DNA of 64,000 bases, taken from positions 225,710 through 289,709 of the forward strand of contig JACPTS010000001.1 of the NCBI GenBank assembly GCA_016192685.1. Direction: 5' to 3'. Position numbers and translations under genes: made by a program. Source of the stretch: Candidatus Harrisonbacteria bacterium (GTDB taxonomy: Bacteria; Patescibacteriota; Minisyncoccia; UBA6257; 02-FULL-45-10c). This document shows, piece after piece, positions 1 to 64,000 of the stretch. A model generated the notes under the pieces. It ran no database searches, was not told where the DNA came from, and saw nothing but the letters and a program-made list of their open reading frames with translations. How positions within the stretch are numbered: position 1 is the first letter of the stretch; each line of letters opens with the position of its first letter.

Positions 1-708
1 CGGCGTTTCATCCACGATAATTTCCACTCCGGTTAAGCGCTCCAAAGTGCGGATATTCCGGCCTTCGCGGCCGATAATCTTGCCCTTTAATTCTTCATTT
101 GGAAGCTGGAACGCGCTGGTAGTAATATCCGCCACATGAGAACGGGCATAACGCTGGATTGCCGTAGTAATAATTTCGGCGCTCTTTTTTTCAATTTCCT
201 CCCGCCGCTCATTTTCCAATTTATTAAGGACAACCAAAAGTTCATTTTTATGCTCATCCTTAACTTTAGCAAGAATTTTTTCCCTGGCTTCATCTAAAGT
301 AAGTTTGGCCGCTTTTTCCAATTCTTTAATTATTTTTGCCCGCAATTCGTCTGTTTCTAATTTAGCGGCTGCCAGGCGTTTTCCTTCTTCTGCCAATCCT
401 GATTTTTCCGAACCAAAATCCGCCAGCTGCTTTTCCAGCTGTTCTTCTTTTTTAATCAGTCGTTCTTCCAATTTATCCAGCTGCAATTTCCGGCTTTTTT
501 CCTCACCCTTAACTTCTTCCAAAAGCTTGGCCGCCCGTTCTTTGGCATCCAAAACTACCTCTTTAGCCTGAGATTTTGATTCTTCCAGCCAATTTTTAAT
601 TTTTTGTTCTGCCGAATCAACTTGCCTTTTAGCAACTGTCTGACGAATAAAATAACCCGCCGCTAATCCCAATACTAAAACCGCCCAAATCAATGGATTT
701 GTTAACAT
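1..708 (-). CDS. rny: Ribonuclease Y, N-terminal part (gene continues past window start)
   Basis: The minus-strand frame is open from an ATG (plus 706-708) to position 1. Translation begins [30 protein letters not shown], an N-terminal TM helix followed by a K/E-rich coiled coil. It ends at the window edge with [24 protein letters not shown], the KH-domain signature of RNase Y. It is absent from the ORF track because no stop lies in the window. Confidence 0.8.
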
Positions 709-815
709 GTATTAAATTGTTTCCCAAGTATTTCATTTTTATTGAATTTGTTAGGAAATTACTTTTAATTAATTATTATATTTCGAAACTTTTCTGTATT
801 ATAATATTAAAGTAT

Positions 816-2366
816 ATGAAACGTCAAGTAATCCTCGCGATTTTAGACGGTTGGGGAATCGGGCCGAAAAATGAATCCAATCCGATCCACACCCAAGGAA
901 CGCCGAATCTTGATTACATCAAGACTGTTTTTTTAACCGGCGCTCTTCAAGCCTCCGGAATTTCCGTCGGCCTGCCCTGGAATGAAGAGGGTAACAGCGA
1001 AGTCGGCCATTTAACCATCGGCGCCGGCAAAGTTATTTACCAACATTACCCGCGCATAACTTTATCAATTCAGGATGGCAGCTTTGCGAAAAATAAAGTT
1101 TTCCTTAACGCCTTTGACCACGCCAAAAAAAATAAAAGCGCCCTAAATTTTGCCGGGCTTCTAACCGAAGGCAACATCCATGCCTCGCTCCAGCACCTTA
1201 CCGCTTTGATTGATTTAGCTAAAAAAAATAAAGTCGGGAAAATAAATCTGCATCTTTTTTCCGATGGCAAAGATAGCGAACCTAAATCCGCAGTCCGAAT
1301 TCTCAAAAAATTAATGGTTGATACTGGCGAGGGGTGGGAAATTGGAAGCTTCTCCGGCAGGCATTACGCCTTAGACCGGGACGGCTATTGGGAACGCACC
1401 CGGCCAACCTACGAAGCAATGACCGGCGCCGGATTGCCAATAAAAAATATCGGCGCGGCCATTAAAGAAGCTTACGGTAAAAATCTTAATGACCAGCAAA
1501 TTAATCCCTATGTCATAAATCCGGAAGCGGCCATCCGGGATAACGACGCGCTCATATTTTTTGATTTTCGGGAAGACAGCATCCGCCAGATTGCTTCCGC
1601 TTTTATCCTGAAAGATTTTAACCAATTCCCCGTAAAACAATTTTCTAATTTATATATTGCGACAATGACTGATTATTCGGATAAATTTACTGTGCCAGTT
1701 GCCTATCCGCCGGAAAAAATTGAGAATCCGCTTGCTAAAATTTTGGCTGACAACGGCAAATCCCAAATCCACATTGCGGAAACGGAAAAATACGCTCATG
1801 TCACTTATTTTTTTAACGGCTATCGCGAACAGCCATTTTCCAATGAATACCGGGTTTTAATACCGTCCAAAAAAGTGGCAAACTACGAAGAAAAACCAAA
1901 AATGCAGGCAAAAGAAGTAACCTCCAGAGCAATCCAGGCAATTGAGGAAGGGGCTTTTGATTTTGTTCTGGTTAACTACGCCAATGGGGATATGATTGCC
2001 CATACCGGAAATTATGAAGCGGCGAAAATTGCCGTTCAAGAAGTGGATGAATCCATCGGAACCATTCTCCGTTCCGCCTTGGCAAACAACGCGGTGCTTA
2101 TAATTACCGCCGACCACGGCAATCTGGAAACTATGCTTAATTCCAAAACCGGAGAAATCACCACTGCCCACGACATCTCACCAGTGCCGATTTATATTGC
2201 CGGCAATGAATTCGTAAAACAAAAAACACCCGCCGAAATTGGATTAGCGGAAAAAGAAACGGTCGGAATTTTATCTGACGTGGCGCCGACGATTTTGGAA
2301 ATAATGAACATCCCCCAACCGCCAGAAATGACCGGTCAAAGCTTAATAAAATTACTACGGGAATAA
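816..2366 (+). CDS. gpmI: 2,3-bisphosphoglycerate-independent phosphoglycerate mutase
   Basis: MKRQVILAILDGWGIGPK... is the canonical iPGM N-terminus (ILDGWG). The ORF is long. The track ORF starts earlier at 693, but the conserved N-terminus begins at the ATG at 816. Confidence 0.85.
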   Translation: MKRQVILAILDGWGIGPKNESNPIHTQGTPNLDYIKTVFLTGALQASGISVGLPWNEEGNSEVGHLTIGAGKVIYQHYPRITLSIQDGSFAKNKVFLNAFDHAKKNKSALNFAGLLTEGNIHASLQHLTALIDLAKKNKVGKINLHLFSDGKDSEPKSAVRILKKLMVDTGEGWEIGSFSGRHYALDRDGYWERTRPTYEAMTGAGLPIKNIGAAIKEAYGKNLNDQQINPYVINPEAAIRDNDALIFFDFREDSIRQIASAFILKDFNQFPVKQFSNLYIATMTDYSDKFTVPVAYPPEKIENPLAKILADNGKSQIHIAETEKYAHVTYFFNGYREQPFSNEYRVLIPSKKVANYEEKPKMQAKEVTSRAIQAIEEGAFDFVLVNYANGDMIAHTGNYEAAKIAVQEVDESIGTILRSALANNAVLIITADHGNLETMLNSKTGEITTAHDISPVPIYIAGNEFVKQKTPAEIGLAEKETVGILSDVAPTILEIMNIPQPPEMTGQSLIKLLRE

Positions 2367-2392
2367 AAATTCCCCGCGTGGGGAATTTTCTT
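2367..2392. terminator. bidirectional rho-independent terminator hairpin (aaattcccc gcgt ggggaattt)
   Basis: A 9-bp stem with a 4-nt loop lies between convergent gpmI and the small ORF. T-runs follow on both strands. Confidence 0.6.
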
Positions 2393-2393
2393 A

Positions 2394-2657
2394 TTATAAA
2401 AAACACCGATAATATACCCATAAATCGTGGCCGTGAAGCAAGGTGAATTTTCCTACTTTTCTGGCTGGCAATTTTTTATCTGCCATGGCTTTTCTAATGT
2501 TATAAATGGTGCAAGCTAAAACCTTAGCAGCAATAGGCGGCGTAACTTCAACGTGAAAAAAATTTTCGTACCCTAATTTTCTTGCCCGCGCCTTAAAAGT
2601 TGTTTGTCTTTCTAAATCCTTTTTAAATAATTGCCAGCCGCTTGATTTTCTTGACAT
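2394..2657 (-). CDS. hypothetical small protein (87 aa)
   Basis: A GGAGA-type RBS lies about 6 nt upstream of the ATG. The ORF is flanked by a bidirectional terminator hairpin at 2367-2392. No family was recognised. Confidence 0.4.
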   Translation of the reverse strand: MSRKSSGWQLFKKDLERQTTFKARARKLGYENFFHVEVTPPIAAKVLACTIYNIRKAMADKKLPARKVGKFTLLHGHDLWVYYRCFL

Positions 2658-2695
2658 CGCTATCTCCTTAAACTATTTTTTTAGTAACTCAAAAT

Positions 2696-3934
2696 ATGTT
2701 ACCTCAAATCATTAAAAAAATAAAGTCCGCGCCCAAAAGCCCCGGTATCTATATTTTTTATCAAAACCAAACACCACTTTATGTCGGAAAAGCTTCCAAT
2801 CTAAAAAATCGGCTGCAAAATTACCTTAAAATTACCGATATAAAAACCGAATCCCTGCATCGCGAAGCAAATAAATTAGAACTAATAAAACTTAATTCAA
2901 ATATTGAAGCTCTAATTATTGAATCCAAACTGATCAAAGAATTAAAACCGAAATATAATATCCTCTGGCGCGACGATAAAAACTATTTTTATGCGGCTAT
3001 TACCCGGGAAAAATTTCCAAGAATCTTTGCGGCCCATCAATTAAATAATCCTAATACTGAATATATCGGGCCGTTTACTGAAGGAAATTCGCTAAAAGCT
3101 ATTCTCCGGCTCCTGCGGCGCTATTTTCCCTATTGCACTTGCAAGCCGCATCTACGCCTTTGCTTAAATTCTCAAATCAATAATTGTCCGGGGTATTGCT
3201 GCCAAATAAATGACAATAGACAACAGACAATGAACAATAGACGACAAATTACTGACTACAAGAAAAACATTACTAAAATTAAAAATATCTTAACCAGAAA
3301 AGACAAAAAATTTATCCGCCAGCTTAAAGACCCTTATGAACTTTTGGTATTGGAAAAAATCTGGGCGCATGAACCATACCTTGAACAGAACAATAGACAA
3401 CAAGACAAACACTACTCACGCGTTGAATGCTATGACAATTCTCATCTCTCCGGCAAAGAAGCCGTAGGAGCGATGACGTCATGGACAAAACAAACTACAA
3501 ACAACAATGAACAACAAATAACGACAAAATGGCTGGCAAATAAAAATAGTTGGCGCAAATTCAAAATCCGCGGCAATTATACCGAAGACGACCCGCGTAT
3601 GATGGAAGAAATCGTCACACGGCGGCTTAATCATCCGGAATGGCCTTATCCGGATTTAATCATAATTGATGGCGGAATCACCCAGTTTAATGCGGCAAAA
3701 CGAGCAATCCAAAAGTCAAAGGTCAAAGGTCGGGGGTCAAATGTTATAAAAGTTATTTCTTTCGCCAAACCACGACAGCTGATTTTCGGATTACAAAAAA
3801 ATCCAGTGCCGATTTCAACTTTACCAATAGAATTTCAAAATTTAATCAAAACGGCGATTCAAAATACCCATAATTTCGTCATCCGCTATCACCGAAAAAT
3901 TAGAGAAAGAAAATTTATAAAGGAGTATAATTAA
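2696..3934 (+). CDS. uvrC: UvrC-like excinuclease, short form: GIY-YIG, Cys cluster and RNase H-like endonuclease domain, without UvrBC-interaction or C-terminal HhH domains
   Basis: GIY-YIG N-terminus (SPGIYIFYQNQTPLYVGKASNLKNRLQNY). Cys cluster YCTCKPHLRLCLNSQINNCPGYCC. UvrC endonuclease-domain start motif ECYDNSHLSG. Only 412 aa against about 600 aa for canonical UvrC. Low-complexity N/Q/T-rich insertions are encoded by acaa-rich repeats. Confidence 0.7.
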   Translation: MLPQIIKKIKSAPKSPGIYIFYQNQTPLYVGKASNLKNRLQNYLKITDIKTESLHREANKLELIKLNSNIEALIIESKLIKELKPKYNILWRDDKNYFYAAITREKFPRIFAAHQLNNPNTEYIGPFTEGNSLKAILRLLRRYFPYCTCKPHLRLCLNSQINNCPGYCCQINDNRQQTMNNRRQITDYKKNITKIKNILTRKDKKFIRQLKDPYELLVLEKIWAHEPYLEQNNRQQDKHYSRVECYDNSHLSGKEAVGAMTSWTKQTTNNNEQQITTKWLANKNSWRKFKIRGNYTEDDPRMMEEIVTRRLNHPEWPYPDLIIIDGGITQFNAAKRAIQKSKVKGRGSNVIKVISFAKPRQLIFGLQKNPVPISTLPIEFQNLIKTAIQNTHNFVIRYHRKIRERKFIKEYN

Positions 3935-3937
3935 ATT

Positions 3938-4300
3938 ATGAAATTAATCTCTCATTTTATTTTTTCTTTCTTCTCAAACTTTATTACCCTGCTTATTGCC
4001 GGAAATTTTATTTCCGGATTTGAAATTTCTGATAATCTGGTTAATTTAGCTGTTGCCGCCGCGATTTTTATGCTCATTAATACCTATCTTCGCCCCTTGA
4101 TTAAAATGGTTTTATCGCCACTGGTATTCTTAACTCTGGGCTTATTTACTTTGGTCATAAACGCCGGAATGCTCTACTTGCTTGACATCCTCAGTGAGAA
4201 TGTTACAATAAGAGGAATAGAATCTCTTATATACGGAACTTTGCTTATTACTGGAGTAAATTTCTTGCTTCATTTTTCGGCAAAACACCTTGCAAAATAG
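3938..4300 (+). CDS. small multi-pass membrane protein (DUF360 / phage-holin-4-like YvlD family)
   Basis: 120 aa with four predicted TM helices. The pattern resembles YvlD/DUF360. Confidence 0.45.
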   Translation: MKLISHFIFSFFSNFITLLIAGNFISGFEISDNLVNLAVAAAIFMLINTYLRPLIKMVLSPLVFLTLGLFTLVINAGMLYLLDILSENVTIRGIESLIYGTLLITGVNFLLHFSAKHLAK

Positions 4301-4319
4301 TCATTAGTAATTTTAATTT

Positions 4320-4535
4320 ATGTTAGCCATTGCCCAAATTACTGTTTCTATAATTTTAATTATCTTAATACTGCTCCAAGAGCGCTCTTCGGGTTTGTCG
4401 GGAATTTTAGGCGGAGGGGAAGGCGAGGGGAGATTTTATCAAACCAGGCGCGGATTAGAGAAATTTATCTTCTGGAGCACCATTGTCTTAGCCGCCCTCT
4501 TTGCTTTATTGGCGCTGACCGATCTAATTATTTAA
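4320..4535 (+). CDS. secG: preprotein translocase subunit SecG
   Basis: 71 aa with two TM helices separated by a Gly-rich loop (LLQERSSGLSGILGGGEGEG), the typical SecG architecture. Confidence 0.7.
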   Translation: MLAIAQITVSIILIILILLQERSSGLSGILGGGEGEGRFYQTRRGLEKFIFWSTIVLAALFALLALTDLII

Positions 4536-4585
4536 AGATTTGGATTGTTTTCCCGACTTCAACAGAAACCCTTTATGGACCTTTA

Positions 4586-6247
4586 ATGCCCGATCTTATT
4601 TATCAAATTTACAAAAATTTTACGGAGTTAGAACGGCGAATATTTTTACTTACGCTGTTAATTTTCATAATGTCAGGAACTATGTGGCTAACACTAATGT
4701 TTTATTCGCGCACCGTAACAGTGCCTGCCGCCAGCAGTCTGTATAAAGAAGGGCTAATCGGCCAGCCGATTGCGGTTAATCCAATTCTAGTTGGCGCCAA
4801 TGATGCTGACCGCGATTTAATTGAACTCCTATTCAGCGGCCTTATTGATCTCACGGAAAGTTACAAAATCAGCGAAGGCGGCCAATTATGGAAAATAATT
4901 TTAAAAGAAAATCTCCGCTGGAGCGACGGCAAGCCGCTAACCAGTGACGATTTAATTTTTACCATTGACAGCATCCAAAATTCCGAAAGCCAATCCCCCC
5001 TCTTTTTAACCTGGCAAGGGGTCGTGGTTGACCGATTAAGCGAGCGGGAGGTAGAATTTACCCTGCGAACGCCCTACGCGTTCTTTCTGGACAATTTAAA
5101 GGATTTAAAAATAATCCCGAAGCATATTTTCAGCGTTATCCCATTGGAAAATTTCCGCCTTTCTAATTTTAATTTGGAACCGGTGGGAAGCGGGCCATAT
5201 AAATTCGCGTCATTGGAAAAAAGGAAAGACGGTTTTATCACCGACTATCGCTTAACTGCCAATGAATATTACCCACTTCCAAAACCGCATATTGAAAATT
5301 TTGACTTGAAATTTTACCAAAGCGCCGCCGATCTTATTAACGCGTTTAACCAGAAAAAAATTGACGGCTTTGGCGGGCTTAATCCCAAAAACACTGAAGA
5401 ATTAAAATTAAATAATGTCATTTTGGAAAAAATCATTCCCAGATATTACGCGATTTTCATAAATAAAAATACCAGCCCCAGCTTGGAAGATAAAAATGTA
5501 ATCGCCGCTTTAAATCTGGCCGTTAATAAACAAAAAATTATAGAAGAGGTTTTCGGCGGCCGGGCCTTGGTCATTAATGAACCTCTTTTGCCGACTATTG
5601 AAGGCTACGACCGGTCCGCTGACCCGGGATGGGAATTTTCAATAGAAAAGGCGGCGGATATTTTAGACAAGTCTAAGTGGATGCCCAATCCGGAAACCGG
5701 CATTCGCGGGAAAAAAATCGGCAAACAAAGCCATTCTTTAGAATTTTCCTTGGTAGTCCCGCAAATACCCTTTCTTAATGAAACCCTGAAAATCATAGCC
5801 GAAGACTGGAAAAAAATCGGCGTTCAATTAAATCCGATAATTTTAAACCCGACTGACATTGCCAGCGAATTAATTAAAACCAGAAATTACCAGATGATAA
5901 TTTTCGGAAATATATTAAAAAATAATCCCGATATTTTTTCTTTCTGGCATTCTTCCGAAAGGTTCTATCCCGGATTAAATCTCGCCCTGTATAATAACAA
6001 AAAGGCCGATAATCTGCTGGAATCAATCAGAAAAAATCTTGACGGCGAGTCAAGAAAAAAAGAACTGGGGCAATTACAAAAGCTAATTAGCGAAGACCAA
6101 CCGGCGATATTCCTTTATTCTCCAACCTACCTCTATGTAGCCCCTAAAGATTTTGGCGGTTTTGAGGAACAAACTATTGCCACGCCTTCCGACCGATTTG
6201 AAAATGTTAATCAATGGTATCTGGAAACAACGAGAATTTTTAAATAG
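4586..6247 (+). CDS. extracellular solute-binding protein, family 5 (oligopeptide-binding-like), N-terminal membrane anchor
   Basis: 553 aa with an N-terminal TM segment. SBP_bac_5-like length and motifs (LIDGLIDL..., ...KIIPKHIF). Confidence 0.55.
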   Translation: MPDLIYQIYKNFTELERRIFLLTLLIFIMSGTMWLTLMFYSRTVTVPAASSLYKEGLIGQPIAVNPILVGANDADRDLIELLFSGLIDLTESYKISEGGQLWKIILKENLRWSDGKPLTSDDLIFTIDSIQNSESQSPLFLTWQGVVVDRLSEREVEFTLRTPYAFFLDNLKDLKIIPKHIFSVIPLENFRLSNFNLEPVGSGPYKFASLEKRKDGFITDYRLTANEYYPLPKPHIENFDLKFYQSAADLINAFNQKKIDGFGGLNPKNTEELKLNNVILEKIIPRYYAIFINKNTSPSLEDKNVIAALNLAVNKQKIIEEVFGGRALVINEPLLPTIEGYDRSADPGWEFSIEKAADILDKSKWMPNPETGIRGKKIGKQSHSLEFSLVVPQIPFLNETLKIIAEDWKKIGVQLNPIILNPTDIASELIKTRNYQMIIFGNILKNNPDIFSFWHSSERFYPGLNLALYNNKKADNLLESIRKNLDGESRKKELGQLQKLISEDQPAIFLYSPTYLYVAPKDFGGFEEQTIATPSDRFENVNQWYLETTRIFK

Positions 6248-6330
6248 CCCTCATGGCGGAACTGGCAGACGCGTACGCTTCAGGTGCGTATGGCCGCAAG
6301 GCCGTAGAGGTTCAAATCCTCTTGGGGGCA
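6247..6330 (+). tRNA. tRNA-Leu (anticodon CAG), long variable arm
   Basis: The sequence gccctca.../...tgggggc forms a cloverleaf. The anticodon loop is cttCAGgt. The extra arm is tggccgcaaggccgt. The T-arm is ggttcaaatcc. Confidence 0.8.
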
Positions 6331-6423
6331 CAAAAAAATTATAATTAACTAAATAACTAAAGACAAAAAGACAAACAGACTTAAAATTTAAAAGTCTTTA
6401 GCCTAAAGTCTTAAGTCAAAATA

Positions 6424-8145
6424 ATGATTAGAGCACCCAAAAGAATATTTAGAAAAAAAGCTTCTCCGGAATTAAAAAATAAAGAGGCGATTTTGCGTTT
6501 TGTGCCGCTCGGCGGCTTGGAAGAAATCGGCCGCAATTGTTCCTTTTTTGAATACGGAAACGAAATTGTGATAATGGATGTTGGTATCCAATTCCCGGAA
6601 GAAGAAACTCCGGGAATTGATTACATAATTCCGAATGCCGCTTATTTGGAGCCAAAAAAGAAAAATATCCGCGGCATTATCCTCACTCATGGCCATTATG
6701 ACCACATCCACGCCCTCCCCTATTTAATTGAAAAAATGGGTAATCCGATAATTTATACCGCGGAACTTACTAAGGCTTTAATTGAAAAACGTTTTCAGGA
6801 ATTTCCAAATCTGCCGAAACCAAAAATTGAAATCGTGAAAGACGGCGATCGGGTAACTATTTCGGAGCATTTCACGGCGGAATTTTTTGATATTGAACAT
6901 ACTATTCCGGATGCCATCGGATTTATTCTGGACACTCCGGAGGGAAAAATGGTCCACTTCGGCGACTTTCGGGTGGATCGGGATATTGACGGCAATCCGC
7001 AAAAAATGGAAATTTTTGAACGGCTTGGAAAAATGGGAATCCACACGGTATTTTTAGACAGCACCAATGCGGATATTGATGGAAAGTCTATTCCGGAAAA
7101 ATTAGTAGAAAAAAACTTGGAAAATCTTTTCAAAAATGCCGATGGCCGAGTCATTGTTGCCACCTTTGCATCTCTTCTTACCCGATTGGCGGAAATTATC
7201 AAAATCGCGGAAAAATTAGACCGCAAAGTGGCTCTAAACGGCCGTTCTATGAAAGATAATGTCCAAATCGCTAAAAATCTTGGCTATATGAAATTTAAAA
7301 AAGACCACGTAATTAATATAGAAGAAGTGCATCAATATAAAGATAATAAAATAATGATTTTAACCACTGGCGGGCAGGGCGAACCGAATGCCGGACTGAC
7401 CAAAATCGCCAATGGCGAACATAAAAGCGTCCGTTTGAAAAAAACTGACACGGTTATTTTTTCTTCTTCAGTCGTTCCGGGCAATGAACGGAGTGTCCAA
7501 ACTCTTCAAGACAATATCGCTCGCCAGGTGGCTGAAGTTTATAATTCCAAACTATTAGATATTCATTCCAGCGGCCACTGCCTAAAAGAAGATTTACTGT
7601 TAGTGCTAAAAACAGTTAAACCAAAATTCGTAGTGCCAATTCACGGCTACTATTTTAAACGCTCGGTAGCCGCTAAAATTGCCCAGCAAACCGGCATTCC
7701 CAAAGAAAATGCCATTTTAATGGACAACGGCCAAGTAGCCGAGATTGCCAAAGACGATTTTAAGGTTACCAGCGAACAAATTCCCGCCAATTATGTTATG
7801 GTTGACGGCCTTGGCATTGGAGATGTACAAGAAGTAGTGCTGCGGGACCGTCTAATGCTGGCGGAAGAAGGCATGGTGGTAGTAATTGCCACAATTGATA
7901 GAAAAAGCGGGCGATTCTTGAAAACTCCGGATATTATATCCAGAGGATTCATTTACCTGAAAGAACACAAAGAATTATTAGACGAAATTAGGATAAAATT
8001 AAAATCCATTATCGGAAGAATGCCTCGGCACCAAGAAATAGAGCCGGATTATGTAAAATCTTTAATCCGGGACCAAATCGGCCAACTTTTGTATAATAAG
8101 ACTAAACGGAGGCCGATGATTCTTCCAGTACTTATTGAAATTTAG
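6424..8145 (+). CDS. rnj: ribonuclease J (metallo-beta-lactamase / beta-CASP)
   Basis: N-terminal LRFVPLGGLEEIGRNCSFFEYGNEIVIMDVG and THGHYDHIHALPYL (HxHxDH) motifs. 573 aa. Confidence 0.85.
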   Translation: MIRAPKRIFRKKASPELKNKEAILRFVPLGGLEEIGRNCSFFEYGNEIVIMDVGIQFPEEETPGIDYIIPNAAYLEPKKKNIRGIILTHGHYDHIHALPYLIEKMGNPIIYTAELTKALIEKRFQEFPNLPKPKIEIVKDGDRVTISEHFTAEFFDIEHTIPDAIGFILDTPEGKMVHFGDFRVDRDIDGNPQKMEIFERLGKMGIHTVFLDSTNADIDGKSIPEKLVEKNLENLFKNADGRVIVATFASLLTRLAEIIKIAEKLDRKVALNGRSMKDNVQIAKNLGYMKFKKDHVINIEEVHQYKDNKIMILTTGGQGEPNAGLTKIANGEHKSVRLKKTDTVIFSSSVVPGNERSVQTLQDNIARQVAEVYNSKLLDIHSSGHCLKEDLLLVLKTVKPKFVVPIHGYYFKRSVAAKIAQQTGIPKENAILMDNGQVAEIAKDDFKVTSEQIPANYVMVDGLGIGDVQEVVLRDRLMLAEEGMVVVIATIDRKSGRFLKTPDIISRGFIYLKEHKELLDEIRIKLKSIIGRMPRHQEIEPDYVKSLIRDQIGQLLYNKTKRRPMILPVLIEI

Positions 8146-8225
8146 TATCACGTGTCATGCGTCATGTGTCACGGAAAACAACGATAATCTTTCCTGATAC
8201 TTGATATCTGATACCAGACACATTT

Positions 8226-9200
8226 ATGAGAAAACCAATCCTAATATCGGGTATCCAACCGACCGGCAACCTCCACCTCGGCAATTATTTGGGTGCTTTA
8301 AAAAACTTTGTGGAACTGCAAAACTCCGGCAAATATGACTGCTACTTTTTCATTGCCGATTATCATTCTTTAACTATTGATTTTAATTCAAGTGAAAAAT
8401 CGAGTGAGATATTGGCGGTTGCTAGTGCCTATTTGGCGTCTGGCATTGATCCGAAAAAATCAACTATCTTTGTCCAATCGCAAGTTCCCGAATCAACTGA
8501 ACTGGCTTGGATTTTTAATGCCCTGACGCCGCTTGGCGAAGTGGAGCGCATGACTCAATACAAAGAAAAGCGGGAGCAAAAATTAGGTACGGATGTCGGT
8601 CTTTTAACCTATCCCTTACTCATGGCTGCGGATGTTCTGCTTTACGATGCAAAATTTGTCCCGGTTGGCAAAGACCAACTTCAACATCTGGAGCTTGCCA
8701 GAGAGATTGCTCGAAGATTTAATAATCGCTTCGGTAAAACCTTTATAGAACCGCAAGCGCTCCTTACCAAAACACCACGAGTGATGTCTCTTAATGATCC
8801 GGCCAAAAAAATGTCCAAGTCTCTTCCGGAAGGATGCCTTTTTTTGAGTGACTCTGAAAAAGATATTGAAAATAAAATCAAACGCGCGGTTACTGACTCC
8901 GGTTCAGAAGTAAAATATGACGCACAAAATAAAGCCGGTGTTTCCAATCTGCTTTTAATTTATGAAGCTTTATCCGGCGCCCCGATATCCCGGCTTGAAA
9001 AAAAATATTCCGGCAAGGGCTACGGTCAATTTAAAACTGATCTAGTTAAATTAGTTACGGATTCGCTAAAACCATTCCGAGAACAAAAAACTTCTTCTAT
9101 AAAACTTAAATCAATGCTCAATGCCGGCGCTAAAAAAGCCGAGAAACTTGCTTCAAAAAAAATAAAGGTGGTTAAGAAAAAATTAGGATTACTGGATTAA
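8226..9200 (+). CDS. trpS: tryptophan--tRNA ligase
   Basis: N-terminal ISGIQPTGNLHLGNYLG (HIGH region) and KMSKS motif (KKMSKS). 324 aa. Confidence 0.9.
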   Translation: MRKPILISGIQPTGNLHLGNYLGALKNFVELQNSGKYDCYFFIADYHSLTIDFNSSEKSSEILAVASAYLASGIDPKKSTIFVQSQVPESTELAWIFNALTPLGEVERMTQYKEKREQKLGTDVGLLTYPLLMAADVLLYDAKFVPVGKDQLQHLELAREIARRFNNRFGKTFIEPQALLTKTPRVMSLNDPAKKMSKSLPEGCLFLSDSEKDIENKIKRAVTDSGSEVKYDAQNKAGVSNLLLIYEALSGAPISRLEKKYSGKGYGQFKTDLVKLVTDSLKPFREQKTSSIKLKSMLNAGAKKAEKLASKKIKVVKKKLGLLD

Positions 9201-9205
9201 AAAAT

Positions 9206-12200
9206 TTATATTTTCCTAACTCCTATCCAAATCGGCTGATTTTCTAATTTCGTACTTAATTCAACGTCAAATTTTGCCGATTTCTTAAAAACTAAATCGT
9301 TCGCGCCTACTTCTTTTTTAAGCTTACCGCTATTTCGTTCCCAAATTGCCGTTAATTCTTTTGGCGCCTCAACCATTAAAGCTATTTTATCTTTTGGCAC
9401 ATAATGCGCGTCATGCCGCAAACCCTGAACCATCCGCACTAATTCCCTAACTAGCCCCTCTTCTTTTAATTCCGGCGTTACGATGATATCCAAACCAACT
9501 TCACTCTCTAAATGCTGATTCCATTTCACTTCTTTAACATTAACCTCATCTTTTAAAATTTCCAGCAATTCCGCATCTCTTATATCCAACTTTTGACTTT
9601 TAACTTCTAAACTTTGAAGGGGTTGGCGGACTTTAATGCCTTTTTCCGCCCGCAGTGCCAGCGTCAGACTGGAAAGCCGCCGCACTTCTTCCATTTTTTC
9701 TAAAAGCGTATAGTCAATGGATTTTTTATCTGCTTCCGGCCAATCTTCTAAATGGACTGATTCTTTAGCTTTTAGCTTTGAGCTGTTAGCTTTTAGGGTT
9801 AGGGATTGATAAAGACTTTCGGCAAAAAATGGCGTAAATGGCGCAATCAATTTACTCAATTCCAAAAGACAGCGAAAAAGCGTGGCAGAAACAGACTGGA
9901 AATCTTTTTGGTCTGTTGGGCGCTGAAGCCGAGAGCGTGAACGCCGAATATACCAACGCGACAAATCATCCACGAAAACCTCCAGCGCCTTTCCCGAAGA
10001 GCCGACATCGTATTTTTCTAAATCATCGGTAGTCTTCTGAATAACTTGATTCAATCTTGCCAAAATCCACCCGTCTAAAATATTGTCTATTGTCTGTTGT
10101 CTGTCTGTTATCTGTTTGTCCCCGTATGTCTCAAAGAATACAAACGAATTATAAATAATCATAATAAATTTTCGGAGCGTTTTACCCAAATCCTGCTCAT
10201 CAAACTTTTTCGGTTCTGCCGGCGGATTAATCGTATAAAAATACCAACGCACCGCATCGACGCCATATTTATTCACCATATCCCAAGGACTAACTACATT
10301 GCCCTTAGACTTAGACATTTTTTGGCCGTTTTTATCAAGAACCAAACCAAGGGTAATGACATTTTTATACGGCGGCTCTTCAATTCCCAAAGCCGTAGCA
10401 ACGGCAAGAAGCGTATAGAACCATCCGCGAGTCTGGTCAATGCCCTCGCTAATATAATCTGCCGGAAAATCAATGCACTCCTGTAAAGTCTTTAGTCTTA
10501 AGTCATTAATCTTAAGTTTTTTAGCGCAGCTAAAAGGATAATGATCCTGCGCGAATGGCATTGCCCCGGAATCAAACCAGACATCCGCCACCTCTTTTAC
10601 CCTAACCATTTTCTTTCGGCACTTCGGACAGCGCAAATAAATATTATCCGCGTAAGGCCGATGCAAGTCCAATTCCGCGTTTCTATTATAAGGCCAATTA
10701 TGAAGTTCTACTTGCAAAACTTCGCCATTATTATGGATATAATCGGATTTCAAAATTTCTTCATTTGATAACCCAAGCATCGTCCCTTTAAGCATCCAAA
10801 GCGGTTCGCCGTGGCTAATTATCAAAATATTTTTATCGCTATATTTAGAATTAATATCCAAAACTGCTCCAAGCATCCTTTTTTTAACATCGTTTAAATT
10901 TTCTCCGCCAGGAGGCGTCTTGGTAAATTCTTCTAAGTGATTGTTAAAAAACTTTTTATGTTCTTCAATCAGTTGCCAATTAAAAATACCGCAATTAATT
11001 TCGGCTAAGCGCTTATCAATGATTATTTTTGCCTTGGTGACTTTGGCTACAATTTTAGCGGTTTCTCTGGTGCGAAAATAAGGGGAGGTAAAAATTAAAT
11101 CCAGTTTTTTTCCCTTAAGCAATTTTTTTAAATTTTTGGCGGCTTTTTGAATTTGCTCCTTCCCCTTCTTGGTAAGTTTAGAAATGTTTTTTCCTCTCTC
11201 CGGCCCAGCGGCAATTAAATTAGTTAAATTATGGTCTGATTCGCCATGCCGCAGCAGCCAAAAATTATTTTTAGAAAATCGCAATTTATCTAAATCTTCT
11301 AAGCCGCCGATTACCTCCCGATAATCGCATTTCTCGCATTCCCAAATCGGAAGCGGGGTGCCCCAATAACGATTGCGGGAAATCGCCCAGTCTTTAATTT
11401 CTCTAAGCCACTCGCCGAATCGTCCATCTTTGATATGCTCCGGAATCCAATTAATTTTTCGATTGCCCCTTAAAAGCTCGTCCCGCAGCTGACTCATCTC
11501 CACAAACCAAGAAAATTGGGATAAATATAAAAGCGGAGCATTGCAACGCCAGCAAAATGGATAGTCATGTTCAATAACCGCTCTTTTAAAGAGAATTTTT
11601 CTTTTATCCAAATCATTAATAATATCTTCATCAGCTTTTTTCACAAACTTCCCAGCTCCCGGCAGCCCCCTGGCGACGACGCCTTTCCCATCAATAGTAA
11701 TAGGAATCTGGCCTACTAACTCCTTTTGATACTTCTTAACTAAATTCATATCGTCTTCGCCAAAAGCCGGGGCGATATGGACGAGCCCAGTACCATCTTC
11801 AATAGAAACAAAATCCGCCGGATAAACCTGAAAAAATTTTTTATTTTTAAGCCATGGCCCCCCCACCTTGAACAACGGCTCGTATTTTAAGCCAACTAAT
11901 TTTTTTCCGGAAACTTTTTCTATCACTTCAACTTCTATCCCCGGTTCAACTGGGGGCGCATTATACGACCACAAAAATTCTTTACCAACTCTATACTTTG
12001 TATAAATAAGCTCTGGATTTACCGCCACTGCCACATTGGACGGGAGCGTCCAGGGCGTAGTAGTCCAAACAAGCAAAAATTCTTTTTGTTTGATACTTGA
12101 CACTTGACGCTTGATACGAAACTTAACATAAATCGATGGGTCCTTAACTTTCTGATACACGTCGGGCATACCCAACTCCGCATGGGAAAGCGGCGTCTGG

Positions 12201-12787
12201 CAACGCGGGCAATAAGGAACAATTTTAAAAGATTGAGTTAATAATCCACGTTTAGCAATTTGTTTAAATACCCACCACAAACTTTCTATATATTCCGATT
12301 TATAAGTAATATAAGGATTTTTTAAATCCAGCCAAAAACCGATTCGGTCTGTTAATTTTTCCCACTCGTCCTGATATTTCCAAACCGATGATTTGGCTTT
12401 TTCATTGAATTCGGCAATGCCGAATTTTTCTATATCCTGCTTATTTTTCAAGCCCAGCTCTTTTTCCACTTCAATTTCTACCGGAAGCCCATGAGTATCC
12501 CAACCGGCTTTCCTGCGGACAAAAAACCCGCGCATTGTTTTGAATCGCGGAATCACGTCTTTAAATGCCCGGCTTAAAACATGATGGATTCCCGGTCGGC
12601 CATTGGCAGTCGGCGGACCTTCAAAAAAACGAAAAACCTTTTGTCCGGCTTTTTTAATTTGAGTTTTCTCAAAAATCCGGTTTTCCTTCCAAAATTTCAA
12701 AACTTCCTCCTCAATTTCCGGCAATTTGAATTCTTTAATACCTCTAAGCATATGCTTAATAATAAGGAAAAATTGGGCTATTTTCAA
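9206..12787 (-). CDS. ileS: isoleucine--tRNA ligase (type 2) with an inserted histidine-phosphatase (PGAM-like) domain
   Basis: HIGH-type N-terminus (PPTANGRPGIHHV), KMSKSKGN motif and Zn-binding Cys pairs. Residues about 508-700 carry NNFWLLRHGESDHN ... ILIISHGEP, the RHGE and SHG motifs of the histidine phosphatase superfamily. The more likely start is the second Met, at about 12751. Confidence 0.85.
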   Translation of the reverse strand: MKIAQFFLIIKHMLRGIKEFKLPEIEEEVLKFWKENRIFEKTQIKKAGQKVFRFFEGPPTANGRPGIHHVLSRAFKDVIPRFKTMRGFFVRRKAGWDTHGLPVEIEVEKELGLKNKQDIEKFGIAEFNEKAKSSVWKYQDEWEKLTDRIGFWLDLKNPYITYKSEYIESLWWVFKQIAKRGLLTQSFKIVPYCPRCQTPLSHAELGMPDVYQKVKDPSIYVKFRIKRQVSSIKQKEFLLVWTTTPWTLPSNVAVAVNPELIYTKYRVGKEFLWSYNAPPVEPGIEVEVIEKVSGKKLVGLKYEPLFKVGGPWLKNKKFFQVYPADFVSIEDGTGLVHIAPAFGEDDMNLVKKYQKELVGQIPITIDGKGVVARGLPGAGKFVKKADEDIINDLDKRKILFKRAVIEHDYPFCWRCNAPLLYLSQFSWFVEMSQLRDELLRGNRKINWIPEHIKDGRFGEWLREIKDWAISRNRYWGTPLPIWECEKCDYREVIGGLEDLDKLRFSKNNFWLLRHGESDHNLTNLIAAGPERGKNISKLTKKGKEQIQKAAKNLKKLLKGKKLDLIFTSPYFRTRETAKIVAKVTKAKIIIDKRLAEINCGIFNWQLIEEHKKFFNNHLEEFTKTPPGGENLNDVKKRMLGAVLDINSKYSDKNILIISHGEPLWMLKGTMLGLSNEEILKSDYIHNNGEVLQVELHNWPYNRNAELDLHRPYADNIYLRCPKCRKKMVRVKEVADVWFDSGAMPFAQDHYPFSCAKKLKINDLRLKTLQECIDFPADYISEGIDQTRGWFYTLLAVATALGIEEPPYKNVITLGLVLDKNGQKMSKSKGNVVSPWDMVNKYGVDAVRWYFYTINPPAEPKKFDEQDLGKTLRKFIMIIYNSFVFFETYGDKQITDRQQTIDNILDGWILARLNQVIQKTTDDLEKYDVGSSGKALEVFVDDLSRWYIRRSRSRLQRPTDQKDFQSVSATLFRCLLELSKLIAPFTPFFAESLYQSLTLKANSSKLKAKESVHLEDWPEADKKSIDYTLLEKMEEVRRLSSLTLALRAEKGIKVRQPLQSLEVKSQKLDIRDAELLEILKDEVNVKEVKWNQHLESEVGLDIIVTPELKEEGLVRELVRMVQGLRHDAHYVPKDKIALMVEAPKELTAIWERNSGKLKKEVGANDLVFKKSAKFDVELSTKLENQPIWIGVRKI

Positions 12788-12793
12788 ACAAAA

Positions 12794-12811
12794 AACCGCT
12801 GAAAAGCGGTT
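12794..12811 (-). terminator. rho-independent terminator (aaccgct gaaa agcggtt, T-run on minus strand)
   Basis: A 7-bp stem followed by ttttttgtttg on the minus strand, directly after the stop of the 95-aa gene. Confidence 0.55.
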
Positions 12812-13097
12812 AGGTATAAACTCCGTCTCTTGATTGCTGAATTATTTTCATAAGCTCACGCGTTGCATACTCTGAATATACCAAATCAATCGGCGGAAAA
12901 TCGCCACACATCGGATTCTTTCTCAAAAGCCATTTCACGGTTGCTTCTTCAGATTTAAATTCCAAAAGGGCTGAAACAACCTGCATAAGCCTTCTTTGTT
13001 TAGAGCGTTCCATCGGTCCCAAATTCGAAACCTGAAGATTCTGCAGTTTCACCACAATACCCAGCGCCGCATCTTTCATTTCCAATTCCATTTTCAT
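12810..13097 (-). CDS. MbcA/ParS/Xre-type antitoxin-like protein (DUF2384 C-terminal domain); no toxin partner detected
   Basis: The C-terminus ATVKWLLRKNPMCGDFPPIDLVYSEYATRELMKIIQQSRDGVY matches the DUF2384 signature (A..WL..pN..LgG..P.dl..t..G...v...l). The rho-independent terminator at 12794-12811 lies immediately downstream on the minus strand. Confidence 0.45.
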   Translation of the reverse strand: MKMELEMKDAALGIVVKLQNLQVSNLGPMERSKQRRLMQVVSALLEFKSEEATVKWLLRKNPMCGDFPPIDLVYSEYATRELMKIIQQSRDGVYT

Positions 13098-13180
13098 CTC
13101 CCGCGAACTACTTAATAGTAGAACAAAAAATTAAACGGCTGTAAAGTTAGCAGGATTAAAATTTAGCAATTGCTAAATTT

Positions 13181-14749
13181 TCACATTTTTTTGAGTTTAC
13201 TAATGCCAAGAATATCAAAAAGGTTTTCTAAAATTATTTTAGTGGCGGAAACTAACGCTAAACGGGATTGCTCTAAATTTTTATCGCCAAAGCCGATTAC
13301 TCTCTCTTTTTCATAAAAATTATGGAATGCTTTTGCTAGTTCCGTCGCGTATCTGGTTAACCGATGGACTTGGTAATCTTCCGCGGTCTGCGCCAAAACA
13401 TCCGGCAATTTCACCAACTCTAACATTAACTTAACCTCCGAATCTGATTTCAAAAGTCGTAAGTCGTAAGTCGTAAGTCGTAAGTTAGCGCGTTTTAATA
13501 TATTTAAAACGCGTACGTAAGCATATTGCGCGTAATAAACCGGATTTTTCTGCGACCGCTCTTTAGCCAAATCCAAATCAAAATCCATGTGGGTATCCAA
13601 AGAATGCATCAAAAAGAAAAACCGCGCGGCATCTTTACCCGCCGTAGCCTTAGCGGAGGAGGGCGCGCCAACTTCTTTTAAAAGCTCATCTAAAGTAATA
13701 AACTCGCCCTTTCTTTTAGACATTTTCACTTCTTTCCCGCCGCTTACCAAACGCACTAATTGAGTAATTAAAATCTTAAGCCGTTCCGGTTTTACGCCCA
13801 ATGCCTCAATGCCCTTTTTCATTCTTTGGGCATAGCCATGGTGGTCCGCGCCCCAAATATCAATCGCTAAATTAAATTTCCTTTTTAAAAATTTATCGTA
13901 ATGATAAGCTAAGTCCGCCAAAAAATAAGTCGGGTTGCCGTCTGATTTTATAAGCACGCCATCGCCAAGCCACAAAGCCCCGTCCTTTTTTTCAACTAGC
14001 CCCTTCTTTTCTAAAAACTGCAAGGTTTTTTTAAGCTCTCCTTTTTTATGTAAATTCTTCTCTTCTGAAAACCAAACATCGTGCTTAATCCCCGCGCTTT
14101 TCAGTGATGCCTTTATTGATTTTAATAAAATAGTGGTCGCTTGTTTAGCTGATTTATCTTTTAATTTTTTTATATAATCTCCTTGATAGTATTCTTCTTT
14201 CCAAGGAATTTTCCCTGCGACTGCTAAAATGCTCTCTCCCAGTAGTTTTATCTGATTGCCGGTATCGTTTATATAATATTCCCGCGTCACTTTATGCCCA
14301 GCATTTTCTAAAACATTCGCCAAAACATCACCATAAAATCCGCTCCGGCCATTAGCCATTGTCAGCGGGCCGGTTGGGTTAGCAGAAACGAATTCTAAAT
14401 TTATTTTTTGAGCGCGTAGTCCATAGGTTGTAGAGCGTAGATTTCCGTATTTATTTTTCTTTTTTAAAATTTCTTTCAATTCTTTTTGTAGAATTTCCGG
14501 CTTCAGCCAAAAATTAATAAAGCCAGGCGCAACTGCCTCAACTTTACTAAACACATTTGACTTTTGACCTTTGACATTTAACTCAATCTCTTTGGCAACC
14601 GCCATCGGCGATTTCTTCAAAACCGGCGCCAACTTAAAAGCCGCATTTGTGGAATAATGCCCAAAATCTTCTTTCTCGCTCGCCGAGACGTTAAAATCAA
14701 CTTCTGTCCCAACGGCCTTTTTAATCTCTTTTTTTATAAACTCAAGCAT
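13181..14749 (-). CDS. argS: arginine--tRNA ligase
   Basis: 522 aa with the ArgRS N-terminal add-1 domain pattern. A class I HIGH-like region, PTGPLTMANGRSG. An in-frame (gtcgtaa)x4 tandem repeat at 13455-13485. Confidence 0.85.
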   Translation of the reverse strand: MLEFIKKEIKKAVGTEVDFNVSASEKEDFGHYSTNAAFKLAPVLKKSPMAVAKEIELNVKGQKSNVFSKVEAVAPGFINFWLKPEILQKELKEILKKKNKYGNLRSTTYGLRAQKINLEFVSANPTGPLTMANGRSGFYGDVLANVLENAGHKVTREYYINDTGNQIKLLGESILAVAGKIPWKEEYYQGDYIKKLKDKSAKQATTILLKSIKASLKSAGIKHDVWFSEEKNLHKKGELKKTLQFLEKKGLVEKKDGALWLGDGVLIKSDGNPTYFLADLAYHYDKFLKRKFNLAIDIWGADHHGYAQRMKKGIEALGVKPERLKILITQLVRLVSGGKEVKMSKRKGEFITLDELLKEVGAPSSAKATAGKDAARFFFLMHSLDTHMDFDLDLAKERSQKNPVYYAQYAYVRVLNILKRANLRLTTYDLRLLKSDSEVKLMLELVKLPDVLAQTAEDYQVHRLTRYATELAKAFHNFYEKERVIGFGDKNLEQSRLALVSATKIILENLFDILGISKLKKM

Positions 14750-14828
14750 CTTTCAATAATATCACTGCTTGACTTAAAATTTAAGTTGAAATAAGCTGAT
14801 GTCAGCTCGCTGAAATAATAAAAATCTG

Positions 14829-15116
14829 ATGAAAAAGCTTCTGCCGATTTTCTTAATAACGATTGGCTTAAATGCCTGTAGTCAAAAAAATCAAAACGAA
14901 GATAACTATATAAAATCTTACTCTGGGATTATACAAGTAATCAAAGAATACCCGGGCCGCAATTGCGATATTGGTCTGGATAGAAGATGGGTGCAAGGCG
15001 TAGATCTAAATGATTGTAAAAAAGTAAACATCGGAGATAAGGTTCTGTTTGTTGAAAAAGTTGAAAATGGATTAGTTAGAATAAAAATGCAAAAACTAAA
15101 TCCAAATCTGCCCTAA
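14829..15116 (+). CDS. small lipoprotein (signal peptide and lipobox LNAC)
   Basis: MKKLLPIFLITIGLNAC... followed by a weak terminator hairpin at 15108-15130. Confidence 0.45.
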   Translation: MKKLLPIFLITIGLNACSQKNQNEDNYIKSYSGIIQVIKEYPGRNCDIGLDRRWVQGVDLNDCKKVNIGDKVLFVEKVENGLVRIKMQKLNPNLP

Positions 15117-15128
15117 CCGGCAGGTTTT

Positions 15129-15815
15129 TTATTCAACCAAAAAGTCGTTTCCCCAAGAACAATATGCACACTCGCTATGAATTTTGGGCATCGGGCCTTT
15201 AATTAATTCTTGGGCATTTTCAAAAACTTTTTTCGCCGCCGCTGAATCCACGTCTATTTTTTTTATTGTTATCTCAAAACGCACTTGACCACCCTCCGCC
15301 ACATCTTTTGGAATGTAATAACAAAGATACCCGAAACCGGCTGATTTCATGCCATTAGCTTCCAGCATCAACGAATAGCAATTCAACTGATTTTGGTAAA
15401 AACTGGAAGAATCTTCTTTTAAGTCATAACCTCTGGTTTTGTAATCAAATGGCATATAAACTTGTTTTTCTGGATTCACTAAAAGATCGTCTAGTGCGCC
15501 GCTTAAAATCGCCCCAGATTCTATATCTTTATAAACCAATCCAGTCCTCCAGCTCCGCCATTTATTCAATAAATCCAAATCCGCCATTAAAATTCCGTCC
15601 ACTTTCCCGTCAATTTCCGGCGGCATTTTCCCCTGCAAACGATATTTATCAAAATATTTTTTAATCAGATTATCCATTCCGCCCGGAAGCGACGGGAAAA
15701 TTCCCCGCGGCCGGTGAATCCCCTGCACCTGCTCCAGCCAAAAACACTTGGAACATTCCAAAAATAAATTCAGTGTTGAGGGCGATAATCTTATTTGTCC
15801 GTCTTTTGATTTCAT
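15129..15815 (-). CDS. PD-(D/E)XK nuclease-superfamily / Cas4-like protein with N- and C-terminal Cys pairs (putative Fe-S)
   Basis: 228 aa. CSKC near the N-terminus and CAYCSW at the C-terminus bracket a RecB-like core. The family assignment is tentative. Confidence 0.3.
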   Translation of the reverse strand: MKSKDGQIRLSPSTLNLFLECSKCFWLEQVQGIHRPRGIFPSLPGGMDNLIKKYFDKYRLQGKMPPEIDGKVDGILMADLDLLNKWRSWRTGLVYKDIESGAILSGALDDLLVNPEKQVYMPFDYKTRGYDLKEDSSSFYQNQLNCYSLMLEANGMKSAGFGYLCYYIPKDVAEGGQVRFEITIKKIDVDSAAAKKVFENAQELIKGPMPKIHSECAYCSWGNDFLVE

Positions 15816-15845
15816 CGTAATAATTATATCCCATATAATAAATGT

Positions 15846-16286
15846 ATGAAACCATTATCCGAAAACCGAAAAGCGAGGTTTGATTATGAAATTTTAGAGA
15901 CCTATGAAGCTGGGATTGTTTTAACTGGCCAGGAGGTGAAATCAATAAAAGCCGGCCGGGCAAATTTAACCGGCTCATTCGTAGTAATAAAACCAGATGG
16001 AGCGTCTTTGTTAAATACTCAAATTCCGCCTTATCAGCCTAAAAACACACCGGCCGATTATAAACCGGATAGAACCCGCCAACTGCTTTTAAATAAAAAA
16101 GAGCTTAATTATCTTTTTGGAAAAACTAAAGAAGGTTTGACGATTGTACCGCTTTCCATCTATAATAAAGGTCGCCGAATTAAACTCTCTATCGGCCTCG
16201 CCCGACACAAGAAAAAACAGGATAAAAGGGAAACTATAAAGGAAAGAGAATTTAAAAGGGAGCAAGGAAGAACATTAAAAGAATAA
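15846..16286 (+). CDS. smpB: SsrA-binding protein
   Basis: RKARFDYEILETYEAGIVLTGQEVKSIK... is canonical SmpB. tmRNA lies immediately downstream. Confidence 0.9.
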   Translation: MKPLSENRKARFDYEILETYEAGIVLTGQEVKSIKAGRANLTGSFVVIKPDGASLLNTQIPPYQPKNTPADYKPDRTRQLLLNKKELNYLFGKTKEGLTIVPLSIYNKGRRIKLSIGLARHKKKQDKRETIKEREFKREQGRTLKE

Positions 16287-16634
16287 GGGGGTGTAAAGCT
16301 TCGACAATTTATCTTCTATCAGATTTGCAAGCCGAGCTGAATTAACTCGCAAAACTAATTCAAAATAATAAGTGCAAACTTATTCAATCGTCAGCCAGCT
16401 TACGCTTTAGCATAACTGGCCATTGTTCAGCCAAAGCTTGATAGGTTGATAAACAATGTCATTAATCAAGCTCTGCCTTGATAAGCCGAGTGTCAAAGCG
16501 AATCACAATCGGCAAAAGATCTTTGGTATTTTGTTGAATTTTAGCCTTAGATCTTAAACAATAATTCAACTAAGCTTGTAGAAAATTTGATAGTAATAAT
16601 TTGGACGCGGGTGCAATTCCCGCCACTTCCACAA
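16287..16634 (+). ncRNA. ssrA: tmRNA (SsrA)
   Basis: The 5' end gggggtgtaaagcttcgac and 3' end ggacgcgggtgcaattcccgccacttcca form a tRNA-like domain. The internal tag frame is gca aac tta ttc aat cgt cag cca gct tac gct tta gca taa, reading ANLFNRQPAYALA*. Length is about 348 nt. It sits directly after smpB. Confidence 0.85.
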
Positions 16635-16673
16635 CTATACAAATAAAATCTATTTTGTTATACTTTTAAAATC

Positions 16674-17171
16674 TTGATTAGAACTAACGAAAAAATAACC
16701 GCTTTGGAATTGCGGGTCATTGGAGAAGATGGGTCAAATATCGGTGTTTTGCCGCTTGCGGAAGCGTTGAAAATGGCTAAAGAAAGAGGGTTGGATCTTA
16801 TTGAAATCGCGCCAACAGCCAAACCGCCAGTCGGAAAAATAATGAGCTATGACAAATACCGCTATCAAGAAACCAAAAAACTCAAAAAACAGCGCGCCGG
16901 GACAAAAACCCAAGAGTTAAAAGGGGTGAGAATCAGCGCCCGGGCCGCCGAACACGACCTTCAAGTAAAAGCGAATAAAGTAAATGAGTTTTTAAATGAA
17001 GGCCATATAGTGGAAATCCAATTAGTAATGCGCGGTCGGGAAAAAGCTAACCGGGACTGGGCTAGGCAAAAATTATTGGATTTTATAAAAATGATTATTC
17101 CGGAACATAAAGTATTGCTGGAGCCAAAATATAGTTTTAGGGGATTTAATATGCAAGTAGTGAAGAAATAA
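16674..17171 (+). CDS. infC: translation initiation factor IF-3 (TTG start)
   Basis: ELRVIGEDGSNIGVLPLAEALKMAKERGLDLIEIAPTAKPPV is conserved IF-3. The start is non-ATG (TTG), typical for infC. It is followed by rpmI and rplT. Confidence 0.85.
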   Translation: MIRTNEKITALELRVIGEDGSNIGVLPLAEALKMAKERGLDLIEIAPTAKPPVGKIMSYDKYRYQETKKLKKQRAGTKTQELKGVRISARAAEHDLQVKANKVNEFLNEGHIVEIQLVMRGREKANRDWARQKLLDFIKMIIPEHKVLLEPKYSFRGFNMQVVKK

Positions 17172-17204
17172 CTTACGACCAACAACTAACGACAAACAAC
17201 TACA

Positions 17205-17384
17205 ATGAGAAAGTCTTTTTCAAAAAGAATCAGGGTCACTAAAACCGGAAAAATGCTCCGCCGGAGAATGGCACAGGATCATTTCCGGGCCAAGAGGACC
17301 GGCAAACAAACCCGCAATAAAAGAAAGGGGTTGTCTTTAGGGCAATCTGATGTTAAAGTATTCCAGAAATATTTAAAGCAATAA
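17205..17384 (+). CDS. rpmI: 50S ribosomal protein L35
   Basis: 59 aa, MRKSFSKRIRVTKTGKMLRRRMAQDHFRAKRTGKQTRNKRKG..., lying between infC and rplT. It is below the ORF-track size cutoff. Confidence 0.85.
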   Translation: MRKSFSKRIRVTKTGKMLRRRMAQDHFRAKRTGKQTRNKRKGLSLGQSDVKVFQKYLKQ

Positions 17385-17387
17385 TTT

Positions 17388-17732
17388 ATGAGCAGAGTCA
17401 AACGCGGTGTCATCGCCAACAAAAGACGCCGAAAAATATTAAAATATACCAAGGGCTTCCGCTGGGGCAGAAAATCCAAAGAACGGGCCGCTAAAGAAGC
17501 CCTTCTTCATGCTTGGAGCCATGCTTTTCAAGGCCGCAAAGAAAAAAAACGCAATTTCCGCGCGCTTTGGAATGTCCGTATCAATGCCGCCGCCAGAGAC
17601 AACGGAATGAAATACAGCGAATTAATCAATAAACTTAAAAAGGCGAATATAAAATTAGACCGGAAAGTACTCGCCGATCTTGCTCTAAATGAACCAAAAG
17701 TTTTTGTTAAAGTATTGGAAAAAGTCCGCTAA
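17388..17732 (+). CDS. rplT: 50S ribosomal protein L20
   Basis: MSRVKRGVIANKRRRKILKYTKGFRWGRK... is canonical L20. Confidence 0.9.
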   Translation: MSRVKRGVIANKRRRKILKYTKGFRWGRKSKERAAKEALLHAWSHAFQGRKEKKRNFRALWNVRINAAARDNGMKYSELINKLKKANIKLDRKVLADLALNEPKVFVKVLEKVR

Positions 17733-17745
17733 ATGCGGACTTTTT
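17721..17745 (+). terminator. rho-independent terminator after rplT
   Basis: aaagtccgc taaat gcggacttt is a 9-bp stem followed by a T-run. Confidence 0.7.
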
Positions 17746-17750
17746 CGTAA

Positions 17751-18230
17751 TTAAGCGTTTGGCCGCGCGGGATTTTGCGGACTACGCGGAACACTTTTTC
17801 TGCGAAGATAGTCATGGGCATTTTTTAAAATTGATTTGCTATTCCGGTGCTTTAATAATTTTTGGGCGTCATTATGCAAAAACCAGCCGTATCCTTCATG
17901 CTCATAAGATAATTTGATTTCCGGCTTGGTCGCCTGCGCTAAAAAGAAAATCACAATCTTAAAAATCTTCTGCCCCTCCCATTGATAAATATATTTATCA
18001 GTCATCTTAAAATCCCGAACTACCCGGAGCAACCGAGGCGATATACCAGTTTCTTCGGTGACTTCCCGAAGCGCGGCATCATATCCCCGCTCCCCAGCTT
18101 CCAATTTCCCCTTGGGAAAATTCCAATATCCCCTGCCATGATAGAGCAAAAGATATTTAGTATCTACTTTTCCGTCCCTATCCTTTTCCCGCTTATATAT
18201 AATTATCCCGGCTGAAATCTCCCGTGGCAT
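17751..18230 (-). CDS. NUDIX hydrolase
   Basis: Nudix box GKLEAGERGYDAALREVTEETGI. Confidence 0.8.
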   Translation of the reverse strand: MPREISAGIIIYKREKDRDGKVDTKYLLLYHGRGYWNFPKGKLEAGERGYDAALREVTEETGISPRLLRVVRDFKMTDKYIYQWEGQKIFKIVIFFLAQATKPEIKLSYEHEGYGWFLHNDAQKLLKHRNSKSILKNAHDYLRRKSVPRSPQNPARPNA

Positions 18231-18244
18231 ATAACTAAGTTTTA

Positions 18245-20026
18245 TTATTTTAACATTTTAAGCATTTTTTCCAATGGCCAGGCATTGATAATATCTTTTT
18301 TTTCACCCCACCCTCGCCTCGCCTGCGCGATCCCATATTCCAGCCATTCAAAATGGGAAACAGAATGGGAATCAGAATTAATTGCCATTTTTACTCCTTG
18401 CTCCACGCATTTTCTGATATATTCATCTTTCAAATCAGCGCGGTCCGAAGCATTGATTTCTAAAATAGTGCCAGTTTTTTTAGCATGGCGGATTAATTCT
18501 TCCATATCAACATCATACGGCTGGCGTTTATTTAAAATCCGGCCAGTAGGATGAAAAATAATGTCTACATGCGGATTACTCATTGCCCGCTTAATCCTTT
18601 CTGTCTGTTCTTTTTTAGGTAAATTAAAAAGCGAATGCACTGAAGCCCCGACCACTTCGCACTTCGCCAAAATCTCATCCGGCAAATCCATTGAGCCGTC
18701 TTTTAAAATATCACATTCGGTGCCCCTTAAAACACGAAACTTAATACCCGAAACACGAAACTTTTTATTTACTTTATCAATTTCCAGCCACTGCTTTTGT
18801 ATCCGCTTTTCGTCCAAGCCATTAGTCATTGCCAAACGCTTGGTATGGTCAGTAATCGCAATATATTCTAAACCAGCGTCAAGCGCGGCTTCTGCCATTT
18901 CTTCTATAGAATTTGCGCCGTCGGTCCAATTCGTTTGAATCTGCAAATCGCCCTTTAAATCGCCGTAGCCAACTAAATTTGGAAGTTTTTCAACACGAGA
19001 AGCTTCAATTTCACCAGTCATTTCTCTCAACTCCGGTTCAATATAAGCTAATCCAAGCGCTTTATATAAATCTTCCTCGCTGCGACCGGCAATCTGCTTC
19101 TTGCCTTTAAATAATCCGTATTCACTAAGCTTATAACCTTTATCAATTGCCATGCGGCGCAATTCTACATTATGGTCTTTGGAGCCGGTAAAATAATTTA
19201 GCCCCGAGCCGTAAGATTCTTCCGGCAAAACCCGTAAATCCATATCTAAGCCGTTTTTCAATTTCACCGCTGATTTTGTCTCGCCATGCGCAAAAACCCT
19301 CGCCACTTCCGGCATAGACACAAAATAATCCATTATTTTACCCGCCGTAGCTTTACTTTGTCCGTCCGAAGCTTTACGCGAAGGAGGAGCGGAGGCGGGC
19401 AGGCTTTCATCAATGGTAATTAAAATATCCGCATCGCCGATAGTGTCTTTCCGCCGCCGCACCGAACCGGCAACGGCAATCTTTTTTACGCCGGGTAATT
19501 TTTTCAGGCGCGCTTCAATCTCCCGGATTTGCGGCATCACCAATCCTAAAACAAACCGGCCGCCCGATTTTCTTAAAAACTCCAAACTCTTTAAGATATT
19601 TTCTTCGCTTTTAACCCCAAATCCTTTCAAGTTGCGAATCCTTCCACTAGCCAAAGCTTTTTCCAAATCACGCAGTCCACGAATCCCTAATTTTGCATAA
19701 AGAGTTTTTAGAGTCTTTGGCCCCAATCCTTGAATTCCTTGAAAATCTTTAAGGCGGATCGGGATTTTTTTGCTAAGCTGTTCGTGAAATTTTACCTTTC
19801 CAGTTTTAATCGCCTCCTCAATTTTTTCCGCAATAGAAACCCCCACCCCGGGAATTTCTTCCAAAGCCTTCAGTCCTCCTTTTTTATAAATTTCTTTAAC
19901 CTCTTCATTTAAGTTAGCAACCACCTCGGCAACTTTTTCATAAGCCCGCGGCTTAAATGGCACGTCCTGCATTTCAAGATAAATGCCAATCTCGCCTAAA
20001 ATTTTAGCAATTTCCTGATTGGTCAT
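18245..20026 (-). CDS. polX: DNA polymerase/3'-5' exonuclease PolX (Pol beta-like plus PHP domain)
   Basis: 593 aa with an N-terminal HhH/Pol-beta-like region and a C-terminal PHP domain. It contains an in-frame acacgaaac-type tandem repeat. Confidence 0.8.
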   Translation of the reverse strand: MTNQEIAKILGEIGIYLEMQDVPFKPRAYEKVAEVVANLNEEVKEIYKKGGLKALEEIPGVGVSIAEKIEEAIKTGKVKFHEQLSKKIPIRLKDFQGIQGLGPKTLKTLYAKLGIRGLRDLEKALASGRIRNLKGFGVKSEENILKSLEFLRKSGGRFVLGLVMPQIREIEARLKKLPGVKKIAVAGSVRRRKDTIGDADILITIDESLPASAPPSRKASDGQSKATAGKIMDYFVSMPEVARVFAHGETKSAVKLKNGLDMDLRVLPEESYGSGLNYFTGSKDHNVELRRMAIDKGYKLSEYGLFKGKKQIAGRSEEDLYKALGLAYIEPELREMTGEIEASRVEKLPNLVGYGDLKGDLQIQTNWTDGANSIEEMAEAALDAGLEYIAITDHTKRLAMTNGLDEKRIQKQWLEIDKVNKKFRVSGIKFRVLRGTECDILKDGSMDLPDEILAKCEVVGASVHSLFNLPKKEQTERIKRAMSNPHVDIIFHPTGRILNKRQPYDVDMEELIRHAKKTGTILEINASDRADLKDEYIRKCVEQGVKMAINSDSHSVSHFEWLEYGIAQARRGWGEKKDIINAWPLEKMLKMLK

Positions 20027-20107
20027 ACTCTTTAATCTTAACCTAATTTCTCACTCTTAAGTGAATCTTGCTAAGTTGTCGTAGAAAAGCTAATAAATAA
20101 TCTAACG

Positions 20108-20252
20108 AGCTCTGCCTGTGTTTCGTGCGGCAACTACGGACCCAGCCCGAGCTTGGTATCCCGCGTAGCGGGATTCGGGCTGGGGAGGCGTAGGAGCCGC
20201 TTGCCGCAGGAGCAAGCGGACTCCGGTGCCGTCAGAAATACAGGCAGAGTGA
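20108..20252. ncRNA. candidate structured RNA of unknown family (GC-rich multi-stem element)
   Basis: An outer 10-bp helix (ctctgcctgt / acaggcagag) encloses three elements. One is a helix cccagcccga/tcgggctggg. One is a perfect 7-bp hairpin atcccgc-gta-gcgggat. One is the hairpin ggagccgcttg-ccgcaggag-caagcgg(a)ctcc. The local GC is far above the surrounding DNA. The strand is undetermined. Confidence 0.3.
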
Positions 20253-20286
20253 GTAAAACTTATAGACAATTCAGTAAAATGAACGC

Positions 20287-20916
20287 CTATTTTATTCCCG
20301 CCCGGACATGATCAGTTAATATAGGCGCGGTAGTTTTTCTGGGAAGGATTAAATCCGGCACAAAAATTAAAACTATAGCGCTTAAAATCGCCATTGAACC
20401 GGTAAACAAAAACAGGAAGTTAAAACCGGCAATGGTGGCAATTGAACCGCCAACCAACCCCGCTAAGCCAATGCCCAAACTGACGCTGCTGCTGCTCAAG
20501 GCCCATTCAAAAGCAGTATGTCCTTTATCTAAATGCCTGGATAAAATCGCAGACCAAGATGGTATGTAAAGCGCGAAGCCAATGGCTTTAATAAATTGAA
20601 CCGAATAAACCTGCCAAACTTTTTGAGTTAAAGCAAAACTGAAGCCGGAAATTCCGATAATCAAAAGCCCCAAAACTAGGGCATAAAAATCATCCCGCTC
20701 GCCTGGAGTTTTATCCAAAAAAAGAGAAATGGGAATTTGTAAAATTCCTTTAGCAATCCAGTAAATAGCCGCCAGCACCCCTACCGATATTAAAGTGGCG
20801 CCGGCGATTTCCCGCACTACGAAAATAGAAAATAACGGGTCAATAAAACCCCAACCCGACCATAAAATCAAATCGCTGAAAATGAAAAATCTTACGACTC
20901 TATTTACTGATGGCAT
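20287..20916 (-). CDS. polytopic membrane protein (MFS-like half-transporter)
   Basis: 209 aa with about 6 predicted TM helices. It overlaps the upstream AAA+ gene by 17 nt. Confidence 0.4.
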   Translation of the reverse strand: MPSVNRVVRFFIFSDLILWSGWGFIDPLFSIFVVREIAGATLISVGVLAAIYWIAKGILQIPISLFLDKTPGERDDFYALVLGLLIIGISGFSFALTQKVWQVYSVQFIKAIGFALYIPSWSAILSRHLDKGHTAFEWALSSSSVSLGIGLAGLVGGSIATIAGFNFLFLFTGSMAILSAIVLIFVPDLILPRKTTAPILTDHVRAGIK

Positions 20917-23437
20917 AAATTAATTCTTCTCCTTTTAAGTCTAATAAAACCTTGCCGCCGCGGTCAATTTCCTGTTTTAAAATTTTCTCAGCCAAAACAC
21001 TGCGAATCCTATCCGAAATCACCCCCCGAAGCGGCCGGGCGCCGAACGCCGGGTCATAGCCCCATTCGGCGATTTTCTTAACCGCTTCATCGGAAAAATC
21101 TATTTCAATCCCGTGGCTTTCTTTCAAATCGGCGGCTAAATCTTTCAATAAAATTTTAGTTACCGCCACAATATCTTCCGGCGATAAACCCTTAAAAACA
21201 ATAATTCCGGAAAAGCGGTTTAAAAGTTCCGGCCGGAAATATTCGGTTAATTTTTTCTTTAGAGTTTCGCTTACTTCCGCCATGGTTTTCCCGGCTTCAA
21301 TTTCCGACTTAATAAAATTGGAATGGGCGTTGCTGGTCGCAATAATAATAGTATTTTGGAAATCCACCACTCTTCCGGTATTATCCGTTAATCGGCCGTC
21401 ATCAAAAACCTGAAGAAAAAGATTCAGGAGATCCGAATGAGCTTTTTCAAATTCGTCTAAAAGAATTAAGCTGTAAGGTTTTTGTAAAACCGCGTCAGTT
21501 AAGCCGCCGCTGACTATCCCATCCGGAGAGCCGATTAACCGGAAAATGCTTTGCTTATCCTGATATTCCGTCATATCAAAACGAATCATTGCTTCTTTAG
21601 AGCCGAATTGAATTCCGGCTAAAATCTTGGAAAGTTCGGTTTTACCGACGCCGGTTGGACCGACAAAAAGAAAAGCGGCGATCGGTCCGCCTCTGCGGGA
21701 AAGACCGCTCCGATATTCCCGAAGCGCCCGGGAAACCGCTTTCACCGCCTCTTCCTGGTCAATTAAACGCTGATGAATAAGCCGTTCCAAATTCAAAAGT
21801 CTCTGCGCCTCTTCTTCTTTGGCTTGCCGGAGAGGAATATTGACCCGGCGCTGAGCAATATCAATCACATCATCGCCGTTAAGCACTTTATCGCCTTTTT
21901 CTTTGGCATCGGAAAGCGCTTCTTTTAAAAGTTCTTCCGCGCTGGATGGCAGGAGCTTATCGCGGAAATACTTTGAAGCCAGGAGAACCGCCTGTTTAAT
22001 GGCGGCAAAAGTTATTTTCATCCGGTACTGCCTTTCTAAAATAATGCTGTCATAAACTAACAGCTTAACGGCATCATCAACAGAAATTTCCTGAATCGGA
22101 ATATTTTCAAAAACTTTGGCAAAATCAATTTGAGATTCAATGGTTTGCTTGTATTCCCTGGGATAAGTAGCGCCGACCACGGAAAAGGCGCTGGAGGCAA
22201 AAGCCGGCAAAAAAACATCAGCGGCATTGATTCCGGAACGGCCGGAGGTTTTCACCAGATTGTGAATGTCCGGAACATATAAAATTATATTTCCGGCCTG
22301 AACGATTTCCTCAATAATCTTAGTTACCCGCGCCTGAATTTCCCCCAATTGCCCAACGCCCGCCATTAAAGTTCCCACTCTAAGAAGCACTAAACGTTTG
22401 TCAAAAAGTTCCGGCGGCACTTCGTCTTTGGTAATTTTATAAGCCAGATGATTTACTAAAGTTTCTTTTCCGGAACCGGGGTCGCCGACCAAAAGCACGT
22501 TCGGTTTAGTCGGCCGGGAAAGCACATCCAGCATGCGGTCATATTCCTGCTGATGGCCGATTAAAAAACCGATTTTCTCCAGACGGGCGTAATCAGTCAA
22601 ATCCTCGCCATACTGGTCTAAAGTCGGCGTCGGCCGCGCGCTCCACGAGCGATTCATAACCCGATGGCGGATTTTATAGGGCCGATAAGCAAATCCGCCG
22701 ATGGCAGCCGGCATCCGCTTTAGCCAGCCAAAAGTTTCTTTATAGCGGCTAAAAATTAAAGAATTTTGCAAATCCCCCGGGTCAATATTAAAAAGATGGA
22801 GCACCCTTTGAATAGCGCTGCTTTCGCAATAATTCAAAGCGGCAAATAAATCTTTCGGCTCAATAAATCGGTCATCAAAAAGCAAAGCTTGTTCCAATGA
22901 CAATTTAGAAATTTTTTCAATTTCCGCCAACAATCTTTTTTTTCTATCAGATGTCTCGTCGCTGTATTTTTTATCCTGCAGGGTTTCTTCTAAAAGTTCT
23001 TCCACTTTATCCCGGATTTCTTTTAAGTTAAGGTCCATTCTTAACAATCCTTCTTGGATATCTTTTCTTTCCAAAAGCCGCTTTAAAATAAAAAAATAAA
23101 AATTACCGCCTATCAAAAGAGCCCGCTCAAAAGCATATTCTAAAATAGCAAAACTGGAAGGAGTAAAATAGCGCGCCAAATTTACTTCCCCTCCTAAAGG
23201 ATCTTTTACCAGCGACCGGTCCGCTTGGCCAAAATACTTAGCCCGGTCCATTAAAATTAAAAATAACAAGGCGCCGGTCCAAAAAACCGATGGCACGTCA
23301 GAAATCAAAAAAGTAAAACAGGCGGCAATTAAAATTCCGTAAGTCGCGTAAAAAACCACCCGGACAAAAAGCCGGCCGGCATGAGTCATTTCCAGCCTGG
23401 GATCATGGAAATACAATGTAAAATTTTTCACTGCCAT
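20900..23437 (-). CDS. ClpA/ClpB-family double-AAA+ ATPase with N-terminal transmembrane segments; first nucleotide-binding domain non-canonical
   Basis: NBD2 has a canonical Walker A (GPTGVGKTELSKILA), a canonical Walker B (LILLDEFEKAH) and a sensor region. NBD1 has Walker A GDPGSGKE and Walker B ILYVPDIHNL, both deviating from consensus. The N-terminal 60 aa are hydrophobic. Confidence 0.7.
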   Translation of the reverse strand: MAVKNFTLYFHDPRLEMTHAGRLFVRVVFYATYGILIAACFTFLISDVPSVFWTGALLFLILMDRAKYFGQADRSLVKDPLGGEVNLARYFTPSSFAILEYAFERALLIGGNFYFFILKRLLERKDIQEGLLRMDLNLKEIRDKVEELLEETLQDKKYSDETSDRKKRLLAEIEKISKLSLEQALLFDDRFIEPKDLFAALNYCESSAIQRVLHLFNIDPGDLQNSLIFSRYKETFGWLKRMPAAIGGFAYRPYKIRHRVMNRSWSARPTPTLDQYGEDLTDYARLEKIGFLIGHQQEYDRMLDVLSRPTKPNVLLVGDPGSGKETLVNHLAYKITKDEVPPELFDKRLVLLRVGTLMAGVGQLGEIQARVTKIIEEIVQAGNIILYVPDIHNLVKTSGRSGINAADVFLPAFASSAFSVVGATYPREYKQTIESQIDFAKVFENIPIQEISVDDAVKLLVYDSIILERQYRMKITFAAIKQAVLLASKYFRDKLLPSSAEELLKEALSDAKEKGDKVLNGDDVIDIAQRRVNIPLRQAKEEEAQRLLNLERLIHQRLIDQEEAVKAVSRALREYRSGLSRRGGPIAAFLFVGPTGVGKTELSKILAGIQFGSKEAMIRFDMTEYQDKQSIFRLIGSPDGIVSGGLTDAVLQKPYSLILLDEFEKAHSDLLNLFLQVFDDGRLTDNTGRVVDFQNTIIIATSNAHSNFIKSEIEAGKTMAEVSETLKKKLTEYFRPELLNRFSGIIVFKGLSPEDIVAVTKILLKDLAADLKESHGIEIDFSDEAVKKIAEWGYDPAFGARPLRGVISDRIRSVLAEKILKQEIDRGGKVLLDLKGEELIYAISK

Positions 23438-23790
23438 AAATTCGTTAAAATATTATAAATTACCAAGATGGGAATCGCCGCCCAAAGCAAAAATAAACTC
23501 AGGGCAACCACTAAAAAAATCCCGTAAACCGCCAAAGCCGTAAAAATTCTAGCGGTCCGAAAAATAAATCCCCAAAGATAGCCAATAGCGCTGTAATCCT
23601 GGTAAAGCGGCTGCAGCCAATTTTTAACCGTAATCCGAAGCGCAAAAATCCTGTCTAATCGCTCCAAAATGTTATAGGCCCAATGAATGGCCTTCAAAAA
23701 TCCGTAAAAATACCAATGCCGGAAAAAATCCAAAACCCGCCTGCCTAAGTGGGTTAAAAGGTAAACTAAGGAAAGATTGCTGATTTCCAT
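23428..23790 (-). CDS. small membrane protein (120 aa), translationally coupled to the AAA+ gene
   Basis: Three predicted TM helices. A 10-nt overlap with the downstream gene. It starts 18 nt after the RT stop. Confidence 0.4.
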   Translation of the reverse strand: MEISNLSLVYLLTHLGRRVLDFFRHWYFYGFLKAIHWAYNILERLDRIFALRITVKNWLQPLYQDYSAIGYLWGFIFRTARIFTALAVYGIFLVVALSLFLLWAAIPILVIYNILTNLWQ

Positions 23791-23808
23791 ATACTTAATT
23801 ATAGCTTA

Positions 23809-24801
23809 TTAGATTTCAAAATTCTTTACTATAATCCGACGAAGCCTATACGCATTTCCGTGCTGTATGAGTCCCAAATAAGAATTCAGGGTTTCTTTTG
23901 TTGGGTGTTCTTTTATTCTCTTCATCATTCTTCTTTTGGCGATGGTTCGTAAAATTCGGTGGTCAGGAAAATTCACCCAGCCAAGAAAATCCACTCCAGA
24001 ATAGAGGGTTTTAATAAATACTTTATTAGGATGCAATTCTAGCTCTAATTTATTTTGTAAAAATTCTTGTATTTGAGGAATTAAATTTTCCAGCCAATTT
24101 CTATTTTCAGAAAACACCACAAAATCATCAGCGTAGCGGATATAATATTTAACTTTTTGTTGATGCTTCATAAACTGGTCAAATTCATTCATATAAATAT
24201 TCACCAAAAGCTGCGAGGTGAGGTTACCGAGCGGCAAACCGATTCCCGCCTTAGTGGAAGAAAAACTATCAATTACTTCATCAAGTAGGCGTAAAATATC
24301 CAGATCTGGAATATAAACTTGTAAAATTCGTTTCAAAACAATATGGTCAATGCTGGCAAAGAATTTCTTAATATCACACTTTAATATCCAGCAGGTTTTA
24401 GTATTATTTTGGCTGACCTTATAAGCAAGCGAACGAAAGCGGTTAATAGCTTTATGAGTTCCCTTGTTTAGGCGGCAGGAATATGAATCAGCGATAAATA
24501 CTCTATCAAAAAATGGATAGAGTATCCGATAAATTGCGTGATGTAATAGGCGGTCTCGGACACTCGCCTTATGGATATTACGCGGCTTGGGGTCGCAAAT
24601 ATTAAAGGCCTGATAACCGCCATGAGTATAAGTATGGTTGCTAAATTCTTGGTGAAGCGATAGGATATTATCCATTAAGTTAAAAGAGAATTCCTGAACG
24701 TCTTGTTTTCTTCTTTTTCCTCGCACAAACTCTTTCCACGCTTCTAATAAATTCTCTGCGCTAATTATATCTTCAAATTTATGAGTCAATTGAATTTTCA
24801 T
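23809..24801 (-). CDS. DGR-type reverse transcriptase
   Basis: RT motifs are present: YIRYADDFVVFS (YxDD) and the DGR-diagnostic motif-4 variant LPLGNLTSQLLVNIYM, which is (I/L)GxxxSQ rather than QGxxxSP. 330 aa. Confidence 0.9.
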   Translation of the reverse strand: MKIQLTHKFEDIISAENLLEAWKEFVRGKRRKQDVQEFSFNLMDNILSLHQEFSNHTYTHGGYQAFNICDPKPRNIHKASVRDRLLHHAIYRILYPFFDRVFIADSYSCRLNKGTHKAINRFRSLAYKVSQNNTKTCWILKCDIKKFFASIDHIVLKRILQVYIPDLDILRLLDEVIDSFSSTKAGIGLPLGNLTSQLLVNIYMNEFDQFMKHQQKVKYYIRYADDFVVFSENRNWLENLIPQIQEFLQNKLELELHPNKVFIKTLYSGVDFLGWVNFPDHRILRTIAKRRMMKRIKEHPTKETLNSYLGLIQHGNAYRLRRIIVKNFEI

Positions 24802-24920
24802 AATTTTTCTTCTAATAAGACCCCCCCCAACGGAATTTAATAATTATTACAAAATTAATCGCTGCATACAAAATCTGGCAGGAGTTTTTTATTCATTTTC
24901 CGAAAACTTCTCGTTACACA

Positions 24921-25163
24921 TTGGGGTCTAAAATTGATTCTTTATTTATTGAAACTATTGAATTGATTTTTCAAGCAAGTTATTCAAGTAAAGAACAAAA
25001 GAGTGTTTACTTTCAAAAATCATCTTCTAAATTTGACTTGCTTAAATTTTTCTTACAAGTTTCATGGGAAATTAAAACTTTGGATAATAAAAAATATATT
25101 ATCCTTTCAGAAAAATTAAATGAGGTTGGAAAAATATTAGGCGGATTGATTAAACAGCTATAA
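24921..25163 (+). CDS. avd: Avd-like accessory protein (four-helix-bundle / IVS-protein family), opposite strand to the RT
   Basis: The C-terminal half, FLQVSWEIKTLDNKKYIILSEKLNEVGKILGGLIKQL, matches Avd/23S-IVS proteins. The frame is open upstream to 24819 and there encodes ...YKIWQEFFIHFPKTSRYTLG (Avd helix 1-2), but with no canonical start codon. The track start is TTG at 24921. Confidence 0.5.
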   Translation: MGSKIDSLFIETIELIFQASYSSKEQKSVYFQKSSSKFDLLKFFLQVSWEIKTLDNKKYIILSEKLNEVGKILGGLIKQL

Positions 25164-25170
25164 AAACAAA

Positions 25171-25192
25171 CTCCCCCGCAACGCGGGGAGAG
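25171..25192. terminator. GC-rich hairpin (ctccccgc...gcggggag) flanking the TR and after the avd stop
   Basis: The hairpin is followed by tttgttttta on the minus strand, which places a terminator directly after the TR transcript end. Confidence 0.4.
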
Positions 25193-25205
25193 AATGAAGC
25201 GATTA

Positions 25206-25323
25206 GCAGAAGACGAACTGGTTGTCTTCGTTCCAGACGTTGTCGGGGTTGCCGTAGTTGCTGTTCAGCCACCGTCCGTTGTCATCGTGCTTCACGTTGA
25301 ACAGCTTCAAGTTGCCGTCCGAA
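25206..25323 (-). repeat. DGR template repeat (TR)
   Basis: A 118-bp repeat homologous to 25613-25730. On the minus strand it is rich in AAC codons (..GGC AAC TTG AAG CTG TTC AAC GTG AAG ... AAC AGC AAC TAC GGC AAC CCC GAC AAC ...). All 17 differences from the VR are at TR adenines. Confidence 0.85.
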
Positions 25324-25545
25324 TCAGTAATGTATAGCACGCCTTCCATTCCACTGCTCCTTGAATGCTCTCGGAGCTGCATCTAATTCGGCATCTTATA
25401 TGCCCTAGCATACTATACCAAGTAGCTTCATTTTTTAGGAATTAAAATTTTTAATCCCGGAGTTCAACGGTCTAAAGCCGTAACCGTAGACGCATTATTT
25501 ACTATCCAAAATTATACTAACAATTAAAATCTGATTTGAAAATAG

Positions 25546-25581
25546 AAATGCCTCGCAAGAGCAAGCTCTTGCGAGGCATTT
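25546..25581. promoter_or_regulatory. perfect 16-bp stem / 4-nt loop hairpin about 30 nt 3' of the VR (candidate DGR target-recognition hairpin and/or target-gene terminator)
   Basis: aaatgcctcgcaagag-caag-ctcttgcgaggcattt. It lies 25 nt downstream of the target stop on the minus strand. Confidence 0.5.
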
Positions 25582-25606
25582 TTCCAGCGGTCCAGCAGAC
25601 CCGAAG

Positions 25607-26266
25607 CTACTTGCAGAAGACGAACCGGTAGACTCCGTCCCAGACGAAGTCGGGGTCGCCGTAGTAGCTGCTCAGCCACCGTCCGCTGACATCGTGCCCC
25701 ACGCTGAACAGCCTCAAGTAGCCGTCCGAAGCAGCGATTGGCTCCATCGCGACGACAAGCCATTCGCCGTAAGGCTGGTCCGAATACTGCAGACGAAGCT
25801 GAGGACCGACCTCTACCGGACACTTCTTCAGTCCGCGCTCTTCTGCGCGCTGGATGATCTCCTGAAAAGGAGCTTGATCCTTGCCAGTCAGCTCCTTGAC
25901 TGAGACCTTGACCAGTTCCACGGTTTCCTGGTTCGCCGCCGTAAAGGCTGACTTACCAAGAATGTCGTTCGCCCAGTCGCTAATCCTGTATCCGCCAACC
26001 TTGAGAGCATGGCGGAAGTCATCAGCGGTCTTGAGGTCGGTGCCGAGCTTGATGGTTTTCCAGGTTGGGAAGCCACATCTCTCAGCCCCTTTCTTTACGA
26101 AGGGATTGCGGTGCTCAATCAAGGCTTGGACGTGGCGCGAGTTCAATGCCCCACGCTTCATCTGTCCCCTGATTTCCTTCGTTTGCGCATCCAGCTTCTC
26201 ATACATCTCAAGGAGCTGGTCTGAGGTCGGCTTTTGATCCGAACCCACGACGATTTTTTTGGTCAT
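25607..26266 (-). CDS. DGR target protein (219 aa) with C-terminal VR-encoded ligand-binding (C-type-lectin-like) region; no N-terminal signal peptide evident
   Basis: The ORF ends exactly at the VR (..VFCK*). Its N-terminus, MTKKIVVGSDQKPTSDQLLEMYEK..., is hydrophilic. GC content is much higher than the window average. The other ORFs listed in this region are alternative frames of the same GC-rich DNA. Confidence 0.75.
   Translation of the reverse strand: MTKKIVVGSDQKPTSDQLLEMYEKLDAQTKEIRGQMKRGALNSRHVQALIEHRNPFVKKGAERCGFPTWKTIKLGTDLKTADDFRHALKVGGYRISDWANDILGKSAFTAANQETVELVKVSVKELTGKDQAPFQEIIQRAEERGLKKCPVEVGPQLRLQYSDQPYGEWLVVAMEPIAASDGYLRLFSVGHDVSGRWLSSYYGDPDFVWDGVYRFVFCK
25613..25730 (-). 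repeat. DGR variable repeat (VR) at the 3' end of the target gene
   Basis: It encodes ...SDGYLRLFSVGHDVSGRWLSSYYGDPDFVWDGVYRFVFCK*. It differs from the TR at 17 positions, for example AAC>TAC/AGC/GAC/TTC, AAG>AGG/GGG, GAA>GGA and CAG>CGG. Every difference is at a TR adenine and none at any other base. Confidence 0.85.
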
Positions 26267-26365
26267 CGCCGTATCTCCTTTGGTTTTTGGATTTAAGGTA
26301 CATCAACTCTCGCGCCTTGCGGGAATTAAAATAATGATAGCATATTTAGTGCTATTCTGTCAAGC

Positions 26366-27667
26366 TCAAAACAAACTGTTCTGGCTATCAATTTTCTTCC
26401 TATCCTCCTCATCAAAAATTTTGATGACGCCAAATTCGCCGTCATAGCCGGGCTCAATTTTTAATTTTCCTTCCCGCATCCGCCTTACGCCTTCGGCAAT
26501 TTCCGGCTTAGAAGCCAAGGCAATTTCTTTAATCGGCGTATCCTGTAAAATTGTAAATTCCGAGCCAAAAGCCTTAATCAATTTTTCATATTCTTTCATA
26601 ACTGATTTTGTTGCTTTGCCTACATCCAGCGCCTCGCCAATTATGGAATCCAGAGTTACTAAATTTTTAAAAGACACTCGTTTTGCGTCTTGATAGCCTT
26701 CAGGGCGGTCTTTTGCCGCCAATTGGCTAACTCGATATACCACGCCAATCGTGAGTTTCTTGCCACACTTCGGGCATAAGTCTTTATGTTTTTTTGTCTC
26801 GCTGGGCGGCATCACTACCCCGCAAGCCCGATGGCCGTCATAATGGTATTTTCCTTCTTCCGGAAAAAATTCGATTGTCTCAATAAAACGAGACAATCGT
26901 CCTGAGCTTGTCGAAGGACTCCCATTCTTTATCGCATCCATAATGCCCTTATAAGATAATTCGGTGTCAAAAACATTCGCTTCCCTGCCGATTCTTTGCA
27001 AGCTATGCGAATCCGAATTAGAAATCAAAGCAATTTTATCCAGCGCTGGCACTCGCCAGTTCATCGGCGGATCACTGCTTAATCCGGTTTCAATAGCAAA
27101 AATTTTATCCGTGTATTTCCCAAAGCATTCTTCCAGCGAATCAAATCCGGACATGGAGCCGAAAACCGAAAACCACGGCGTCCAGGCATGGGCCGGCACC
27201 ATCACTGCTTCAGGGTTAGCGGTAAAAACAATCTCCGCCAGTTTTTCTGAATCCAGACCTAAAATCGGCCGGCCATCAGAAGCAAGTTTACCCACCCAGG
27301 AAAGCTGGGTGTTAATTTTTTCCGCGGTTTCCAAATCCGGCGCCATAACAATATGATGCACCCGCCGGGTTTTCCCGCCTCGCGAATAAATGCAGGAAAT
27401 TTCCACCGACAACAAAAATCGTGTCTCCGCCAAAGTATTTTTTAAGGTTGGCTTTTTCAGGTGCGATTTTAATTTAAAAAGCCCGGGCTCCGCGGGTTCT
27501 AATTTTTCTTTAATTTCCCTAAACCAAGCCGGGTGGGTAAAATCGCCAGTGCCCATCACTAAAATACCCTTATCATCCGCCCACCTATCCAACTCCTCCA
27601 AAACCATATTCCTGGAAACAGCGCGGGAATATTTTGAATGGATATGCAAGTCCGCAACAAATTTCAT
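26366..27667 (-). CDS. PHP-domain nuclease with C-terminal zinc ribbon (endonuclease Q-like)
   Basis: The N-terminal DLHIHSKYSRAVS (HxH) PHP start is present, along with further His/Asp metal ligands. The C-terminus has CGVVMPP...CPKCGKK. Length is 433 aa, matching the architecture of EndoQ (about 420 aa). Confidence 0.45.
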   Translation of the reverse strand: MKFVADLHIHSKYSRAVSRNMVLEELDRWADDKGILVMGTGDFTHPAWFREIKEKLEPAEPGLFKLKSHLKKPTLKNTLAETRFLLSVEISCIYSRGGKTRRVHHIVMAPDLETAEKINTQLSWVGKLASDGRPILGLDSEKLAEIVFTANPEAVMVPAHAWTPWFSVFGSMSGFDSLEECFGKYTDKIFAIETGLSSDPPMNWRVPALDKIALISNSDSHSLQRIGREANVFDTELSYKGIMDAIKNGSPSTSSGRLSRFIETIEFFPEEGKYHYDGHRACGVVMPPSETKKHKDLCPKCGKKLTIGVVYRVSQLAAKDRPEGYQDAKRVSFKNLVTLDSIIGEALDVGKATKSVMKEYEKLIKAFGSEFTILQDTPIKEIALASKPEIAEGVRRMREGKLKIEPGYDGEFGVIKIFDEEDRKKIDSQNSLF

Positions 27668-27690
27668 CTTTATAATTATACAAAATAAAA

Positions 27691-27710
27691 ATCCGAGCTA
27701 AAAGCTCGGA
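27691..27710 (-). terminator. rho-independent terminator after the 439-aa gene
   Basis: tccgagc-taaaa-gctcgga followed by T-rich sequence on the minus strand. Confidence 0.5.
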
Positions 27711-27731
27711 AAAATTACTAGTCGCCAGTCG

Positions 27732-29051
27732 CTAATCACTAGTCGCTAAATTTTGTAATGCTTTATCAACTGCTTCGCCAAACTGCGGGCCGACCGACAT
27801 TCCGGCATGATAGCGATGCTTTCCGGAATCAAAATCTTCCGGTAAAAGAATATAGCCAAGCTCGCCATTAGTTAAACCAAAAATAAATTTTGGCTGCCCT
27901 TTCATTTTGACTTTCGTTCGCCGCCAGATTTTCGGAAAAAGTTCGCCGGGCACTGTAACAATTTCTGCCGGACCGATATTTAGCTTAACCAAATTAATAT
28001 CCATTCTTCTGTTCTCATCGGCTAAATTAGATATTATTCCGAGTTTCGCCGCCCATAAAAATTTCTTATTTTGAAGCGGGACATTGAGTCTAGTCGTCTT
28101 TCCACTAATATCTGAATGTTTGGGAATAATTGGGCGCTTTAATGACTCATAAACCGCATCGGCTAAATTTTCTCCAAGAGTCCGGACAAAATAACTATCG
28201 GTATTATTATCTCCCGACGGCTGAACGCCGCCAACCGCTCCCGGCACAAACATCACCTCGCCTCCGGTAAGCCTACCCAACCGCTCCGATAAGTAATGAG
28301 GAAAGTCGGCTGAAATATGAAAACTCTTCACTACATCGGCATGCACCGCAAAATTTACCAGCGTCACCGGCTTTCCAAAAGAAAGCAGTACCTGCATAAC
28401 CGCTACTCCATAATCCGGGGGATTTTCATCTCTTCCCGATGAATAACCCTCAAACTCTCCTTCGGCAAAACGGATTCTTCCGCTCTTAAGATTGGCAACT
28501 GATTCATCAATCGCCTCCGCGATTTTTTGCCGCAAAAACTGCATATATTTCCTATTTTTACCGCTAAACAAGGGAATTCCCCAAAGGCCGATGGTGTCCG
28601 GACCAGAATGGGTGTGGGTGGCGCTTATAAATATTGAAGCTGGGTCAACATTATTTACTGAATGCGTAATTTTATCTATCTCATCCGGCAATAAACCAAT
28701 AAGGTCGCAGGAAGCAATTACCAAGCCGTTCCCATGGCGGTCTTGAAGCGCCAAGCTCTTAACCCAAAGCCGGTCATGGACAAAAATTCCCGGATGCGGC
28801 GGATAATAGCCGGCCAGCCAAGAAAATCTTGGCGGCGTAATATCCCGCTTGGCAAAACCGGCTTTAATCGGAGCGCCAAAAGACTGGCGCTTATAAGCTT
28901 CTGGCGGGCGGAAAAATCTGGTCGGTTCTGGCATGGACAAAAAAATCGTGTTCCGGAAAGGCAGATAATATGCCGCCAAAAAATAAAAGGCTAACGGGAT
29001 TCCCGCCGCTAACACCCAAAACAAAAAACTCATCTTCCACCCCCTTTCCAC
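27732..29051 (-). CDS. membrane-anchored hydrolase, neutral/alkaline ceramidase-like (tentative)
   Basis: An N-terminal TM segment is followed by the motifs ISATHTHSGPD and LVNFAVHAD, reminiscent of the neutral ceramidase N-terminal domain. The assignment is tentative. Confidence 0.35.
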   Translation of the reverse strand: MERGWKMSFLFWVLAAGIPLAFYFLAAYYLPFRNTIFLSMPEPTRFFRPPEAYKRQSFGAPIKAGFAKRDITPPRFSWLAGYYPPHPGIFVHDRLWVKSLALQDRHGNGLVIASCDLIGLLPDEIDKITHSVNNVDPASIFISATHTHSGPDTIGLWGIPLFSGKNRKYMQFLRQKIAEAIDESVANLKSGRIRFAEGEFEGYSSGRDENPPDYGVAVMQVLLSFGKPVTLVNFAVHADVVKSFHISADFPHYLSERLGRLTGGEVMFVPGAVGGVQPSGDNNTDSYFVRTLGENLADAVYESLKRPIIPKHSDISGKTTRLNVPLQNKKFLWAAKLGIISNLADENRRMDINLVKLNIGPAEIVTVPGELFPKIWRRTKVKMKGQPKFIFGLTNGELGYILLPEDFDSGKHRYHAGMSVGPQFGEAVDKALQNLATSD

Positions 29052-29117
29052 GCCAACCCCTTATCAGTTATCAGAGAACTGGCATCAGATTACAGAAAAA
29101 ACGGCGCTCTGTCAAAA

Positions 29118-30053
29118 TTAAAAATATCTTACCTCTTCTTGTAAAGTAATGCCAAATTTTTTCTTAACTCGGTTTTTTAAAATTTTTGCCAATTTCTTAA
29201 CCTCGCTGGCTTTTCCTTTGCCGCTGTTAATAAACAAATTTCCGTGAAAATCAGCTATTTGAATTCCGCCGACTCGCATTCCTTTCGCGCCAACTTCTTC
29301 CAGTAAATAACCGGCTGGAATTTTTCCGTCTATTATTTTAGCTTTAGCAATCTTTGCCAAAGATTTTTTAGATATATCTTTAATTAAAACATTTTTAAAA
29401 AAGCTTCCCGGACATTTTAATCCGGGCTTATATTTTTTAAGCCGTAATTGAATAATATCGCGGGAAATTCTTTTTAATTTTTTGGGGTTGCTTTTTTTAA
29501 ATCTAAGCACCGCCCGAAGCGCTATCCAAGGCTTTTTCTTAAATACGCTTTCCCGATACTGAAACTGGCATTCTTTGTTTAAAAGCCACTTTTTGCCATC
29601 GCCCTCCGTAGCTTTAGCGAAGGACGGGTTCCATACCTCTACTTTTTCCGCCACTTCTGAAATTGAACGCCCATAAGCACCGGCGTTGCCCACAATCGCC
29701 CCGCCAACCGTGCCCGGAATACCTGCCAGCGTTTCTAATCCTTGTAGCCCATTTTTATTTGCCACTGCTATCACGCGAGATAGCGGCACACCCGCATCTA
29801 CAATAATTTTATTCCCCGCCGCTTTTATATTTTTACTGCTTATTTTTATCAATAAACAATTCAGAGTTTTATCCGGAAAAACCACATTGCTTCCGCCGGC
29901 AATAATTTTATAAGGCGCTTTGAGGCGCTTCGCCGCCCGGATTGCCTCTAATAACTCTCTGTCATTTCCAACTTCGCAAAAAAATTTAACTTGGCCGCCA
30001 ATTTTAAAAGTGGAAAGAGGCGCCAAATTCCTATTTTTCTGGACTTTAATCAT
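29118..30053 (-). CDS. murB: UDP-N-acetylenolpyruvoylglucosamine reductase
   Basis: FAD-binding N-terminus (LAPLSTFKIGGQVKFF..., KIIAGGSNVVF) and the conserved MurB C-terminal domain. Confidence 0.8.
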   Translation of the reverse strand: MIKVQKNRNLAPLSTFKIGGQVKFFCEVGNDRELLEAIRAAKRLKAPYKIIAGGSNVVFPDKTLNCLLIKISSKNIKAAGNKIIVDAGVPLSRVIAVANKNGLQGLETLAGIPGTVGGAIVGNAGAYGRSISEVAEKVEVWNPSFAKATEGDGKKWLLNKECQFQYRESVFKKKPWIALRAVLRFKKSNPKKLKRISRDIIQLRLKKYKPGLKCPGSFFKNVLIKDISKKSLAKIAKAKIIDGKIPAGYLLEEVGAKGMRVGGIQIADFHGNLFINSGKGKASEVKKLAKILKNRVKKKFGITLQEEVRYF

Positions 30054-30072
30054 TAAACTATCCTTATACCCC

Positions 30073-30510
30073 TTATTCGTGCGAATTAGGGATATAAAGA
30101 CGAGATAATATAATAGCCAAACTTGGCAAAATCAGCATCTGCAAAATCGGCGAAAGGCCGATGCCAAAAATTAGCGGCATAGCTTCCGCATACGCCCAAC
30201 GATGAGTAAGATAAACAGCGTGATATTCAACAATCGCTTGCCATAACGGCAAGCTAACCCACAACAATACCCAACTGCGATTAAAGTTTTTTACCCACTG
30301 CCAATTTCGCAATAAAAATCCGATTGCTAAATACACCACTACCACCATCAAGGCGTCTTTTAAAGAAACTTCCCAGTGAATCCGCAAAAATTCCAAATAA
30401 TTATCGCGAAGCCCCATGCCTATTTCACTATAAAACGGCATCTGGGAAATTTCCCAAACAAAATTCAAGAGAAAACTGATAAAAAATAAATTCGTTAGAA
30501 ATTTCAACAT
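30073..30510 (-). CDS. hypothetical membrane protein (145 aa, about 4 TM)
   Basis: Hydrophobic profile only. Confidence 0.35.
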   Translation of the reverse strand: MLKFLTNLFFISFLLNFVWEISQMPFYSEIGMGLRDNYLEFLRIHWEVSLKDALMVVVVYLAIGFLLRNWQWVKNFNRSWVLLWVSLPLWQAIVEYHAVYLTHRWAYAEAMPLIFGIGLSPILQMLILPSLAIILSRLYIPNSHE

Positions 30511-30511
30511 G

Positions 30512-30583
30512 TGTCCCCGCGTGGAATTGAACCACGATCTCAGCCTTCGGAGGGCTACGTTCTATCCGTTGAACCACGGGGAC
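30512..30583 (-). tRNA. tRNA-Arg (anticodon CCG)
   Basis: The minus-strand sequence gtccccgtggttcaacggatagaacgtagccctCCGaaggctgagatcgtggttcaattccacgcggggaca forms a 72-nt cloverleaf. The acceptor stem is gtccccg/cggggac. The anticodon loop is ctCCGaa. Confidence 0.8.
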
Positions 30584-30601
30584 AACAACCAAAGAATAAG
30601 A

Positions 30602-31129
30602 TTATTTCTCCAAAAACTCAACAATTACTCGCGCTACATCGCCAGGGGATTTTTGAAAAGAAGTTTTAGTCTTTACTTTATTAAAGGCATCTTTGATTTT
30701 TTTGCCAAGTTTATTGGCCAGCTGGTTTTCCGTCACTCTCACGCTGATATCCGACCCGACAAAGCCAATGGCGGCTAACCGATCCAGCGGGTCTTTCAAA
30801 AAAGCCCGGTCGCAATAAGCATTCGCCAAATTAATCACTTCATTTTTCAATTTTTCCGGAACATTTCTGATAATTACCTCTCCCTCATATTGGCGGTTTT
30901 TAATCATCTGACAGGCCGGGCAGACGGCAAATTTAACCGGCAAATCCTTATTCTCGCGCTTGGCAATAAAAGCATCGGCATTGTGATGCCAGGATTTCTG
31001 ATAATAAAAAATATCGCATTTCTCGCAAATTACCAGCCCCTTTCCCCCGCCGGGAAATTCATGGGCGTCCCGCCTCAAACGGGGATTTTTAAAATTAAGT
31101 CTTTTAGCTGTCTTTTTTATTTCTGCCAT
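30602..31129 (-). CDS. zinc-ribbon protein (two CxxC pairs), function unknown
   Basis: The sequence contains ICEKCDIFYY...CPACQ. 175 aa. Confidence 0.3.
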   Translation of the reverse strand: MAEIKKTAKRLNFKNPRLRRDAHEFPGGGKGLVICEKCDIFYYQKSWHHNADAFIAKRENKDLPVKFAVCPACQMIKNRQYEGEVIIRNVPEKLKNEVINLANAYCDRAFLKDPLDRLAAIGFVGSDISVRVTENQLANKLGKKIKDAFNKVKTKTSFQKSPGDVARVIVEFLEK

Positions 31130-32262
31130 ATATTTATTATGACATAACCCAATACTCCCATAAATATCAAAATTAAAACCGGCACGGTTTTTCTGACTAA
31201 ATTCCCGGCAATAATCGGCGGGAAATCAGAAATTTTATCCGCCTTAAGCCACATAAAAATTATCAATAAGTTTTCCAGCGGCAAAAAAAGCAACCCCACA
31301 AAACTGACTAAATAAATAAAATTTTGAAATCCGGAAAAATAAAGAGCCGGGGGCGTAAAAATAACTAAAGCGCGGCTTAACCAGCCCGGAAGAAAAAGGT
31401 CGTATTCCAAAATTCTTCTTGCGTTTAAACCAACTACTATATAAGAGCTGATAAGGGATAAAAATCCCAAAATTCCTAAAAAGACCAAAACTGGGTCTGG
31501 GACGCGGCCAATCAATCCGGAAACTGAATCCTCGGAAATCTGTCCGGATAAGCCCCAAATTCCGAAAACAAAGGCGGCATACGCCAACGCCGGCAAAACA
31601 CTGCTTAAAGCCAATGATTTTTTTAAAAAAGAAAACGGGGCGGAAGATTCTTTAAAATAACTCACTACTTCCGGAACCGCCAAACTGCCGGACAAAGCAA
31701 AAAGAATCGGGCCGGCAACAAAAATCCGGGACCAATCAATACTCTCCTGAAAATTGGCGGTTAATAAAAATTTTTTAAGGCCGAGAACGGCTATCAAAAT
31801 AATAATCAAAACTATTCCGGCTACCATTAAAAATTCCAACAGGGCGATGCGGCGGGTATTAAATAAAATTATCAATGATCCGATAATCCAAAAAATTAAA
31901 AGCTGGTTTAACGATTCGCCGGAAAAAATTAATCCGGAAAAACTGGGGGCTAAAATCAAATAAATCGTTAAAACAAAAAATAATTGGATTAATCCGACAA
32001 AAAGCGCCGGCCAAAAACCGGCGTTTCCGAAATAAATCCTGGCATAGCCCACCAAGCGATGCTCGCCATAAGTGCGCAGGATAAGGTCGGCATAAAGCCA
32101 ATAAACCAAAATATAAATTGCCGCGAAAGCCGCCAAATAAATTAAACCGGTTAAAAAACCGGCTTCCTGAAAAACAAACGGCAAGGAAAACATCCCTGCC
32201 CCGATAATTGTTCCTGCTAAAATACTCGCCGGCAAAATAATTCTAGTCCAAACCATGGCCAT
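31117..32262 (-). CDS. amino acid permease (APC-superfamily-like, aromatic amino acid permease type)
   Basis: N-terminal GTIIGAGMFSLPFV motif and about 11 TM helices. Confidence 0.55.
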   Translation of the reverse strand: MAMVWTRIILPASILAGTIIGAGMFSLPFVFQEAGFLTGLIYLAAFAAIYILVYWLYADLILRTYGEHRLVGYARIYFGNAGFWPALFVGLIQLFFVLTIYLILAPSFSGLIFSGESLNQLLIFWIIGSLIILFNTRRIALLEFLMVAGIVLIIILIAVLGLKKFLLTANFQESIDWSRIFVAGPILFALSGSLAVPEVVSYFKESSAPFSFLKKSLALSSVLPALAYAAFVFGIWGLSGQISEDSVSGLIGRVPDPVLVFLGILGFLSLISSYIVVGLNARRILEYDLFLPGWLSRALVIFTPPALYFSGFQNFIYLVSFVGLLFLPLENLLIIFMWLKADKISDFPPIIAGNLVRKTVPVLILIFMGVLGYVIINIWQK

Positions 32263-32707
32263 TATCTCTAGAAAATTTCTTTATAAATTTCTGCTCAACC
32301 GGCCACAAAACTAAAAATACTAAAATAGTAATCAAGGTTGCCCAAACCGCCACCTCTACCAAACCAAAACCAACCGCCATTCCGATAGCCGCCGCCACCC
32401 AAACGCCGGCTGCCGTAGTCAAACCCTGAACCCGGGAATGAGATTGGTCAAAAATAATAAGGCCAGCGCCTAAAAATCCTATCCCGGTAACCACCTGAGC
32501 GGCAATCCTGGTCGGATCAATGGTCGGTCCGGATAAAAGAGCTGGAGCAACGGTAAAAAGCGCCGAGCCAAGCGCCACCAAAGCATGGGTGCGCATACCG
32601 GCGGATTTATGGGCAATTTCCCGTTCCACGCCAATAAGCGCGCCTAAAAATACTGCCAGCAGCATCTTTTTTAAAATTGCTAATGCGAGCGGGTCTAATA
32701 AAATCAC
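32243..32707 (-). CDS. mgtC: MgtC/SapB family membrane protein
   Basis: FLGALIGVEREIAHKSAGMRTHALVALGSALF is the MgtC signature. Confidence 0.75.
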   Translation of the reverse strand: MILLDPLALAILKKMLLAVFLGALIGVEREIAHKSAGMRTHALVALGSALFTVAPALLSGPTIDPTRIAAQVVTGIGFLGAGLIIFDQSHSRVQGLTTAAGVWVAAAIGMAVGFGLVEVAVWATLITILVFLVLWPVEQKFIKKFSRDNGHGLD

Positions 32708-32710
32708 AAA

Positions 32711-33007
32711 TTAATTTAAATAAACTTTATCCCCTTCTCTTACTTTTTCTTTTACTTTCAAACCCACTTCTTTGCCGCGCGGAGCCAGAGAAACTGATTT
32801 ATGGTCCAGCTCCATAGAAGAAAGGTCCTGGGAAAAATCCGTGGTGGCGCCCTGAAAAGTGACATTTTTTCCAGCCGGCATATCTTGATTAAATTTAACA
32901 ATCGCTACGCCAAGATTGCCGTAATAATGAGTCACCTCGCCAACCGGTTTATCGGTGCGCGAAACTTTCTTGGAAAGCCCGAGCGCTCTTAATAATTTTT
33001 TAAGCAT
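32711..33007 (-). CDS. hypothetical small beta-rich protein (98 aa)
   Basis: ORF only. Confidence 0.3.
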   Translation of the reverse strand: MLKKLLRALGLSKKVSRTDKPVGEVTHYYGNLGVAIVKFNQDMPAGKNVTFQGATTDFSQDLSSMELDHKSVSLAPRGKEVGLKVKEKVREGDKVYLN

Positions 33008-33604
33008 TTAAACATATCTATTATTAACGCGACCTTTTTTATCTTTTTCAATTTCAGCCGCTACCTTATCCAATAAATCCTTAATATCTTTTGAATACAC
33101 CACCCGGCCCGGACCGCGGTGCATCCTTTTTATAATATCCCGGAGCTCATCCGCGGTGCCGCCGGTTCCTTCCAAAACTCCGATTGGTTTTTGGTCTTCA
33201 AAAGCAATCGTAAATTCGTTAAGCGTGCCCATCCGGCCGCAAATCGTAATAATGGCATCTGCTGAACGGGTTAAAAGCAAATTTCTTCCTGAATATTCAA
33301 ATCCAGTATATACAATAACATCGTGATAGTCAGTAGGTAATTTGTAAGTTTTAGAATGGGCTGCTTCCGAAGCTGCCGGCGAAAGGCCGATAACAATTCC
33401 ACCCTCTTCTTTGGCGCCCTTAGCGGCCCAGTAAGGAATACCAACCGTCGCGCCGGTTACCAGCACCATGCCGCGCCGCGCGATTTCCCGGCCCATTTCT
33501 TCGGCTTTTTCCGGCGCGTCAATGGCGCAATGGCCGGTATCCGCCGCTCCGGAAATGCAAATTTTATATTTTAACTGGTGCCGACGAGTAAGTTTGGTTG
33601 CCAT
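33008..33604 (-). CDS. LOG / TIGR00725-family Rossmann-fold nucleotide-binding protein
   Basis: The motifs ICISGAADTGHC...GMVLVTGATVGIPYWAAKGA...GRMGTLNEF are typical of LOG/SLOG proteins. Confidence 0.55.
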   Translation of the reverse strand: MATKLTRRHQLKYKICISGAADTGHCAIDAPEKAEEMGREIARRGMVLVTGATVGIPYWAAKGAKEEGGIVIGLSPAASEAAHSKTYKLPTDYHDVIVYTGFEYSGRNLLLTRSADAIITICGRMGTLNEFTIAFEDQKPIGVLEGTGGTADELRDIIKRMHRGPGRVVYSKDIKDLLDKVAAEIEKDKKGRVNNRYV

Positions 33605-33617
33605 ACATCAGATTATA

Positions 33618-34958
33618 TCACAATTCATAAACTTTTTTCTCTTCCGGAATTTCCGCATGGACCGCCAGATCATTGATTATTTTCTTAACCAAAGCGCTGC
33701 TTTCCTCTTCCTCACCCTGAACCGCAAATACTTTTTTTAAAGACATCCGCATCGGCAACAGCCATTCCAAAAGCTGCCGCTGATCCGCGTGCGCTGAATA
33801 TTCTTCAATAGAAACCACTCGGCAGCGAACCGAAACTTTTTCACCATGAATTTTTACCATTTTTTCACCGTCTAAAATTTTTCTGCCCAAAGAACTTTTG
33901 GCCTGATAACCGATAAATAAAATCGTACTTTTCGGGTCCGGCAAATACCGCTTTTCATGGTGTAAAATCCGTCCGCCCTGCGACATTCCGGAGCCCGCAA
34001 TAATTATTTTTGGCGGCGGCGTTTCATTGATTTTTTTTGATTCCTCGGTAGTTAAAGTTTTTTTGAGGCCGGGAAAATCAAAAAGCATATTGTCGCCCCG
34101 GAGCAAATTCATGGTCGCTTCGTCAAAATAATCTTTATATTTTTTATAAACCTCGGTAACTTTAATAGCGAGCGGGCTATCCAGAAAAACCGGAATTTTC
34201 GGAATCCGCCCATTTTCCACGAGTTCATTGATTTCAAATAATAATTTTTGCGTTCGTTCCATGGCAAAAGCCGGAATCATCAAAACACCGCCGGCCTTAA
34301 TAGTTTCTTCAATGATATTTTCCAGCATTCCCTCCGGAGCCGGCTGATGCAAACGATCTCCGTAAGCCGATTCAATCACGCAATAATCCGCTTCCGGAAT
34401 TTGTTCAGTCGGACCGATGATTGGCGCCGGAGTATTGCCCAAATCTCCGGAAAAAACGATTTTTTTGCCTTCGGCTTCCACTACTACAATACTGGAACCT
34501 AAAATATGGCCAGCATTATATAAAGTTACTTTAAATGGCCCGACCCGGATTTCTTGATGATAGGTCACCCCTTCCCAGCGAACCATTAATTCTTCTATTT
34601 CCCGAACGCCGTAAAGCGCCGGTTTTTTAAAATGCTCCGCCGATTCTAAAAGCACATGCTCTGAATCCAGCAAAAGCAAATTCGCAAAATCGCGCGTCGG
34701 CGGCGTGGAATAAACCTTCCCCCGAAAGCCGTCTTTTACCAATTTGGGCAGACGGCCAGTATGGTCAATATGAGCATGAGTTATAAAAACCGCGCTAATT
34801 GTTTTAGTATCATAAGGAAATGAATCCCAATTATGTTCGCTGCAAAAATGCCCGGCCTGGTGCAGTCCGCAGTCAATTAAAATTCTGGTATCGCCGCTTT
34901 CCAATAAATAATTCGCCCCGGTAACTTCCTTAACGCCGCCGTAAAAAGTAAGTTTCAT
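33618..34958 (-). CDS. MBL-fold beta-CASP ribonuclease (CPSF/RNase J-like)
   Basis: HAHIDHTGRLP (HxHxDH) plus later beta-CASP motifs. 446 aa. Confidence 0.65.
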   Translation of the reverse strand: MKLTFYGGVKEVTGANYLLESGDTRILIDCGLHQAGHFCSEHNWDSFPYDTKTISAVFITHAHIDHTGRLPKLVKDGFRGKVYSTPPTRDFANLLLLDSEHVLLESAEHFKKPALYGVREIEELMVRWEGVTYHQEIRVGPFKVTLYNAGHILGSSIVVVEAEGKKIVFSGDLGNTPAPIIGPTEQIPEADYCVIESAYGDRLHQPAPEGMLENIIEETIKAGGVLMIPAFAMERTQKLLFEINELVENGRIPKIPVFLDSPLAIKVTEVYKKYKDYFDEATMNLLRGDNMLFDFPGLKKTLTTEESKKINETPPPKIIIAGSGMSQGGRILHHEKRYLPDPKSTILFIGYQAKSSLGRKILDGEKMVKIHGEKVSVRCRVVSIEEYSAHADQRQLLEWLLPMRMSLKKVFAVQGEEEESSALVKKIINDLAVHAEIPEEKKVYEL

Positions 34959-36175
34959 ATTTCAATTCTCTCATTATTCAAAATCCGAAGTACAATCTCC
35001 CGTTCGTTCCAGGGGATTTTCTTGCCGTTTGCCACTCGCAGATATGGCTCCGAACCCTTGCCGGTAATAATCACCGTATCGCCTTTTTCAGCAGATTGAA
35101 TCGCTTTTTTAATAGCGGCTTTTCGGTCAATAATTTCATTCACTTTGGAAATCGGAAATTGGGTTTTGGTGATTCCGGATTTTATCTCGGATAAAATCTG
35201 ATTCGGGTCTTCATCAAAAGGGTCTTCGTTGGTTAAAATAATCTGGTCGCAATATTTGGAAGCAATTTCTCCCATTACCGGCCGCTTCCAGACATCCCGG
35301 CCGCCGCCAGCGGCTCCAAGAACACATATTAACTTTTGACTTTTGATTTTTGATTTTTGACTTTTTAGGGTTTGATAAACTTTTTCCAAAGAATCCGGAG
35401 TATGGGCGTAATCAATAATTACGGAAAAAGGAATTTTCTGGACAAACTCCAACCGGCCCGGCACGCCGTCAAAAGTTTCAATGGCGGAACGGATAGTATC
35501 CCAATCAATATTCTGGGAACGGGCAAAGGCAATGGCCGCCGCGATGTTTTCCAGATTAAATTCTCCCAAAAGCTTGGTTTTAATTTTCATTTTCCTAATA
35601 TCGCTTTTTTCAAAAAAAATAATTTTTCCTTTTCCTTCGGCGGCTTTTAAAAAATAATCTTTGTCCTTAACTTCCGAGTTAATAAAAAAGAATTTCGGTT
35701 TTTTTAAAGAATGCCTGGCCGCATCAAGAAAAAATTTAACTTTGCTTTCCCGGTAATTTTCATAGGAACCGTGGGCTTCAATATGCTCCGGCTCTAAATT
35801 GGTAAGAAGGACGCTGTTAAAATCAATAAACCGGTGCCGATGCTGTAAAATTCCCTGAGAAGTCACCTCAATAATCGCGTAATCGCAGCCGCTTTGAACC
35901 GCCTCAGAAAGAAGCTTTTGCAATAAAAATCTGCCCGGCATAGTCATGCCGGTCAGATTGCGAAAGCTCAAAAGGTCGTTTTTAAAACGCACCGAAGAAA
36001 TCACGGCGGTTTTTTTGCCGGCGGATTCTAAAATCGCGTTAATCAGCTCAATAACCGTTGATTTGCCTTTTGTTCCGGTGACGCCAATTACAAAAAGTTT
36101 CCTGGACGGATGTTTATAAAACCCGCTGCCAAACCAAGCGAGTAAATAATGGTAAGTTGAACGCAAAAATTTCAT
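34955..36175 (-). CDS. Mur ligase family protein (MurE/FolC-like)
   Basis: P-loop VIGVTGTKGKSTV and the Mur ligase middle-domain pattern. It contains the in-frame tandem repeat (ttttgac/tttttga)n at about 35330-35365. Confidence 0.6.
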   Translation of the reverse strand: MKFLRSTYHYLLAWFGSGFYKHPSRKLFVIGVTGTKGKSTVIELINAILESAGKKTAVISSVRFKNDLLSFRNLTGMTMPGRFLLQKLLSEAVQSGCDYAIIEVTSQGILQHRHRFIDFNSVLLTNLEPEHIEAHGSYENYRESKVKFFLDAARHSLKKPKFFFINSEVKDKDYFLKAAEGKGKIIFFEKSDIRKMKIKTKLLGEFNLENIAAAIAFARSQNIDWDTIRSAIETFDGVPGRLEFVQKIPFSVIIDYAHTPDSLEKVYQTLKSQKSKIKSQKLICVLGAAGGGRDVWKRPVMGEIASKYCDQIILTNEDPFDEDPNQILSEIKSGITKTQFPISKVNEIIDRKAAIKKAIQSAEKGDTVIITGKGSEPYLRVANGKKIPWNEREIVLRILNNERIEI

Positions 36176-36750
36176 CTTGATTTCAATAATTTCAACGCTT
36201 CTTTAATGCGATCTTCCATTTTACCAACGCTGGCACTGACTTTCGCCAGCGCTTCTTTGGCCTGCGATTTGGTATAGCCCAAATTCGCCAGCGCTTCCAC
36301 GATATCTTGGTCTGATTCCATCAAACCGACAATGCCGCCAGCTCCTTCTTGTTGCAATTTACCCCGCAATTCCAAAATTACCCGTTCAGCAATTTTCTTG
36401 CCGATTCCGGACGCCCTGGTTAAAAGTTCCGAACGCCCCTCGCTGATGGCCGCTTTCAATTTTTCTACCTTTTCCACGCCCATAATGTTCAAAGCAGACT
36501 TGGGGCCGATGCCGGAAATGCCGATTAACATTTCAAAAAGGCTTAATTCATCCTTATTTAAAAAACCATATAGTTCCAAAGCGTCTTCCCGGACATGCAA
36601 GTAAGTAAAAACTTTGACTTTTTCGCCAATAGCCGGTAAACTCTTCACGACGCTAAAAGAAGATTTGATTTGAAAAGCAAGGCCGCCCAACTCAATGACA
36701 AAAAAATTATCTCTTTTTTCAGTTAGATTGCCCTGAAGGGAATAAATCAT
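36172..36750 (-). CDS. ruvA: Holliday junction branch-migration complex subunit RuvA
   Basis: The conserved motif LIGISGIGPKSALNIM (HhH) and the domain III C-terminus. Confidence 0.85.
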   Translation of the reverse strand: MIYSLQGNLTEKRDNFFVIELGGLAFQIKSSFSVVKSLPAIGEKVKVFTYLHVREDALELYGFLNKDELSLFEMLIGISGIGPKSALNIMGVEKVEKLKAAISEGRSELLTRASGIGKKIAERVILELRGKLQQEGAGGIVGLMESDQDIVEALANLGYTKSQAKEALAKVSASVGKMEDRIKEALKLLKSR

Positions 36751-36775
36751 TTATTTTAATTATAAATTTATATAT

Positions 36776-38563
36776 ATGTTTAAGCTAGTATCTAATTTCA
36801 AACCTACCGGTGACCAGCCGCTCGCAATTGAAAAATTGGTTAATGGAATTAACGCCGATCAAAAAGACCAGGTCCTTTTGGGCGTAACCGGTTCCGGAAA
36901 AACTTTTACCATGGCCTCGGTGATTGAAAAAATTAATCTTCCCACGCTGCTGATTTCTCCTAATAAAACTTTGGCAGCTCAATTATACCAAGAATTCAAA
37001 GCTTTCTTTCCAAATAATGCAGTCCATTATTTTGTTTCCTACTATGACTACTATCAGCCGGAGGCTTATCTGCCACACAGCAATATTTATATCCAAAAAG
37101 ACGCCCGGATTAATAAAGAAATTGATAAATTACGGCACGCAGCTATCCAAAGCGTTCTTAGCCGGCAAGACACTCTGGTAGTGGCATCAGTCTCCTGCAT
37201 TTACGGCATTGGCGACCCCTCGGAATATTTAAAGACTTGCCTGGAATTGAATGCCGGACAAAATATCAGTCCGGCAGACGCCGCCCGGCATTTAAATTTT
37301 CTTCAATATGAACGCGTTACCCAAGAGCCAAACCAGGGGCAATTTAAAATCAGCAAAGATAAATTAAAAATTAATTTAGTAACCGGAGAATTGATTATTT
37401 TAGAATTTAAGGGCCGGAAATTAATCCAGATTTTAAATACTGATTTTTCCCCGACTGAAAAAATCGCGATTTATCCGGCAAAATTCTGGGTGACGCCCCA
37501 AAACAAGATGCGGCTGGCTCTGCAAAATATTAAATCGGAAATGGAAAGTCGGGTGGAAGAATTCCAGTCTGCCAATCGTTTTGAAGAAGCCGACCGGATT
37601 GAAAAACGGACGCTTTTTGATATTGAAATGCTCAAGAAAAACGGCTATGTCAACGGAATTGAAAATTATTCCCGCCATCTGGCTTTCCGCGAAGCCGGCG
37701 AGCCGCCGACAACTTTACTGGATTATTTTCCAAAGCCATTTTTGCTGTTTATAGATGAATCCCATATTGGCATTCCTCAATTAAACGCTATGTACGAAGG
37801 CGATCGCCGACGCAAATCAACCTTAGTTCATTACGGATTCCGTCTGCCGTCTGCTTTGGATAACCGTCCCCTTAAATTTCCTGAATTCCAAGAAAAGATT
37901 GAACAAGCTATTTATGTTTCCGCAACGCCCGGAGCCTACGAATTGGAAAAATCCGGCCAGAATATCGCGGAACAATTAGTCCGGCCAACCGGAATTCTTG
38001 ACCCGGAAATTGAAGTCCGGCCGGTAAATATTCAAATAGAAGATTTATTAAAAGAAATCCAAAAAAGGGTTGGCCAAAATGAACGAGTGTTAGCCCTTAC
38101 CCTGACTAAGCGTTCCGCGGAAGACCTGACTGAATTTTTATTAGGAAAAGGCATCAAGGCTCATTATCTTCATTCGGAAATTAAAACTTTAAAGCGCCCG
38201 GAAATTTTAAACGATCTCCGAAAAGGAATTGTTGACGTTATTGTCGGGATTAACCTTCTGCGGGAGGGTCTGGACTTGCCGGAAGTAAGCTTGGTGGCGA
38301 TTTTAGACGCGGACCGGGAAGGATTTTTGCGGAATTACCGCGGCATTATTCAAATGGCCGGCCGGGCTGCCCGTTCAATAAATGGCAGAGTAATTTTATA
38401 TGCCGATAAAATGACTGATTCAATTAAAAAGGCTATTGCCGAAACTAAACGCCGCCGGAAAATTCAAAAAACTTATAATAGAAAACTTGGCCGGGAACCG
38501 TTTGCGATTAAAAAAGCGATTACCGAATCTGATTTAACAAAAATGGCTGCGCAATCAGCTTAA
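36776..38563 (+). CDS. uvrB: excinuclease ABC subunit B, lacking the C-terminal UvrC-binding domain
   Basis: Walker A GVTGSGKTFT, the YYDYYQPEAY motif and helicase motifs. 595 aa against about 660-670 aa canonical. It ends shortly after ...ILYADKMTDSIKKAIAETKRRR.... Confidence 0.85.
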   Translation: MFKLVSNFKPTGDQPLAIEKLVNGINADQKDQVLLGVTGSGKTFTMASVIEKINLPTLLISPNKTLAAQLYQEFKAFFPNNAVHYFVSYYDYYQPEAYLPHSNIYIQKDARINKEIDKLRHAAIQSVLSRQDTLVVASVSCIYGIGDPSEYLKTCLELNAGQNISPADAARHLNFLQYERVTQEPNQGQFKISKDKLKINLVTGELIILEFKGRKLIQILNTDFSPTEKIAIYPAKFWVTPQNKMRLALQNIKSEMESRVEEFQSANRFEEADRIEKRTLFDIEMLKKNGYVNGIENYSRHLAFREAGEPPTTLLDYFPKPFLLFIDESHIGIPQLNAMYEGDRRRKSTLVHYGFRLPSALDNRPLKFPEFQEKIEQAIYVSATPGAYELEKSGQNIAEQLVRPTGILDPEIEVRPVNIQIEDLLKEIQKRVGQNERVLALTLTKRSAEDLTEFLLGKGIKAHYLHSEIKTLKRPEILNDLRKGIVDVIVGINLLREGLDLPEVSLVAILDADREGFLRNYRGIIQMAGRAARSINGRVILYADKMTDSIKKAIAETKRRRKIQKTYNRKLGREPFAIKKAITESDLTKMAAQSA

Positions 38564-38570
38564 AAAGAAA

Positions 38571-38606
38571 AAGCCCTCCGACTTGCTTAGTCGGAGGGCT
38601 TTGTTT
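38571..38606. terminator. bidirectional rho-independent terminator (gccctccgact-tgctt-agtcggagggc)
   Basis: An 11-bp perfect stem with T-runs on both strands. Confidence 0.7.
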
Positions 38607-38638
38607 ACGGGGCAGGCAGCGTATTGCCCTGCCCTGCC

Positions 38639-38989
38639 TTAGCCGCACAGCTCCTGCCAGCGTCGGAGAGCCCGGCCCTTGTGATAGCCGATCGGCGCGA
38701 ACCCATCAGCCCTGTGCCTAGCCTCGGCCTTCTTCTGCTCAATCCAGCGGACTGGAACGGGCAAGAACCCCGTGTTCGGCTGCTGAACCTGTTTCTTCTG
38801 AATCGCTTCCAGAACGCGATTCAGGCCGTGCTTCTCGGCATACCGCTCGGCTTCGGCGAAGCCGCTGGACTGGATGATCCGGCGGAGCACCCTGTCCGGA
38901 TGCCGGTCGCGGCCGGCATCCGCCCGGTGAGTCTTCTGACTGCCGCAGCTCACGCTCTTTGGCGCGCCTTTCTTTTTCCGCTGATTCAT
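38639..38989 (-). CDS. hypothetical basic protein (116 aa) encoded in a GC-rich foreign-looking island
   Basis: A strong RBS (aaaaaGGAGGagtATG). A near-consensus sigma-70 promoter about 240 nt upstream. Terminator hairpins downstream. The overlapping ORFs 38624..39004 (+) and 38739..39200 (-) are alternative frames. Confidence 0.45.
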   Translation of the reverse strand: MNQRKKKGAPKSVSCGSQKTHRADAGRDRHPDRVLRRIIQSSGFAEAERYAEKHGLNRVLEAIQKKQVQQPNTGFLPVPVRWIEQKKAEARHRADGFAPIGYHKGRALRRWQELCG

Positions 38990-39226
38990 ACTCCTCCTTT
39001 TTGACTATCTGATTTTTCGAAAGACCACCGGCTCTCCACACGCCGTGTGCATTAAAACTGCGCGGGCGCTTCCGTACTGCCAACGGCTTTTTGCCACCAG
39101 AATCGTCCTGGAAGCAAACTGAATGCTGAGTCGGCTGGGATTTACCCAAACCGCCCCGCAAAACTTCTGTCTTATTTCCAAGGTATCCTCCTATTTCCAA
39201 AGAACAGCAACTCGCTTTAACTACTA

Positions 39227-39255
39227 TATAGTATATAACACTATAACCATTTTGT
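39227..39255 (-). promoter_or_regulatory. candidate sigma-70 promoter (TTGACA-17-TATACT) driving the GC-rich island gene
   Basis: Minus-strand sequence ttgacaaaatggttatagtgttatatact. It is followed by a long leader of about 230 nt. Confidence 0.3.
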
Positions 39256-39314
39256 CAATATTGACCAACTTCCCTAATCGCTATACGCTATACGCTATAC
39301 GCTAAATCAAAATT

Positions 39315-39599
39315 ATGATTACCCAATCAGCTAAAAAAGCCTATCGCCAAAACCTGCGGCGCCGAGCCCAGAATGTTCAAAGAAAATCAGCGCTTAAAAA
39401 AGTTTTAAAAAACTATAAAAACCTGGTGACGGCCAAAAATCTGGAAGCGGCGAAAAACGAACTGCCCAAAGTCTATAAAGCGCTGGATAAAGCCGCCAAA
39501 GTTAATTTAATTAAAGATAATAAAGCCTCTCGGCTAAAATCCAGGCTAACTAAATTAGTTACTAGCCTGCCTGCCGGCAGGCAGGTCGCTCACCACTAA
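39315..39599 (+). CDS. rpsT: 30S ribosomal protein S20
   Basis: The sequence AKKAYRQNLRRRAQNVQRKSALKKVLK... is canonical S20. The C-terminal codons read into the 20-bp palindrome. Confidence 0.85.
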   Translation: MITQSAKKAYRQNLRRRAQNVQRKSALKKVLKNYKNLVTAKNLEAAKNELPKVYKALDKAAKVNLIKDNKASRLKSRLTKLVTSLPAGRQVAHH

Positions 39600-40397
39600 A
39601 TCTAAAAGGGCTTCTTCATACTCTAGCTTCCCGATTTTTATTGCCGCGTCATAATCCGCGGCTTTTTGTTTCCAACTAGAATCAGCGTAAGGAGAAACTG
39701 CTAAAATATTAAAAATCATTCTAGGTTCTTCGCTTCTTTCCAAAAGCTCTTCCAACAAAGCCAGGCGCTGGCCAATATTTTTGGAACTCCGCATTTGGTC
39801 AATTGCTAAAAAGATATTAATCGGCAGCAAGGCGTGCAAATGATTTTCCAAAACTTTTTTGGTAATTTTTTTTTCATCTAAAAGCGCCAGTTTATCCAAT
39901 TCGGTAATCAGTCCCCAGGAATCGCCTGCATAAACCTGAAGCAGTAAATTCTGGCTTTCTTTATCAAAAATCAAACCGCGCCCATTAGCCTCTTTCAATA
40001 AAAATTTCTCCGGCTGGCCGCCGGTTAAATTTTCAAATTCTTGCGATAAATTCGGTTTATCTAAATCCAATAAGAAGCTGAAATTTTTAGCCGGCTTTTT
40101 ATTTTCCGAAATAACCAGAGTCGGCTCTTTAGATCTGGAATTTTCTTTAAGCAAAGCAACGTACTCTTTTTCCAACGCCTCATCTAATAAACTTCCGTTA
40201 TTTATAATTCCCAATTTTACCTTATCAAAAAGCGATTGCGCTTTTGTAAAATCTTTCAGCTTATCTAATCCGCCTACCTGCTCTAAATCAAAACTTTCCA
40301 CCGCAAAACTAGAGTGCTTATTTTTATAATCCGCAATAATCTCTTTTAATTTTTGCTGTCTTCTATATGAATCAGCTCCATATAAGTAAATAATCAT
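39555..40397 (-). CDS. holA: DNA polymerase III delta subunit-like
   Basis: MIIYLYGADSYRRQQKLKEII... matches the HolA N-terminus. 280 aa. Confidence 0.55.
   Translation of the reverse strand: MIIYLYGADSYRRQQKLKEIIADYKNKHSSFAVESFDLEQVGGLDKLKDFTKAQSLFDKVKLGIINNGSLLDEALEKEYVALLKENSRSKEPTLVISENKKPAKNFSFLLDLDKPNLSQEFENLTGGQPEKFLLKEANGRGLIFDKESQNLLLQVYAGDSWGLITELDKLALLDEKKITKKVLENHLHALLPINIFLAIDQMRSSKNIGQRLALLEELLERSEEPRMIFNILAVSPYADSSWKQKAADYDAAIKIGKLEYEEALLDLVVSDLPAGRQASN
39566..39585. terminator. 20-bp perfect GC-rich palindrome (cctgcctgccggcaggcagg) at the convergent ends of rpsT and holA
   Basis: Both ORFs read through it, giving PAGRQ in both directions. It is a likely bidirectional terminator. 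Confidence 0.45.
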
Positions 40398-40503
40398 GAT
40401 AATTTAATAATCGATAAGAACCAGAGCACATAAATGAATTTATGTGCTCGGCCGAGCATATAACTTGATTATATGCTCTGGTCCGGCCCGTATAAAAATA
40501 TAA

Positions 40504-41412
40504 TCATAGTTTCTGACACTTTGGACAAAAATGCGCCGACCTCTCTCCTATTTTAACTCTTCTTATTTTCGTTTTACATCGCTGGCACGGTTCGCCTTCC
40601 CGTTGATAAACCAAGCGATAATCGGTATAGCCGCCTTCTTTGCCGGCCGTATCCCGATAATCGCTGGTGGAAGTGCCGCGTAATTTTAAAGCTTTTTCTA
40701 AAACTTTGTGAATAGCAATCCAAATTCCTTTTAATTCTTTTTCCGATAATTTATTTGCCGGCTTTAAAGGGTGAATTTTCGCTTTCCATAAAATATCATC
40801 CGAATAAATATTGCCGATTCCGGCAATCACTTCTTGGTCCATTAAAACTTGTTTGATTTTTCTTTTTTCTAACTTTATTAACTTTACGAACTTTATAAAC
40901 TTGAAACTTTTATCCAATGGCTCCGGGCCGAGATTTTTAAGCTCCGGCAAATTTTCAATCTGTTCCTTAGTTCCTAAAATAATTTTCCCGAATTTTCGCA
41001 AGTCCGAAAATCCGAGCATTTTCCTATTATCTAAATAAAAAATTAAATGGATATATTGATTATACGGGTCTTCCACGACTTCTTTCGGCTCTAAAGGAAT
41101 AATCTTTTTACTTTCAACTTTCCACTTTCCAACTAAAAGATGCCCGGTCATTTTAAGATGAATCAGCATCATTAAATTGTTTGATAAATAAAATAAAAGA
41201 TTTTTTGCCCGGCGCCGGACGCTTAAAATTTTCTTTCCTTTTATTGCCTTTTCAAAAACCGCCGCGTGCTTATGGGAAATTTTATTTCTTTGCTGGTCCA
41301 GCGGGTCTTTCAGCATTTTCGGCCAATCAAACCAAACGCCGGTAATCCGGCGTCCTGCAACTTTCTTATTTAAATCATTAACAATGGTTTGAACCTCCGG
41401 AAGCTCGGGCAT
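40504..41412 (-). CDS. mutM: formamidopyrimidine-DNA glycosylase (Fpg/Nei family)
   Basis: MPELPEV N-terminus (catalytic Pro2). The start is most likely the second Met of the MFMPELPEV ORF. A C-terminal zinc finger, CQRCKTKI...CPKCQ. Confidence 0.8.
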   Translation of the reverse strand: MPELPEVQTIVNDLNKKVAGRRITGVWFDWPKMLKDPLDQQRNKISHKHAAVFEKAIKGKKILSVRRRAKNLLFYLSNNLMMLIHLKMTGHLLVGKWKVESKKIIPLEPKEVVEDPYNQYIHLIFYLDNRKMLGFSDLRKFGKIILGTKEQIENLPELKNLGPEPLDKSFKFIKFVKLIKLEKRKIKQVLMDQEVIAGIGNIYSDDILWKAKIHPLKPANKLSEKELKGIWIAIHKVLEKALKLRGTSTSDYRDTAGKEGGYTDYRLVYQREGEPCQRCKTKIRRVKIGERSAHFCPKCQKL

Positions 41413-41420
41413 AAACAAAA

Positions 41421-42659
41421 TTATTGATTCCTAATTTCTCTTTGCGGAATCAAGTGCGGATCAGTCGGCAAAGTAAAATGAAAAGTTGAACCGCGGCCAA
41501 CTTCAGATTCCGCCCAAATCTGACCGCCGTGGCGGGTAATAATATTCTTTACAATATAAAGGCCGAGGCCGGAACCGATAGTTTCCTTCGTAAGGGCATT
41601 CTCCGCCCGGAAAAATTTAGTAAAAAGCTTATCCATTGATTCTTTCGGAATGCCCATTCCGGTATCAGAAATTTTTATCTCCGCGAAGGGCGCCTCCTCC
41701 CGGCGCGCAACGCTTACTGTCACTTGGCCGTTTGGCAGATTATATTTAATCGCGTTTTCCAAAAGATTAGAGACCGCCAAAGTTAATTTTTCCGTATCTA
41801 TTTCTACTTCTAAAGAAACCTCTTTGGGCGGCTCCATGTAAATTTTAATATTATACTCTTTTGCTACCGGAGAAGCTTGGTCTAAAATAGATTGTAAAAA
41901 GGCGACTAAATCCGCTTTCTGGAATTTATAGCCGAACATCCCTTCTTCAATTTTAGAAATATTCAGCAAATCTTCCACAATTTTCAATAAATTATTGGCC
42001 GCCGCCAATCCGGTTTCCGCCAATTCCTTTTGCGAATCGGTCAATTTCTCATTTTTCAGGGATTGGTAGGCCCAGGTTACGGCAGAAAGCGGCGTTCGCA
42101 GCTGATGGGCGGCCACGGTAATAAAATCATTTTTAGATTTTAAAAGCTCTGTTTCCCGCGTTTGGTCGTGGATAATCTTTAAAAATCCGGCCACTTCCCC
42201 TTTTTCATTTTTTATCCGGTCAGTAATCACCCGAAGTTCCAGCGGCGGCTCGGAAAAAGAAATATCCACTATTTGCGGATAAAGCCCTTCCGGAGATTGC
42301 CTGATAACCAAAGGCGCGAGAGATTGAAAAATAACTTTTGCCAGCACTCCCAGTTTTTGGTCACGGGCATCTTCCGGAACCATTTTTTTATTCAAAAGTT
42401 CCTCTTTACGGAGGTTAAAAATTGTTTCGGCGGCCGGACTAAACATTGCTATCCTAAAATCCTGGTCATAAATAATAATACCGTCATTCATGCTGGCAAT
42501 AATATTATCTATGCGCAATTTTTCTAACCGCAATCCGGCAACTTCCCTGTTTTTCTCGTTCAATTTCAAAAAAAGAGCCGCGATTACCGCTCCAGAAATC
42601 AATAAAATTAAAATTAATAAAATTGAAAGCATATAAAAAATTAATCCAGCTCTCCCCAA
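41421..42659 (-). CDS. sensor histidine kinase (TM, PAS-like, HisKA, HATPase_c); no adjacent response regulator
   Basis: H-box AAHQLRTPLSAV and G-box GSGLGLYIVKNII. Confidence 0.75.
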   Translation of the reverse strand: MGRAGLIFYMLSILLILILLISGAVIAALFLKLNEKNREVAGLRLEKLRIDNIIASMNDGIIIYDQDFRIAMFSPAAETIFNLRKEELLNKKMVPEDARDQKLGVLAKVIFQSLAPLVIRQSPEGLYPQIVDISFSEPPLELRVITDRIKNEKGEVAGFLKIIHDQTRETELLKSKNDFITVAAHQLRTPLSAVTWAYQSLKNEKLTDSQKELAETGLAAANNLLKIVEDLLNISKIEEGMFGYKFQKADLVAFLQSILDQASPVAKEYNIKIYMEPPKEVSLEVEIDTEKLTLAVSNLLENAIKYNLPNGQVTVSVARREEAPFAEIKISDTGMGIPKESMDKLFTKFFRAENALTKETIGSGLGLYIVKNIITRHGGQIWAESEVGRGSTFHFTLPTDPHLIPQREIRNQ

Positions 42660-44116
42660 TTTTTGCCGATTTTAGCTGTCACCTTAATCGGCACTTCCAG
42701 CTCATAAGCGCTTTCCATAATTTTCCGAATCAACGCCATTGCCTCTTTTATTATATTCTCCTTAATTTCAAACAACAATTCATCGTGGATTGTCAGGAGC
42801 ATCCGAACTTGGTTGCCATACCATCCTTTTTTCTCCAATTCTGGTTTTAATTTCACCATGGCAATTTTGATGATATCCGCGGCGAGGCCCTGCACCGGCA
42901 TATTAATCGCCGCCCGCTCAGCTTCAGCCGCTTCGCTTCTAAACATAGAAGCGGCTTGAAGCAGCCACCGGCGGCGGCCATTTAAATTCATCACATAACC
43001 AAAAGTCCGAGTTTGCGCCTTTACTTCTTCCTGCCACTCTTTAATTTTTTTAAAATCGCTGAAATATTCATCAATAAATTTTCGGGCTTCAACCGCGCTT
43101 AAGCCGCTTGTCTTAGCAAAAGCAAATGCACCCATTCCATAAACCACCCCGAAATTCAAAGTTTTTGCCAATCGCCGCATTTCCGGCGTAACTTTTTCCA
43201 AAGACACATTAAAAACATTCGCCGCCGTTAATTTATGAATATCCAAATCATTATTAAACGCTTCCATCATTTTTGGATCGCCGGAAAGGGAAGCCAGTAC
43301 CCGCAGTTCAATCTGCGAATAATCAAAGGCCGCCAGCATAAATCCTTTTTCTACAATGAAAGCACGGCGAACTTTTCTACCCCAAGCACCCTCAATGGGA
43401 ATATTTTGAAGATTCGGATTTTGCGAGCTTAAGCGGCCGGTGGAAGTGCCGGTTTGTATATAGGTAGTATGCACCCGCCCATCTTTCCCAACTAATTCCT
43501 GAAGCGGCCGGACATAAGTAGATTGAAGCTTAAAAAGTTCCCGGTATTCTAAAAGGTGTTTTACGATTGGGTGGCGATTTTTTATTAAAGATAAAGTTTG
43601 TTCGTTGGTGGAAATTTGACCGGTCTTGGTTTTCTTAACGCCGGCAATGTCAATTTTTAATTTCTTAAAAAGAATTTCTCCGAGTTGTTTCGGCGAATTA
43701 ATGTTAAAAGTCCCGCCGGCTTCTTTATAAATTGCTTTTACCAATTTTTTTATTTCGCCGTCTAATTCTTTATCTAATCTCTTTAAATAAGCCGAATCTA
43801 TTTTAATGCCGGCGTCCTCCATCTCCGCAAGCGCTGAAACTAATGGCATCTCCACATCATAAAAAAGTTTTTCCAGTTTATATTCTTTTAATTTCTTAAC
43901 GGCATAATTGTATAACTCTCCTTTTAAGTCTTGTCTCGAGCTCGCCGCTGGGTCTTTATGCAAAAATTTCTTACTCAAATTTTCCAAGCTATAATCTCCT
44001 TCGTCCGGATTCAAAAGCCAATAAGCGATTCCTAAATCAAAATATTCCGCCGGCGGCTTTTTGCCGATGCGCTTAAATTCCTTTATTTTTTCCTTAATAT
44101 TAAAATCGGTTAGCAT
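42641..44116 (-). CDS. polA: DNA polymerase I, polymerase domain only (split PolA)
   Basis: Pol I family motifs are present: RRLAKTLNFGVVYGMGAFAFA (motif B) and HDELLFE (motif C). 491 aa, with no 5'-3' exonuclease domain. Confidence 0.85.
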   Translation of the reverse strand: MLTDFNIKEKIKEFKRIGKKPPAEYFDLGIAYWLLNPDEGDYSLENLSKKFLHKDPAASSRQDLKGELYNYAVKKLKEYKLEKLFYDVEMPLVSALAEMEDAGIKIDSAYLKRLDKELDGEIKKLVKAIYKEAGGTFNINSPKQLGEILFKKLKIDIAGVKKTKTGQISTNEQTLSLIKNRHPIVKHLLEYRELFKLQSTYVRPLQELVGKDGRVHTTYIQTGTSTGRLSSQNPNLQNIPIEGAWGRKVRRAFIVEKGFMLAAFDYSQIELRVLASLSGDPKMMEAFNNDLDIHKLTAANVFNVSLEKVTPEMRRLAKTLNFGVVYGMGAFAFAKTSGLSAVEARKFIDEYFSDFKKIKEWQEEVKAQTRTFGYVMNLNGRRRWLLQAASMFRSEAAEAERAAINMPVQGLAADIIKIAMVKLKPELEKKGWYGNQVRMLLTIHDELLFEIKENIIKEAMALIRKIMESAYELEVPIKVTAKIGKNWGELD

Positions 44117-44135
44117 ATTTTTATATAATTTTTTA

Positions 44136-44175
44136 TTTATCCAGTTATCAAGCTCGAGCTTGATAACTGGATAAA
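44136..44175. repeat. 40-bp perfect palindrome, copy 1 (tttatccagttatcaagctcgagcttgataactggataaa)
   Basis: It lies 20 bp upstream of the polA(pol) start on the minus strand. Confidence 0.9.
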
Positions 44176-44222
44176 CTTATTTTCTGTTCCTGCCAAACTT
44201 AAATCAATAATTACACTAATAA

Positions 44223-44789
44223 CTATATCTTAAAATAATGTTTAAACTTCTCTTCGCCTTCAAAATTGCTAATATTGAAAATAAGCACATATTTTCTAAT
44301 TTCAAATACTGAACAAATAAAATCCAGTTCTTTTTCACACTCATATGGCGTTAAAAATACACTTTCCTGAATTGGGTAAAAGTTAAGTTGATTTAATTTT
44401 TGTCGCAATGCCTCTCTAGCTTTCTTTTTGGCATTAGGAATATCAAATATTACCATTCTCCACTTTTTATCCCATTTCCTTTTGGTATCAAGCTTAAGAT
44501 TATCAAGATTATATTTTAACTCTATCGTTTTTCCGGCCCTTGTTAAAACAATTTTAATATCTCCATTAGCTAATTCTTGATAATTAATCAGGTTTCTTGC
44601 TTGAAGATTTTTTAAGTCACGCAAAAATTTTTCTCTTTCAAATCGCTTTTTTCTAAAATAAATTCTAACTAAATCGCGGACGAGCTGCGCTCCGCTTGCC
44701 GGAGCAATGCTGGAAAGAACAATAAATCCACCGGCAAGAAAAGCGTATTTCAAAATTTGATAAGGCTTAGAATCCTTCCGCAGGCGCAT
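44223..44789 (-). CDS. wHTH-like N-terminal domain plus Cas2-like C-terminal domain protein (PaaX-like regulator candidate); no CRISPR array or cas1 nearby
   Basis: The C-terminus RMVIFDIPNAKKKAREALRQKLNQLNFYPIQESVFLTPYECEKELDFICSVFEIRKYVLIF matches the Cas2 core pattern (vvYDI...kR..k..k.L..yG.rvQ.SVF.c.l). 188 aa. The gene is bracketed by palindrome copies 1 and 2. Confidence 0.4.
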   Translation of the reverse strand: MRLRKDSKPYQILKYAFLAGGFIVLSSIAPASGAQLVRDLVRIYFRKKRFEREKFLRDLKNLQARNLINYQELANGDIKIVLTRAGKTIELKYNLDNLKLDTKRKWDKKWRMVIFDIPNAKKKAREALRQKLNQLNFYPIQESVFLTPYECEKELDFICSVFEIRKYVLIFNISNFEGEEKFKHYFKI

Positions 44790-44820
44790 AAATAAAATTT
44801 AGCCTAACATTATCCTATCC

Positions 44821-44866
44821 AGTTATCAAGCTCGAGCTTGATAACTGGATAGGATATAAAACTCTT
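44821..44866. repeat. 46-bp perfect palindrome, copy 2 (same 36-bp core, extended arms)
   Basis: tatcctatccagttatcaagctcgagcttgataactggataggata. It lies 32 bp upstream of the 188-aa gene start and about 55 bp upstream of the divergent M23 peptidase gene. Confidence 0.9.
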
Positions 44867-44921
44867 GTAAAAAAGTTTTCTTTGAAGTATAATTTCAATA
44901 GAAAAAATTGAGAATAAACAA

Positions 44922-45650
44922 ATGAAAACCACTTCCAATCTTCTAGATTTACTATTCCAAAATCGTTCCCGATTTCGCGACGTGATTCCAAAATCATTAT
45001 TCAAAAAACCGCACCGAGAAGTTAATTTGCCCGAAGAAGTTTTAAAGTTTTTTAAGCGGCATTCAAGACTAAAAATTTCACCCAAAGAAATCACTAATCC
45101 GGATAAATGCGCGCAATTAGTTAAGCAAATCCATAAAGAGCTTGGGCTAGTTTGGAGCTGTGGCGGCTGGCTGGAAAATCGGGAAAAACTGCTCGCCGAA
45201 ACTTATCTTAAAGAAACTAAATCCTGGATTCATCTGGGTATTGATATTAATGTTCCGGTTGGCACGCCAGTTTTAGCGACAGCAAATGGCGTTGTTCATC
45301 TGGTTGATTCAGATTTTCCGGAAAAAGGCGGCTGGGGGAATTTTGTAATTATTGAACATCAAATTGCCGAGGTTAAATTTTACAGCATCTACGGACACTT
45401 AGCCTCTACTGCTTTAGTTAATGAAGATAAAACAGTCCTGGCTGGCGAAGCAGTTGGCAAAGTCGGCACCACCAAAGAAAACGGATTTTGGTTCCCACAT
45501 ACTCATTTCCAACTTATTTCCGAAACAGAAATGAGACGACAAGAAAAACCTTTTACTTTAGACGGCTATGGCTCGCCAAAAAATTTGGATTATTTACGAG
45601 AAAATTATCCAAATCCTTTGACAGTCTTACCAATGGGAAACAAAGATTAA
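44922..45650 (+). CDS. M23 family metallopeptidase
   Basis: HLGIDINVPVGTPVLATANGVV ... GHL ... HTHFQL (HxxxD / HxH motifs). Confidence 0.75.
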   Translation: MKTTSNLLDLLFQNRSRFRDVIPKSLFKKPHREVNLPEEVLKFFKRHSRLKISPKEITNPDKCAQLVKQIHKELGLVWSCGGWLENREKLLAETYLKETKSWIHLGIDINVPVGTPVLATANGVVHLVDSDFPEKGGWGNFVIIEHQIAEVKFYSIYGHLASTALVNEDKTVLAGEAVGKVGTTKENGFWFPHTHFQLISETEMRRQEKPFTLDGYGSPKNLDYLRENYPNPLTVLPMGNKD

Positions 45651-45672
45651 GCGGCCTAAAAAGGCCGCTTTT
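45649..45672. terminator. bidirectional terminator hairpin (aagcggcc-taaaaa-ggccgctt)
   Basis: An 8-bp stem between the convergent M23 peptidase and 2H phosphoesterase genes. Confidence 0.6.
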
Positions 45673-45691
45673 ATAATCCTAATTTAAATAA

Positions 45692-46249
45692 TTACTTATA
45701 CGATTTTAGTAAAATTCTTTCTTTAGAGCTTAATCTTAATTGAATTTTATCTAAATTAATAAAAATAGATTTATCTTTTTTAAATTTTTGAATGGTTTTA
45801 ATAATTAAGTTTATAAATTTTCTTGATTTAAGAAATCCAATAGTAATGTGAAAATTCATTACCTCTTTTGGATCAGAAATTGTTGGGATAATTTTTGAAA
45901 TTTCTTTCATAATAATTTTATAAAATCTGGCTAACCTCTTCGTATTTAATACCTTAATGTAAACAATTGGTGGAGCCTCGGAATCGTATTTATTAACCTT
46001 AAACATTAAAACATTACCGATCAATATTTTAATCGGGAAAAACTGGTCCGCATTTAAAACAACCACTTTTTTAATTAAGTTCAGTATTTGTTTGCTTGGT
46101 TTAGAATTGCTCAAATATGCAACACTAATATGTAGACGTCTTTTCTCTACAAAATTACAAAAGGGTGATAATTCTTTTTTATATTTAGCATATCTTTTAA
46201 CAATGCTTTGGTAAGAATCTACCGGAATGCGTATCGTAACAATAGACAT
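45692..46249 (-). CDS. 2H phosphoesterase superfamily protein (LigT / 2'-5' RNA ligase-like)
   Basis: Two H-x-[ST]-x motifs (HISVAY and HITIGF) at the appropriate spacing. The gene is very AT-rich. 185 aa. Confidence 0.5.
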   Translation of the reverse strand: MSIVTIRIPVDSYQSIVKRYAKYKKELSPFCNFVEKRRLHISVAYLSNSKPSKQILNLIKKVVVLNADQFFPIKILIGNVLMFKVNKYDSEAPPIVYIKVLNTKRLARFYKIIMKEISKIIPTISDPKEVMNFHITIGFLKSRKFINLIIKTIQKFKKDKSIFINLDKIQLRLSSKERILLKSYK

Positions 46250-46260
46250 AATAAAACAAT

Positions 46261-47115
46261 TTATAATCTCTCAACCAAACTTTTAAAACCTAAGCCGTCA
46301 AAATATTTTTTGAGTTCTTCTTTGTCTAGCGTCTCTTGTTTTAAGTCGACCAATGTCAATTCTAATGACACATCACGTTTTATCATTGCCAATTTTTTAG
46401 AAAGAAAAGCGGATTCCCGTCCGGATTCCAATTTTTTCCGCAGAACTTCTTTTGGGATTAATCCGACCTCTTCATAAATTTTCTCAACACTTCCATATTC
46501 TTTAATTAAATCCGTAGCGCCTTTCGGGCCGATGCCGGTCACGCCCGGGATATTATCCGATGCGTCGCCTACCAATGCCTTATAATCCACCAACTGCTCC
46601 GGCGAAAAACCATATTGCTGTAAAAATAATGCCTTATCATAAGTGATTGTTTTGCTGACGCCGGTTTTTAAAAGTTCCACAAAAACTTTATCATCAACTA
46701 ATTGAAGATTATCTTTATCGCCGGAAAAGATTACCACTTTTACATCCGGCTCATTTTTGAATTTTTCGGCCAAAGTTCCAACAATGTCGTCTGCTTCAAA
46801 ACCGGCTTTTTCCACTACTTTAATCCCGAATTTTTGAAATGTTTCATGCGCTTCATGGAGCTGGGAAATCAATTCATTGGCAGTCGGCGGACGATGCGCT
46901 TTATATTCTTTAAACATTTCATCCCGAAAAGTCGGCTCTGGCCGGTCAAAAGCCGCTGCCACATAATCCGGCTGATGCTCCCGCAAAATTTTTAAAAGAA
47001 TACTAGAAAGCCCGTACACCGCGTTAATCGGCTCGCCTTTTGGAGTAGTCAACGGCGGAAGCGCGTGAAACGAACGGTGAATCAAAGAATTGGCGTCAAT
47101 TAAAAGTAGTTTCAT
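46261..47115 (-). CDS. 5'-3' exonuclease (FEN-like, stand-alone PolA N-terminal domain homolog)
   Basis: LLLIDANSLIHRSFHA..., FEADDIVGTLA and SGDKDNLQLV motifs. Confidence 0.85.
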   Translation of the reverse strand: MKLLLIDANSLIHRSFHALPPLTTPKGEPINAVYGLSSILLKILREHQPDYVAAAFDRPEPTFRDEMFKEYKAHRPPTANELISQLHEAHETFQKFGIKVVEKAGFEADDIVGTLAEKFKNEPDVKVVIFSGDKDNLQLVDDKVFVELLKTGVSKTITYDKALFLQQYGFSPEQLVDYKALVGDASDNIPGVTGIGPKGATDLIKEYGSVEKIYEEVGLIPKEVLRKKLESGRESAFLSKKLAMIKRDVSLELTLVDLKQETLDKEELKKYFDGLGFKSLVERL

Positions 47116-47118
47116 GTT

Positions 47119-47592
47119 TCAAGTTTTATGTTTTACTCTAATTATACGCTCTTTTTCATTTTTCCCATGCTCAAAATTTATCCAAATGGTGTTTTTTGGT
47201 AAAAGTTTTTTAATTCTTTCAGGCCATTCAATTAAAACTATTGCGTGCGGGTCTTGAAGAGTTTTTTTAAAACCTAAATCCAAAAGTTCTTTTGGTTTAT
47301 GAATCCTATATAAGTCTAAATGGTAGGCGTGGTGGTAATGGGGGCGATTTTTTTTAAGGGGAGTAGAAATTTCATATTTCCGGATAATTAAAAAAGTGGG
47401 GCTGGTAACGCGATGCTTTACCTCAAGCGCTTTCATAAATCCTTGGACAAAAGTGGTTTTGCCGGCGCCAAGATCACCATGTAACGCAATTATTGTAGCC
47501 CTTCGACTTTGCTCAGGGCGGCGCGCCTTTAATATTTTATTTACTAGGCGCGCCGCGAATTTTTGGGTTTGGGTTTTGGACTTACTAAGCAT
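47119..47592 (-). CDS. tsaE: tRNA threonylcarbamoyladenosine biosynthesis protein TsaE
   Basis: P-loop LHGDLGAGKTTFVQG. 157 aa. Confidence 0.8.
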   Translation of the reverse strand: MLSKSKTQTQKFAARLVNKILKARRPEQSRRATIIALHGDLGAGKTTFVQGFMKALEVKHRVTSPTFLIIRKYEISTPLKKNRPHYHHAYHLDLYRIHKPKELLDLGFKKTLQDPHAIVLIEWPERIKKLLPKNTIWINFEHGKNEKERIIRVKHKT

Positions 47593-47599
47593 AAAGGTG

Positions 47600-47641
47600 G
47601 TTTATCCAGTTATCAAGCTCGAGCTTGATAACTGGATAAAC
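47600..47641. repeat. 42-bp perfect palindrome, copy 3
   Basis: gtttatccagttatcaagctcgagcttgataactggataaac. It lies 8 bp upstream of the tsaE start codon. Confidence 0.9.
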
Positions 47642-47759
47642 TAAAATAATTTTATCTCTAGTTTTTTCTCCAGCTGCAAAATAATATACAAACCGAGCGC
47701 GGCTAAAATCACCGATACAAAAAAATCGGTAATAAGAAAATTATAAAAATCGGAACCCA

Positions 47760-48083
47760 TTAATATCTTAAATTGGCCAATTCTTCCAGTTGATCCAAAA
47801 ATTTATTAAGTTGGTCTTTTAATTGACCGTCGGGGTAACGGAGAGGCGGCCTAATCAGTTTTGGCTGTTTTTCGGGGCGACTATTCTGATAACCGGAATA
47901 AACTGAATAAATTTGCGCCGATAAATTATTGGCGCGCGCGGAAAACGCGGCAATTTGCGGCCCATGGTCAGAAATAAAAACTATCCCGACCAGAAACAGG
48001 CTGGCGGCCATGCTCAAAAATACTAAACCATTGGCGAATAATTCATGGAGGCCGTCAAATTTTAAATGGCTAATTTTTTTCAT
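47760..48083 (-). CDS. hypothetical small membrane protein (107 aa)
   Basis: One central TM helix. It abuts ruvB. Confidence 0.3.
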   Translation of the reverse strand: MKKISHLKFDGLHELFANGLVFLSMAASLFLVGIVFISDHGPQIAAFSARANNLSAQIYSVYSGYQNSRPEKQPKLIRPPLRYPDGQLKDQLNKFLDQLEELANLRY

Positions 48084-49093
48084 TATAATAAACCGCCTTC
48101 TTCCGATGAACGGAATCCTAAATGCTTATAAGCCGCCGGGGTGACCAACCGGCCGGCTGGCGTACGATTAAGCATCCCAACAGTCATTAAATATGGCTCA
48201 TAAACTTCTTCAATAATTCCTTGGTCATCATTAAGCGCGGCGGCTAAAGTCTGAATGCCGACCGGCCCGCCATGGAATTTTTCAATAATAATTTTCAGAA
48301 GCTGGCGGTCGGTTGGTTCCAGCCCCAAATGGTCAATTTCCAGCATTTCCAGAGTGGCTTTAGCCGCCGCCTCGGAAACTTTTTCTAAATTATTAACGTC
48401 GGTATAATCACGGACCCGCCGCAAAAGCCGATTAGCCGCCCGCGGAGTAAACCGGGAAGCCGCGGCAATAACCGCCACTGCTCCGCTATCAATATTTAAT
48501 CCTAATAATTTAGCCGAGCGCCTGATAATCGCTTCAATGTCCGCAACCTCGTAATAATCCAGCTTAAAAGAAGCCCCGAAGCGGGAACGAAGCGGCCCGG
48601 AAAGCAAATTGGCGCGGGTAGTGGCGGCCACCAAAGTAAATGGCGGCAAATCTAAAGAAAGAGTGCGGGCACCCGGACCTTTCCCAACTATCAAGTGAAG
48701 TTTTCGGCTCTCCAGCGCTGGATAAAGCACTTCCTCAATTTGCCGGTTCAAGCGGTGCGCCTCGTCAATAAATAAAACTTCTCCTTTTTCCAGATTGCTT
48801 AAAATCGCCGCGAGGTCGCCCATTTTTTCCAGCGCCGGACCGGAAGTAACTTTAAATCCAGAACCCATTTCTTTGGCTACCAAGTGCGCGAGAGTGGTTT
48901 TCCCAAGGCCGGCCTGACCGTAAAACAAGAGGTGGTCGCACGGTTCGCCTCGTTTTTTAGCCGCATCCAAAATCACCCGTAAATTTCTTTTTACTTTTTC
49001 CTGGCCCACATAATCCGGCCAGCTGGTCGGCCGAAGCGCTAAGTCAATATGCTGGTCTTCCTCAACTTTTTTAATAATTTTTTTTAACTCCAT
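48083..49093 (-). CDS. ruvB: Holliday junction DNA helicase RuvB
   Basis: Walker A GQAGLGKTTLA, Walker B LFIDEAHRL and sensor motifs. 336 aa. Confidence 0.9.
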   Translation of the reverse strand: MELKKIIKKVEEDQHIDLALRPTSWPDYVGQEKVKRNLRVILDAAKKRGEPCDHLLFYGQAGLGKTTLAHLVAKEMGSGFKVTSGPALEKMGDLAAILSNLEKGEVLFIDEAHRLNRQIEEVLYPALESRKLHLIVGKGPGARTLSLDLPPFTLVAATTRANLLSGPLRSRFGASFKLDYYEVADIEAIIRRSAKLLGLNIDSGAVAVIAAASRFTPRAANRLLRRVRDYTDVNNLEKVSEAAAKATLEMLEIDHLGLEPTDRQLLKIIIEKFHGGPVGIQTLAAALNDDQGIIEEVYEPYLMTVGMLNRTPAGRLVTPAAYKHLGFRSSEEGGLL

Positions 49094-49410
49094 GCTATTG
49101 ACAATGCTATTTTTTTATGCTATACTATTAATAATTGATAATTTTAAAAGCAGTTTGTTGGTTATATATTAACAGCGAACTCATTAGAAAGCTATTCTAT
49201 ATAGAAAGCTTTGTTCTGTGGGCGGGAATTGATTCTTGATCGGTGGCTTGGCTCAGGCGAGGCCACGCGTCAGAACAATTCTAACCTTTTTAAAATTTAT
49301 TTTAAAAAGTTCCACTTTTTCCCTTACGGGATATTTGCCCACAGAACAAAACTCTCTATCGCTTGTCTTATTGTCTACAAGAACCGGCATTCGCCGGCTC
49401 TTTCATATTA

Positions 49411-51078
49411 TTATAAATTGATCAGTCCGGTTAATTTCTCCACTTCCTCCAAGGTAGTAATGCCGCTGGCGACCTTTAATAATCCGTCCTGCTGCATAGT
49501 TACCATTCCTTCTTTAAGGGCAAACTCCTGAATTTCAATTTCGCCGGCTTGGACATTCATTAATTTCTCAATTTCTTTCGTCACTTGAAGAAGTTCATAA
49601 ATAGCTATCCTTCCCTGGTAGCCGGAATCACCGCATTTTTTGCAGCCCCTTGGTTTAAAAACCGTAATTTTCCCGTAATCTTTTTTTGCCACTCTTTCCG
49701 GCAGAGCTTTTACTAATTTTTCCAATCTGGATTTTATTTGTTCCGCCGATTTATCAATTGTTTTACAATTTTCGCAAAGCCGTTTTACCAAGCGCTGGGC
49801 AATAATTAAATTCAGCGCCGGGCCAATGCTGGTCGGCTTTACCCCAAGGTCAATCAGCCGAGGAATAGCTCCGGCGGCCTGATTGGCATGGACCGTGGAA
49901 AAAACCAGGTGGCCGGTCAGCGCCGCCTGAATCGCAATTTCCGCGGTTTCTTTGTCCCGCACCTCTCCGATTAAAATCACATCCGGATCCTGGCGCATCA
50001 GCGACTTTAAGCCGTTCGCAAAAGTATAGTTAGCTTCCGGATCCACTTGGGTCTGTTCAATGCCCTCAACATGATATTCAATTGGGTCTTCAATGGTGAT
50101 AATTTTTATGTCCGGAGAGCTTTTGTGCTTTAAAAAAGCGTAAAGAGTGGTGGTTTTGCCGGAACCGGTCGGGCCGGTATTTAAAATCATGCCGTTCGGC
50201 CGCTTTAATTCCGCCTCAATAATTTTTAAATCGTCTTGGCGGAGCCCCAAATCGGCCAGGCTTAAATTAATAGCGTCCGGGTCTAAAATTCTCATTACAA
50301 TCACTTCGCCGAATTCCGACGGCGCCACCGCCACCCGAATTTCAATTTCTTTTTTACCAAGGCCAATGGTAAAACGGCCGTCCTGAGCCTCATCCCGGAC
50401 ATTTAATTTAAGATTGGAAAGCAATTTTATCCTGGAAGCCAGATGGCTATAAATTACCGGCTTAAGCGTCTCCAAAACATCATGCAAGTCGCCGTCAATC
50501 CGATAACGGATTTTTACCGCGGTTCGCGCCGGCTCAAAATGGATATCGGAAGCGCGATTGGCTAAGGCGCCGGCTAAAATAATTTCTAAAATCTGGGCCG
50601 TCGGGAATTTCTTAAAATCAAAATTTTCTATTTCTTCTTTAATTATCCCAAGCTGAACCAATTTTTTAATTAAGCCTTCCACTCTTTCTTTATCAACATC
50701 AATCCGGCCGGTAATCGGGCCGGTTTTTTTAATTACGTATTTATAAAAAGTCCAGGCTCTATTGAGACTGGCCAGAGAAACTGTAAATATTTTTAATTTT
50801 AGTCCTTTTTTTTGAAGCTCTTCAATGATGGCTTTGGCCTTCGGAGCTTTGGGGTCAAAAGCAACGAGCACTGCCCGATCGCCTTTTTTTTCAATTGCCG
50901 CTACCTGGGCTTTCCTGGCTTTTTCTTCCGAAAGCAACTCCAAAGCGTCAGTCTCTATCGGCTGGGTTAACAAATTAAGGTAAGGCACGCCGGCTTTTAA
51001 GGCCCGCCGTTCAGCGTCCCGCTCTTCTGCTTCTTTCCTAGATTTCTCTAAAATCCCTTTTAAATTATCCTGAGCCAT
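49411..51078 (-). CDS. pilB: type II/IV secretion system ATPase (PilB/GspE family)
   Basis: Walker A GPTGSGKTTTL, Asp box, His box and a tetracysteine C...C...C..C motif. 555 aa. Confidence 0.8.
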   Translation of the reverse strand: MAQDNLKGILEKSRKEAEERDAERRALKAGVPYLNLLTQPIETDALELLSEEKARKAQVAAIEKKGDRAVLVAFDPKAPKAKAIIEELQKKGLKLKIFTVSLASLNRAWTFYKYVIKKTGPITGRIDVDKERVEGLIKKLVQLGIIKEEIENFDFKKFPTAQILEIILAGALANRASDIHFEPARTAVKIRYRIDGDLHDVLETLKPVIYSHLASRIKLLSNLKLNVRDEAQDGRFTIGLGKKEIEIRVAVAPSEFGEVIVMRILDPDAINLSLADLGLRQDDLKIIEAELKRPNGMILNTGPTGSGKTTTLYAFLKHKSSPDIKIITIEDPIEYHVEGIEQTQVDPEANYTFANGLKSLMRQDPDVILIGEVRDKETAEIAIQAALTGHLVFSTVHANQAAGAIPRLIDLGVKPTSIGPALNLIIAQRLVKRLCENCKTIDKSAEQIKSRLEKLVKALPERVAKKDYGKITVFKPRGCKKCGDSGYQGRIAIYELLQVTKEIEKLMNVQAGEIEIQEFALKEGMVTMQQDGLLKVASGITTLEEVEKLTGLINL

Positions 51079-51216
51079 TACTTACAAAATAGACTGCTTT
51101 ATTCCCCCAGACAAGTAAAAATGTGGATAGCCGGGAACGCGCCGAATCGCTTGACCACTATATTATAAATGGGTTAATCTAAACACTAGCATTTAAATTG
51201 ACAACTTAAATAAAGA

Positions 51217-52707
51217 ATGAAATCAAGTTTATTATTCATTTTGATGATGACCGGCGGCTATTCCTTTGCTATAGAAAAAAAGACCAAAGAATTGCCGTTT
51301 TATTTTCCAGAAGGAGTTGTTGTTTCCACCGATCCAGTACAACAAGTGATAGAAAATAGTCGTTATTTTAAAGCGACCAAAAGCCAGTTCCAATCTGACC
51401 GGAATGACACCAGTCCGCTTATCACCGGCAGTGACAGCCTAATTATTGAAACCGAAATTGAAAGCACCAGCGGCGCCTCCAATCGGGACAAGCCAACTAA
51501 AATGAAACTGGTTCTGGACCATTATGTTCGGATGCCGAACAACCGGATTCGGGTAACCTATTTAAATAAACAGTTTTATATCACGGAAGAGCAATTGCAA
51601 GCGGTAATCGCGGATCTGAAAGAAACCGTAATAACCGCCAGAGATAATATTTCCAGCTTTTGGAGCCCAGCCATTGACTTGGCCATTAAACATTGGGCGG
51701 CCAAATTAGCAATTCCGGAAAAAGAATTGTTAAAACTATTAAACCTTCCGGCTCCGGAAAAATCGGATATCACTATCCGGGAATTAAACGGGCTGCCAAG
51801 ACAGAGTCGGCTATCTGACTTTGTTCCTCGCGAACTTCATCTTGGCTATAATACAGAACTTCCCGGCGGCATCCTGGGAGTCACCTGGCTAAATGCGGGG
51901 GTAATTTATTACAATCCCGGCGCGAGAATCCGAGATTATCTGACCCAAAAACCAATGGTGTTAGAGCACGAAATGGTCCATGTCAATATTAATCTTCAGG
52001 AATTGCTTCTGGCGCAGGGATTTGACCCGGAAATAATGGCGAGCATTCCGGAAATGTTTTATCCGGAAAACCAGATTGAACTTCTTCATCACCCCTACAC
52101 CGCGGTAATTCGGGAATTAATCCACAATTATTTTGGCTTTGATTATATTCGGGCCCAAAAAGAAAGTTTTCTTTGGGATTACGAAGGCAGCCTGGAAATT
52201 GACGAAGAAAAATTCCGGGAAAATTCCAAAAGATGGCAGGAAATTAAAGCGGAACTGTTGCCATTTTTCCAAAAGAAAGTGGTGCCGGAATTTTATTCCA
52301 ATACCACTTGGTGGTCAGCCATGAATCAAAAACTCCAGGATAAAAATTCCGTCTTTCATATTGTGATGGCCGCCAATTACAACCTAACCAGATTGGGCGG
52401 AGAAAAAGAAACCCAACGCTGGCTGGAGACTAATGAAAATGAAATTCGGGAAATCGCCGAACGGGCTTATGAGCTAAGCGGAACCCCGCTGGAAAACACC
52501 CAACCGGCAAATAATCGGCTGTCGGCATTGCTTCTAAATGAATATCAGCGCCTGTTTACTGAAAAAGAGCAGGAAAAAATAAATATTTACTTCAACCGGC
52601 ATCCGGAAATGATTGAAAAACTGGTGGAAATGGAAATTCCGGAATTAATTAAATTTTTCCTCCGATTTAAAACTGACCCGGTAAAACCAGAGGAGGGCGT
52701 CCGATGA
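51217..52707 (+). CDS. secreted protein with HEMVH (HExxH) motif, putative zinc metallopeptidase of unknown family
   Basis: Signal peptide MKSSLLFILMMTGGYSFA. VLEHEMVHVNI motif. A 4-nt overlap with the next gene. Confidence 0.4.
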   Translation: MKSSLLFILMMTGGYSFAIEKKTKELPFYFPEGVVVSTDPVQQVIENSRYFKATKSQFQSDRNDTSPLITGSDSLIIETEIESTSGASNRDKPTKMKLVLDHYVRMPNNRIRVTYLNKQFYITEEQLQAVIADLKETVITARDNISSFWSPAIDLAIKHWAAKLAIPEKELLKLLNLPAPEKSDITIRELNGLPRQSRLSDFVPRELHLGYNTELPGGILGVTWLNAGVIYYNPGARIRDYLTQKPMVLEHEMVHVNINLQELLLAQGFDPEIMASIPEMFYPENQIELLHHPYTAVIRELIHNYFGFDYIRAQKESFLWDYEGSLEIDEEKFRENSKRWQEIKAELLPFFQKKVVPEFYSNTTWWSAMNQKLQDKNSVFHIVMAANYNLTRLGGEKETQRWLETNENEIREIAERAYELSGTPLENTQPANNRLSALLLNEYQRLFTEKEQEKINIYFNRHPEMIEKLVEMEIPELIKFFLRFKTDPVKPEEGVR

Positions 52708-54242
52708 AAAGCAAAAACTTAAAATGGTTATTGTTTTTAACCATCGCCTTATCCGGCTGCGCCCATAATTATAAAAATAGCTTTTTGGAAGAGGCCAGAA
52801 AAAAAGGCTGGAGCGAAGGACAGCAAAAAACCGCCCTGGAACATTCCTATCGGCTATTGCTCTTAGAGAAAACCGGGGACGGCGATTACAAAATAAAATA
52901 TTCTGTCTTAACCGCCAAACAGGTAAGAGAAAAAATTGATGAGGCCCTGCTGGGCGTTGATCAGCTTTTAAGTTATAAAAATGAGTCTGATACTAAATTC
53001 GTTAGCCGCTTCGGGCTTAGAAAATCTCTGGAGCATTCCGAGCAGATATTTAAAGTTCAAAGAGACCGCCTGCGGGCGCATGAACTTTACGGCCAATTCT
53101 TAAGTTTAACTAGCGGAGTTCCGGCGGAATATTCTGAAAATCAAATAAGGGAAAAAATAACGGGCTATAATCAGCGAATTTTCATCAGCACTGATTTACC
53201 CAAAGCCTTTCCTTTTCAAATAGAATCAATTGAGTGGGCGAAAAGGCGCGGCGTCTTAAAAGAAATTGAACGCGGCCAATTGTCTCTTTATAGAAAGTTT
53301 GATCGTCAAGAACAAAACTTGGCTAATGCCGACGACCCCAATGACTTAATTTGGAAATCCAAATTAGTTGATTTGGAAATTACCAATTATAAAATTATGG
53401 AGGGTCCGGACGCGGAAAATCCAAAAACTAATTCTGGTAATTATTTAGAGGGCTATCGGATTGTAGGGGACAAAAAAGAAATTTTACCGGCCCTGCGGCT
53501 GTTCTATCCAAACGACGATAATCCGGGAGTGATGCTTTTAGACCTGGACAAAGAAGGCGAGGCGGGATTTGGCGTGCCGGATCTCATAGAACCAATGCAA
53601 GATAATTTAAACATTGAAGAATTATTGCAAGAAAATAATTTACTGGAATTGCTATTTAAGGAAAAGAAAGAGCAAAAACGCGTTCCTCCGAAAACTAAAG
53701 CCCTTTTTGTGGAAATCGCCAGAACCAAAGAAAGCTCCGCCGAACTTTGGGAAACGGCCCCGGATGAAAATGGCTGGCAAGTTCCCATAAAATACCAAAA
53801 TGAATTGAAAAATAATTATAACGTAAGTCTGGTTTTTGCTAAGCCGGAACGAAGCACTGATACGACTAACGGAATTTATAAACAAATAAAATATTTAAAG
53901 AAGGAATGGACGGCTGGACAATACCGCCTGCCATCAATTGGCCGGGTGGTGGAATATTATCAAATGAAACCACTCTACAATAAAAGAAATTTGGTACAAG
54001 CAGAAATAGATCAATTAAACGCTAAAAGGATATCGCTGGTATTTGAAGATGGCGGCGAAGATGGCGGCGTAATTGTTCCGCGGTCAAACAAATTCATTGA
54101 AAATTTGCCGATAATGATTGATTATACCGAAGGAAATAAACGATGGCGAATTAAAAAAGACGACCATAGCAAAGTTTTTAACAAGAGAAAAGAAATTTCT
54201 CGTTCTCTTGAGGAAAAAATCGGTAAGTCTGAAGAAGAGTAA
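52704..54242 (+). CDS. lipoprotein (512 aa), unknown function
   Basis: Lipobox LSGC. Co-transcribed with the HExxH protein. A strong terminator follows. Confidence 0.4.
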   Translation: MKSKNLKWLLFLTIALSGCAHNYKNSFLEEARKKGWSEGQQKTALEHSYRLLLLEKTGDGDYKIKYSVLTAKQVREKIDEALLGVDQLLSYKNESDTKFVSRFGLRKSLEHSEQIFKVQRDRLRAHELYGQFLSLTSGVPAEYSENQIREKITGYNQRIFISTDLPKAFPFQIESIEWAKRRGVLKEIERGQLSLYRKFDRQEQNLANADDPNDLIWKSKLVDLEITNYKIMEGPDAENPKTNSGNYLEGYRIVGDKKEILPALRLFYPNDDNPGVMLLDLDKEGEAGFGVPDLIEPMQDNLNIEELLQENNLLELLFKEKKEQKRVPPKTKALFVEIARTKESSAELWETAPDENGWQVPIKYQNELKNNYNVSLVFAKPERSTDTTNGIYKQIKYLKKEWTAGQYRLPSIGRVVEYYQMKPLYNKRNLVQAEIDQLNAKRISLVFEDGGEDGGVIVPRSNKFIENLPIMIDYTEGNKRWRIKKDDHSKVFNKRKEISRSLEEKIGKSEEE

Positions 54243-54261
54243 ATGGAATAAATTAAAATCT

Positions 54262-54298
54262 ATCCGCGCCCCAGGCGCGGATTTTTTATTTTTTTTAG
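54262..54298 (+). terminator. rho-independent terminator (atccgcgcc-cca-ggcgcggat and a long T-run)
   Basis: A 9-bp GC stem followed by about 15 T. Confidence 0.75.
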
Positions 54299-54325
54299 TG
54301 CTATAATATTAGCATCCATCTGCCT

Positions 54326-54577
54326 ATGTCGGGACATAATAAATGGTCGCAAATCAAAAACCAAAAAGGCGCGGCTGATAAAAAACGCGGCCAGCTTTTT
54401 TCCAAACTTTTAAAAGCTATTTCTGTTGCCGCTAAAAATGAGCCGAATCCCGATTTTAATCCTCGCCTTCGTTCCGCAATTGAAAAAGCTAAAGAAAATA
54501 ATGTTCCAAAAGAAAAAATAGAACGGGCAATCGCCCGGGCAGCCGAAGAAAAAAATTATGATAATACTAGGCATTGA
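54326..54577 (+). CDS. yebC: YebC/PmpR-family protein, N-terminal domain only (truncated; overlaps ruvC start)
   Basis: [29 protein letters not shown]...[25 protein letters not shown] matches the YebC N-terminal domain. It stops after 83 aa, against about 240 aa for full length. Confidence 0.5.
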
Positions 54578-55049
54578 CCCGGGCAGCATCAGAATCGGTT
54601 ATGGCCTAATCAAAACTAATGGCGGCCTTTCTGCTCTTGATTACGGCGTAATTGAAATTAAAAGGAAAAACGCGGCGGAATTAATTTTAAAAGCGGCGGA
54701 AGAAATTTCCAAACTGATAAAGAAATACCATCCCGATATGGCGGGAATTGAAAAAATCTATTTTTCCAAAAACGTAAAAACCGGCATTGAAGTTTCTCAA
54801 ACCCGCGGCGCGATTATTTTAGAAATAGCCAGGCAAAAAATTCCCATTAAAGAACTAAGCCCGTCGGAAATTAAATTAGCGGTTACCGGCTATGGCCTGG
54901 CGGACAAAAAAGCAGTGGCAAAAATGACCGCCCGCCTCCTTAGCTTAGAGAAAATAGAGGGATTTGATGACGCGAGCGATGCATTAGCTATTGCCATTGC
55001 CGCCAGCGCCACTAGAACCTATCTTAATAATACCCTTGACGAAAACTAA
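54558..55049 (+). CDS. ruvC: crossover junction endodeoxyribonuclease RuvC
   Basis: [16 protein letters not shown]-terminus plus the conserved acidic residues. 163 aa. Confidence 0.85.
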
Positions 55050-55128
55050 CTCTAATATATACTTGTTTTTAAATTAAAACGATAAACATTTTTAAAATTA
55101 AAGGTCGTATAATCAAATAATTTTTAAA

Positions 55129-55281
55129 ATGCCAAGAAAGAAAAAAAGTGGCGGCTGGAATGAGGGCGATGATAATGAAGTAAAAGATCCTGCCGAAGAA
55201 AAAACTTCGGAAGATGACGATTCCACTGCTGATTTATTAGAGGAAGAAGAGGACGAAAACGACGATGAAGAAGAATTCTAG
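55129..55281 (+). CDS. small highly acidic protein (50 aa), hypothetical
   Basis: MPRKKKSGGWNEGDDNEVKDPAEEKTSEDDDSTADLLEEEEDENDDEEEF. A TATAAT-like box lies upstream. The clean terminator at 55288-55328 follows. Confidence 0.3.
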   Translation: MPRKKKSGGWNEGDDNEVKDPAEEKTSEDDDSTADLLEEEEDENDDEEEF

Positions 55282-55287
55282 ATTAAT

Positions 55288-55328
55288 GAAAACTCCACGG
55301 ACTTAAATCCGTGGAGTTTTCATTTTAT
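55288..55328 (+). terminator. rho-independent terminator (aaaactccacgga-cttaaa-tccgtggagtttt)
   Basis: A 13-bp stem with a T-run. Confidence 0.7.
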
Positions 55329-55356
55329 CGCGTTAAGAATTATTATTGAAATTAGA

Positions 55357-57870
55357 ATGACTAAACGCCGCAAACGTCTCAATTTATTTACTCTCTTAAT
55401 TCTTTCGGCCTTAGGGTTAATTGCCCTGGGATTAACCGCCCTTGCCGTTATCCTGAAAGACCTTCCCAACCCGGAACAATTCGCCAGCCGGCAGATTATC
55501 CAATCCACTAAAATTTTTGACCGGACCGGCCAAGTTTTGCTTTATGAAATTCACGGCGAAGAAAAAAGGACGGCTATAGCTTTTGAAGAAATTCCTGATT
55601 ATGTAAAATGGGCCACTATTGCCATTGAAGAAAATAATTTCTACAGCAACCCGGCCTTTGACCTAAAGGGCATTGTCCGCGCTTTTCTGGCCAATATTCT
55701 TAGCGGCGAATTTTCCCAAGGAGGCTCTACCATCACCCAACAGCTGGCCAGAAACGCTTTTTTAACCCCGGAAAAAACTATTATCAGAAAAATTAAAGAG
55801 TTGATTGTCGCCCTGGAATTGGAAAAACAATATTCCAAAAATGAAGTTTTAAATCTTTATCTGAATCAAATTCCTTACGGCGGCAATGCTTACGGCATTG
55901 AAGCCGCCGCCCAGACCTTTTTCAATAAACACGCTAAAAATTTGAATTTGGCCGAATCGGCATTGCTCGCCAGCCTTCCCAGGGCAACCAGTTATTATTC
56001 TCCCTGGGGCAAACACCTGGACGAATTAATGAAAAGAAAAAATTTGGCCTTGGAAAAAATGTCTGAATTGAAATACATTACCGAAAAAGAAAAAGAGGCC
56101 GCGAAAAAATTTCCCCTAGAATTCGCTTCGCAAGTAATTGGTATTAAAGCTCCTCATTTTGTTTTGGGGGTCCAGGATTACCTTAACCAAAAATACGGCG
56201 AAGATTTTATCCGAACTGCCGGCCTTAATGTAATAACCACTTTAGATTGGAATCTTCAGCAGCTGGCGGAAAAAACGGTTAAAGCGGGCGCCGATCGCAA
56301 CACCGAGCTTTACGAAGGCCATAACGCCGCCCTGGTGGCTCAACACGCTACTAGCGGCCAAATTGTCGCTTTAGTCGGCTCTAAAGATTACTTCGGCGAT
56401 CCGGAGCCGGAAAATTGCGCTCCGGGCAAAGATTGCCATTTTGAGGGTAATTTTAACGTAGCAACTCAAGGGCTTCGCCAGCCGGGCTCGGCCATGAAAC
56501 CGCTTACCTATGTTACTGCCTTTCAGAAAGGCTATTCGCCGGACACGGTTGTTTTTGACCTGCCAACCGAATTTGCCGCTAATAATCCCGACTGCCCGCT
56601 GGAAGTGGAATTTAAAAAAGAAGAAACTTCAAAACCTGACGAGAATCAATGTTTTCATCCGGAAAATTTTGACGGCAAATTCCGCGGCCCGGTAAAACTT
56701 AGAACCGCCCTGGCCCAATCAATCAACGTCCCCGCTTCCAAAGTCCTTTATTTGGCGGGAATTGATAATACTTTAAAAACAGCGGCGGCTTTCGGCATTA
56801 CTACCCTGACGGAGCGCAGCCGCTATGGCCTTTCCCTGGTGCTTGGCGGCGGAGAAATAACCTTGAAAGAATTGGTTGGCGCCTATTCTGTTTTTGCCCA
56901 GGAAGGAAAATGGCATCCTCAAACCTTAATCCTAAAAATTACCGATTCTAACGGCCAGCTGGTGGAAGAATACAAAGAACAATCTAAAGAAATTATCGCT
57001 CCTCAATATCCAAGGCTAATTAATGACATTTTAACCGACCTTGAAGAGCGGGCCGGTCTTTTCAGCTCCAGTTTGTCCCTTACTATTTTCCCCGGCCACC
57101 AGGTAGCGCTAAAAACCGGAACAACTAATGATTACCGGGACGCCTGGGCAATCGGCTACACTCCGGATCTGGTGGTCGGCGTTTGGGCCGGAAACAACGA
57201 TAATATCCCGATGCAGCAGCGCGGCTCCAGCATTTTAGCGGCCGTGCCGATTTGGAGCGCTTTTTTAAAAGAAGCTCTGGCTAATAAACCTTTAGTTTCC
57301 TTTAATAAGCCGGAGCCGGTTCTTAATCAAAAAGCCGCGCTTAGAGGGGAATATATCACTAATTATAAAGTCGGTGATAAAATTTTCCCCCATCTCCACG
57401 AAATTTTATATTACGTTAATAAAAATGACCCCTTGGGGCCGGCTCCGGCTGATCCCGGCAAAGATCCGCAATTTGAAAATTGGGAGGTTCCGGTACTTCG
57501 CTGGGCAGAAAAAAATATTCCTAATTTTCTTTCTAACTATAATCAGCCTGTTCCGGATTCCGCCAAAACCGAATCGGAAATCAATAGCTTAAAATCCGGA
57601 CTGGATTTGCTTTCCCCAAAAAATGGCGATTTTATCAAAAATCCGGAAATTGCCGTTTCGGCAAAATTAGAATCCCAATTTGAAATAAAAGATGTTCAGC
57701 TGTTTTTTAATAATGAATTGGCGGATCGGCGGTCGGGGAATTTCGGGCAATTATTTAATTACCAATTTAGTTTAATTCCAAAAAAGCTGGAACTGCAGAA
57801 CTCCCTTAGAATAAAATTTACCGATTCGTTCAATAACGAAATTGTAAAAGAAATTATTTTGTTTAAATAA
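55357..57870 (+). CDS. penicillin-binding protein 1A (bifunctional transglycosylase/transpeptidase)
   Basis: GT51 motifs (EDxxFYxHxG-like IEENNFYSNPAFD, GGSTITQQLARN) and transpeptidase motifs (SAMKP). An N-terminal TM segment. 837 aa. Confidence 0.85.
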   Translation: MTKRRKRLNLFTLLILSALGLIALGLTALAVILKDLPNPEQFASRQIIQSTKIFDRTGQVLLYEIHGEEKRTAIAFEEIPDYVKWATIAIEENNFYSNPAFDLKGIVRAFLANILSGEFSQGGSTITQQLARNAFLTPEKTIIRKIKELIVALELEKQYSKNEVLNLYLNQIPYGGNAYGIEAAAQTFFNKHAKNLNLAESALLASLPRATSYYSPWGKHLDELMKRKNLALEKMSELKYITEKEKEAAKKFPLEFASQVIGIKAPHFVLGVQDYLNQKYGEDFIRTAGLNVITTLDWNLQQLAEKTVKAGADRNTELYEGHNAALVAQHATSGQIVALVGSKDYFGDPEPENCAPGKDCHFEGNFNVATQGLRQPGSAMKPLTYVTAFQKGYSPDTVVFDLPTEFAANNPDCPLEVEFKKEETSKPDENQCFHPENFDGKFRGPVKLRTALAQSINVPASKVLYLAGIDNTLKTAAAFGITTLTERSRYGLSLVLGGGEITLKELVGAYSVFAQEGKWHPQTLILKITDSNGQLVEEYKEQSKEIIAPQYPRLINDILTDLEERAGLFSSSLSLTIFPGHQVALKTGTTNDYRDAWAIGYTPDLVVGVWAGNNDNIPMQQRGSSILAAVPIWSAFLKEALANKPLVSFNKPEPVLNQKAALRGEYITNYKVGDKIFPHLHEILYYVNKNDPLGPAPADPGKDPQFENWEVPVLRWAEKNIPNFLSNYNQPVPDSAKTESEINSLKSGLDLLSPKNGDFIKNPEIAVSAKLESQFEIKDVQLFFNNELADRRSGNFGQLFNYQFSLIPKKLELQNSLRIKFTDSFNNEIVKEIILFK

Positions 57871-57885
57871 ACGCCCGCTAATGTC

Positions 57886-58995
57886 TTACGATCCTTTAAT
57901 CGGCATTAGAATATAAAAATAACTAGGGTCGTTGGGGTTCTTTAAAACCGCCGGCCGAACGTCACCGTTGATTCCTAAAACGATTTCCTTGGCTTCCAAA
58001 TTCTTTAAGCCGTCCATCAGATATCGCCAATTAAAAGCGACTTCAAAGCCCGGCCCTTTTGATTTTACCGGAACCAGATAACGATTTTCTCCCAGATATT
58101 GGTTGGAAGAATAAACCTCCAAAGATTTTTTCCCTTCTTTTAAAACTCCCTTGATGTCATTTGTCTTATTGCTGAAAGTACTGACTAATTTTACGGCGCT
58201 GATTAAATGCTCCCGCTCTAAAATAATTTCCGTTTCCATTAATTTAGGAATAATTTGTTCATAATCCGGATAATTGCCGCTGATCAAGCGCGAGATAACT
58301 TCCAGTTCCTCATTTTTAAAAAGAACTTGATTGGCGTCATTAAAGACGCTAATGGTTTCACCATTCATTATCCTTAAAATTTCTTGGGCGGTTTTTAGGG
58401 GCAGAATAATCTTAAACCCTTTGGAAAAATTGCTTTTAAAATCTCTTTCGGTAATTGTTTTTTCCGCCAGCCGAAAACTATCGGTTCCGACTAATTTTAA
58501 ATTAGTCATCTGGAAATCTAATAATACTCCTCCGATTTCCGGCCTAATTTCTGACAATTGGATGCTGTTAATTACTTTTAAAAGGCTGGATTTTAAAATT
58601 TCCGAAGATAGCTGCAAATAATTATCAGTATTTTCTAATTTAGGAATAATTGGAAATTCTTCTTCCGGGAGCCCTTGAATTTTTGCTTCATAATTATCGG
58701 TTTTAAAAGTTAAAACATTGTTTTCCGACTCTAAATTAATTTTTTCATTATTAATATTATTAGTAATAGTTAAAAGCGTGTTTAAAGGGACGGTAAGGCT
58801 GCCTTCCTCTATTATTTTTCCGAAAATAAACTTGGTGATGGCTAATTCTAAATTAGTAGCCGATAGCTGAATTTTATTATTAAAGGTCTTTATTAAGACG
58901 TTTTTTAATATCGGAAGATTGCTATTTTCAGAAGAAGCCCTTTCCACGGCATTTAAGCCGTCTTTTAAATTATTTTTTAATACAACTAATTTCAT
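57886..58995 (-). CDS. dnaN: DNA polymerase III beta subunit (sliding clamp)
   Basis: 369 aa, with a three-domain clamp pattern, directly downstream of dnaA. Confidence 0.85.
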   Translation of the reverse strand: MKLVVLKNNLKDGLNAVERASSENSNLPILKNVLIKTFNNKIQLSATNLELAITKFIFGKIIEEGSLTVPLNTLLTITNNINNEKINLESENNVLTFKTDNYEAKIQGLPEEEFPIIPKLENTDNYLQLSSEILKSSLLKVINSIQLSEIRPEIGGVLLDFQMTNLKLVGTDSFRLAEKTITERDFKSNFSKGFKIILPLKTAQEILRIMNGETISVFNDANQVLFKNEELEVISRLISGNYPDYEQIIPKLMETEIILEREHLISAVKLVSTFSNKTNDIKGVLKEGKKSLEVYSSNQYLGENRYLVPVKSKGPGFEVAFNWRYLMDGLKNLEAKEIVLGINGDVRPAVLKNPNDPSYFYILMPIKGS

Positions 58996-59186
58996 TTTAA
59001 GTATTTATTATTTTTAGTAGCAGTTATAGTACCTGTTAATTCTGTGGAAAAGCGGATTTTAAAATCAATTTAGAAGAAGCCGCGAAGAATAAGCTAGGAA
59101 TTTTATGGGTAATATCTGTTGATAAATATTAATAATTTATTTGTCCAGATTTTTTATTAACCGACTTAAGACAAATAACTAACAAC

Positions 59187-60539
59187 TTATTCTTTATAAA
59201 CCAAATCTTTAATGGCGATAACTTTTTGATTTAAATCTTGATTGCGATTAATTTCTTCTGAAAGCTTGGTAAAAGCATAGATAGCCGTAGTGTGGTCTCT
59301 TTTCCCTAATTTTTGGCCGATATCCGGGTAAGAAAGCCCAAGAATTTCTCTTAATAAATACATGGCGATTTGCCGCGGCCCCACGATGCTTTTTTGGCGG
59401 CAGCGGCCGACTAAATCATTTGGAGAGACTTGAAAATAATCAGCGACCGCTTTTATTACCTGGTTAGGATTAATGTTTTTGGTCGGCTGCTGGATAGTTT
59501 CTTCCACTATTTCCTCAACAACTTTTAAAGTAATGTTATTTCTGGCGTGTTTATGGAAGATGGCCTGGTTTAACACCCCCTCTAATTCCCGAAGATTTTT
59601 TTGGATTTTATTGGCTATCAGCTCCAAAATATTTTCCGGCAATTCCTCCCCCCTTTCCTGAAGTTTGGTTTTTAATATGGCTAACCGGAGTTCATAATCC
59701 GGATAGCCGACGTCGGCCTTCATCCCCCCTTCAAATCTGGATTGCAGCCTTTCGTGCAGAGTGGGAAGAAATTTCGGCGGCCGATCCGAAGAAATGATTA
59801 TCTGTTTGTTATTTTCATATAAAGTATTGAAAGTATGGAAAAATTCTTCTTCGGTGGCTTCTTTTCCGCTGATAAACTGGATATCGTCAATAATTAAAAC
59901 ATCCACATTGCGGTATTTTTCTTTCATGTCTTCCATCCGTTTGTTCCGAATGCCGGCAATTACATCATTAGTGAATTTTTCCGAAGGAACATATTTTACC
60001 CTTACGTTATTTTGATATTTATTTTTTATTTCATTGCCGATTCCCTGGATGAGGTGGGTTTTTCCGAGGCCGACGCCGCCATAAATGAAAAGCGGATTAT
60101 ATTTTCTGCCGATTTCTTCCACTACCGCGGCAGCGGCGGCATAAGCGAGCTCGTTGCTTTTTCCGACAATAAAGGAATTTAAGATATAACGCGGATTTAA
60201 GTTCGTTTCCGGGTCAACCTTTAATTCCTCAAAAATTAGTTGAGTGGCTTTTGGGTCCGGACGGCCTTTCCGGGATGAATTTAGCTGAACCGGGCGGTTG
60301 TTGACGGTAAATTGGATTTTTTTGGTGGAATCGTCTAAATTTCTAAGGGCGCTTAAAATTATTTTTTGATATTTGTTTTCTACCCACTCTTTGGCAAAGT
60401 TGTTTGGCAAACTAACTAAGGCAATGCCTTCTTGCTTATCAACCAATTTGCTGTGTTTTAGCCAGGTTAGATAATTTGGCCTGGAAATTTGAAGTTCAAT
60501 TTCTCCAAGAGCCGTTTGCCAAAGTTGTTCAAAGTCCAT
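59187..60539 (-). CDS. dnaA: chromosomal replication initiator protein DnaA
   Basis: Walker A GGVGLGKTHL, an AAA+ core and a C-terminal DNA-binding domain. 450 aa. Confidence 0.9.
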   Translation of the reverse strand: MDFEQLWQTALGEIELQISRPNYLTWLKHSKLVDKQEGIALVSLPNNFAKEWVENKYQKIILSALRNLDDSTKKIQFTVNNRPVQLNSSRKGRPDPKATQLIFEELKVDPETNLNPRYILNSFIVGKSNELAYAAAAAVVEEIGRKYNPLFIYGGVGLGKTHLIQGIGNEIKNKYQNNVRVKYVPSEKFTNDVIAGIRNKRMEDMKEKYRNVDVLIIDDIQFISGKEATEEEFFHTFNTLYENNKQIIISSDRPPKFLPTLHERLQSRFEGGMKADVGYPDYELRLAILKTKLQERGEELPENILELIANKIQKNLRELEGVLNQAIFHKHARNNITLKVVEEIVEETIQQPTKNINPNQVIKAVADYFQVSPNDLVGRCRQKSIVGPRQIAMYLLREILGLSYPDIGQKLGKRDHTTAIYAFTKLSEEINRNQDLNQKVIAIKDLVYKE

Positions 60540-60834
60540 AAGGGAAAATTTCTAAATTTTGCGAACGTTATTTATAATTTTAGTTTGGCGCTTGAATTAG
60601 TCAAATACCAAAAATTGAATATGTTGTGTATTATTTGTGGAAAACATTTTTAAGGACAACAAAAATTCTTTTAGATATAGTATGCGCTAAAAGCCAATAA
60701 GTTGTCTATACCTATTTGCATTTTTTTATGAAAATTGTTGAAATACTGGGTAATTTAAAAATTTTTTATAAAAATAGCAAGTAAAACTTATGTTTCTATT
60801 GCGTTATTTTTTTAAGTAATATAGTATAAATACT
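60540..60834. other. candidate oriC (AT-rich dnaA-rpmH intergenic region with DnaA-box-like 9-mers)
   Basis: It contains ttatttgtggaaaac (TGTGGAAAA, one mismatch from TGTGGATAA) and long A/T tracts that could serve as a DNA-unwinding element. A second set, tgtggaaaa and tgttgataa, lies in 58996-59186 between dnaA and dnaN. Confidence 0.45.
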
Positions 60835-60969
60835 ATGTCCCAAACTTATCAGCCCAAAAAGCGAAAAAGGGCAAGAACTCACGGTTTTTTGGTTAGAAGC
60901 CGGACTCCGGGCGGCCGGAGGGTGCTGGCTGAACGGCGCCGGAAAGGAAGGCACAAACTTAGTGTTTAA
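60835..60969 (+). CDS. rpmH: 50S ribosomal protein L34
   Basis: [44 protein letters not shown] is canonical L34. 44 aa, below the ORF-track cutoff. Confidence 0.85.
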
Positions 60970-60994
60970 GCGATTAGCGGCCAGTCGCTAGTTT

Positions 60995-61312
60995 ATGTTA
61001 GCTAAAAAATATCGCCTACCGATTCAATCGGTTATTGGGAAAAATGCCCGGGTTGTCAAAACCCCGTTTTTTTTATTTAAGATTTTTCCAAGCCGATTTT
61101 CTTATTCCAGGTTTGGAATTATAATAAGTAAGAAAGTTGCCCAAAAATCTACCGCCAGAAATAAAATTAAAAGAATGATTTTTTCCGCGCTAAACCCAAA
61201 CCAGCAGCCAATTAACGATTTTTTAATTATTGCCAGTCCAAAAATTAAAAATTTAACAAAGGAAGAAATAATTAAGCATGTTTCAAACTATTTTCAATAC
61301 CCCGCTTTTTAA
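60995..61312 (+). CDS. rnpA: ribonuclease P protein component
   Basis: LAKKYRL...FGIIISKKVAQKSTARNKIKR matches the RnpA pattern. It lies between rpmH and yidC. Confidence 0.8.
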   Translation: MLAKKYRLPIQSVIGKNARVVKTPFFLFKIFPSRFSYSRFGIIISKKVAQKSTARNKIKRMIFSALNPNQQPINDFLIIASPKIKNLTKEEIIKHVSNYFQYPAF

Positions 61313-61994
61313 CGCCTTAATTTTTATTTATAATACCATTGCTTTTCAAGACCTGGGTTTGGCAATAATTTTTTTAACTTTTCTTATAAGAATTATTTTT
61401 CTCCCGCTTTTTTATAAAAGCGCCAAAAATCAGATTTTAATTCAGCGCTTGCAGCCGGAATTGAATAAGATTCAGCATGACCACAAGGATAATCGGGAAA
61501 AGCAGGCTCAAGCGATGATGGATCTTTATAAGAAGCATAATGTTAACCCATTTTCTGGATTTTTAATGCTTTTAATCCAGCTGCCGGTTTTAATTGCCAT
61601 TTATCGGGTATTTCTGGAAGGCTTTCGTCCCGAAGCCCTGGGACAATTATATTCGTTTATTGCCAAACCAACGGAATTGCACACTTCTTTGTTTGGCTTG
61701 CTTGATTTGGGAAAACCGAGTATTCTTATGGTTAGTTTAGCGGCGGCCGCCCAATATTGGCAGGGCCGCTTGGCTCTTCCCAAAATCGGAGGAAAAAAAG
61801 ATCTCTCCCAGCCGGAAAAAATTGCCAAGCAGATGGTTTATCTGGGCCCGGTTTTAACTATCGTTATTTTAGTTAACTTGCCGGCTGCTATTGGGCTTTA
61901 TTGGTTAATTACTTCGGTTTTCTCGGTAGTTCAGCAAATTTATATTAATAAAACTCTCAATATTGAGGGCGAAAAGAAAGAGCATAAAATATAA
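61278..61994 (+). CDS. yidC: membrane protein insertase YidC (short form)
   Basis: PLFYKSAKNQILIQRLQPELNKIQHDHKDNREKQAQAMMDLYKKHNVNP is the conserved YidC core. Confidence 0.8.
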   Translation: MFQTIFNTPLFNALIFIYNTIAFQDLGLAIIFLTFLIRIIFLPLFYKSAKNQILIQRLQPELNKIQHDHKDNREKQAQAMMDLYKKHNVNPFSGFLMLLIQLPVLIAIYRVFLEGFRPEALGQLYSFIAKPTELHTSLFGLLDLGKPSILMVSLAAAAQYWQGRLALPKIGGKKDLSQPEKIAKQMVYLGPVLTIVILVNLPAAIGLYWLITSVFSVVQQIYINKTLNIEGEKKEHKI

Positions 61995-62419
61995 TGGACC
62001 AATTAAAACAAACAATTGAACAAATACTTAATGCCAGCGGCCTGAATTTTTCTTTGGACGCGGATTCCGAAACTAATCGCATTAATATTTTTATTCACGA
62101 GGAAGGCTTGGTAAACGAGTTTTTGCCCAAGCTGGTTTTTGATTTGGAGCATCTGGTAAAAATTATCGCTAAAAGGCTGGGAATAGAAAAAATCAATGTT
62201 GATGTTAATAATTATAAAAAGGAAAGAGAGCGGTTGATTGCGGAATTAGCCAAAGCCGCCGCCCGAAAAGTTTTAGCGGAAAAAAAAGACGTGGAATTGC
62301 CGGTAATGAATGCTTACGAGCGCCGGATTGTCCATGTGGAACTGGCCACCCGGCCGGACGTAAAAACCGAAAGCGTCGGAGAAGGGCCAAGCCGGCACAT
62401 CATTGTAAAACCTCTTTGA
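61994..62419 (+). CDS. jag: Jag/KhpB-family RNA-binding protein (KH-R3H)
   Basis: A C-terminal R3H region (ERRIVHVELATRPDVKTESVGEGPSRHIIV), directly after yidC. Confidence 0.7.
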   Translation: MDQLKQTIEQILNASGLNFSLDADSETNRINIFIHEEGLVNEFLPKLVFDLEHLVKIIAKRLGIEKINVDVNNYKKERERLIAELAKAAARKVLAEKKDVELPVMNAYERRIVHVELATRPDVKTESVGEGPSRHIIVKPL

Positions 62420-62422
62420 ATT

Positions 62423-63520
62423 TTAAAGCGTGAGTTGATACAGCTTTTCATCCAACCGATTTTTAAAAAGCAATCTATCGCCATCCAGCTCTAAATGTTC
62501 CGCGTCTATCGGCGAATCCGGGCTAAAAATGGTGGAAACGCCGCCGGTATTAAGGTCAATTAAATAAAAATTGTCTTCAAAATAAACCGCTTTTTTATAG
62601 TAGTCTTCCGGCAGATTTACTCGCTCCGGAAGATTTTTTGGAACCGCGCAGTAAATTTTCTTTTCCCGAATCAGGCATTTGGACGGCAGAGTGACGAAAG
62701 TCAGTTCGGCAAGGGTTTGGCCGTTTTCGTCTATTAGCCCAAGAAGGGGCGCGCGGTTAACGCTTTTTAGGCGAATACCAAATTTTCCGTCTAGAGACCA
62801 TTTGACCGCCAGCCCTACTTCACTAAGAAGAGGCGTTATAGTTTTATTGGCGGGGTTAATGCTCCAGATTTGACTTTCCAGTTCTGAAGAAAGCAGTCCG
62901 TTAGTCAGCAAAATTTTGGAATCCGGACGCCAGTAAAGTTCGGCCTCTTTTTGAGTTAATTTAAGAACCTCGGCAGTTTTTTGATTTACCAGATTTAAAA
63001 TTTTCAAAGCTTTATTATCAAGATAGGCAATTTCCGAAGCGGTCGGAGACCAGGCGGCGGCAAGGGTTCCGGCTGGCAAGGGATGCCAGGCGTTGGCAAC
63101 CGTGTCAAAAATGCTGAAAGTCGGAAAATCCGGGTAACTGAATTTCGCAGTTGCTGAAGTTCCGTCCGGGGAAGCGGTCAGTTGATTTAATCGGTTCAGG
63201 GTTTGAGAATTTACCAATTCTTCCTGTCCGCCGGAAACTCTTATTATTTGCCCGACCGGAGTCAGATAATAGATATTTCCGGTTTTGGAATTAATCCAGT
63301 AATCAAAAATCGGATCTTGGGTTAGGGCTTGTAATTTTTCTCCGGCGATTGGTTGAACCCCAGTTTTTTCGCCGGTTTTAAAAGTCCCGGGAAAAATTCC
63401 GCCAAGAAAATCCTGCGCCACCGGACTTTTTTTGAAAAAATAATAAAGGCCAAAACCGATAGCGATTAAAATTAAAATGGTAACAATAATTTTTAAATAT
63501 TTTTTCATTTTTTTATGCAC
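62423..63520 (-). CDS. membrane-anchored extracytoplasmic protein, beta-propeller-like (TolB-like repeats), hypothetical
   Basis: An N-terminal TM segment followed by a beta-rich 330-aa region. Confidence 0.35.
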   Translation of the reverse strand: MHKKMKKYLKIIVTILILIAIGFGLYYFFKKSPVAQDFLGGIFPGTFKTGEKTGVQPIAGEKLQALTQDPIFDYWINSKTGNIYYLTPVGQIIRVSGGQEELVNSQTLNRLNQLTASPDGTSATAKFSYPDFPTFSIFDTVANAWHPLPAGTLAAAWSPTASEIAYLDNKALKILNLVNQKTAEVLKLTQKEAELYWRPDSKILLTNGLLSSELESQIWSINPANKTITPLLSEVGLAVKWSLDGKFGIRLKSVNRAPLLGLIDENGQTLAELTFVTLPSKCLIREKKIYCAVPKNLPERVNLPEDYYKKAVYFEDNFYLIDLNTGGVSTIFSPDSPIDAEHLELDGDRLLFKNRLDEKLYQLTL

Positions 63521-64000
63521 TTACTGCCAGTTTGTTCGTAGCCAGGATCGCAAACGCATTTGGAAAATAATCCGCTGGCGCCGGAAGCATTGGCAACGCA
63601 TTTTAAGCATTGGGGTCCGGTTCTTTTTTCTCCGCTGGAGCCTAAAATTTCCCCGGCTTTTTTACTTACCGCCTGACCGACTTCGCCCACTTCTTTTCCG
63701 GTTTTGGCTTGTCCGGAAATGTTTAAGTTGACGCCGGCATCCAGCGCCGCGGCACAGAGCGGGTCGCCTTCTCCTCCGCCGCCAATTAAATCTTGTTTTT
63801 GGCCGCCTTCTTCTTCCGGAGGCGTTAAGACCGATAAGTCCAGAACCGGCGCATTGGGGTTTCTTAAAAACGTTAAACTTGGATTAATAGTATAAAGAAT
63901 TATAAAAGCGCCGAGCAATAATACTAATCCTAAAACTGCTTGAGTAATTTGATCTTTAGCGTCCTGTTGGCTGCCGACATTTCCGGCGGAAAGAATGTAT
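63505..64000 (-). CDS. hypothetical membrane protein with Cys-rich C-terminus (5' end beyond window)
   Basis: The frame stays open upstream of the track start to the window edge (...SAGNVGSQQDAKDQITQAVLGLVLLLGAFIILYTINPS...). Confidence 0.3.
   Translation of the reverse strand, partial: YILSAGNVGSQQDAKDQITQAVLGLVLLLGAFIILYTINPSLTFLRNPNAPVLDLSVLTPPEEEGGQKQDLIGGGGEGDPLCAAALDAGVNLNISGQAKTGKEVGEVGQAVSKKAGEILGSSGEKRTGPQCLKCVANASGASGLFSKCVCDPGYEQTGSKCIKK

What the first reader, a model, noticed from the sequence alone, without database searches (positions are those of the whole stretch)
10688..11266. Histidine-phosphatase (PGAM-like) domain inserted inside isoleucyl-tRNA synthetase
The insert sits between the conserved WGTPLPIWECEKC segment and the HRPYADNIYLRCPKC zinc-finger segment of IleRS. 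About 190 aa there carry the catalytic motifs of the histidine phosphatase superfamily: LLRHGESDHN (RHGE) and IISHGEP (SHG). Canonical type-2 IleRS has only a short linker here. An enzymatic phosphatase domain embedded in an aminoacyl-tRNA synthetase is not a standard architecture. It could act on a phosphorylated intermediate or nucleotide, or be a regulatory module.
Basis: partly seen in the sequence, partly recalled or inferred. Interest (0 to 1): 0.65.

Follow-up and report, generated by a model that had tools for sequence, protein, structure and literature searches.

The report
Phosphatase domain inside isoleucyl-tRNA synthetase
The isoleucyl-tRNA synthetase of an uncultured Parcubacteria-type bacterium has a complete, apparently active histidine-phosphatase enzyme spliced into a surface loop; hundreds of related species share this, valyl-tRNA synthetases of other candidate phyla repeat it, and I found no paper describing it.

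Summary
ORF 9206-12751 (-) is a type-2 isoleucyl-tRNA synthetase (IleRS; TIGR00392, 877 bits). About 205 residues (window 10673-11287) replace a 10-residue loop of the zinc-bearing CP3 subdomain and form a full His_Phos_1 domain (E 6e-34; AF2 pLDDT 93-97; TM 0.76 to PhoE).

The catalytic residues Arg501, His502, Arg560 and His647 are invariant and Glu584 is Glu or Asp in 120 homologues (54-100% identical). The same holds in all 224 embedded copies examined.

The architecture is clade-wide in Parcubacteria. 370 GTDB species carry a relative, and all 80 inspected are inside IleRS.

In sister lineages the closest relatives are separate ~190-aa genes. 47 of 53 sampled lie directly between argS and an insert-less ileS, in the same syntenic block as the window.

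Rarer IleRS carry tandem or second- and third-site copies. ValRS of Gracilibacteria and Peregrinibacteria carry 1-4 copies, mostly at the equivalent CP3 site.

It is not the glycolytic mutase: the window encodes an iPGM, and every phosphatase equivalog model scores below cut-off.

Most likely this is a bifunctional enzyme whose active phosphomonoesterase is a dedicated IleRS partner. The substrate is unknown, and no literature description was found.

The parts
9206..12751 (-). ileS: type-2 isoleucyl-tRNA synthetase with an internal phosphatase domain (1181 aa from ATG 12751; the mechanical ORF starts at TTG 12787)
   Evidence: TIGR00392 877 bits. Best solved relatives are 1ILE (7e-238) and IleRS2 8C8W. 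AF2 model has pLDDT 91.8 and pTM 0.86. Fold matches are 8C8V and 1ILE.
11288..12751 (-). IleRS N-terminal part (aa 1-488): first Rossmann half with the HIGH-type motif PGIHH, the CP1 editing domain (TTTPWTLP, HIAPAFGEDD), CP2, the WGTPLPIW strand and the N-arm of CP3
   Evidence: Aligns to Tth IleRS 3-477. The editing and synthetic motifs are invariant in 118 homologues.
10673..11287 (-). The inserted segment (aa 489-693): a complete His_Phos_1 histidine-phosphatase domain plus short linkers
   Evidence: Replaces Tth residues 478-487. PF00300 E 6e-34. The stand-alone model has pLDDT 93.8 and TM 0.76 to PhoE 1H2E. Insert length is 197-214 aa in all 120 homologues.
11246..11251 (-). Arg501-His502 of the RHG motif; His502 is the predicted phospho-accepting nucleophile
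   Evidence: Present in 120/120 homologues. R and H are present in every embedded copy that reaches this column.
11072..11074 (-). Arg560, the second phosphate-pocket arginine (SPYxRT motif)
   Evidence: 120/120 and 205/205 CP3 copies.
11000..11002 (-). Glu584, the predicted general acid
   Evidence: 117 Glu and 3 Asp of 120.
10811..10813 (-). His647, the second catalytic histidine (SHG motif)
   Evidence: 120/120.
11327..11338 (-). Cys472 and Cys475: N-terminal half of the CP3 zinc knuckle (ECEKC)
   Evidence: Cys in 110 and 95 of 120 homologues. Tth IleRS CP3 carries a zinc motif (PMC7191050).
10619..10630 (-). Cys708 and Cys711: C-terminal half of the CP3 zinc knuckle (CPKC)
   Evidence: 120/120 each.
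9209..10672 (-). IleRS C-terminal part (aa 694-1181): CP3 C-arm, DVWFDSG strand, KMSKS (10307-10321), anticodon-binding domain and DUF5915 C-terminal domain
   Evidence: Aligns to Tth IleRS 488-821. PF08264 and PF19302 hits.
12759..12811 (-). Terminator-like hairpin (12794-12811) followed by a promoter-like TTGAAA-17-TATTAT (12759-12787), directly before the ATG of ileS
   Evidence: Consensus scan only; not tested.
13181..14749 (-). argS, the conserved upstream neighbour. In sister lineages the free phosphatase gene lies between argS and ileS.
   Evidence: ORF. argS is upstream in 47 of 80 related loci. The order argS-hp-ileS is seen.
12810..13097 (-). 95-aa ORF occupying the argS-ileS gap, where sister lineages have the free phosphatase gene; it is not a remnant of that gene
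   Evidence: No Pfam hit. No tblastn similarity to the stand-alone phosphatases.

Best explanation
The gene encodes one polypeptide with two enzymes.

The host is a complete, functional-looking type-2 IleRS. Its synthetic site, CP1 editing site, KMSKS and anticodon-binding domain are all intact.

From the distal loop of the zinc-bearing CP3 subdomain buds an autonomous ~200-residue histidine phosphatase of the small PhoE/PspA/CobC type. By inference from the superfamily mechanism, it should hydrolyse a phosphate monoester or terminal phosphate through a phospho-His502 intermediate. Arg501, Arg560 and His647 would hold the phosphate, and Glu584 would protonate the leaving group.

The domain is the internalised form of a dedicated partner gene. 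In sister Parcubacteria the same phosphatase is a separate gene wedged between argS and ileS. In the window's clade that gene is gone from the gap and sits inside ileS.

I think the phosphatase is functionally tied to the synthetase rather than a random passenger. It would be kept at 1:1 stoichiometry and in cis.

My best guess at its role has low confidence (about 0.25) and is pure inference. It may remove a small nucleotide-type product of the activation and editing cycle, such as PPi, AMP or ApnA-derived nucleotides. IleRS and ValRS are the two synthetases with the heaviest editing-driven ATP turnover. The substrate itself is unknown.
For: Shown:
- Domain identity and fold.
- Clean replacement of a 10-aa CP3 loop.
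- Intact IleRS motifs, invariant in 118 homologues.
- Arg501, His502, Arg560 and His647 invariant and Glu584 Glu or Asp in 120 homologues and in 224 embedded copies.
- Insert pairwise identity of 0.505, similar to the anticodon-binding (0.56) and C-terminal (0.48) domains, which indicates purifying selection.
- 370 GTDB species carry a relative, and all 80 inspected are embedded in IleRS.
- All 120 closest IleRS carry PF00300.

Evidence for linkage to IleRS:
- 5 of 6 stand-alone relatives looked up lie immediately upstream of an insert-less ileS.
- In a metagenome sample, 47 of 53 stand-alone copies have ileS directly downstream. 43 of those 47 also have argS directly upstream. The other 27 loci are CP3-embedded.
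- The window keeps the same IF3-SmpB / argS-ileS block.
- Insertions occur at two further sites of IleRS and as tandem pairs. Copies within one protein are only 24-37% identical.
- 70 of 120 ValRS relatives in Gracilibacteria/Peregrinibacteria carry 1-3 copies, 69 of them at the CP3-equivalent site.
- A HIT nucleotide-hydrolase gene lies between hp and ileS in a Moranbacteria operon.
Against: - No activity was measured.
- The nearest characterised relatives are metabolic phosphatases with no link to translation: PspA phosphoserine phosphatase, PhoE, CobC and a riboflavin-pathway HFP.
- CP3 may simply be a permissive loop. Adjacency of hp to ileS could also explain why it landed in IleRS without any functional coupling.
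- Insert-less valS genes have no hp neighbour.
- I could not obtain model coordinates. The distance and orientation of His502 relative to the adenylate site or the tRNA path are therefore unknown.
- By topology (own reasoning), the CP3 tip and the second insertion site lie towards the N-terminal ends of the Rossmann strands, away from the catalytic cleft. This argues against direct channelling.
- A neighbour-joining tree of the domain copies did not resolve how many insertion events occurred.
Confidence: 0.55

Rival explanations
1. Passenger or co-expression model. The domain is an active housekeeping phosphatase, for example for a phospho-amino acid, sugar phosphate or cofactor precursor. Its chemistry has nothing to do with tRNA charging. 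It began as an operon neighbour of ileS and was captured in a loop that tolerates insertions. It persists because it guarantees expression with an essential gene in a minimal genome.
For: - The closest characterised and solved relatives are metabolic phosphatases.
- CP3 is variable among IleRS (PMC7191050).
- The same permissive site is used in ValRS.
- Gene adjacency gives a trivial route into ileS.
- The insert evolves faster than the catalytic core: 0.505 against 0.70-0.75 pairwise identity.
Against: - The close family was found essentially only beside or inside ileS, or inside valS.
- There are at least three different insertion sites in IleRS plus two in ValRS.
- Up to four catalytically intact copies occur in one ValRS. 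This is hard to explain by hitch-hiking alone.
Confidence: 0.3
2. RNA-end phosphatase. The domain removes a 3'- or 2'-phosphate from damaged or processed tRNA ends, so that the synthetase can charge them in cis.
For: - It is tethered to a tRNA-binding enzyme.
- A His-phosphatase is fused to a nucleic-acid enzyme in the RNase H/acid phosphatase family PRK07238, the second-best NCBIfam hit.
Against: - No member of the superfamily among the hits is an RNA-end phosphatase.
- There is no reason for restriction to tRNA-Ile and tRNA-Val.
- The geometry relative to the CCA end is unknown.
Confidence: 0.07
3. Non-catalytic module. The fold is kept as a structural brace, a phosphate- or tRNA-binding surface, or a metabolite sensor that regulates IleRS allosterically.
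For: It is inserted next to the active-site half of the Rossmann fold, and the full-length model has high pTM (0.86), which suggests a fixed orientation.
Against: Pseudo-enzymes normally lose catalytic residues. Here the nucleophile His, both Arg and the second His are kept in every copy that reaches those columns, and the acid is Glu or Asp in all but two of about 224 embedded copies.
Confidence: 0.05
4. It is the organism's cofactor-dependent phosphoglycerate mutase (the literal PGAM reading), fused to IleRS.
For: The best NCBIfam hit is the archaeal small dPGM model NF038349, at 88.8 bits.
Against: - That score is far below the 225-bit cut-off.
- TIGR01258 matches only the N-terminal 80 residues, at 42.7 bits against a cut-off of 81.7.
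- The motif after the acid is E-I-N-C-G rather than the ERHYG of classical dPGM (sequence, plus my own knowledge of dPGM).
- The window itself encodes a cofactor-independent PGM at 693-2366.
Confidence: 0.02
5. Assembly chimera or frameshift artefact.
For: The window comes from an uncultured organism, and GC dips to 0.34 across the insert.
Against: - The same in-frame architecture occurs in hundreds of independent assemblies from many studies.
- Junction residues are conserved.
- The low GC is explained by the Lys/Asn/Ile-rich composition.
Confidence: 0.01

Closest known systems
Type-2 (eukaryote/Thermus-like, mupirocin-resistant) isoleucyl-tRNA synthetase, e.g. T. thermophilus IleRS (1ILE) and Priestia megaterium IleRS2 (8C8V)
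   Same: Whole host scaffold: Rossmann fold, CP1 editing domain, CP2, zinc-bearing CP3, KMSKS, anticodon-binding and C-terminal domains. E 7e-238 to 1ILE. TM 0.92 (1ILE) and 0.82 (8C8V), normalised to the target.
   Different: Those enzymes have a 10-residue loop where this protein has a 205-residue enzyme domain. No solved IleRS has anything there.
Small branch-1 histidine phosphatases: PhoE/YhfR of Bacillus stearothermophilus (1H2E, 1EBB), PspA phosphoserine phosphatase of Hydrogenobacter (4IJ5), CobC
   Same: Size (~200 aa), fold (TM 0.76, 23-27% identity) and all catalytic residues.
   Different: Those are free-standing enzymes of metabolism. This domain scores below the cut-off of every equivalog model (PspA 71 vs 350, CobC 79 vs 163), so its substrate cannot be transferred from them. 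It is embedded in another enzyme.
Stand-alone Parcubacteria His_Phos_1 genes in the argS-hp-ileS-recO operon (e.g. P0016, P0019, P0041)
   Same: 37-46% identical to the insert for the named examples (44-50% for the best stand-alone hits), with the same motifs. Always adjacent to ileS in the same syntenic block as the window.
   Different: Separate polypeptide. The neighbouring IleRS (957-987 aa) has a 15-20 aa CP3 linker and is only ~40% identical to the window's IleRS.
Bifunctional proteins containing a His-phosphatase domain: PFK-2/FBPase-2 and the mycobacterial RNase H/acid phosphatase (PRK07238, Rv2228c-type)
   Same: A catalytically active branch-1 His phosphatase fused to a second enzyme.
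   Different: Those are end-to-end fusions. Here the phosphatase is nested inside the partner's catalytic domain, and the partner is an aminoacyl-tRNA synthetase.
IleRS with another extra enzyme domain: NCBIfam NF040702 'isoleucine--tRNA ligase, N-acetyltransferase domain-containing'
   Same: Precedent that IleRS can carry an additional catalytic domain. The model name appears.
   Different: It has a different added domain (GNAT). The window protein scores 284 against a cut-off of 1999, so it is not a member. I did not examine where the GNAT domain sits.

Membership tests
Isoleucyl-tRNA synthetase (TIGR00392 ileS) | Whole-protein score above the curated cut-off | tested here: met
   877.3 bits against a cut-off of 621.4, in two stretches flanking the insert.
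Isoleucyl-tRNA synthetase (TIGR00392 ileS) | Class I signature motifs (HIGH-type and KMSKS) and CP1 editing-site residues | tested here: met
   PGIHH at aa 53-57, with H57 invariant. KMSKS at 811-815, with K811, S813 and K814 invariant. The WTTTPWTLP and HIAPAFGEDD editing motifs are invariant in 118 homologues.
Type-2 IleRS (IleRS2) | Closer to Thermus / IleRS2 / eukaryotic enzymes than to IleRS1, with a DUF5915-type C-terminus instead of the IleRS1 zinc-binding domain | tested here: met
   1ILE 7e-238 and IleRS2 8C8W 2e-221, against IleRS1 8C9F 6e-101 and 1FFY 3e-91. PF19302 hit. The fold ranking agrees.
Histidine phosphatase superfamily, branch 1 (PF00300) | Profile match above the gathering score over nearly the full domain | tested here: met
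   117.9 bits against 21.7; profile positions 1-181 of 194.
Histidine phosphatase superfamily, branch 1 (PF00300) | Catalytic core: RHG Arg and His, second Arg, second His, acidic proton donor | tested here: met
   R501, H502, R560, H647 and E584 are present. The first four are invariant across 120 homologues and the last is E or D.
Histidine phosphatase superfamily, branch 1 (PF00300) | Alpha/beta PGAM fold | tested here: met
   AF2 model with pLDDT 93.8. Foldseek gives PhoE 1H2E at E 1e-13 and TM 0.76.
Histidine phosphatase superfamily, branch 1 (PF00300) | Phosphatase or mutase activity through a phospho-histidine intermediate | not testable with these tools
   Needs an enzyme assay.
2,3-BPG-dependent phosphoglycerate mutase (TIGR01258 / NF038349) | Score above the curated cut-off | tested here: not met
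   TIGR01258 42.7 against 81.7, N-terminal 80 aa only. NF038349 88.8 against 225. The genome has an iPGM at 693-2366.
PspA phosphoserine phosphatase (NF045917), CobC alpha-ribazole phosphatase (TIGR03162), SixA (TIGR00249) | Score above the curated cut-off | tested here: not met
   71.5 against 350; 79 against 162.9; 38.1 against 74.5.
Intein or other self-excising insert | Nucleophile (C/S/T) at both junctions and a His-Asn before the C-junction | tested here: not met
   The junctions read ...LEDLD|KLRFS... and ...NRNAE|LDLHRPY.... There is no intein or endonuclease Pfam hit.

The most novel reading that the evidence does not exclude
This phosphatase family is a previously unrecognised, dedicated accessory of the two editing-intensive class Ia synthetases (IleRS, ValRS) in Patescibacteria. 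It has been recruited repeatedly: as an operon partner, as a CP3 insert, at other sites, and in arrays of up to four copies. It would act in cis on a product of the activation and proofreading cycle, such as PPi, AMP or ApnA-type nucleotides, or on a phosphorylated tRNA end. That would make it a new built-in step in how these minimal cells drive or police aminoacylation.
Probability: 0.25. Interest if true: 0.85.

Novelty: new variant of a known kind. Interest (0 to 1): 0.68.

Why it matters
Aminoacyl-tRNA synthetases are among the best-studied enzymes. New catalytic domains inside their Rossmann fold are rare; CP1 editing is the classic case.

Here a second enzyme that looks catalytically competent has been nested in the catalytic domain of an essential synthetase. 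It has been kept for a long evolutionary time in a large part of the Candidate Phyla Radiation. The same solution recurs in ValRS and at other sites.

If the phosphatase is coupled to aminoacylation or proofreading, it would reveal a new accessory activity of translation in minimal, symbiotic cells. It would also give a rare functional handle on CPR-specific biology.

If it is only a passenger, it is still a clean natural example of gene-into-gene domain insertion. Both the 'before' state (the argS-hp-ileS operon) and the 'after' state are preserved in sister lineages.

Practically, these proteins are named only 'class I tRNA ligase family protein' in NCBI annotation of the relatives seen here. 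A dedicated family model would improve that annotation.

Tried and rejected
- **Literature.** Eight full-text searches combined IleRS, aaRS, CPR, Parcubacteria and Patescibacteria with histidine phosphatase, phosphoglycerate mutase, His_Phos_1, domain insertion and pyrophosphatase. None returned a paper describing this architecture.
- **AlphaFold database search.** The afdb50 search of the full model was unavailable.
- **Model coordinates.** They are not exposed. I could not measure how the phosphatase pocket faces the adenylate site or the tRNA.
- **Domain tree.** A neighbour-joining tree of 213 domain copies gave no clean separation of embedded and free forms. The number of insertion events is unresolved.
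- **Remnant of the free gene.** I looked for one in the argS-ileS gap of the window and found none.
- **A second paralogue.** None exists in the 64 kb window or within 4 kb of 80 related ileS genes.
- **hp beside insert-less valS.** None was found in the Gracilibacteria-type and Peregrinibacteria genomes checked.
- **Regulatory RNA upstream.** Rfam at gathering threshold found only tmRNA and two tRNAs in the window.
- **Readings rejected.** Intein, glycolytic dPGM, pseudo-enzyme and assembly-chimera readings were considered and rejected (see rivals and membership tests).
- **P0255 lineage.** I first suspected it was non-CPR because of its purine and DAHP genes. A Moranbacteria contig has similar genes, so I make no taxon claim.
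Full report
**1. What is in the window**

The minus strand carries one uninterrupted ORF at 9206-12787. A terminator-like hairpin and a TTGAAA-17-TATTAT site lie immediately before the ATG at 12751. I therefore number the protein from that Met (1181 aa).

Pfam finds tRNA-synt_1 in two pieces (E 8.5e-114), Anticodon_1 and DUF5915. Between the two synthetase pieces it finds His_Phos_1, with E 2.7e-32.

NCBIfam calls the host ileS: TIGR00392 scores 877 bits against a cut-off of 621.

**2. Where exactly the insert sits**

Against T. thermophilus IleRS (1ILE, E 7e-238), query 3-488 aligns to Tth 3-477 and query 694-1039 aligns to Tth 488-821. So about 205 residues (aa 489-693, window 10673-11287) replace ten.

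The flanks are the two Cys-x-x-Cys half-sites (C472/C475 and C708/C711) of the zinc knuckle. [quoted passage not shown]

Insert-less IleRS from other Parcubacteria have a 15-20 residue linker at the same point.

The full-length AF2 model is confident (pLDDT 91.8, pTM 0.86), and the insert blocks score 93-97. It superposes on IleRS2 8C8V and on 1ILE (TM 0.82 and 0.92, normalised to the target). About 200 query residues have no counterpart in any solved synthetase.

The host is type 2. It is closer to 1ILE and IleRS2 than to IleRS1 (8C9F 6e-101, 1FFY 3e-91).

**3. What the insert is**

Modelled alone it gives pLDDT 93.8. It matches the small branch-1 histidine phosphatases: PhoE 1H2E (E 1e-13, TM 0.76), PspA 4IJ5/4IJ6, a riboflavin-pathway HFP 9MMH, CobC and GpgP. 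Sequence search ranks the same group.

Every equivalog model is far below its cut-off:
- dPGM_arch: 88.8 against 225
- CobC: 79 against 163
- PspA: 71.5 against 350
- SixA: 38 against 74.5

So the superfamily and fold are certain, but the substrate cannot be transferred from any of these.

It is not the glycolytic mutase. TIGR01258 matches only the first 80 residues and stays below its cut-off. The window also encodes a cofactor-independent PGM at 693-2366 (PF01676 and PF06415, E 4e-72).

**4. Is it an active enzyme?**

I examined 120 full-length homologues that are 54-100% identical overall. Arg501, His502, Arg560 and His647 are present in 120/120. Glu584 is E in 117 and D in 3. Glu617 and Gly588 are also invariant.

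The IleRS synthetic and editing motifs are equally invariant. The host therefore looks like a working synthetase, and the phosphatase does not replace editing.

Mean pairwise identity of the insert is 0.505. This lies between the anticodon-binding domain (0.56) and the C-terminal domain (0.48), and below the Rossmann core (0.70-0.75). That pattern fits purifying selection on a peripheral domain. It speaks against a pseudo-enzyme.

**5. How widespread it is**

All 120 best hits to the full protein carry PF00300 together with the IleRS domains. Named sources are Harrisonbacteria, Zambryskibacteria, Liptonbacteria, Minisyncoccota and 'Parcubacteria group'.

In one genome per GTDB species, 370 loci encode a relative matching the motif [VIT][SG]HGDPLWx[LM]. 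The best 80 come from Harrison-, Colwell-, Lipton-, Brenner-, Wolfe- and Jorgensenbacteria, Paceibacter and similar groups. All 80 lie inside long IleRS ORFs.

The closest named relatives (69-75% identical) are Harrisonbacteria and an unclassified Patescibacteria bacterium. Harrisonbacteria belong to the Patescibacteria/Parcubacteria group.

NCBI names these proteins only 'class I tRNA ligase family protein'.

**6. Where it came from**

The insert's best non-IleRS relatives are ~190-aa free-standing proteins of Parcubacteria, 44-50% identical.

Of six looked up, five lie immediately upstream of an insert-less ileS (957-987 aa) on the same strand, with gaps of 5-50 nt, or about 500 nt where a HIT gene intervenes. 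The usual order is (L20-L35-IF3-SmpB, divergent) argS-hp-ileS-recO. The sixth is next to recO.

A pattern-based sample of 80 metagenome loci gave 53 free copies and 27 CP3-embedded copies. Of the free copies, 47 have ileS directly downstream, two more are cut by contig ends, and one has ileS 945 nt away. Of the 47, 43 have argS directly upstream.

The window has the same block: IF3 at 16674-17171, SmpB at 15846-16286, tmRNA, then argS at 13181-14749 and ileS. argS is upstream in 47 of 80 related loci, and no free hp lies within 4 kb.

The gap between argS and ileS now holds an unrelated 95-aa ORF and no remnant of hp.

I infer that an operon partner was internalised into the CP3 loop of its neighbour. 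The mechanism of that move is not shown. The two IleRS groups are only ~40% identical, so gene replacement may also have been involved.

**7. Variations on the theme**

An exhaustive profile search found 266 cluster representatives at E <= 1e-30. Among the best 150, most are IleRS with the CP3 insert or fragments of such, and 49 are free-standing copies. Several carry more than one copy:
- Tandem pairs in CP3 (P0300, P0241, P0329). The first copies are orthologous to each other, and so are the second copies.
- A second site between DVWFDSG and KMSKS (P0236, P0255, P0292).
- A third site after KMSKS and before the anticodon-binding domain (P0255, P0264, P0292, P0306).

Copies within one protein are only 24-37% identical. 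These are therefore old events, not assembly repeats. All copies keep R-H-R-E-H.

P0196 is a ValRS fragment with four copies. Searching with it showed that 70 of the 120 best ValRS relatives, named Gracilibacteria or Peregrinibacteria, carry 1-3 copies. Of those copies, 69 sit at the CP3-equivalent position and 9 sit before the WGH strand. Some of these proteins lie on contigs above 1 Mb.

Insert-less valS genes have no hp neighbour.

**8. How it most likely works**

*Shown.* There are two intact catalytic centres in one chain. The phosphatase is an autonomous domain at the tip of CP3.

*Inferred from the superfamily mechanism.* His502 attacks a terminal phosphate. Arg501, Arg560 and His647 bind it. 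Glu584 protonates the leaving group, and the phospho-enzyme is then hydrolysed.

*Inferred from genomics.* The family is dedicated to IleRS, and in other lineages to ValRS. It occurs as an operon partner, as an insert at several sites, and in arrays.

*My guess at the role.* Its substrate may be a small by-product of the activation and editing cycle, such as PPi, AMP or ApnA-type nucleotides. IleRS and ValRS are the most editing-burdened synthetases. One operon also places a HIT nucleotide hydrolase between hp and ileS. I give this only about 0.25.

The main rival, at about 0.3, is an unrelated housekeeping phosphatase captured in a permissive loop next to its operon neighbour.

By topology (own reasoning), the CP3 tip and the second site lie nearer the N-terminal ends of the Rossmann strands than the catalytic cleft. 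I therefore do not claim channelling. I could not measure the geometry because model coordinates are not exposed.

**9. Novelty**

Eight full-text searches found no description of this architecture. No solved synthetase contains it.

The sequences and their Pfam hits are already in public databases, so the architecture is 'seen' but not interpreted.

Extra domains on synthetases are a known phenomenon; NCBIfam even has an IleRS-with-GNAT model. A nested, active histidine phosphatase, with its recurrent multi-site, multi-host and multi-copy pattern, is a new variant of that kind.

**10. Verdict**

The function is unresolved but testable. Interest is 0.68.

Noticed in passing
window 23809-26266 (-): A diversity-generating retroelement. 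It has a reverse transcriptase ORF at 23809-24801 (RVT_1, E 9e-24), a 132-nt template repeat at 25196-25327, and a variable repeat at 25603-25734 at the C-terminal end of target ORF 25607-26266. 19 of the 21 differences fall on adenines of the template copy.
   Followed up: partly
protein ids P0196, P0342-P0459 (not in the window): ValRS of Gracilibacteria and Peregrinibacteria often carry 1-3 His_Phos_1 domains, and four in the fragment P0196. These proteins are 965-1626 aa, against about 830-1000 aa for most of those without. Most copies sit at the CP3-equivalent site and some sit before the WGHRIP strand. All copies checked (those of the fragment P0196) keep the catalytic residues.
   Followed up: partly
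protein ids P0255, P0264, P0292, P0306, P0236, P0300, P0241, P0329; locus L083: Some IleRS variants (1379-1468 aa) have two phosphatase domains. These occur in tandem in CP3, between DVWFDSG and KMSKS, or after KMSKS before the anticodon-binding domain. P0255 has a normal CP3 and uses only the other two sites.
   Followed up: partly
loci L089 5611-6063 and L090 4995-5447: In a Moranbacteria-type operon, a HIT/DcpS_C nucleotide-hydrolase gene lies between the free phosphatase gene and ileS (argS-x-hp-HIT-ileS-recO). It was not seen in the 47 ileS-linked metagenome loci.
   Followed up: partly
window 693-2366 (+): A cofactor-independent phosphoglycerate mutase (Metalloenzyme plus iPGM_N). It matters here because it makes a glycolytic role for the IleRS insert unnecessary.
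   Followed up: yes
window 12810-13097 (-): A 95-aa ORF with no Pfam match fills the argS-ileS gap, where sister lineages have the free phosphatase gene. A terminator-like hairpin follows it.
   Followed up: partly
window 15846-16632 (+): SmpB lies directly followed by the tmRNA gene (tag peptide ANLFNRQPAYALA), then IF3 at 16674-17171. This is the same block that flanks argS in sister lineages.
   Followed up: no
window 57886-60539 (-): dnaN and dnaA are adjacent, so the chromosomal replication origin is probably near 60.6 kb. The origin itself was not examined.
   Followed up: no
window 18245-20026 (-) and 42641-44116 (-): There is a family X DNA polymerase with a PHP domain. There is also a 491-aa family A polymerase consisting of the polymerase domain only, with no 5'-3' exonuclease part in the same ORF.
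   Followed up: no
protein id P0010 (2.1 kb contig) and P0001: P0010 joins the C-terminal half of an IleRS-type phosphatase insert to an MraY-like glycosyltransferase. P0001 is a 140-aa piece of an IleRS insert called as its own gene. Both are probably frameshifts or chimeras rather than real architectures.
   Followed up: no

Follow-up and report, generated by a model that had tools for sequence, protein, structure and literature searches.

Avd, the accessory variability determinant, is essential in the prototype diversity-generating retroelement (DGR). The DGR of Bordetella phage BPP-1 is arranged as mtd-avd-TR-brt, TR being the template repeat (Handa et al. 2018, PMC6182149; 10.1101/2023.10.23.563531). 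The DGRs of CPR bacteria make up DGR clade 2 (Roux et al. 2021, PMC8144416), and 90% of those known follow Architecture B3, i.e., TR-(avd)-RT, where RT is the reverse transcriptase (Wu et al. 2018, PMC5758913). Their variable repeat (VR) classes UVR1-6 were left without an assigned fold by Wu et al. (PMC5758913), and the missing signal peptides of CPR DGR targets constitute an open question that has already been published (PMC8144416).

The locus described here belongs to a Candidatus Harrisonbacteria genome and lies in the window, i.e., the whole 64-kb stretch of DNA that was analyzed. It is very probably a chromosomal DGR of the CPR-specific B3 type. Its parts follow one another in the order target-VR, TR, avd and RT, with avd on the strand opposite to the rest. 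This is the B3 layout, TR-(avd)-RT with a reversed avd in a CPR host, and because that layout accounts for 90% of the known CPR DGRs, the locus joins a known kind. It shares with CPR-type B3 DGRs the gene order and strands, the CPR host, the chromosomal context, the C-terminal VR, the AAC-rich TR and a small target devoid of a recognizable domain, transmembrane segment or signal peptide; we found no essential difference. By itself it adds one example to a well-catalogued class and is of low importance. The flanking genes are cellular, coding for a ClpB-like protein, MurB and permeases. A phage origin was rejected, as the RNA motif described below has 32 matches in IMG/VR that are all due to chance, and the neighboring genes are cellular. 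Searches of the 64-kb window by blastn with the TR and by tblastn with the target returned no further VR copy.

Like the BPP-1 system, the locus has an RT that is a homolog of bRT, the SQ motifs and the catalytic aspartates of the two being aligned, as well as a probable Avd, adenine-specific mutagenesis and a hairpin after the VR. In contrast, avd is found here on the opposite strand and downstream of TR, the host is a cell instead of a phage, and the target is something other than a tail fiber.

A first-pass annotation had placed the TR at 25206..25323 and the VR at 25613..25730, both on the minus strand, with 17 differences between them, and re-alignment returned the same coordinates and the same count. 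The spacing between the repeats, given as 290 bp, measures 289 nt. The full homology, as delimited by a repeat search, runs over 25196-25327 and 25603-25734 (offset 407, 84% identity). Read on the minus strand, the 118-nt core contains 17 mismatches (10 of them A>G, the other 7 A>T), and all 17 are at TR adenines, as had been claimed; a spread over the four bases was not seen. The base composition of the TR core is 34 A, 33 C, 31 G and 20 T; half of its adenines (17/34) and none of its other bases are changed (P = 1.7e-11 for all 17 mismatches on A, hypergeometric). An A>C change immediately 5′ of the core, at TR position 25324, may represent an 18th adenine change. Mismatches at non-A bases are confined to both ends of the homology, outside the core, and the non-adenine differences begin at the stop codon.

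The VR had been assigned to the 3′ end of the 219-aa target gene, and it indeed forms the last 39 codons of that ORF (25607..26266, minus strand). Fifteen of these codons are recoded, none of them synonymously, in exact agreement with the codon changes listed in the annotation. Read in the frame of the VR, the TR contains 9 AAC codons, and 32 of its 34 adenines fall at codon positions 1-2. A 59-aa ORF that runs over the TR (25203-25382, minus strand) was rejected as a gene, since it matches no family and overlies conserved RNA helices.

Related cassettes are found among GTDB genomes, in which 79 loci encode the target family, 35 of them with an RT and 38 with an Avd, and the order in these loci is always target(+)-TR(+)-avd(-)-RT(+). 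The adenine-specific pattern recurs in these relatives, with 526 of the 545 TR/VR mismatches at TR adenines. Closer to the window, three assemblies span the cassette and are 100% identical to it over 3.3 kb, while three other contigs end earlier and match perfectly over their own 1.4-1.6 kb. The same VR is present in all six contigs, whose reads belong to the run series SRR121134xx or SRR43434xx. Thus, VR diversification was not observed at the consensus level in the six contigs, a level at which minority variants are invisible. The 90% protein cluster of the target has a single member; an exact-sequence look-up returns identical proteins by construction.

The first-pass annotation called the DGR complete. 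TR, VR, target and RT are all present, but the avd gene, which the annotation had missed, has no canonical start codon, so that completeness is not fully secure. This gene (24819..25166, plus strand) lies between TR and RT and is convergent with the TR. Its 80-aa ORF matches Pfam bAvd (1e-9) and NCBIfam DivGenRetAVD (3.2e-12), and the extended frame covers the full profile, positions 1-104 of NF033474, with 63.8 bits (E 1.5e-17), below the cut-off of 80. The conserved N terminus of Avd starts near 24837-24843, and the frame contains no ATG, GTG or TTG upstream of a TTG at 24921. Initiation at this TTG would cost the protein some 26 residues that match profile positions 1-29; the candidate start codons are ATA or ATT at 24843-24851.

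We therefore considered that this could be a real DGR that is now inactive or nearly so, with a VR fixed after past diversification and an Avd lost or truncated by the loss of its start codon. The missing canonical start before the conserved N terminus and the truncation imposed by TTG 24921 are in favor of such decay, as are the identity of the VR and of the overlapping cassette DNA in six contigs from two run series and the one-member protein cluster. However, the RT, the target and all the RNA helices are intact, as is the TR with its 34 adenines and 9 AAC codons, and the avd frame is open and conserved through its N terminus, which is unexpected in a dead gene. A start-codon survey showed furthermore that 13 of the 67 avd genes of the lineage similarly lack a canonical start, suggesting non-canonical initiation rather than repeated independent decay. 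As for the uniform VR, minority variants cannot be detected in consensus assemblies. We consider inactivation of the DGR unlikely, although it is the most serious of the alternatives, and the element may be active at present.

The RNA expected from the TR region is folded. By combining sequence conservation, RNAalifold and covariation controls, we delineated a structured domain on the 5′ side of the TR (25332..25432, minus strand) and an element on its 3′ side (25160..25200, minus strand). The first contains the 5′ strand of a long-range helix, P1 (25432-25425), followed by P2 (25418-25407 paired with 25343-25332) and the hairpins P3 (25404-25400 with 25394-25390) and P4 (25377-25373 with 25360-25356, and 25370-25369 with 25364-25363). 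The second is composed of the 3′ strand of P1, GCUUCAUU (25200-25193, the partner of 25432-25425), the P5 hairpin, whose arms are 25191-25185 and 25177-25171, and a U-run that overlaps, on the complementary strand, the stop codon of avd. The P1 duplex thus brackets the approximately 100-nt 5′ domain together with the TR, and the 3′ hairpin and U-run lie beyond it.

The sequence of the 5′ domain is conserved in 35 loci, and compensatory changes affect 25 of the 39 base pairs of the RNAalifold structure. In the alignment, 95.6% of the pairing cells can pair, compared with 85.2% in shuffles (none of the 500 shuffles reached the observed value) and at most 52% when the partners were shifted. Ten of the 12 P2 pairs show compensatory changes; in some loci, for instance, TATA is replaced with TGCA, with a matching change in the 3′ strand. 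P3 and P4 covary too, and the single-sequence minimum free energy fold of the window reproduces P2 to P4. In P1, AAUGAAG(C):(G)CUUCAUU, 96.7% of the cells pair, with compensatory changes in 3 pairs and 7 cells, and in the window this helix carries a compensatory extension, GAAGC:GCUUC.

Using nhmmer, we detected the 5′ motif in 80 further metagenome loci. In 33 of 74 independent loci, an exact CTTCATT is present 204-262 nt downstream of the motif, against a chance expectation of about 4%, and it is followed by a hairpin and TTTTGTTT. The P1 partner reappears, at a constant spacing, in independent loci that have different targets. In all of 51 additional metagenome loci, the RNA lies on the strand of the RT and avd on the opposite one. 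The TR region matches no family of Rfam 15 at the gathering threshold or at a permissive one, the permissive search yielding generic hairpin noise alone, on the VR-proximal terminator, and we found no paper describing this folded TR RNA.

Could the conserved 5′ block be a promoter rather than part of a template RNA, and the hairpin after the TR simply a terminator that also serves avd? Resemblances to -35 and extended -10 boxes are seen in the consensus ACTTCAAAAAAATGAAGATACTTGGTATAG, and in many relatives TTCAAA-16-TGGTATAA shows, by inspection, a spacing compatible with a sigma-70 extended -10 promoter. P5 and the U-run have the features of a textbook intrinsic terminator, and the compensatory changes in P1 are few (3 pairs, 7 cells). 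Nevertheless, the putative -10 box is located within P2, and the covariation of 10 of its 12 pairs is the reason why we do not take the block for a promoter. The window moreover lacks the -35-like box and retains all the helices, including the GAAGC:GCUUC extension of P1, and the covariation of P3 and P4 and the fixed distance of the P1 partner in independent loci also argue for an RNA. A promoter is therefore an improbable reading of this block.

If the conserved block does belong to the template RNA, B3-type DGRs of CPR bacteria might use a rearranged template RNA that represents an undescribed RNA family, in which the conserved domain of approximately 100 nt 5′ of the TR, tied to the 3′ end of the TR by P1, provides both the primer and the structure bound by RT and Avd. 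We advance this reading tentatively, as a serious possibility that falls somewhat short of being probable. P1 would then be the template:primer duplex, P2 would act as the reverse-transcription stop, and P5 would combine the Avd-binding stem-loop and the terminator in one element. The RNA structure occurs in many CPR DGRs, whatever their target family.

Further points of comparison with BPP-1 concern the RNA. In both systems the TR is bracketed by a duplex of upstream and downstream RNA and has a stem-loop immediately on its 3′ side; in our case the helix P2 ends 5-8 nt before the start of the TR/VR homology, where the prototype has its cPRT Stop. The BPP-1 TR, however, is followed by the essential 140-nt Sp, which furnishes the primer as well as the elements bound by RT and Avd; such a spacer is not found at this locus, where only about 45 nt of non-coding RNA (linker, P5 and U-run) separate the TR from the avd stop codon. 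Conversely, a large structured domain (P2-P4) precedes the TR here, and the distance from the upstream strand of the duplex to the TR is about 100 nt, as against 20 nt or less in the prototype. A covariation-supported structure of the template RNA is now available for the DGR type that dominates in CPR bacteria, and it can be compared with the recent cryo-EM model of a phage DGR ribonucleoprotein.

By analogy with the Bordetella phage DGR, the system would operate as follows. An RNA of some 300-350 nt would be transcribed from the minus strand and comprise a leader, the 5′ domain with P2-P4, the TR, the 3′ strand of P1, P5 and the U-run. The RT-Avd complex would bind this RNA and copy the TR into cDNA, with misincorporation opposite the 34 template adenines. 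The cDNA would then replace the VR, i.e., the last 39 codons of the 219-aa protein, of which 15 have been recoded with no change in the scaffold. The end of the homology at the stop codon and a 16-bp hairpin would mark the VR as the recipient and the TR as the donor.

This hairpin (25546..25581, minus strand), about 21 nt beyond the end of the VR homology, is a perfect stem of 16 bp (100% complementary) closed by a loop of 4 nt, with a T-run after it. Its match to the terminator consensus suggests that it could terminate transcription of the target gene, and it is also a candidate for an inverted repeat that would aid DGR target recognition. Hairpins thus follow both repeats, the one after the TR being the different P5, and a hairpin of differing sequence follows the VR in most related loci, an observation made without a control. 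Two promoter-like sites were found on the minus strand by consensus match only, one upstream of the target (26334..26363, TTGACA-18-TATCAT with TG) and the other at 25511..25540 (TTCAAA-18-TATAAT), where the TR RNA would possibly start. Promoter and terminator matches in the region are no more numerous than in shuffled sequence.

The RT (23809..24801, minus strand) is a protein of 330 aa that matches Pfam RVT_1 (8.6e-24). The DGR-diagnostic LGNLTSQ variant of motif 4 and the YADD motif had both been noted, and both are present, the former as GLPLGNLTSQ ([LIV]GxxxSQ). The closest solved relative of the RT is the bRT of Bordetella phage (8ub7, E 1.3e-42, 150 bits), whose chain we read as bRT because its residue numbering matches that of the preprint (10.1101/2023.10.23.563531); group II intron and retron RTs score 77 bits. 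The catalytic and SQ-motif residues align with those of bRT. The grouping with DGR RTs rather than with intron or retron RTs is thus borne out by profile scores. Pairwise comparisons with the RTs from 35 related CPR cassettes give identities of 58-70%. The retron RT model NF038233 gives 58 bits, for a cut-off of 235. That the repeats result from an ordinary partial gene duplication beside an unrelated RT (of a group II intron, a retron or a defense system), with a fortuitous adenine bias, is scarcely conceivable: the highest NCBIfam score of the RT is indeed for a group II intron RT/maturase (TIGR04416, 141 bits), but this is far under the cut-off of 300, the lead of bRT over the other solved relatives is about 73 bits, Rfam detected no group II intron or retron RNA at the locus, an Avd is adjacent, and the adenine bias (P = 1.7e-11) is found again in 526 of 545 mismatches in related cassettes.

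The target, annotated at NCBI as the hypothetical protein HYY86_01310 of Candidatus Harrisonbacteria, has a helical, poorly conserved N-terminal region of about 65 aa followed by a conserved domain (residues ~66-219), as shown by the family alignment. It has no match to Pfam, NCBIfam or PDB profiles, and Pfam domains are absent from all the listed homologs. The family exceeds 6,500 clusters at 50% identity, has no Pfam model, and its longer members contain no informative extra domains. The AlphaFold (AF2) model of the target (pLDDT 87) weakly resembles C-type-lectin and FGE folds, and a Foldseek search with this model returned nothing significant in the PDB or in the viral BFVD library. By sequence, the target does not belong to the C-type-lectin-fold variable proteins (Mtd, 1yu0; TvpA, 2y3c) or to the FGE-sulfatase domains. 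The recoded residues sit on four C-terminal beta-strands of the small domain, which is probably a very divergent C-type-lectin-like fold that would bind a ligand. A minority of the family members have a signal peptide. With a confident structural model and these members, the family may provide a handle on where CPR DGR targets act.

Relative to their own genomes, the target genes show a consistent excess of about 14 GC points, and their GC-rich codon usage stands out within AT-rich cassettes. Adenine mutagenesis was rejected as the source of the high GC content of the target, since the excess extends outside the VR (GC3 0.66) and A is not depleted in the coding strand.

A repeat search of the window recovered a pair at 25196-25327 and 25603-25734, offset by 407 nt and 84% identical. 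On the minus strand, its 118-nt core aligns the template repeat (TR, 25323-25206) of a diversity-generating retroelement (DGR) with the variable repeat (VR, 25730-25613), as the first-pass annotation had proposed. All 17 mismatches in this core fall on TR adenines (10 A>G and 7 A>T), and the 84 non-adenine positions are identical; given 34 adenines among the 118 bases, 17 random mismatches would all hit adenines with a probability of 1.7e-11. The VR was also correctly placed at the 3′ end of the target gene, where it makes up the final 39 codons of the ORF at 25607-26266(-). The TR contains nine AAC codons, and 32 of its 34 adenines occupy codon positions 1 or 2. Between TR and VR, 15 codons are altered, none of them synonymously, and a stop codon can be reached by adenine mutation from two AAG codons only. 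Beyond the core, mismatches include other bases; those at non-adenines on the 3′ side start exactly at the stop codon (TGC AAG TAG in the VR, TGC TAA TCG in the TR), the expected place of the distinction between IMH and IMH* in DGRs. No further VR copy was found within the 64-kb window. Adenine-restricted information transfer from TR to VR has occurred at this locus.

The ORF at 23809-24801(-) encodes a 330-aa reverse transcriptase (RT; Pfam RVT_1, 8.6e-24) with the GLPLGNLTSQ and YADD motifs. Its assignment to the DGR type, initially made from these motifs, held in a search against all PDB sequences, in which the best match by far was chain 8ub7_A (328 aa, E = 1.3e-42, 150 bits), versus at most 77 bits for group II intron RTs and retron-type RTs. 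Residue numbers D138, I181, G182, Q187, D215, and D216 of 8ub7_A are those given for bRT, the RT of the Bordetella phage DGR (10.1101/2023.10.23.563531), and the closest solved relative is therefore the prototype DGR RT. Matches to the NCBIfam group II intron, retron, and defense-RT models were all far below their cutoffs, and Rfam detected no intron or retron RNA. The DGR reading of the locus is thus supported by the adenine-only mismatches, by an adjacent RT closest to bRT, and by an adjacent gene for the accessory variability determinant, avd.

The latter had been overlooked when the element was called complete. An ORF at 24921-25163(+) matches Pfam bAvd (1e-9) and NCBIfam DivGenRetAVD (3.2e-12), from profile position 30 onward only. 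The frame stays open upstream to 24819, and with this stretch the match spans the whole profile (positions 1 to 104), with a score of 63.8 bits, under the cutoff of 80. This added stretch contains no ATG, GTG, or TTG. RT, TR, VR, and avd are all present, and completeness has to be qualified by an avd gene devoid of a canonical start. Since 13 of 67 avd genes of the lineage also lack one, noncanonical initiation is plausible, the candidate codons being an ATA or ATT at 24843-24851. In the region 24813-24851(+), none of the three usual start codons precedes the conserved N-terminal helix; the frame opens after TAA TAA with GAC CCC CCC CAA, a run of eight C, and the PPP motif at this opening is kept in most relatives.

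The missing avd start codon would also fit an element that is currently quiescent. Nine contigs encode exactly this target protein, and sequence was retrieved for six places, which come from six sequencing runs. Three of these contigs span the cassette and are 100% identical to the window over 3.3 kb; the remaining three stop near the TR and are likewise 100% identical over the 1.4 to 1.6 kb they include. The 90% protein cluster of the target has a single member. No VR diversification was visible at the consensus level in these six places, in a look-up that returns identical sequences only and in assemblies that hide minority alleles. This identity is weak evidence for quiescence, which, with the missing avd start codon also considered, we regard as a real possibility, though less likely than not. 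In three Logan contigs (L004, L005, and L006), the assembly of this same locus stops close to the TR, a few hundred bases past the target gene, probably because of the TR/VR repeat.

The TR forms part of a conserved, folded RNA. When the TRs of 35 cassettes were aligned together with 150 nt of 5′ and 60 nt of 3′ flank, the flanks proved strongly conserved, and RNAalifold predicted five helices, given here on the minus strand. P1, AAUGAAG(C):(G)CUUCAUU (25432-25425 with 25200-25193), connects the linker that directly follows the TR with a site located approximately 100 nt before the TR. P2, a 12-bp helix (25418-25407 with 25343-25332), surrounds two internal hairpins, P3 (25404-25400 with 25394-25390) and P4 (25377-25373 with 25360-25356). 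P5, a GC-rich hairpin (25191-25185 with 25177-25171), comes immediately after P1 and is followed by UUUUGUUU. Compensatory double changes were found at 25 of 39 pairs. Standard pairs occupy 95.6% of sequence-pair cells versus 85.2% in column shuffles, none of 500 shuffles reached the observed values, and sliding the partners by 1 to 3 columns left at most 52% of cells pairing. A single-sequence MFE fold of the window recovered P2 to P4. Rfam 15 contains no family matching this region.

A motif scan followed by nhmmer profile confirmation identified 80 additional instances of the RNA in metagenome contigs; none was confirmed in IMG/VR by the same procedure. The strand arrangement is identical in all 51 loci having the RNA, RT, and Avd. 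Within the fetched locus, 37 of these 51 show no detected homolog of the window target family, which argues that the RNA partners the RT/Avd machinery rather than the target. In this independent set of metagenome loci, an exact CTTCATT lies 204 to 262 nt downstream, followed by a hairpin and a T-run, in 33 of 74 loci, the chance expectation for this heptamer anywhere in the search window being about 4%.

The required DGR genes are adjacent at this locus. In the Bordetella phage, production of cis-primed, adenine-mutagenized cDNA requires an RT-Avd complex and the noncoding RNA around the TR, which also suffice for it (PMC6182149), and that RNA comprises a template:primer duplex, an upstream:downstream “cPRT Stop” duplex, RT-binding elements, and an Avd-binding stem-loop (10.1101/2023.10.23.563531). 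By analogy, RT-Avd and the RNA surrounding the TR would make adenine-mutagenized cDNA here, and we hypothesize from position that the helices may have the following roles. P1 brackets the TR like the phage upstream:downstream duplex, and its 5′ strand ends, on the 3′ side, beside the 3′ end of the TR, the position required of a primer. P2 ends 5 to 8 nt ahead of the TR/VR homology, where a polymerization stop is expected. P5 matches the stem-loop reported by Handa et al. just downstream of the TR in 207 of 278 Avd-type DGRs (10.1101/2023.10.23.563531). In other DGRs those authors looked at 40 nt upstream of the TR only (10.1101/2023.10.23.563531), a span that would miss P1 and most of the 5′ domain. 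The layout is nevertheless rearranged compared with the Bordetella phage DGR: the window has only approximately 45 nt between the TR and the convergent avd gene, and its large structured domain is located 5′ of the TR, not 3′.

Scanning one genome per GTDB species for relatives yielded 297, and 79 loci were examined, nearly all of them from Patescibacteria/CPR MAGs. An RT homologous to that of the window was present in 35 and a homologous Avd in 38, and the gene order of RT/Avd-bearing loci is always target(+)-TR(+)-avd(-)-RT(+). Across these cassettes, TR adenines account for 526 of 545 TR/VR mismatches. CPR DGRs form a separate clade 2 in Roux et al., with targets typically devoid of transmembrane or other recognizable domains (PMC8144416). 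The window locus is thus an unremarkable example of the standard CPR DGR type, a class already known.

No RT was found within 6 kb in 44 of the 79 loci, most of which also have no TR or Avd match; they include loci with full flanks on both sides (L008, L010, L011, L014, L024, L027, L033, and others). Such loci could hold fixed “orphan” copies, or targets served remotely by a DGR located elsewhere in the genome. Outside CPR, the target-TR-(avd)-RT cassette recurs in locus L007, on a 1.17-Mb contig (CAVSMH010000008.1) of 61% GC background labeled Bryobacterales, from an Acidobacteriota MAG, and may reflect horizontal transfer. Behind the VR, most relatives (L009, L012, L013, L037, and others) have a long, imperfect hairpin made of CCTTGG-like units; in this position the window carries a perfect 16-bp hairpin unrelated to these.

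The target belongs to a large family that lacks annotation at the family level. A word-indexed search returned 733 homologs, all without Pfam domains; an exhaustive profile search retrieved, at E ≤ 1e-3, 6,572 representatives of 50% clusters, including 1,734 at E ≤ 1e-30. This family and the conserved template-RNA architecture make published open questions on CPR DGRs more directly testable. The conserved part corresponds to residues ~66 to 219, and the variable columns of the family alignment coincide with the positions templated by TR adenines. In keeping with the first-pass annotation, which saw no obvious signal peptide, the window target has no hydrophobic segment (maximum Kyte-Doolittle 19-residue mean of 0.97). 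Such a segment is present in ~10% of sampled members (26/264). Proteins P0010, P0008, P0133, and P0178 have clear Sec signal peptides, that of P0008 preceding an N-terminal helical segment in common with the window protein, and P0124 and P0173 have N-terminal anchors followed by Pro/Thr-rich linkers. Such members show that, in at least some of the family, the target domain works outside the cytoplasm. The N terminus of the latter, MTKKIVVGS, looks like a signal-peptide remnant without the hydrophobic core. Two or three tandem copies of the domain occur in some genomes (loci L018 at 6001-7541, L007, L026, L063, and L066; proteins P0002, P0003, P0121, and P0124), as separate genes or as a single fused protein of 370 to 480 aa. 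The family can be described as structurally modeled and functionally opaque.

The cassette is compositionally bipartite, with a GC-rich target (25607-26266) and TR and AT-rich avd and RT genes (23809-25166). GC contents are 56% for the target gene, 41% for the window, 35% for RT, and 26% for avd. In the lineage, targets have 56 ± 5% GC versus 42 ± 6% for the locus background, with a higher value in 74 of 75 loci and an average excess of 14 points (L007 to L085); RT and avd are at ~37%. Target GC tracks host GC weakly (r = 0.43), versus r = 0.80 for RT. The excess sits at synonymous sites (GC3 of 0.71, against ~0.45 for the neighbors, 0.34 for RT, and 0.23 for avd). As it extends outside the VR (GC3 of 0.66), adenine mutagenesis is ruled out as its cause.

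Directly downstream of RT, a 120-aa ORF of hydrophobic appearance at 23428-23790(-), which matches no family significantly, shares 10 nt with the start of a ClpB-like AAA+ gene (20900-23437, minus strand). Both occupy the same positions in those identical contigs that extend so far, and neither has an evident link to the DGR. A tmRNA gene (16287-16634; tag ANLFNRQPAYALA), tRNA-Leu(CAG) (6247-6331), and tRNA-Arg(CCG) (30511-30583) are ordinary chromosomal features of the region.

Follow-up and report, generated by a model that had tools for sequence, protein, structure and literature searches.

The window, a 64-kb stretch of DNA that forms part of a Candidatus Harrisonbacteria MAG, contains a minus-strand gene for a 188-residue protein, identical to the NCBI MAG protein HYY86_01415, in which a winged helix is followed by a domain related to PaaX_M and Cas2. 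This PaaX-like gene lies between a gene for the polymerase domain of DNA polymerase I (polA-pol) and a divergently oriented M23 peptidase gene, beyond which the tsaE, 5'-3' exonuclease and LigT-like genes are tightly spaced on the minus strand (Table 1). The 39-residue ORF ahead of tsaE has a start codon overlapping the stop codon of a 107-residue ORF (TAATG).

Concerning the palindromes, the initial annotation had described three perfect copies with a common core, directly upstream of minus-strand gene starts. An exact search and an inverted-repeat finder, together with reading of the sequence, recovered all three in this arrangement; they have no loop and have the 36-bp core TATCCAGTTATCAAGCTCGAGCTTGATAACTGGATA in common. 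In the 64 kb examined, out of a 608-kb genome, the 30-bp core CCAGTTATCAAGCTCGAGCTTGATAACTGG was matched at three positions only (44141, 44819 and 47606), and allowing up to three mismatches added no further copy. The chance expectation is zero copies, with no core match in 100 shuffles. A half-site search (17-mer, up to three mismatches) returned the six known arms and one chance-level match in the tmRNA gene. Outside the 36-bp core the copies are extended by TT/AA, TATCC/GGATA and GTT/AAC, which are copy-specific yet palindromic. No target-site duplications were found beside the three copies. Copies 1 and 3 had been placed correctly, whereas copy 2 had been placed 10 bp too high, at 44821-44866; its distance from the PaaX-like start is therefore 21 nt and not 32, and the distances to the polA-pol and tsaE starts are 19 and 7 nt instead of 20 and 8. 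Two ORFs ending in VIKLELDNWI(G/N) (44810-45094, minus strand; 47396-47644, plus strand), already regarded as artefacts, run through the repeat and are most likely spurious, as they are antisense to the M23 and tsaE regions.

Table 1. Genes, candidate promoters and palindromes around the PaaX-like gene (window coordinates)
Feature	Position	Strand	Remarks
polA-pol, DNA polymerase I polymerase domain	42641-44116	-	491 aa; PF00476, E 4e-144; directly 3' of copy 1
Candidate polA-pol promoter	44122-44151	-	-35 TTGATA (44151-44146), 18-nt spacer, -10 TATATA (44127-44122)
Palindrome copy 1	44136-44175		40 bp, 20-nt arms, perfect; 47 nt past PaaX-like stop; would be a second operator, flanking the regulator gene and acting on polA-pol
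PaaX-like gene	44223-44789	-	188 aa; N-terminal winged helix, C-terminal PaaX_M/Cas2-like domain
Candidate PaaX-like promoter (weak)	44801-44829	-	-35 TTGATA (44829-44824), 17-nt spacer, -10 TAGGCT (44806-44801)
Palindrome copy 2	44811-44856		46 bp, 23-nt arms, perfect, zero loop; in the divergent intergenic region; proposed autoregulatory operator
M23 promoter	44865-44893	+	TTGTAA-17-TATAAT; abuts copy 2, which ends 8 bp ahead of the -35
M23 peptidase gene	44922-45650	+	divergent from PaaX-like gene
LigT-like 2H phosphoesterase gene	45692-46249	-	downstream of copy 3
5'-3' exonuclease gene	46261-47115	-	downstream of copy 3
tsaE	47119-47592	-	downstream of copy 3
Palindrome copy 3	47600-47641		42 bp, 21-nt arms, perfect; fills the gap between the 39-aa ORF stop and the tsaE start; proposed operator or roadblock before the tsaE/5'-3' exonuclease/LigT-like operon
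39-aa hydrophobic ORF	47641-47760	-	stop codon overlaps first base of copy 3

In the candidate promoters of both the PaaX-like gene and polA-pol, as read from the sequence, the -35 hexamer would sit within a palindrome arm. The former has a weak -10 and was not among the results of a consensus promoter scan. In the latter, the ATG follows 5 nt past the -10, and the promoter would yield a leaderless or near-leaderless mRNA.

A PaaX-like protein with a Cas2-like domain

The 188-residue protein matches Pfam PF20803 (E 1.7e-21), and its AlphaFold model has a pLDDT of 71. A Foldseek search ranked E. coli PaaX (8a39) first and Cas2 structures next. The best structural match is thus an autoregulated repressor, in line with the earlier suggestion that the palindromes are operators. 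PaaX, known from the phenylacetate catabolon of E. coli and Pseudomonas, likewise has a winged helix at its N-terminus and a Cas2-like domain (PF20803) in its centre. The E. coli protein is a repressor of its own promoter, with the inverted repeat TGATTC-N27-GAATCA, 39 bp in length, as its operator (PMC9493321). Long inverted-repeat sites (36-39 bp) with recognition bases distant from the dyad are common to both systems, and arm bases 19-14 from the dyad in the window (TTATCC) are in the same register as the PaaX half-site. On the other hand, the protein is much shorter (188 residues vs about 310), lacks the C-terminal ligand-binding domain (PaaX_C), has no PaaX_N match and scores 21 bits against a TIGR02277 cutoff of 264. 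No paa genes lie near its gene, which is bracketed by two palindrome copies, and the sites are fully perfect palindromes, unlike the two hexamers with a free spacer recognized by PaaX. In further contrast to PaaX, the family is multi-paralogue and, among the matches listed, confined to Patescibacteria.

The C-terminal domain has the ferredoxin-like fold of Cas2 and VapD-type nucleases (Foldseek probability about 1.0 with many Cas2 structures). It retains the beta1 'FDI' Asp and the 'QxSVF' motif, and the matching residues D116, Q141 and S143 are invariant. Unlike Cas2, the protein carries a winged helix joined to this domain, and it scores 22.6 bits against a TIGR01573 cutoff of 24.5. A CRISPR reading was not supported, as there is no cas1 or CRISPR array in the window and the neighbours are housekeeping genes. 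Public records often label family proteins Cas2. The PaaX-like gene is low in GC.

Association of the palindromes with the PaaX-like family

Scanning metagenomes with the inner motif revealed the same palindrome 5' of homologues in L009 and L001/L006; the core is present in relatives. In a protein-first search, a locus-specific palindrome or half-site was found on both flanks at all 25 of the 25 closest GTDB loci (L010-L034). A repeat of 14 nt or longer was shared by both 200-bp flanks in 39 of 77 family genes and in 8 of 407 control genes (p=4e-28), and 47 of the 106 long palindromes in 1.12 Mb fell in the 5% of sequence adjoining the gene (p=2e-32). Each 30-bp core was restricted to its own locus or orthologues (1.27 Mb searched), same-genome paralogues, only ~50% identical, bear different palindromes, and the 22-bp core of the window had no match in 185,579 GTDB species genomes. 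This arrangement of a protein and its flanking palindromes recurs in many ultra-small Patescibacteria and is apparently new to the literature. Bracketing of homologues by their own lineage-specific palindromes, and the presence of the same palindrome 5' of homologues at 54-76% identity, support the operator and autoregulation reading of the initial annotation.

Gene order is also retained. The order M23, palindrome, PaaX-like gene, palindrome, polA, with M23 divergent, is kept in relatives at 71-73% identity; PaaX-like gene, palindrome and polA also follow one another in L096 and L093, and in the P0004 lineage, too, an M23 gene is the divergent neighbour. In five genomes a family gene has a stable position in a transketolase/rpe/rpiB cluster. 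The supposition that copies always lie upstream of a gene start does not hold across relatives, because at least 10 loci have the downstream copy between convergent genes, where it cannot be a promoter operator.

The arms of the palindromes are strongly conserved. Between the window and L009, proteins are 58% identical and third codon positions 37%, and the palindrome differs at one central base. Likewise, L020 and L023 encode proteins of 54% identity and have an identical 30-bp core and 34-bp palindrome (ACCAAG...CTTGGT). This identity where synonymous sites are saturated indicates that the arms are under purifying selection. At 71-76% identity, members of the window's lineage differ in the arm at 1-2 positions only, and their central 4 bp are variable (TCGA, TGCA, CTAG, GATC). 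A family-wide frame is made up of G4 (25 of 29 sites), C3 (27 of 29), T10 (21 of 29) and A9 (19 of 29), with variable positions in between. Against the operator reading, relatives with strongly differing palindromes share an almost unchanged presumed recognition helix (RFEREKFLRDLKNLQ), and whole arms are conserved although one winged-helix dimer would not be expected to recognize a site of 36 bp.

In 16 of 30 loci, a -10-like hexamer began at a distance of 12-32 bp from the dyad of the upstream copy, on the side facing the gene (p=0.002), compared with 7/30, 5/27 and 6/27 on the other three sides. The upstream copy thus overlaps a promoter reading into the gene, which supports autoregulation. 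Operator similarity appeared to correlate more strongly with similarity of the N-terminal domain (partial r 0.33, permutation p<0.0005) than with that of the Cas2-like domain (partial r 0.17, p=0.035), both values being confounded by shared ancestry.

Differences between palindromes are symmetric in both arms, between copies as well as between strains with an identical protein. Quasi-palindrome template switching, a hairpin-templated correction of palindrome arms, is known from E. coli. Such switching on a long palindrome would most simply explain the perfect symmetry, including the symmetric arm variants and the palindromic extensions outside the core; it is a mutational mechanism and not a function.

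Possible functions of the palindromes

We considered whether the palindrome-gene-palindrome unit is a selfish or excisable cassette. In that case the Cas2-like domain would be a nuclease attacking extruded hairpins or cruciforms, comparable to RAYT/REP, IS200/IS605 ends or hairpin-telomere resolution, and solo palindromes (copy 3, for example) would represent scars or dispersed copies. Near-identical perfect palindromes do bracket the gene family-wide, the Cas2 motifs are retained, arm differences are mirrored even with an identical protein, the gene is low in GC, solo copies are found within a few kb, and contig breaks are frequent within palindromes. Two independent assemblies even contain a self-complementary 1604-nt circle made of the dyad-to-dyad cassette and its reverse complement (a 'dumbbell' fold-back). 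However, perfect palindromes may plausibly give rise to fold-back contigs as an artefact of de Bruijn graph assembly, and three other short family contigs were ordinary. We regard a cassette as improbable, taking into account that positions are stable across genera, multiple identical cassettes are absent, extra copies number only ~1 per 50 kb and are always close to the gene, no transposase or recombinase consistently adjoins, and no relatives were found in phage, plasmid and IMG/VR collections. The mobile palindromes once offered as an alternative are disfavoured on the same grounds. RAYT, a domesticated HUH transposase, is similarly a lineage-stable single-copy gene flanked by hairpin-capable repeats, with solo copies too, but the PaaX-like protein is not an HUH/Y1 transposase. 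The repeats number three in the 64 kb, none more than 3.5 kb from the gene, where REPs number in the hundreds; REPs are imperfect and 20-40 nt long, whereas these are perfect 36-54-bp palindromes with zero loop, and the upstream copy overlaps a promoter.

The palindromes might also act as RNA hairpins in the transcripts, stabilising or terminating 3' ends, providing RNase III-type processing sites or blocking translation from a position just 5' of start codons; their mutual likeness would then arise from copying and not from recognition by a protein. Predicted stems are 18-21 pairs (-17.7 to -21.8 kcal/mol as DNA, z about -12), copies 1 and 3 were flagged as terminator-like on the plus strand, relatives' downstream copies often lie between convergent genes, and copy 3, with an ATG 7 nt beyond its end, lies inside what appears to be an operon. 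A terminator was not supported, as no T-run follows the stem in the gene direction in the window or in relatives, and the upstream copy would not be wholly transcribed in the many relatives where it lies over or 5' of the -10 box. Furthermore, in imperfect copies G:U-compatible mismatches are not enriched on the sense strand (16, vs 21 on the antisense strand), the central 4 bp, the would-be loop, are nearly always self-complementary, dyad positions 1, 3 and 4 are conserved family-wide although a hairpin needs no such conservation, and there is no Rfam match; an RNA function is unlikely. As for a generic REP/MITE-like repeat, or a chance or assembly feature, unlinked to the neighbouring protein, identical copies within 3.5 kb could be recent duplications and perfect palindromes disturb assemblies. 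The comparative data contradict this highly improbable reading: the arrangement recurs with differing sequences in dozens of independently assembled genomes, and the arms are conserved at saturating divergence. The zero chance expectation, the lack of target-site duplications and the unmatched 22-bp core also argue against it.

Judging from the sequence comparisons, the palindromes are probably operators of the PaaX-like protein encoded between two of them, an autoregulated local repressor and their proposed cognate binder. By analogy with PaaX and Cas2, the protein would form a dimer or higher oligomer via its Cas2-like domain, and its winged-helix domains would read the ~17-bp arms of the 36-bp site. 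At copy 2 it would cover the -35 and spacer of its own promoter and abut the divergent M23 promoter, leading to self-repression. We infer this physical binding, its stoichiometry and the sign of regulation, and for the downstream copy a role in looping to the upstream site or as a roadblock. In phage lambda, the repressor gene cI lies between its own operators OL and OR, with long-range looping, a layout that permits tight autoregulation. Here the fold is unrelated, each side has one long palindrome instead of three short operators, the two sides lie about 0.65-0.8 kb apart, and looping is a possibility.

At copy 1, the protein would occupy the candidate promoter of polA-pol. At copy 3, it would block transcription into tsaE, the 5'-3' exonuclease and LigT-like genes; with no room for a promoter before tsaE, this copy would act as a roadblock or at the RNA level. 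In this lineage the palindromes front polA-pol and tsaE-exo53, both halves of a split DNA polymerase I, and with three bound sites one small repressor would co-control itself and both of these halves.

Palindromes at a split DNA polymerase I locus

An inverted-repeat finder returned three perfect, zero-loop palindromes in the window, designated copies 1 to 3 (see table). A core of 36 bp is common to all three, and the outer extensions differ between the copies yet stay palindromic. Read by eye, each arm of the window's site resembles a direct repeat of two 8-bp units, TATCCAGT and TATCAAGC. The 64-kb window contains the 30-bp core CCAGTTATCAAGCTCGAGCTTGATAACTGG exactly three times, where none would be expected by chance, and a chance origin of the copies was thus excluded. 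Mismatch-tolerant and half-site searches of the 64 kb gave no fourth, degenerate copy. All three are confined to 3.5 kb, the window covering 64 kb of the 608-kb contig. The distance to the next minus-strand start codon is 19 nt for the polymerase-domain gene of polA, 21 nt for the 188-aa gene and 7 nt for tsaE. The initial annotation, made from the sequence alone, had placed three perfect palindromes just upstream of these starts, which is correct, although its coordinates for copy 2 were 10 bp too high and its distances of 20, 32 and 8 bp have to be replaced by those given here. It had also dismissed two ORFs ending in ...VIKLELDNWI as artefacts, and both indeed read through the repeat.

The order of genes on the minus strand is ruvB, a 107-aa ORF, a 39-aa ORF, copy 3, tsaE, a 5'-3' exonuclease gene and a LigT-like phosphoesterase gene, followed by an M23 peptidase gene on the plus strand, copy 2, the 188-aa gene, copy 1 and the polymerase-domain gene of DNA polymerase I (Pol I). 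From this order, Pol I is encoded as two separate genes, each behind one palindrome copy, and the arrangement suggests that the two halves are co-regulated. They lie approximately 2.1 kb apart, with the LigT-like, M23 and PaaX-like genes in between; in a Wolfebacteria locus (L030; L numbers designate loci and contigs from other genomes or metagenomes) two Pol I genes are adjacent.

Coordinates of palindromes, genes and other features in the window and in related loci
Feature	Sequence	Coordinates	Remark
Copy 1	window	44136-44175	upstream of polymerase-domain gene
Copy 2	window	44811-44856	upstream of 188-aa gene
Copy 3	window	47600-47641	upstream of tsaE
188-aa gene	window	44223-44789	minus strand; PaaX-like
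Pol I, polymerase domain	window	42641-44116	minus strand
Pol I, 5'-3' exonuclease	window	46261-47115	minus strand
Pol I genes, adjacent	L030	18344-19246; 19430 onward	Wolfebacteria
LigT-like gene	window	45692-46249	minus strand
LigT-like gene	L021	-630 to -76	relative to gene start
LigT-like gene	L119	272-832
LigT-like gene	L040, L042, L075
Second palindrome	window	55285-55324	AATGAAAACTCCACGGACTT/AAATCCGTGGAGTTTTCATT
Nested or adjacent hairpins	window	40420-40482	ACCAGAGCACATAA...TTATATGCTCTGGT
Direct repeat	window	25196-25734	132 nt
Truncated ORF	window	25203-25382
219-aa gene	window	25607-26266
Hairpin	window	25544-25583	19-bp stem
Tandem downstream site	L012	10605-10704	80-bp period
Distant palindrome	L012	6410-6453	outer arms TGTCACGT
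Decayed copy	L011	10591-10634
Decayed copy	L015	9920-9963
Decayed copy	L020	4388-4431
Decayed copy	L021	9927-9970
Decayed copy	L024	889-932
Decayed copy	L025	4025-4068

Several other features of the window were recorded. G+C content is 0.25-0.34 in the PaaX-like and LigT-like genes (44200-44800 and 45600-46200) against a window mean of 0.41. A LigT-like 2H phosphoesterase gene (2'-5' RNA ligase superfamily) is also found near PaaX-like genes in several unrelated loci, which could mean that the two are functionally linked, or just that a single ortholog group is involved. The second, different palindrome, of 40 bp, near-perfect and zero-loop, is flanked by an acidic ORF of 50 aa on one side and by the start of a PBP1A-like gene on the other; we found no PaaX-like paralogue in the window, the 188-aa gene being the sole family member. 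Directly after the stop codon of an fpg-like gene, an outer stem surrounds two shorter ones; this region, which had no Rfam match at the gathering threshold, may be a terminator or a small structured RNA. The 132-nt direct repeat is 84% identical between its copies, and the truncated ORF copies the 3' end of the 219-aa gene, with a hairpin between the two.

The 188-aa protein and its relation to PaaX and Cas2

HYY86_01415, encoded on the 608-kb contig of a Candidatus Harrisonbacteria MAG, has the same sequence as the 188-aa protein. The 188-aa protein matched Pfam PaaX_M (PF20803), the Cas2-like central domain of PaaX, with an E value of 1.7e-21 and 76.6 bits against a cutoff of 24. An AlphaFold model from a 40-sequence alignment (mean pLDDT 71, above 85 over residues 110-188) displayed a winged helix, with a helix at residues 52-64 and a beta wing, and after it a domain of ferredoxin-like fold, and Foldseek ranked E. 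coli PaaX (8a39) first, with about 30 Cas2 structures next. The protein ends 8 residues past the Cas2-like domain; neither PaaX_N nor PaaX_C, the C-terminal ligand-binding domain, was matched, and the full-length PaaX model TIGR02277 scored 21.4 bits against a cutoff of 264.55, over residues 103-172 only. Matches to Cas2 models were marginal (PF09827, 25.0 bits against a cutoff of 23.8 over 38 residues; TIGR01573, 22.6 against 24.5), and PADLOC returned only weak Cas2 matches. A conserved hydrophobic segment at residues 12-34 (ILKYAFLAGGFIVLSSIAPASGA; pLDDT below 50), lying between basic stretches, may form the initial helices of the winged-helix domain, or else anchor the protein in a membrane.

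PaaX from E. coli, which has a winged helix at its N terminus as well as a dimerisation motif, represses its own promoter, Px (PMC9493321). Its site, TGATTC-N27-GAATCA, is 39 bp long, and its recognition hexamers lie at a distance of 14-19 bp from the centre (PMC9493321); the sites of the family described here span 36-54 bp. In the PaaX register, TTATCC occupies bases 19-14 from the dyad in the window, and ATTC occupies bases 17-14 in two related loci, L010 and L013. We infer a PaaX-like geometry, in which a Cas2-like dimer would lie along the middle of the site with the winged helices at its ends. Such a geometry leaves the conservation of the inner arms unexplained, and a dimer of dimers on the site is possible. 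Whereas PaaX regulates the phenylacetate (paa) genes with phenylacetyl-CoA as inducer, no paa genes are neighbours of the 188-aa gene in the window (polA, M23, tsaE, 5'-3' exonuclease, ruvB), and none was present in the neighbourhoods of 82 loci.

Lineage-specific palindromes flanking the gene family

The exact 22-bp core had no match in 185,579 GTDB species genomes. A metagenome scan with the motif GTTATCAAGC-N4-GCTTGATAAC, whose centre is degenerate, returned nine loci. One of them, L009, has ruvA on one side and a homolog of the 188-aa protein on the other side of TTATCCAGTTATCAAGCTGGAGCTTGATAACTGGATAA, which contains a single central mismatch, and in two others (L001 and L006) CCTCAGTTATCAAGCCTAGGCTTGATAACTGAGG lies upstream of another homolog. 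The remaining six were unrelated palindromes in other organisms without a PaaX-like gene, and were set aside. The closest relatives, on contigs L090-L096 (71-76% identity), share the outer arms TTTATCCARTTA with the window at the palindromes on either side of the gene; the centres differ (TGCA, CTAG and GATC), and the neighbours are those of the window, M23 divergent upstream and polA downstream. The objection which the initial annotation had raised against its own proposal, absence of the core from related genomes, is removed by its presence in such genomes. Between the window and L009 the proteins are 58% identical and third codon positions 37% (saturated), and the palindromes differ at one base; between L020 and L023 the proteins are 54% identical, and a 30-bp core and a 34-bp palindrome are identical. 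Purifying selection therefore acts on the arms over their whole length, with the central 4 bp drifting.

A scan of GTDB genomes guided by a profile yielded at least 590 loci, and 80 of them were retrieved. In each of the 25 closest loci (L010-L034), both flanks of the gene carry a site, either a palindrome or a half-site; the upstream dyad is located approximately 20-95 bp ahead of the start codon, and at most approximately 150 bp separate the stop codon from the beginning of the downstream palindrome. Family members are bracketed by their own long, perfect, lineage-specific palindromes: the two flanking sites are near-identical within one locus and different between lineages, each 30-bp core is limited, within 1.27 Mb, to its own locus or orthologues, and paralogues in one genome, approximately 52-54% identical, have different palindromes. 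Among 106 long palindromes in 1.12 Mb, 47 fall in the 5% of sequence adjoining the gene (p=2e-32). In a test that disregards palindromy, the same 14-mer or longer word was present in both 200-bp flanks of 39 of the 77 family genes and of 8 of the 407 other genes in the same loci (p=4e-28). At E<=1e-30 the family comprises 622 representatives (50%-identity clusters), and at E<=1e-10 the number rises to 2,829; nearly all are 180-195 aa long, with several paralogues per genome. Gene context is conserved only within ortholog groups; we could not identify a family-wide neighbourhood, the 622 neighbouring ORFs falling into 393 clusters.

Counting arm positions outwards from the dyad, sites from 29 lineages share a frame of C3 (27/29), G4 (25/29), A1 (20/29), A9 (19/29) and T10 (21/29), together with C13, C15 and T18, with variable positions in between. 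Operator similarity correlates with protein similarity between lineages, a relation confounded by shared ancestry; the partial correlation, confounded in the same way, is 0.33 for the N-terminal winged-helix half (p<0.0005) and 0.17 for the Cas2-like half (p=0.035). The presumed recognition helix is almost invariant in relatives whose sites differ. Copy-to-copy distances displayed no pattern of helical phasing on inspection. In L012, from Jorgensenbacteria, the downstream site is tandemly duplicated, and at a distance of 3.5 kb, past the transketolase genes, there is a perfect palindrome whose outer arms are the same and whose inner sequence is different.

Differences between copies within a locus comprised 36 compensated doubles, 6 uncompensated doubles and 87 singles, the singles mostly in decayed copies. 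Contigs L090 and L091 encode an identical protein, and the downstream copy is changed at two arm positions, on both arms; no further variation at strain level was found (contigs P0041 and P0039). Hairpin-templated template switching would yield symmetric variation without selection. By the same token, symmetry alone is weak evidence for a hairpin function. In several decayed, hybrid copies one arm is intact or nearly so, and in each of them the left arm, in gene orientation, has drifted to a similar A-rich ...AATAAAAAGCCA in different genomes.

Promoter overlap and possible functions

In 16 of 30 loci, five of them with a perfect box, the gene side of the upstream copy has a -10-like hexamer (5/6 or more matches to TATAAT) beginning 12-32 bp from the dyad; the other three sides have one in 7/30, 5/27 and 6/27 (21%; p=0.002). 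From this position, the upstream palindrome covers the -35 element and spacer, the classical place for a repressor. At copy 2 the arm supplies TTGATA, followed by a 17-nt spacer and TAGGCT before the 188-aa gene, a weak promoter match, and the divergent M23 promoter (TTGTAA-17-TATAAT) starts 8 bp past this copy. Copy 1 has TTGATA in its arm, an 18-nt spacer and TATATA 5 nt ahead of the polA ATG, a distance which suggests a leaderless polA mRNA. Copy 3 fills the gap between the 39-aa ORF and tsaE, leaving no room for a promoter; protein bound there would act as a transcription roadblock. The initial annotation's placement of the copies upstream of gene starts holds for the three in the window, but in at least ten relatives (L015, L016, L018-L022, L024, L027, L030) the downstream copy lies between convergent genes and is therefore no promoter operator. 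As the role it would have there, we favour either loop formation with the upstream site or a roadblock that would stop antisense read-through.

The sites have the dyad symmetry of an operator, overlap the regulator's own promoter, and are conserved and covary with the regulator across genomes. Together with the bracketing and the PaaX match, this supports the initial proposal of operators of the adjacent wHTH/Cas2-like protein with autoregulation. We consider it very probable that the palindrome is a cis-element of the PaaX-like protein, and likely, with less assurance, that it functions in transcriptional (auto)repression with a small local regulon.

The palindromes might instead be mobile, REP- or MITE-like elements, as the initial annotation had alternatively proposed, or be processed by a nuclease. 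We regard this as improbable. Copies are few (three in 64 kb, all within 3.5 kb, and 0-2 extra copies per 20-kb locus in relatives), and synteny is stable, as seen for the transketolase/rpe/rpiB cluster of five genera and, in the window's lineage, for M23...polA. There is no transposase, the associated protein being wHTH plus Cas2-like rather than the HUH/Y1 type of RAYT, and the window copies lack flanking direct repeats that would mark target-site duplications. Neither relatives of the family nor copies of the palindrome were found in phage, plasmid and IMG/VR viral-contig collections. The nuclease variant gains from the Cas2 catalytic-type residues kept in the Cas2-like domain (a conserved Asp and QxSVF) and from two "dumbbell" contigs, L114 and L115. 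These MEGAHIT contigs, from different samples and 1745 bp each, represent the same 1604-nt self-reverse-complementary circle plus a 141-nt overlap, the circle consisting of the 802-bp segment from upstream dyad to downstream dyad through the PaaX-like gene and its reverse complement (cf. L109:856-1680). It is either a fold-back assembly artefact at both palindromes or a hairpin-ended excised cassette; three other short family contigs contained no further dumbbell. Short public contigs often start or end inside the flanking palindromes (L093:1, L095:791, L096:1, L117:1304), which appear to break or fold back metagenome assemblies. That the Cas2-like domain cuts or resolves extruded palindromes, with the 0.65-0.8-kb cassette existing as hairpin-ended (dumbbell) or otherwise excised DNA, seems to us more doubtful still; if true, Patescibacteria would harbour a mobile or recombining element of a new type built on the Cas2 fold, which might connect palindromic CRISPR repeats in evolution with Cas2-like proteins that bind repeats.

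A role as RNA hairpins is likewise improbable. No T-run follows the stem, the gene (minus) strand being A-rich there, and downstream copies in relatives also lack one; an intrinsic (rho-independent) terminator in the direction of the genes was accordingly rejected, terminator-like predictions at the palindromes being on the plus strand only. Imperfect copies displayed no sense-strand G:U wobble bias (16 versus 21 on the antisense strand). The centre of the palindromes is conserved as well as symmetric, and most of the upstream copy would not be transcribed. No Rfam family was found in the palindrome region, sub-threshold miRNA matches in L009 being treated as noise. A CRISPR adaptation module was also rejected: the window has no array-like family of direct repeats and no cas1, the neighbours are housekeeping genes, and no cas gene recurs as a neighbour in 82 loci.

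From the sequence comparisons, the palindrome is best described as the putative cognate site of a truncated PaaX-like repressor family of Patescibacteria, composed of a winged helix and a Cas2-like domain. In the literature searched, we found no account of a PaaX-like family with bracketing palindromes, and none linking PaaX with Patescibacteria or the term "Cas2-like". Neither "Cas2" nor "PaaX" fits as a name for the members in public records. In Patescibacteria (CPR), whose genomes are tiny, recognisable regulators are few and genetics is almost lacking; a large predicted regulator family is added here. As the unusually long predicted operator of each paralogue can be read on both sides of its gene, protein-site pairs are obtained directly, and local regulons should therefore be predictable in uncultured organisms. 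The family also represents a natural set of potentially orthogonal repressor/operator pairs.
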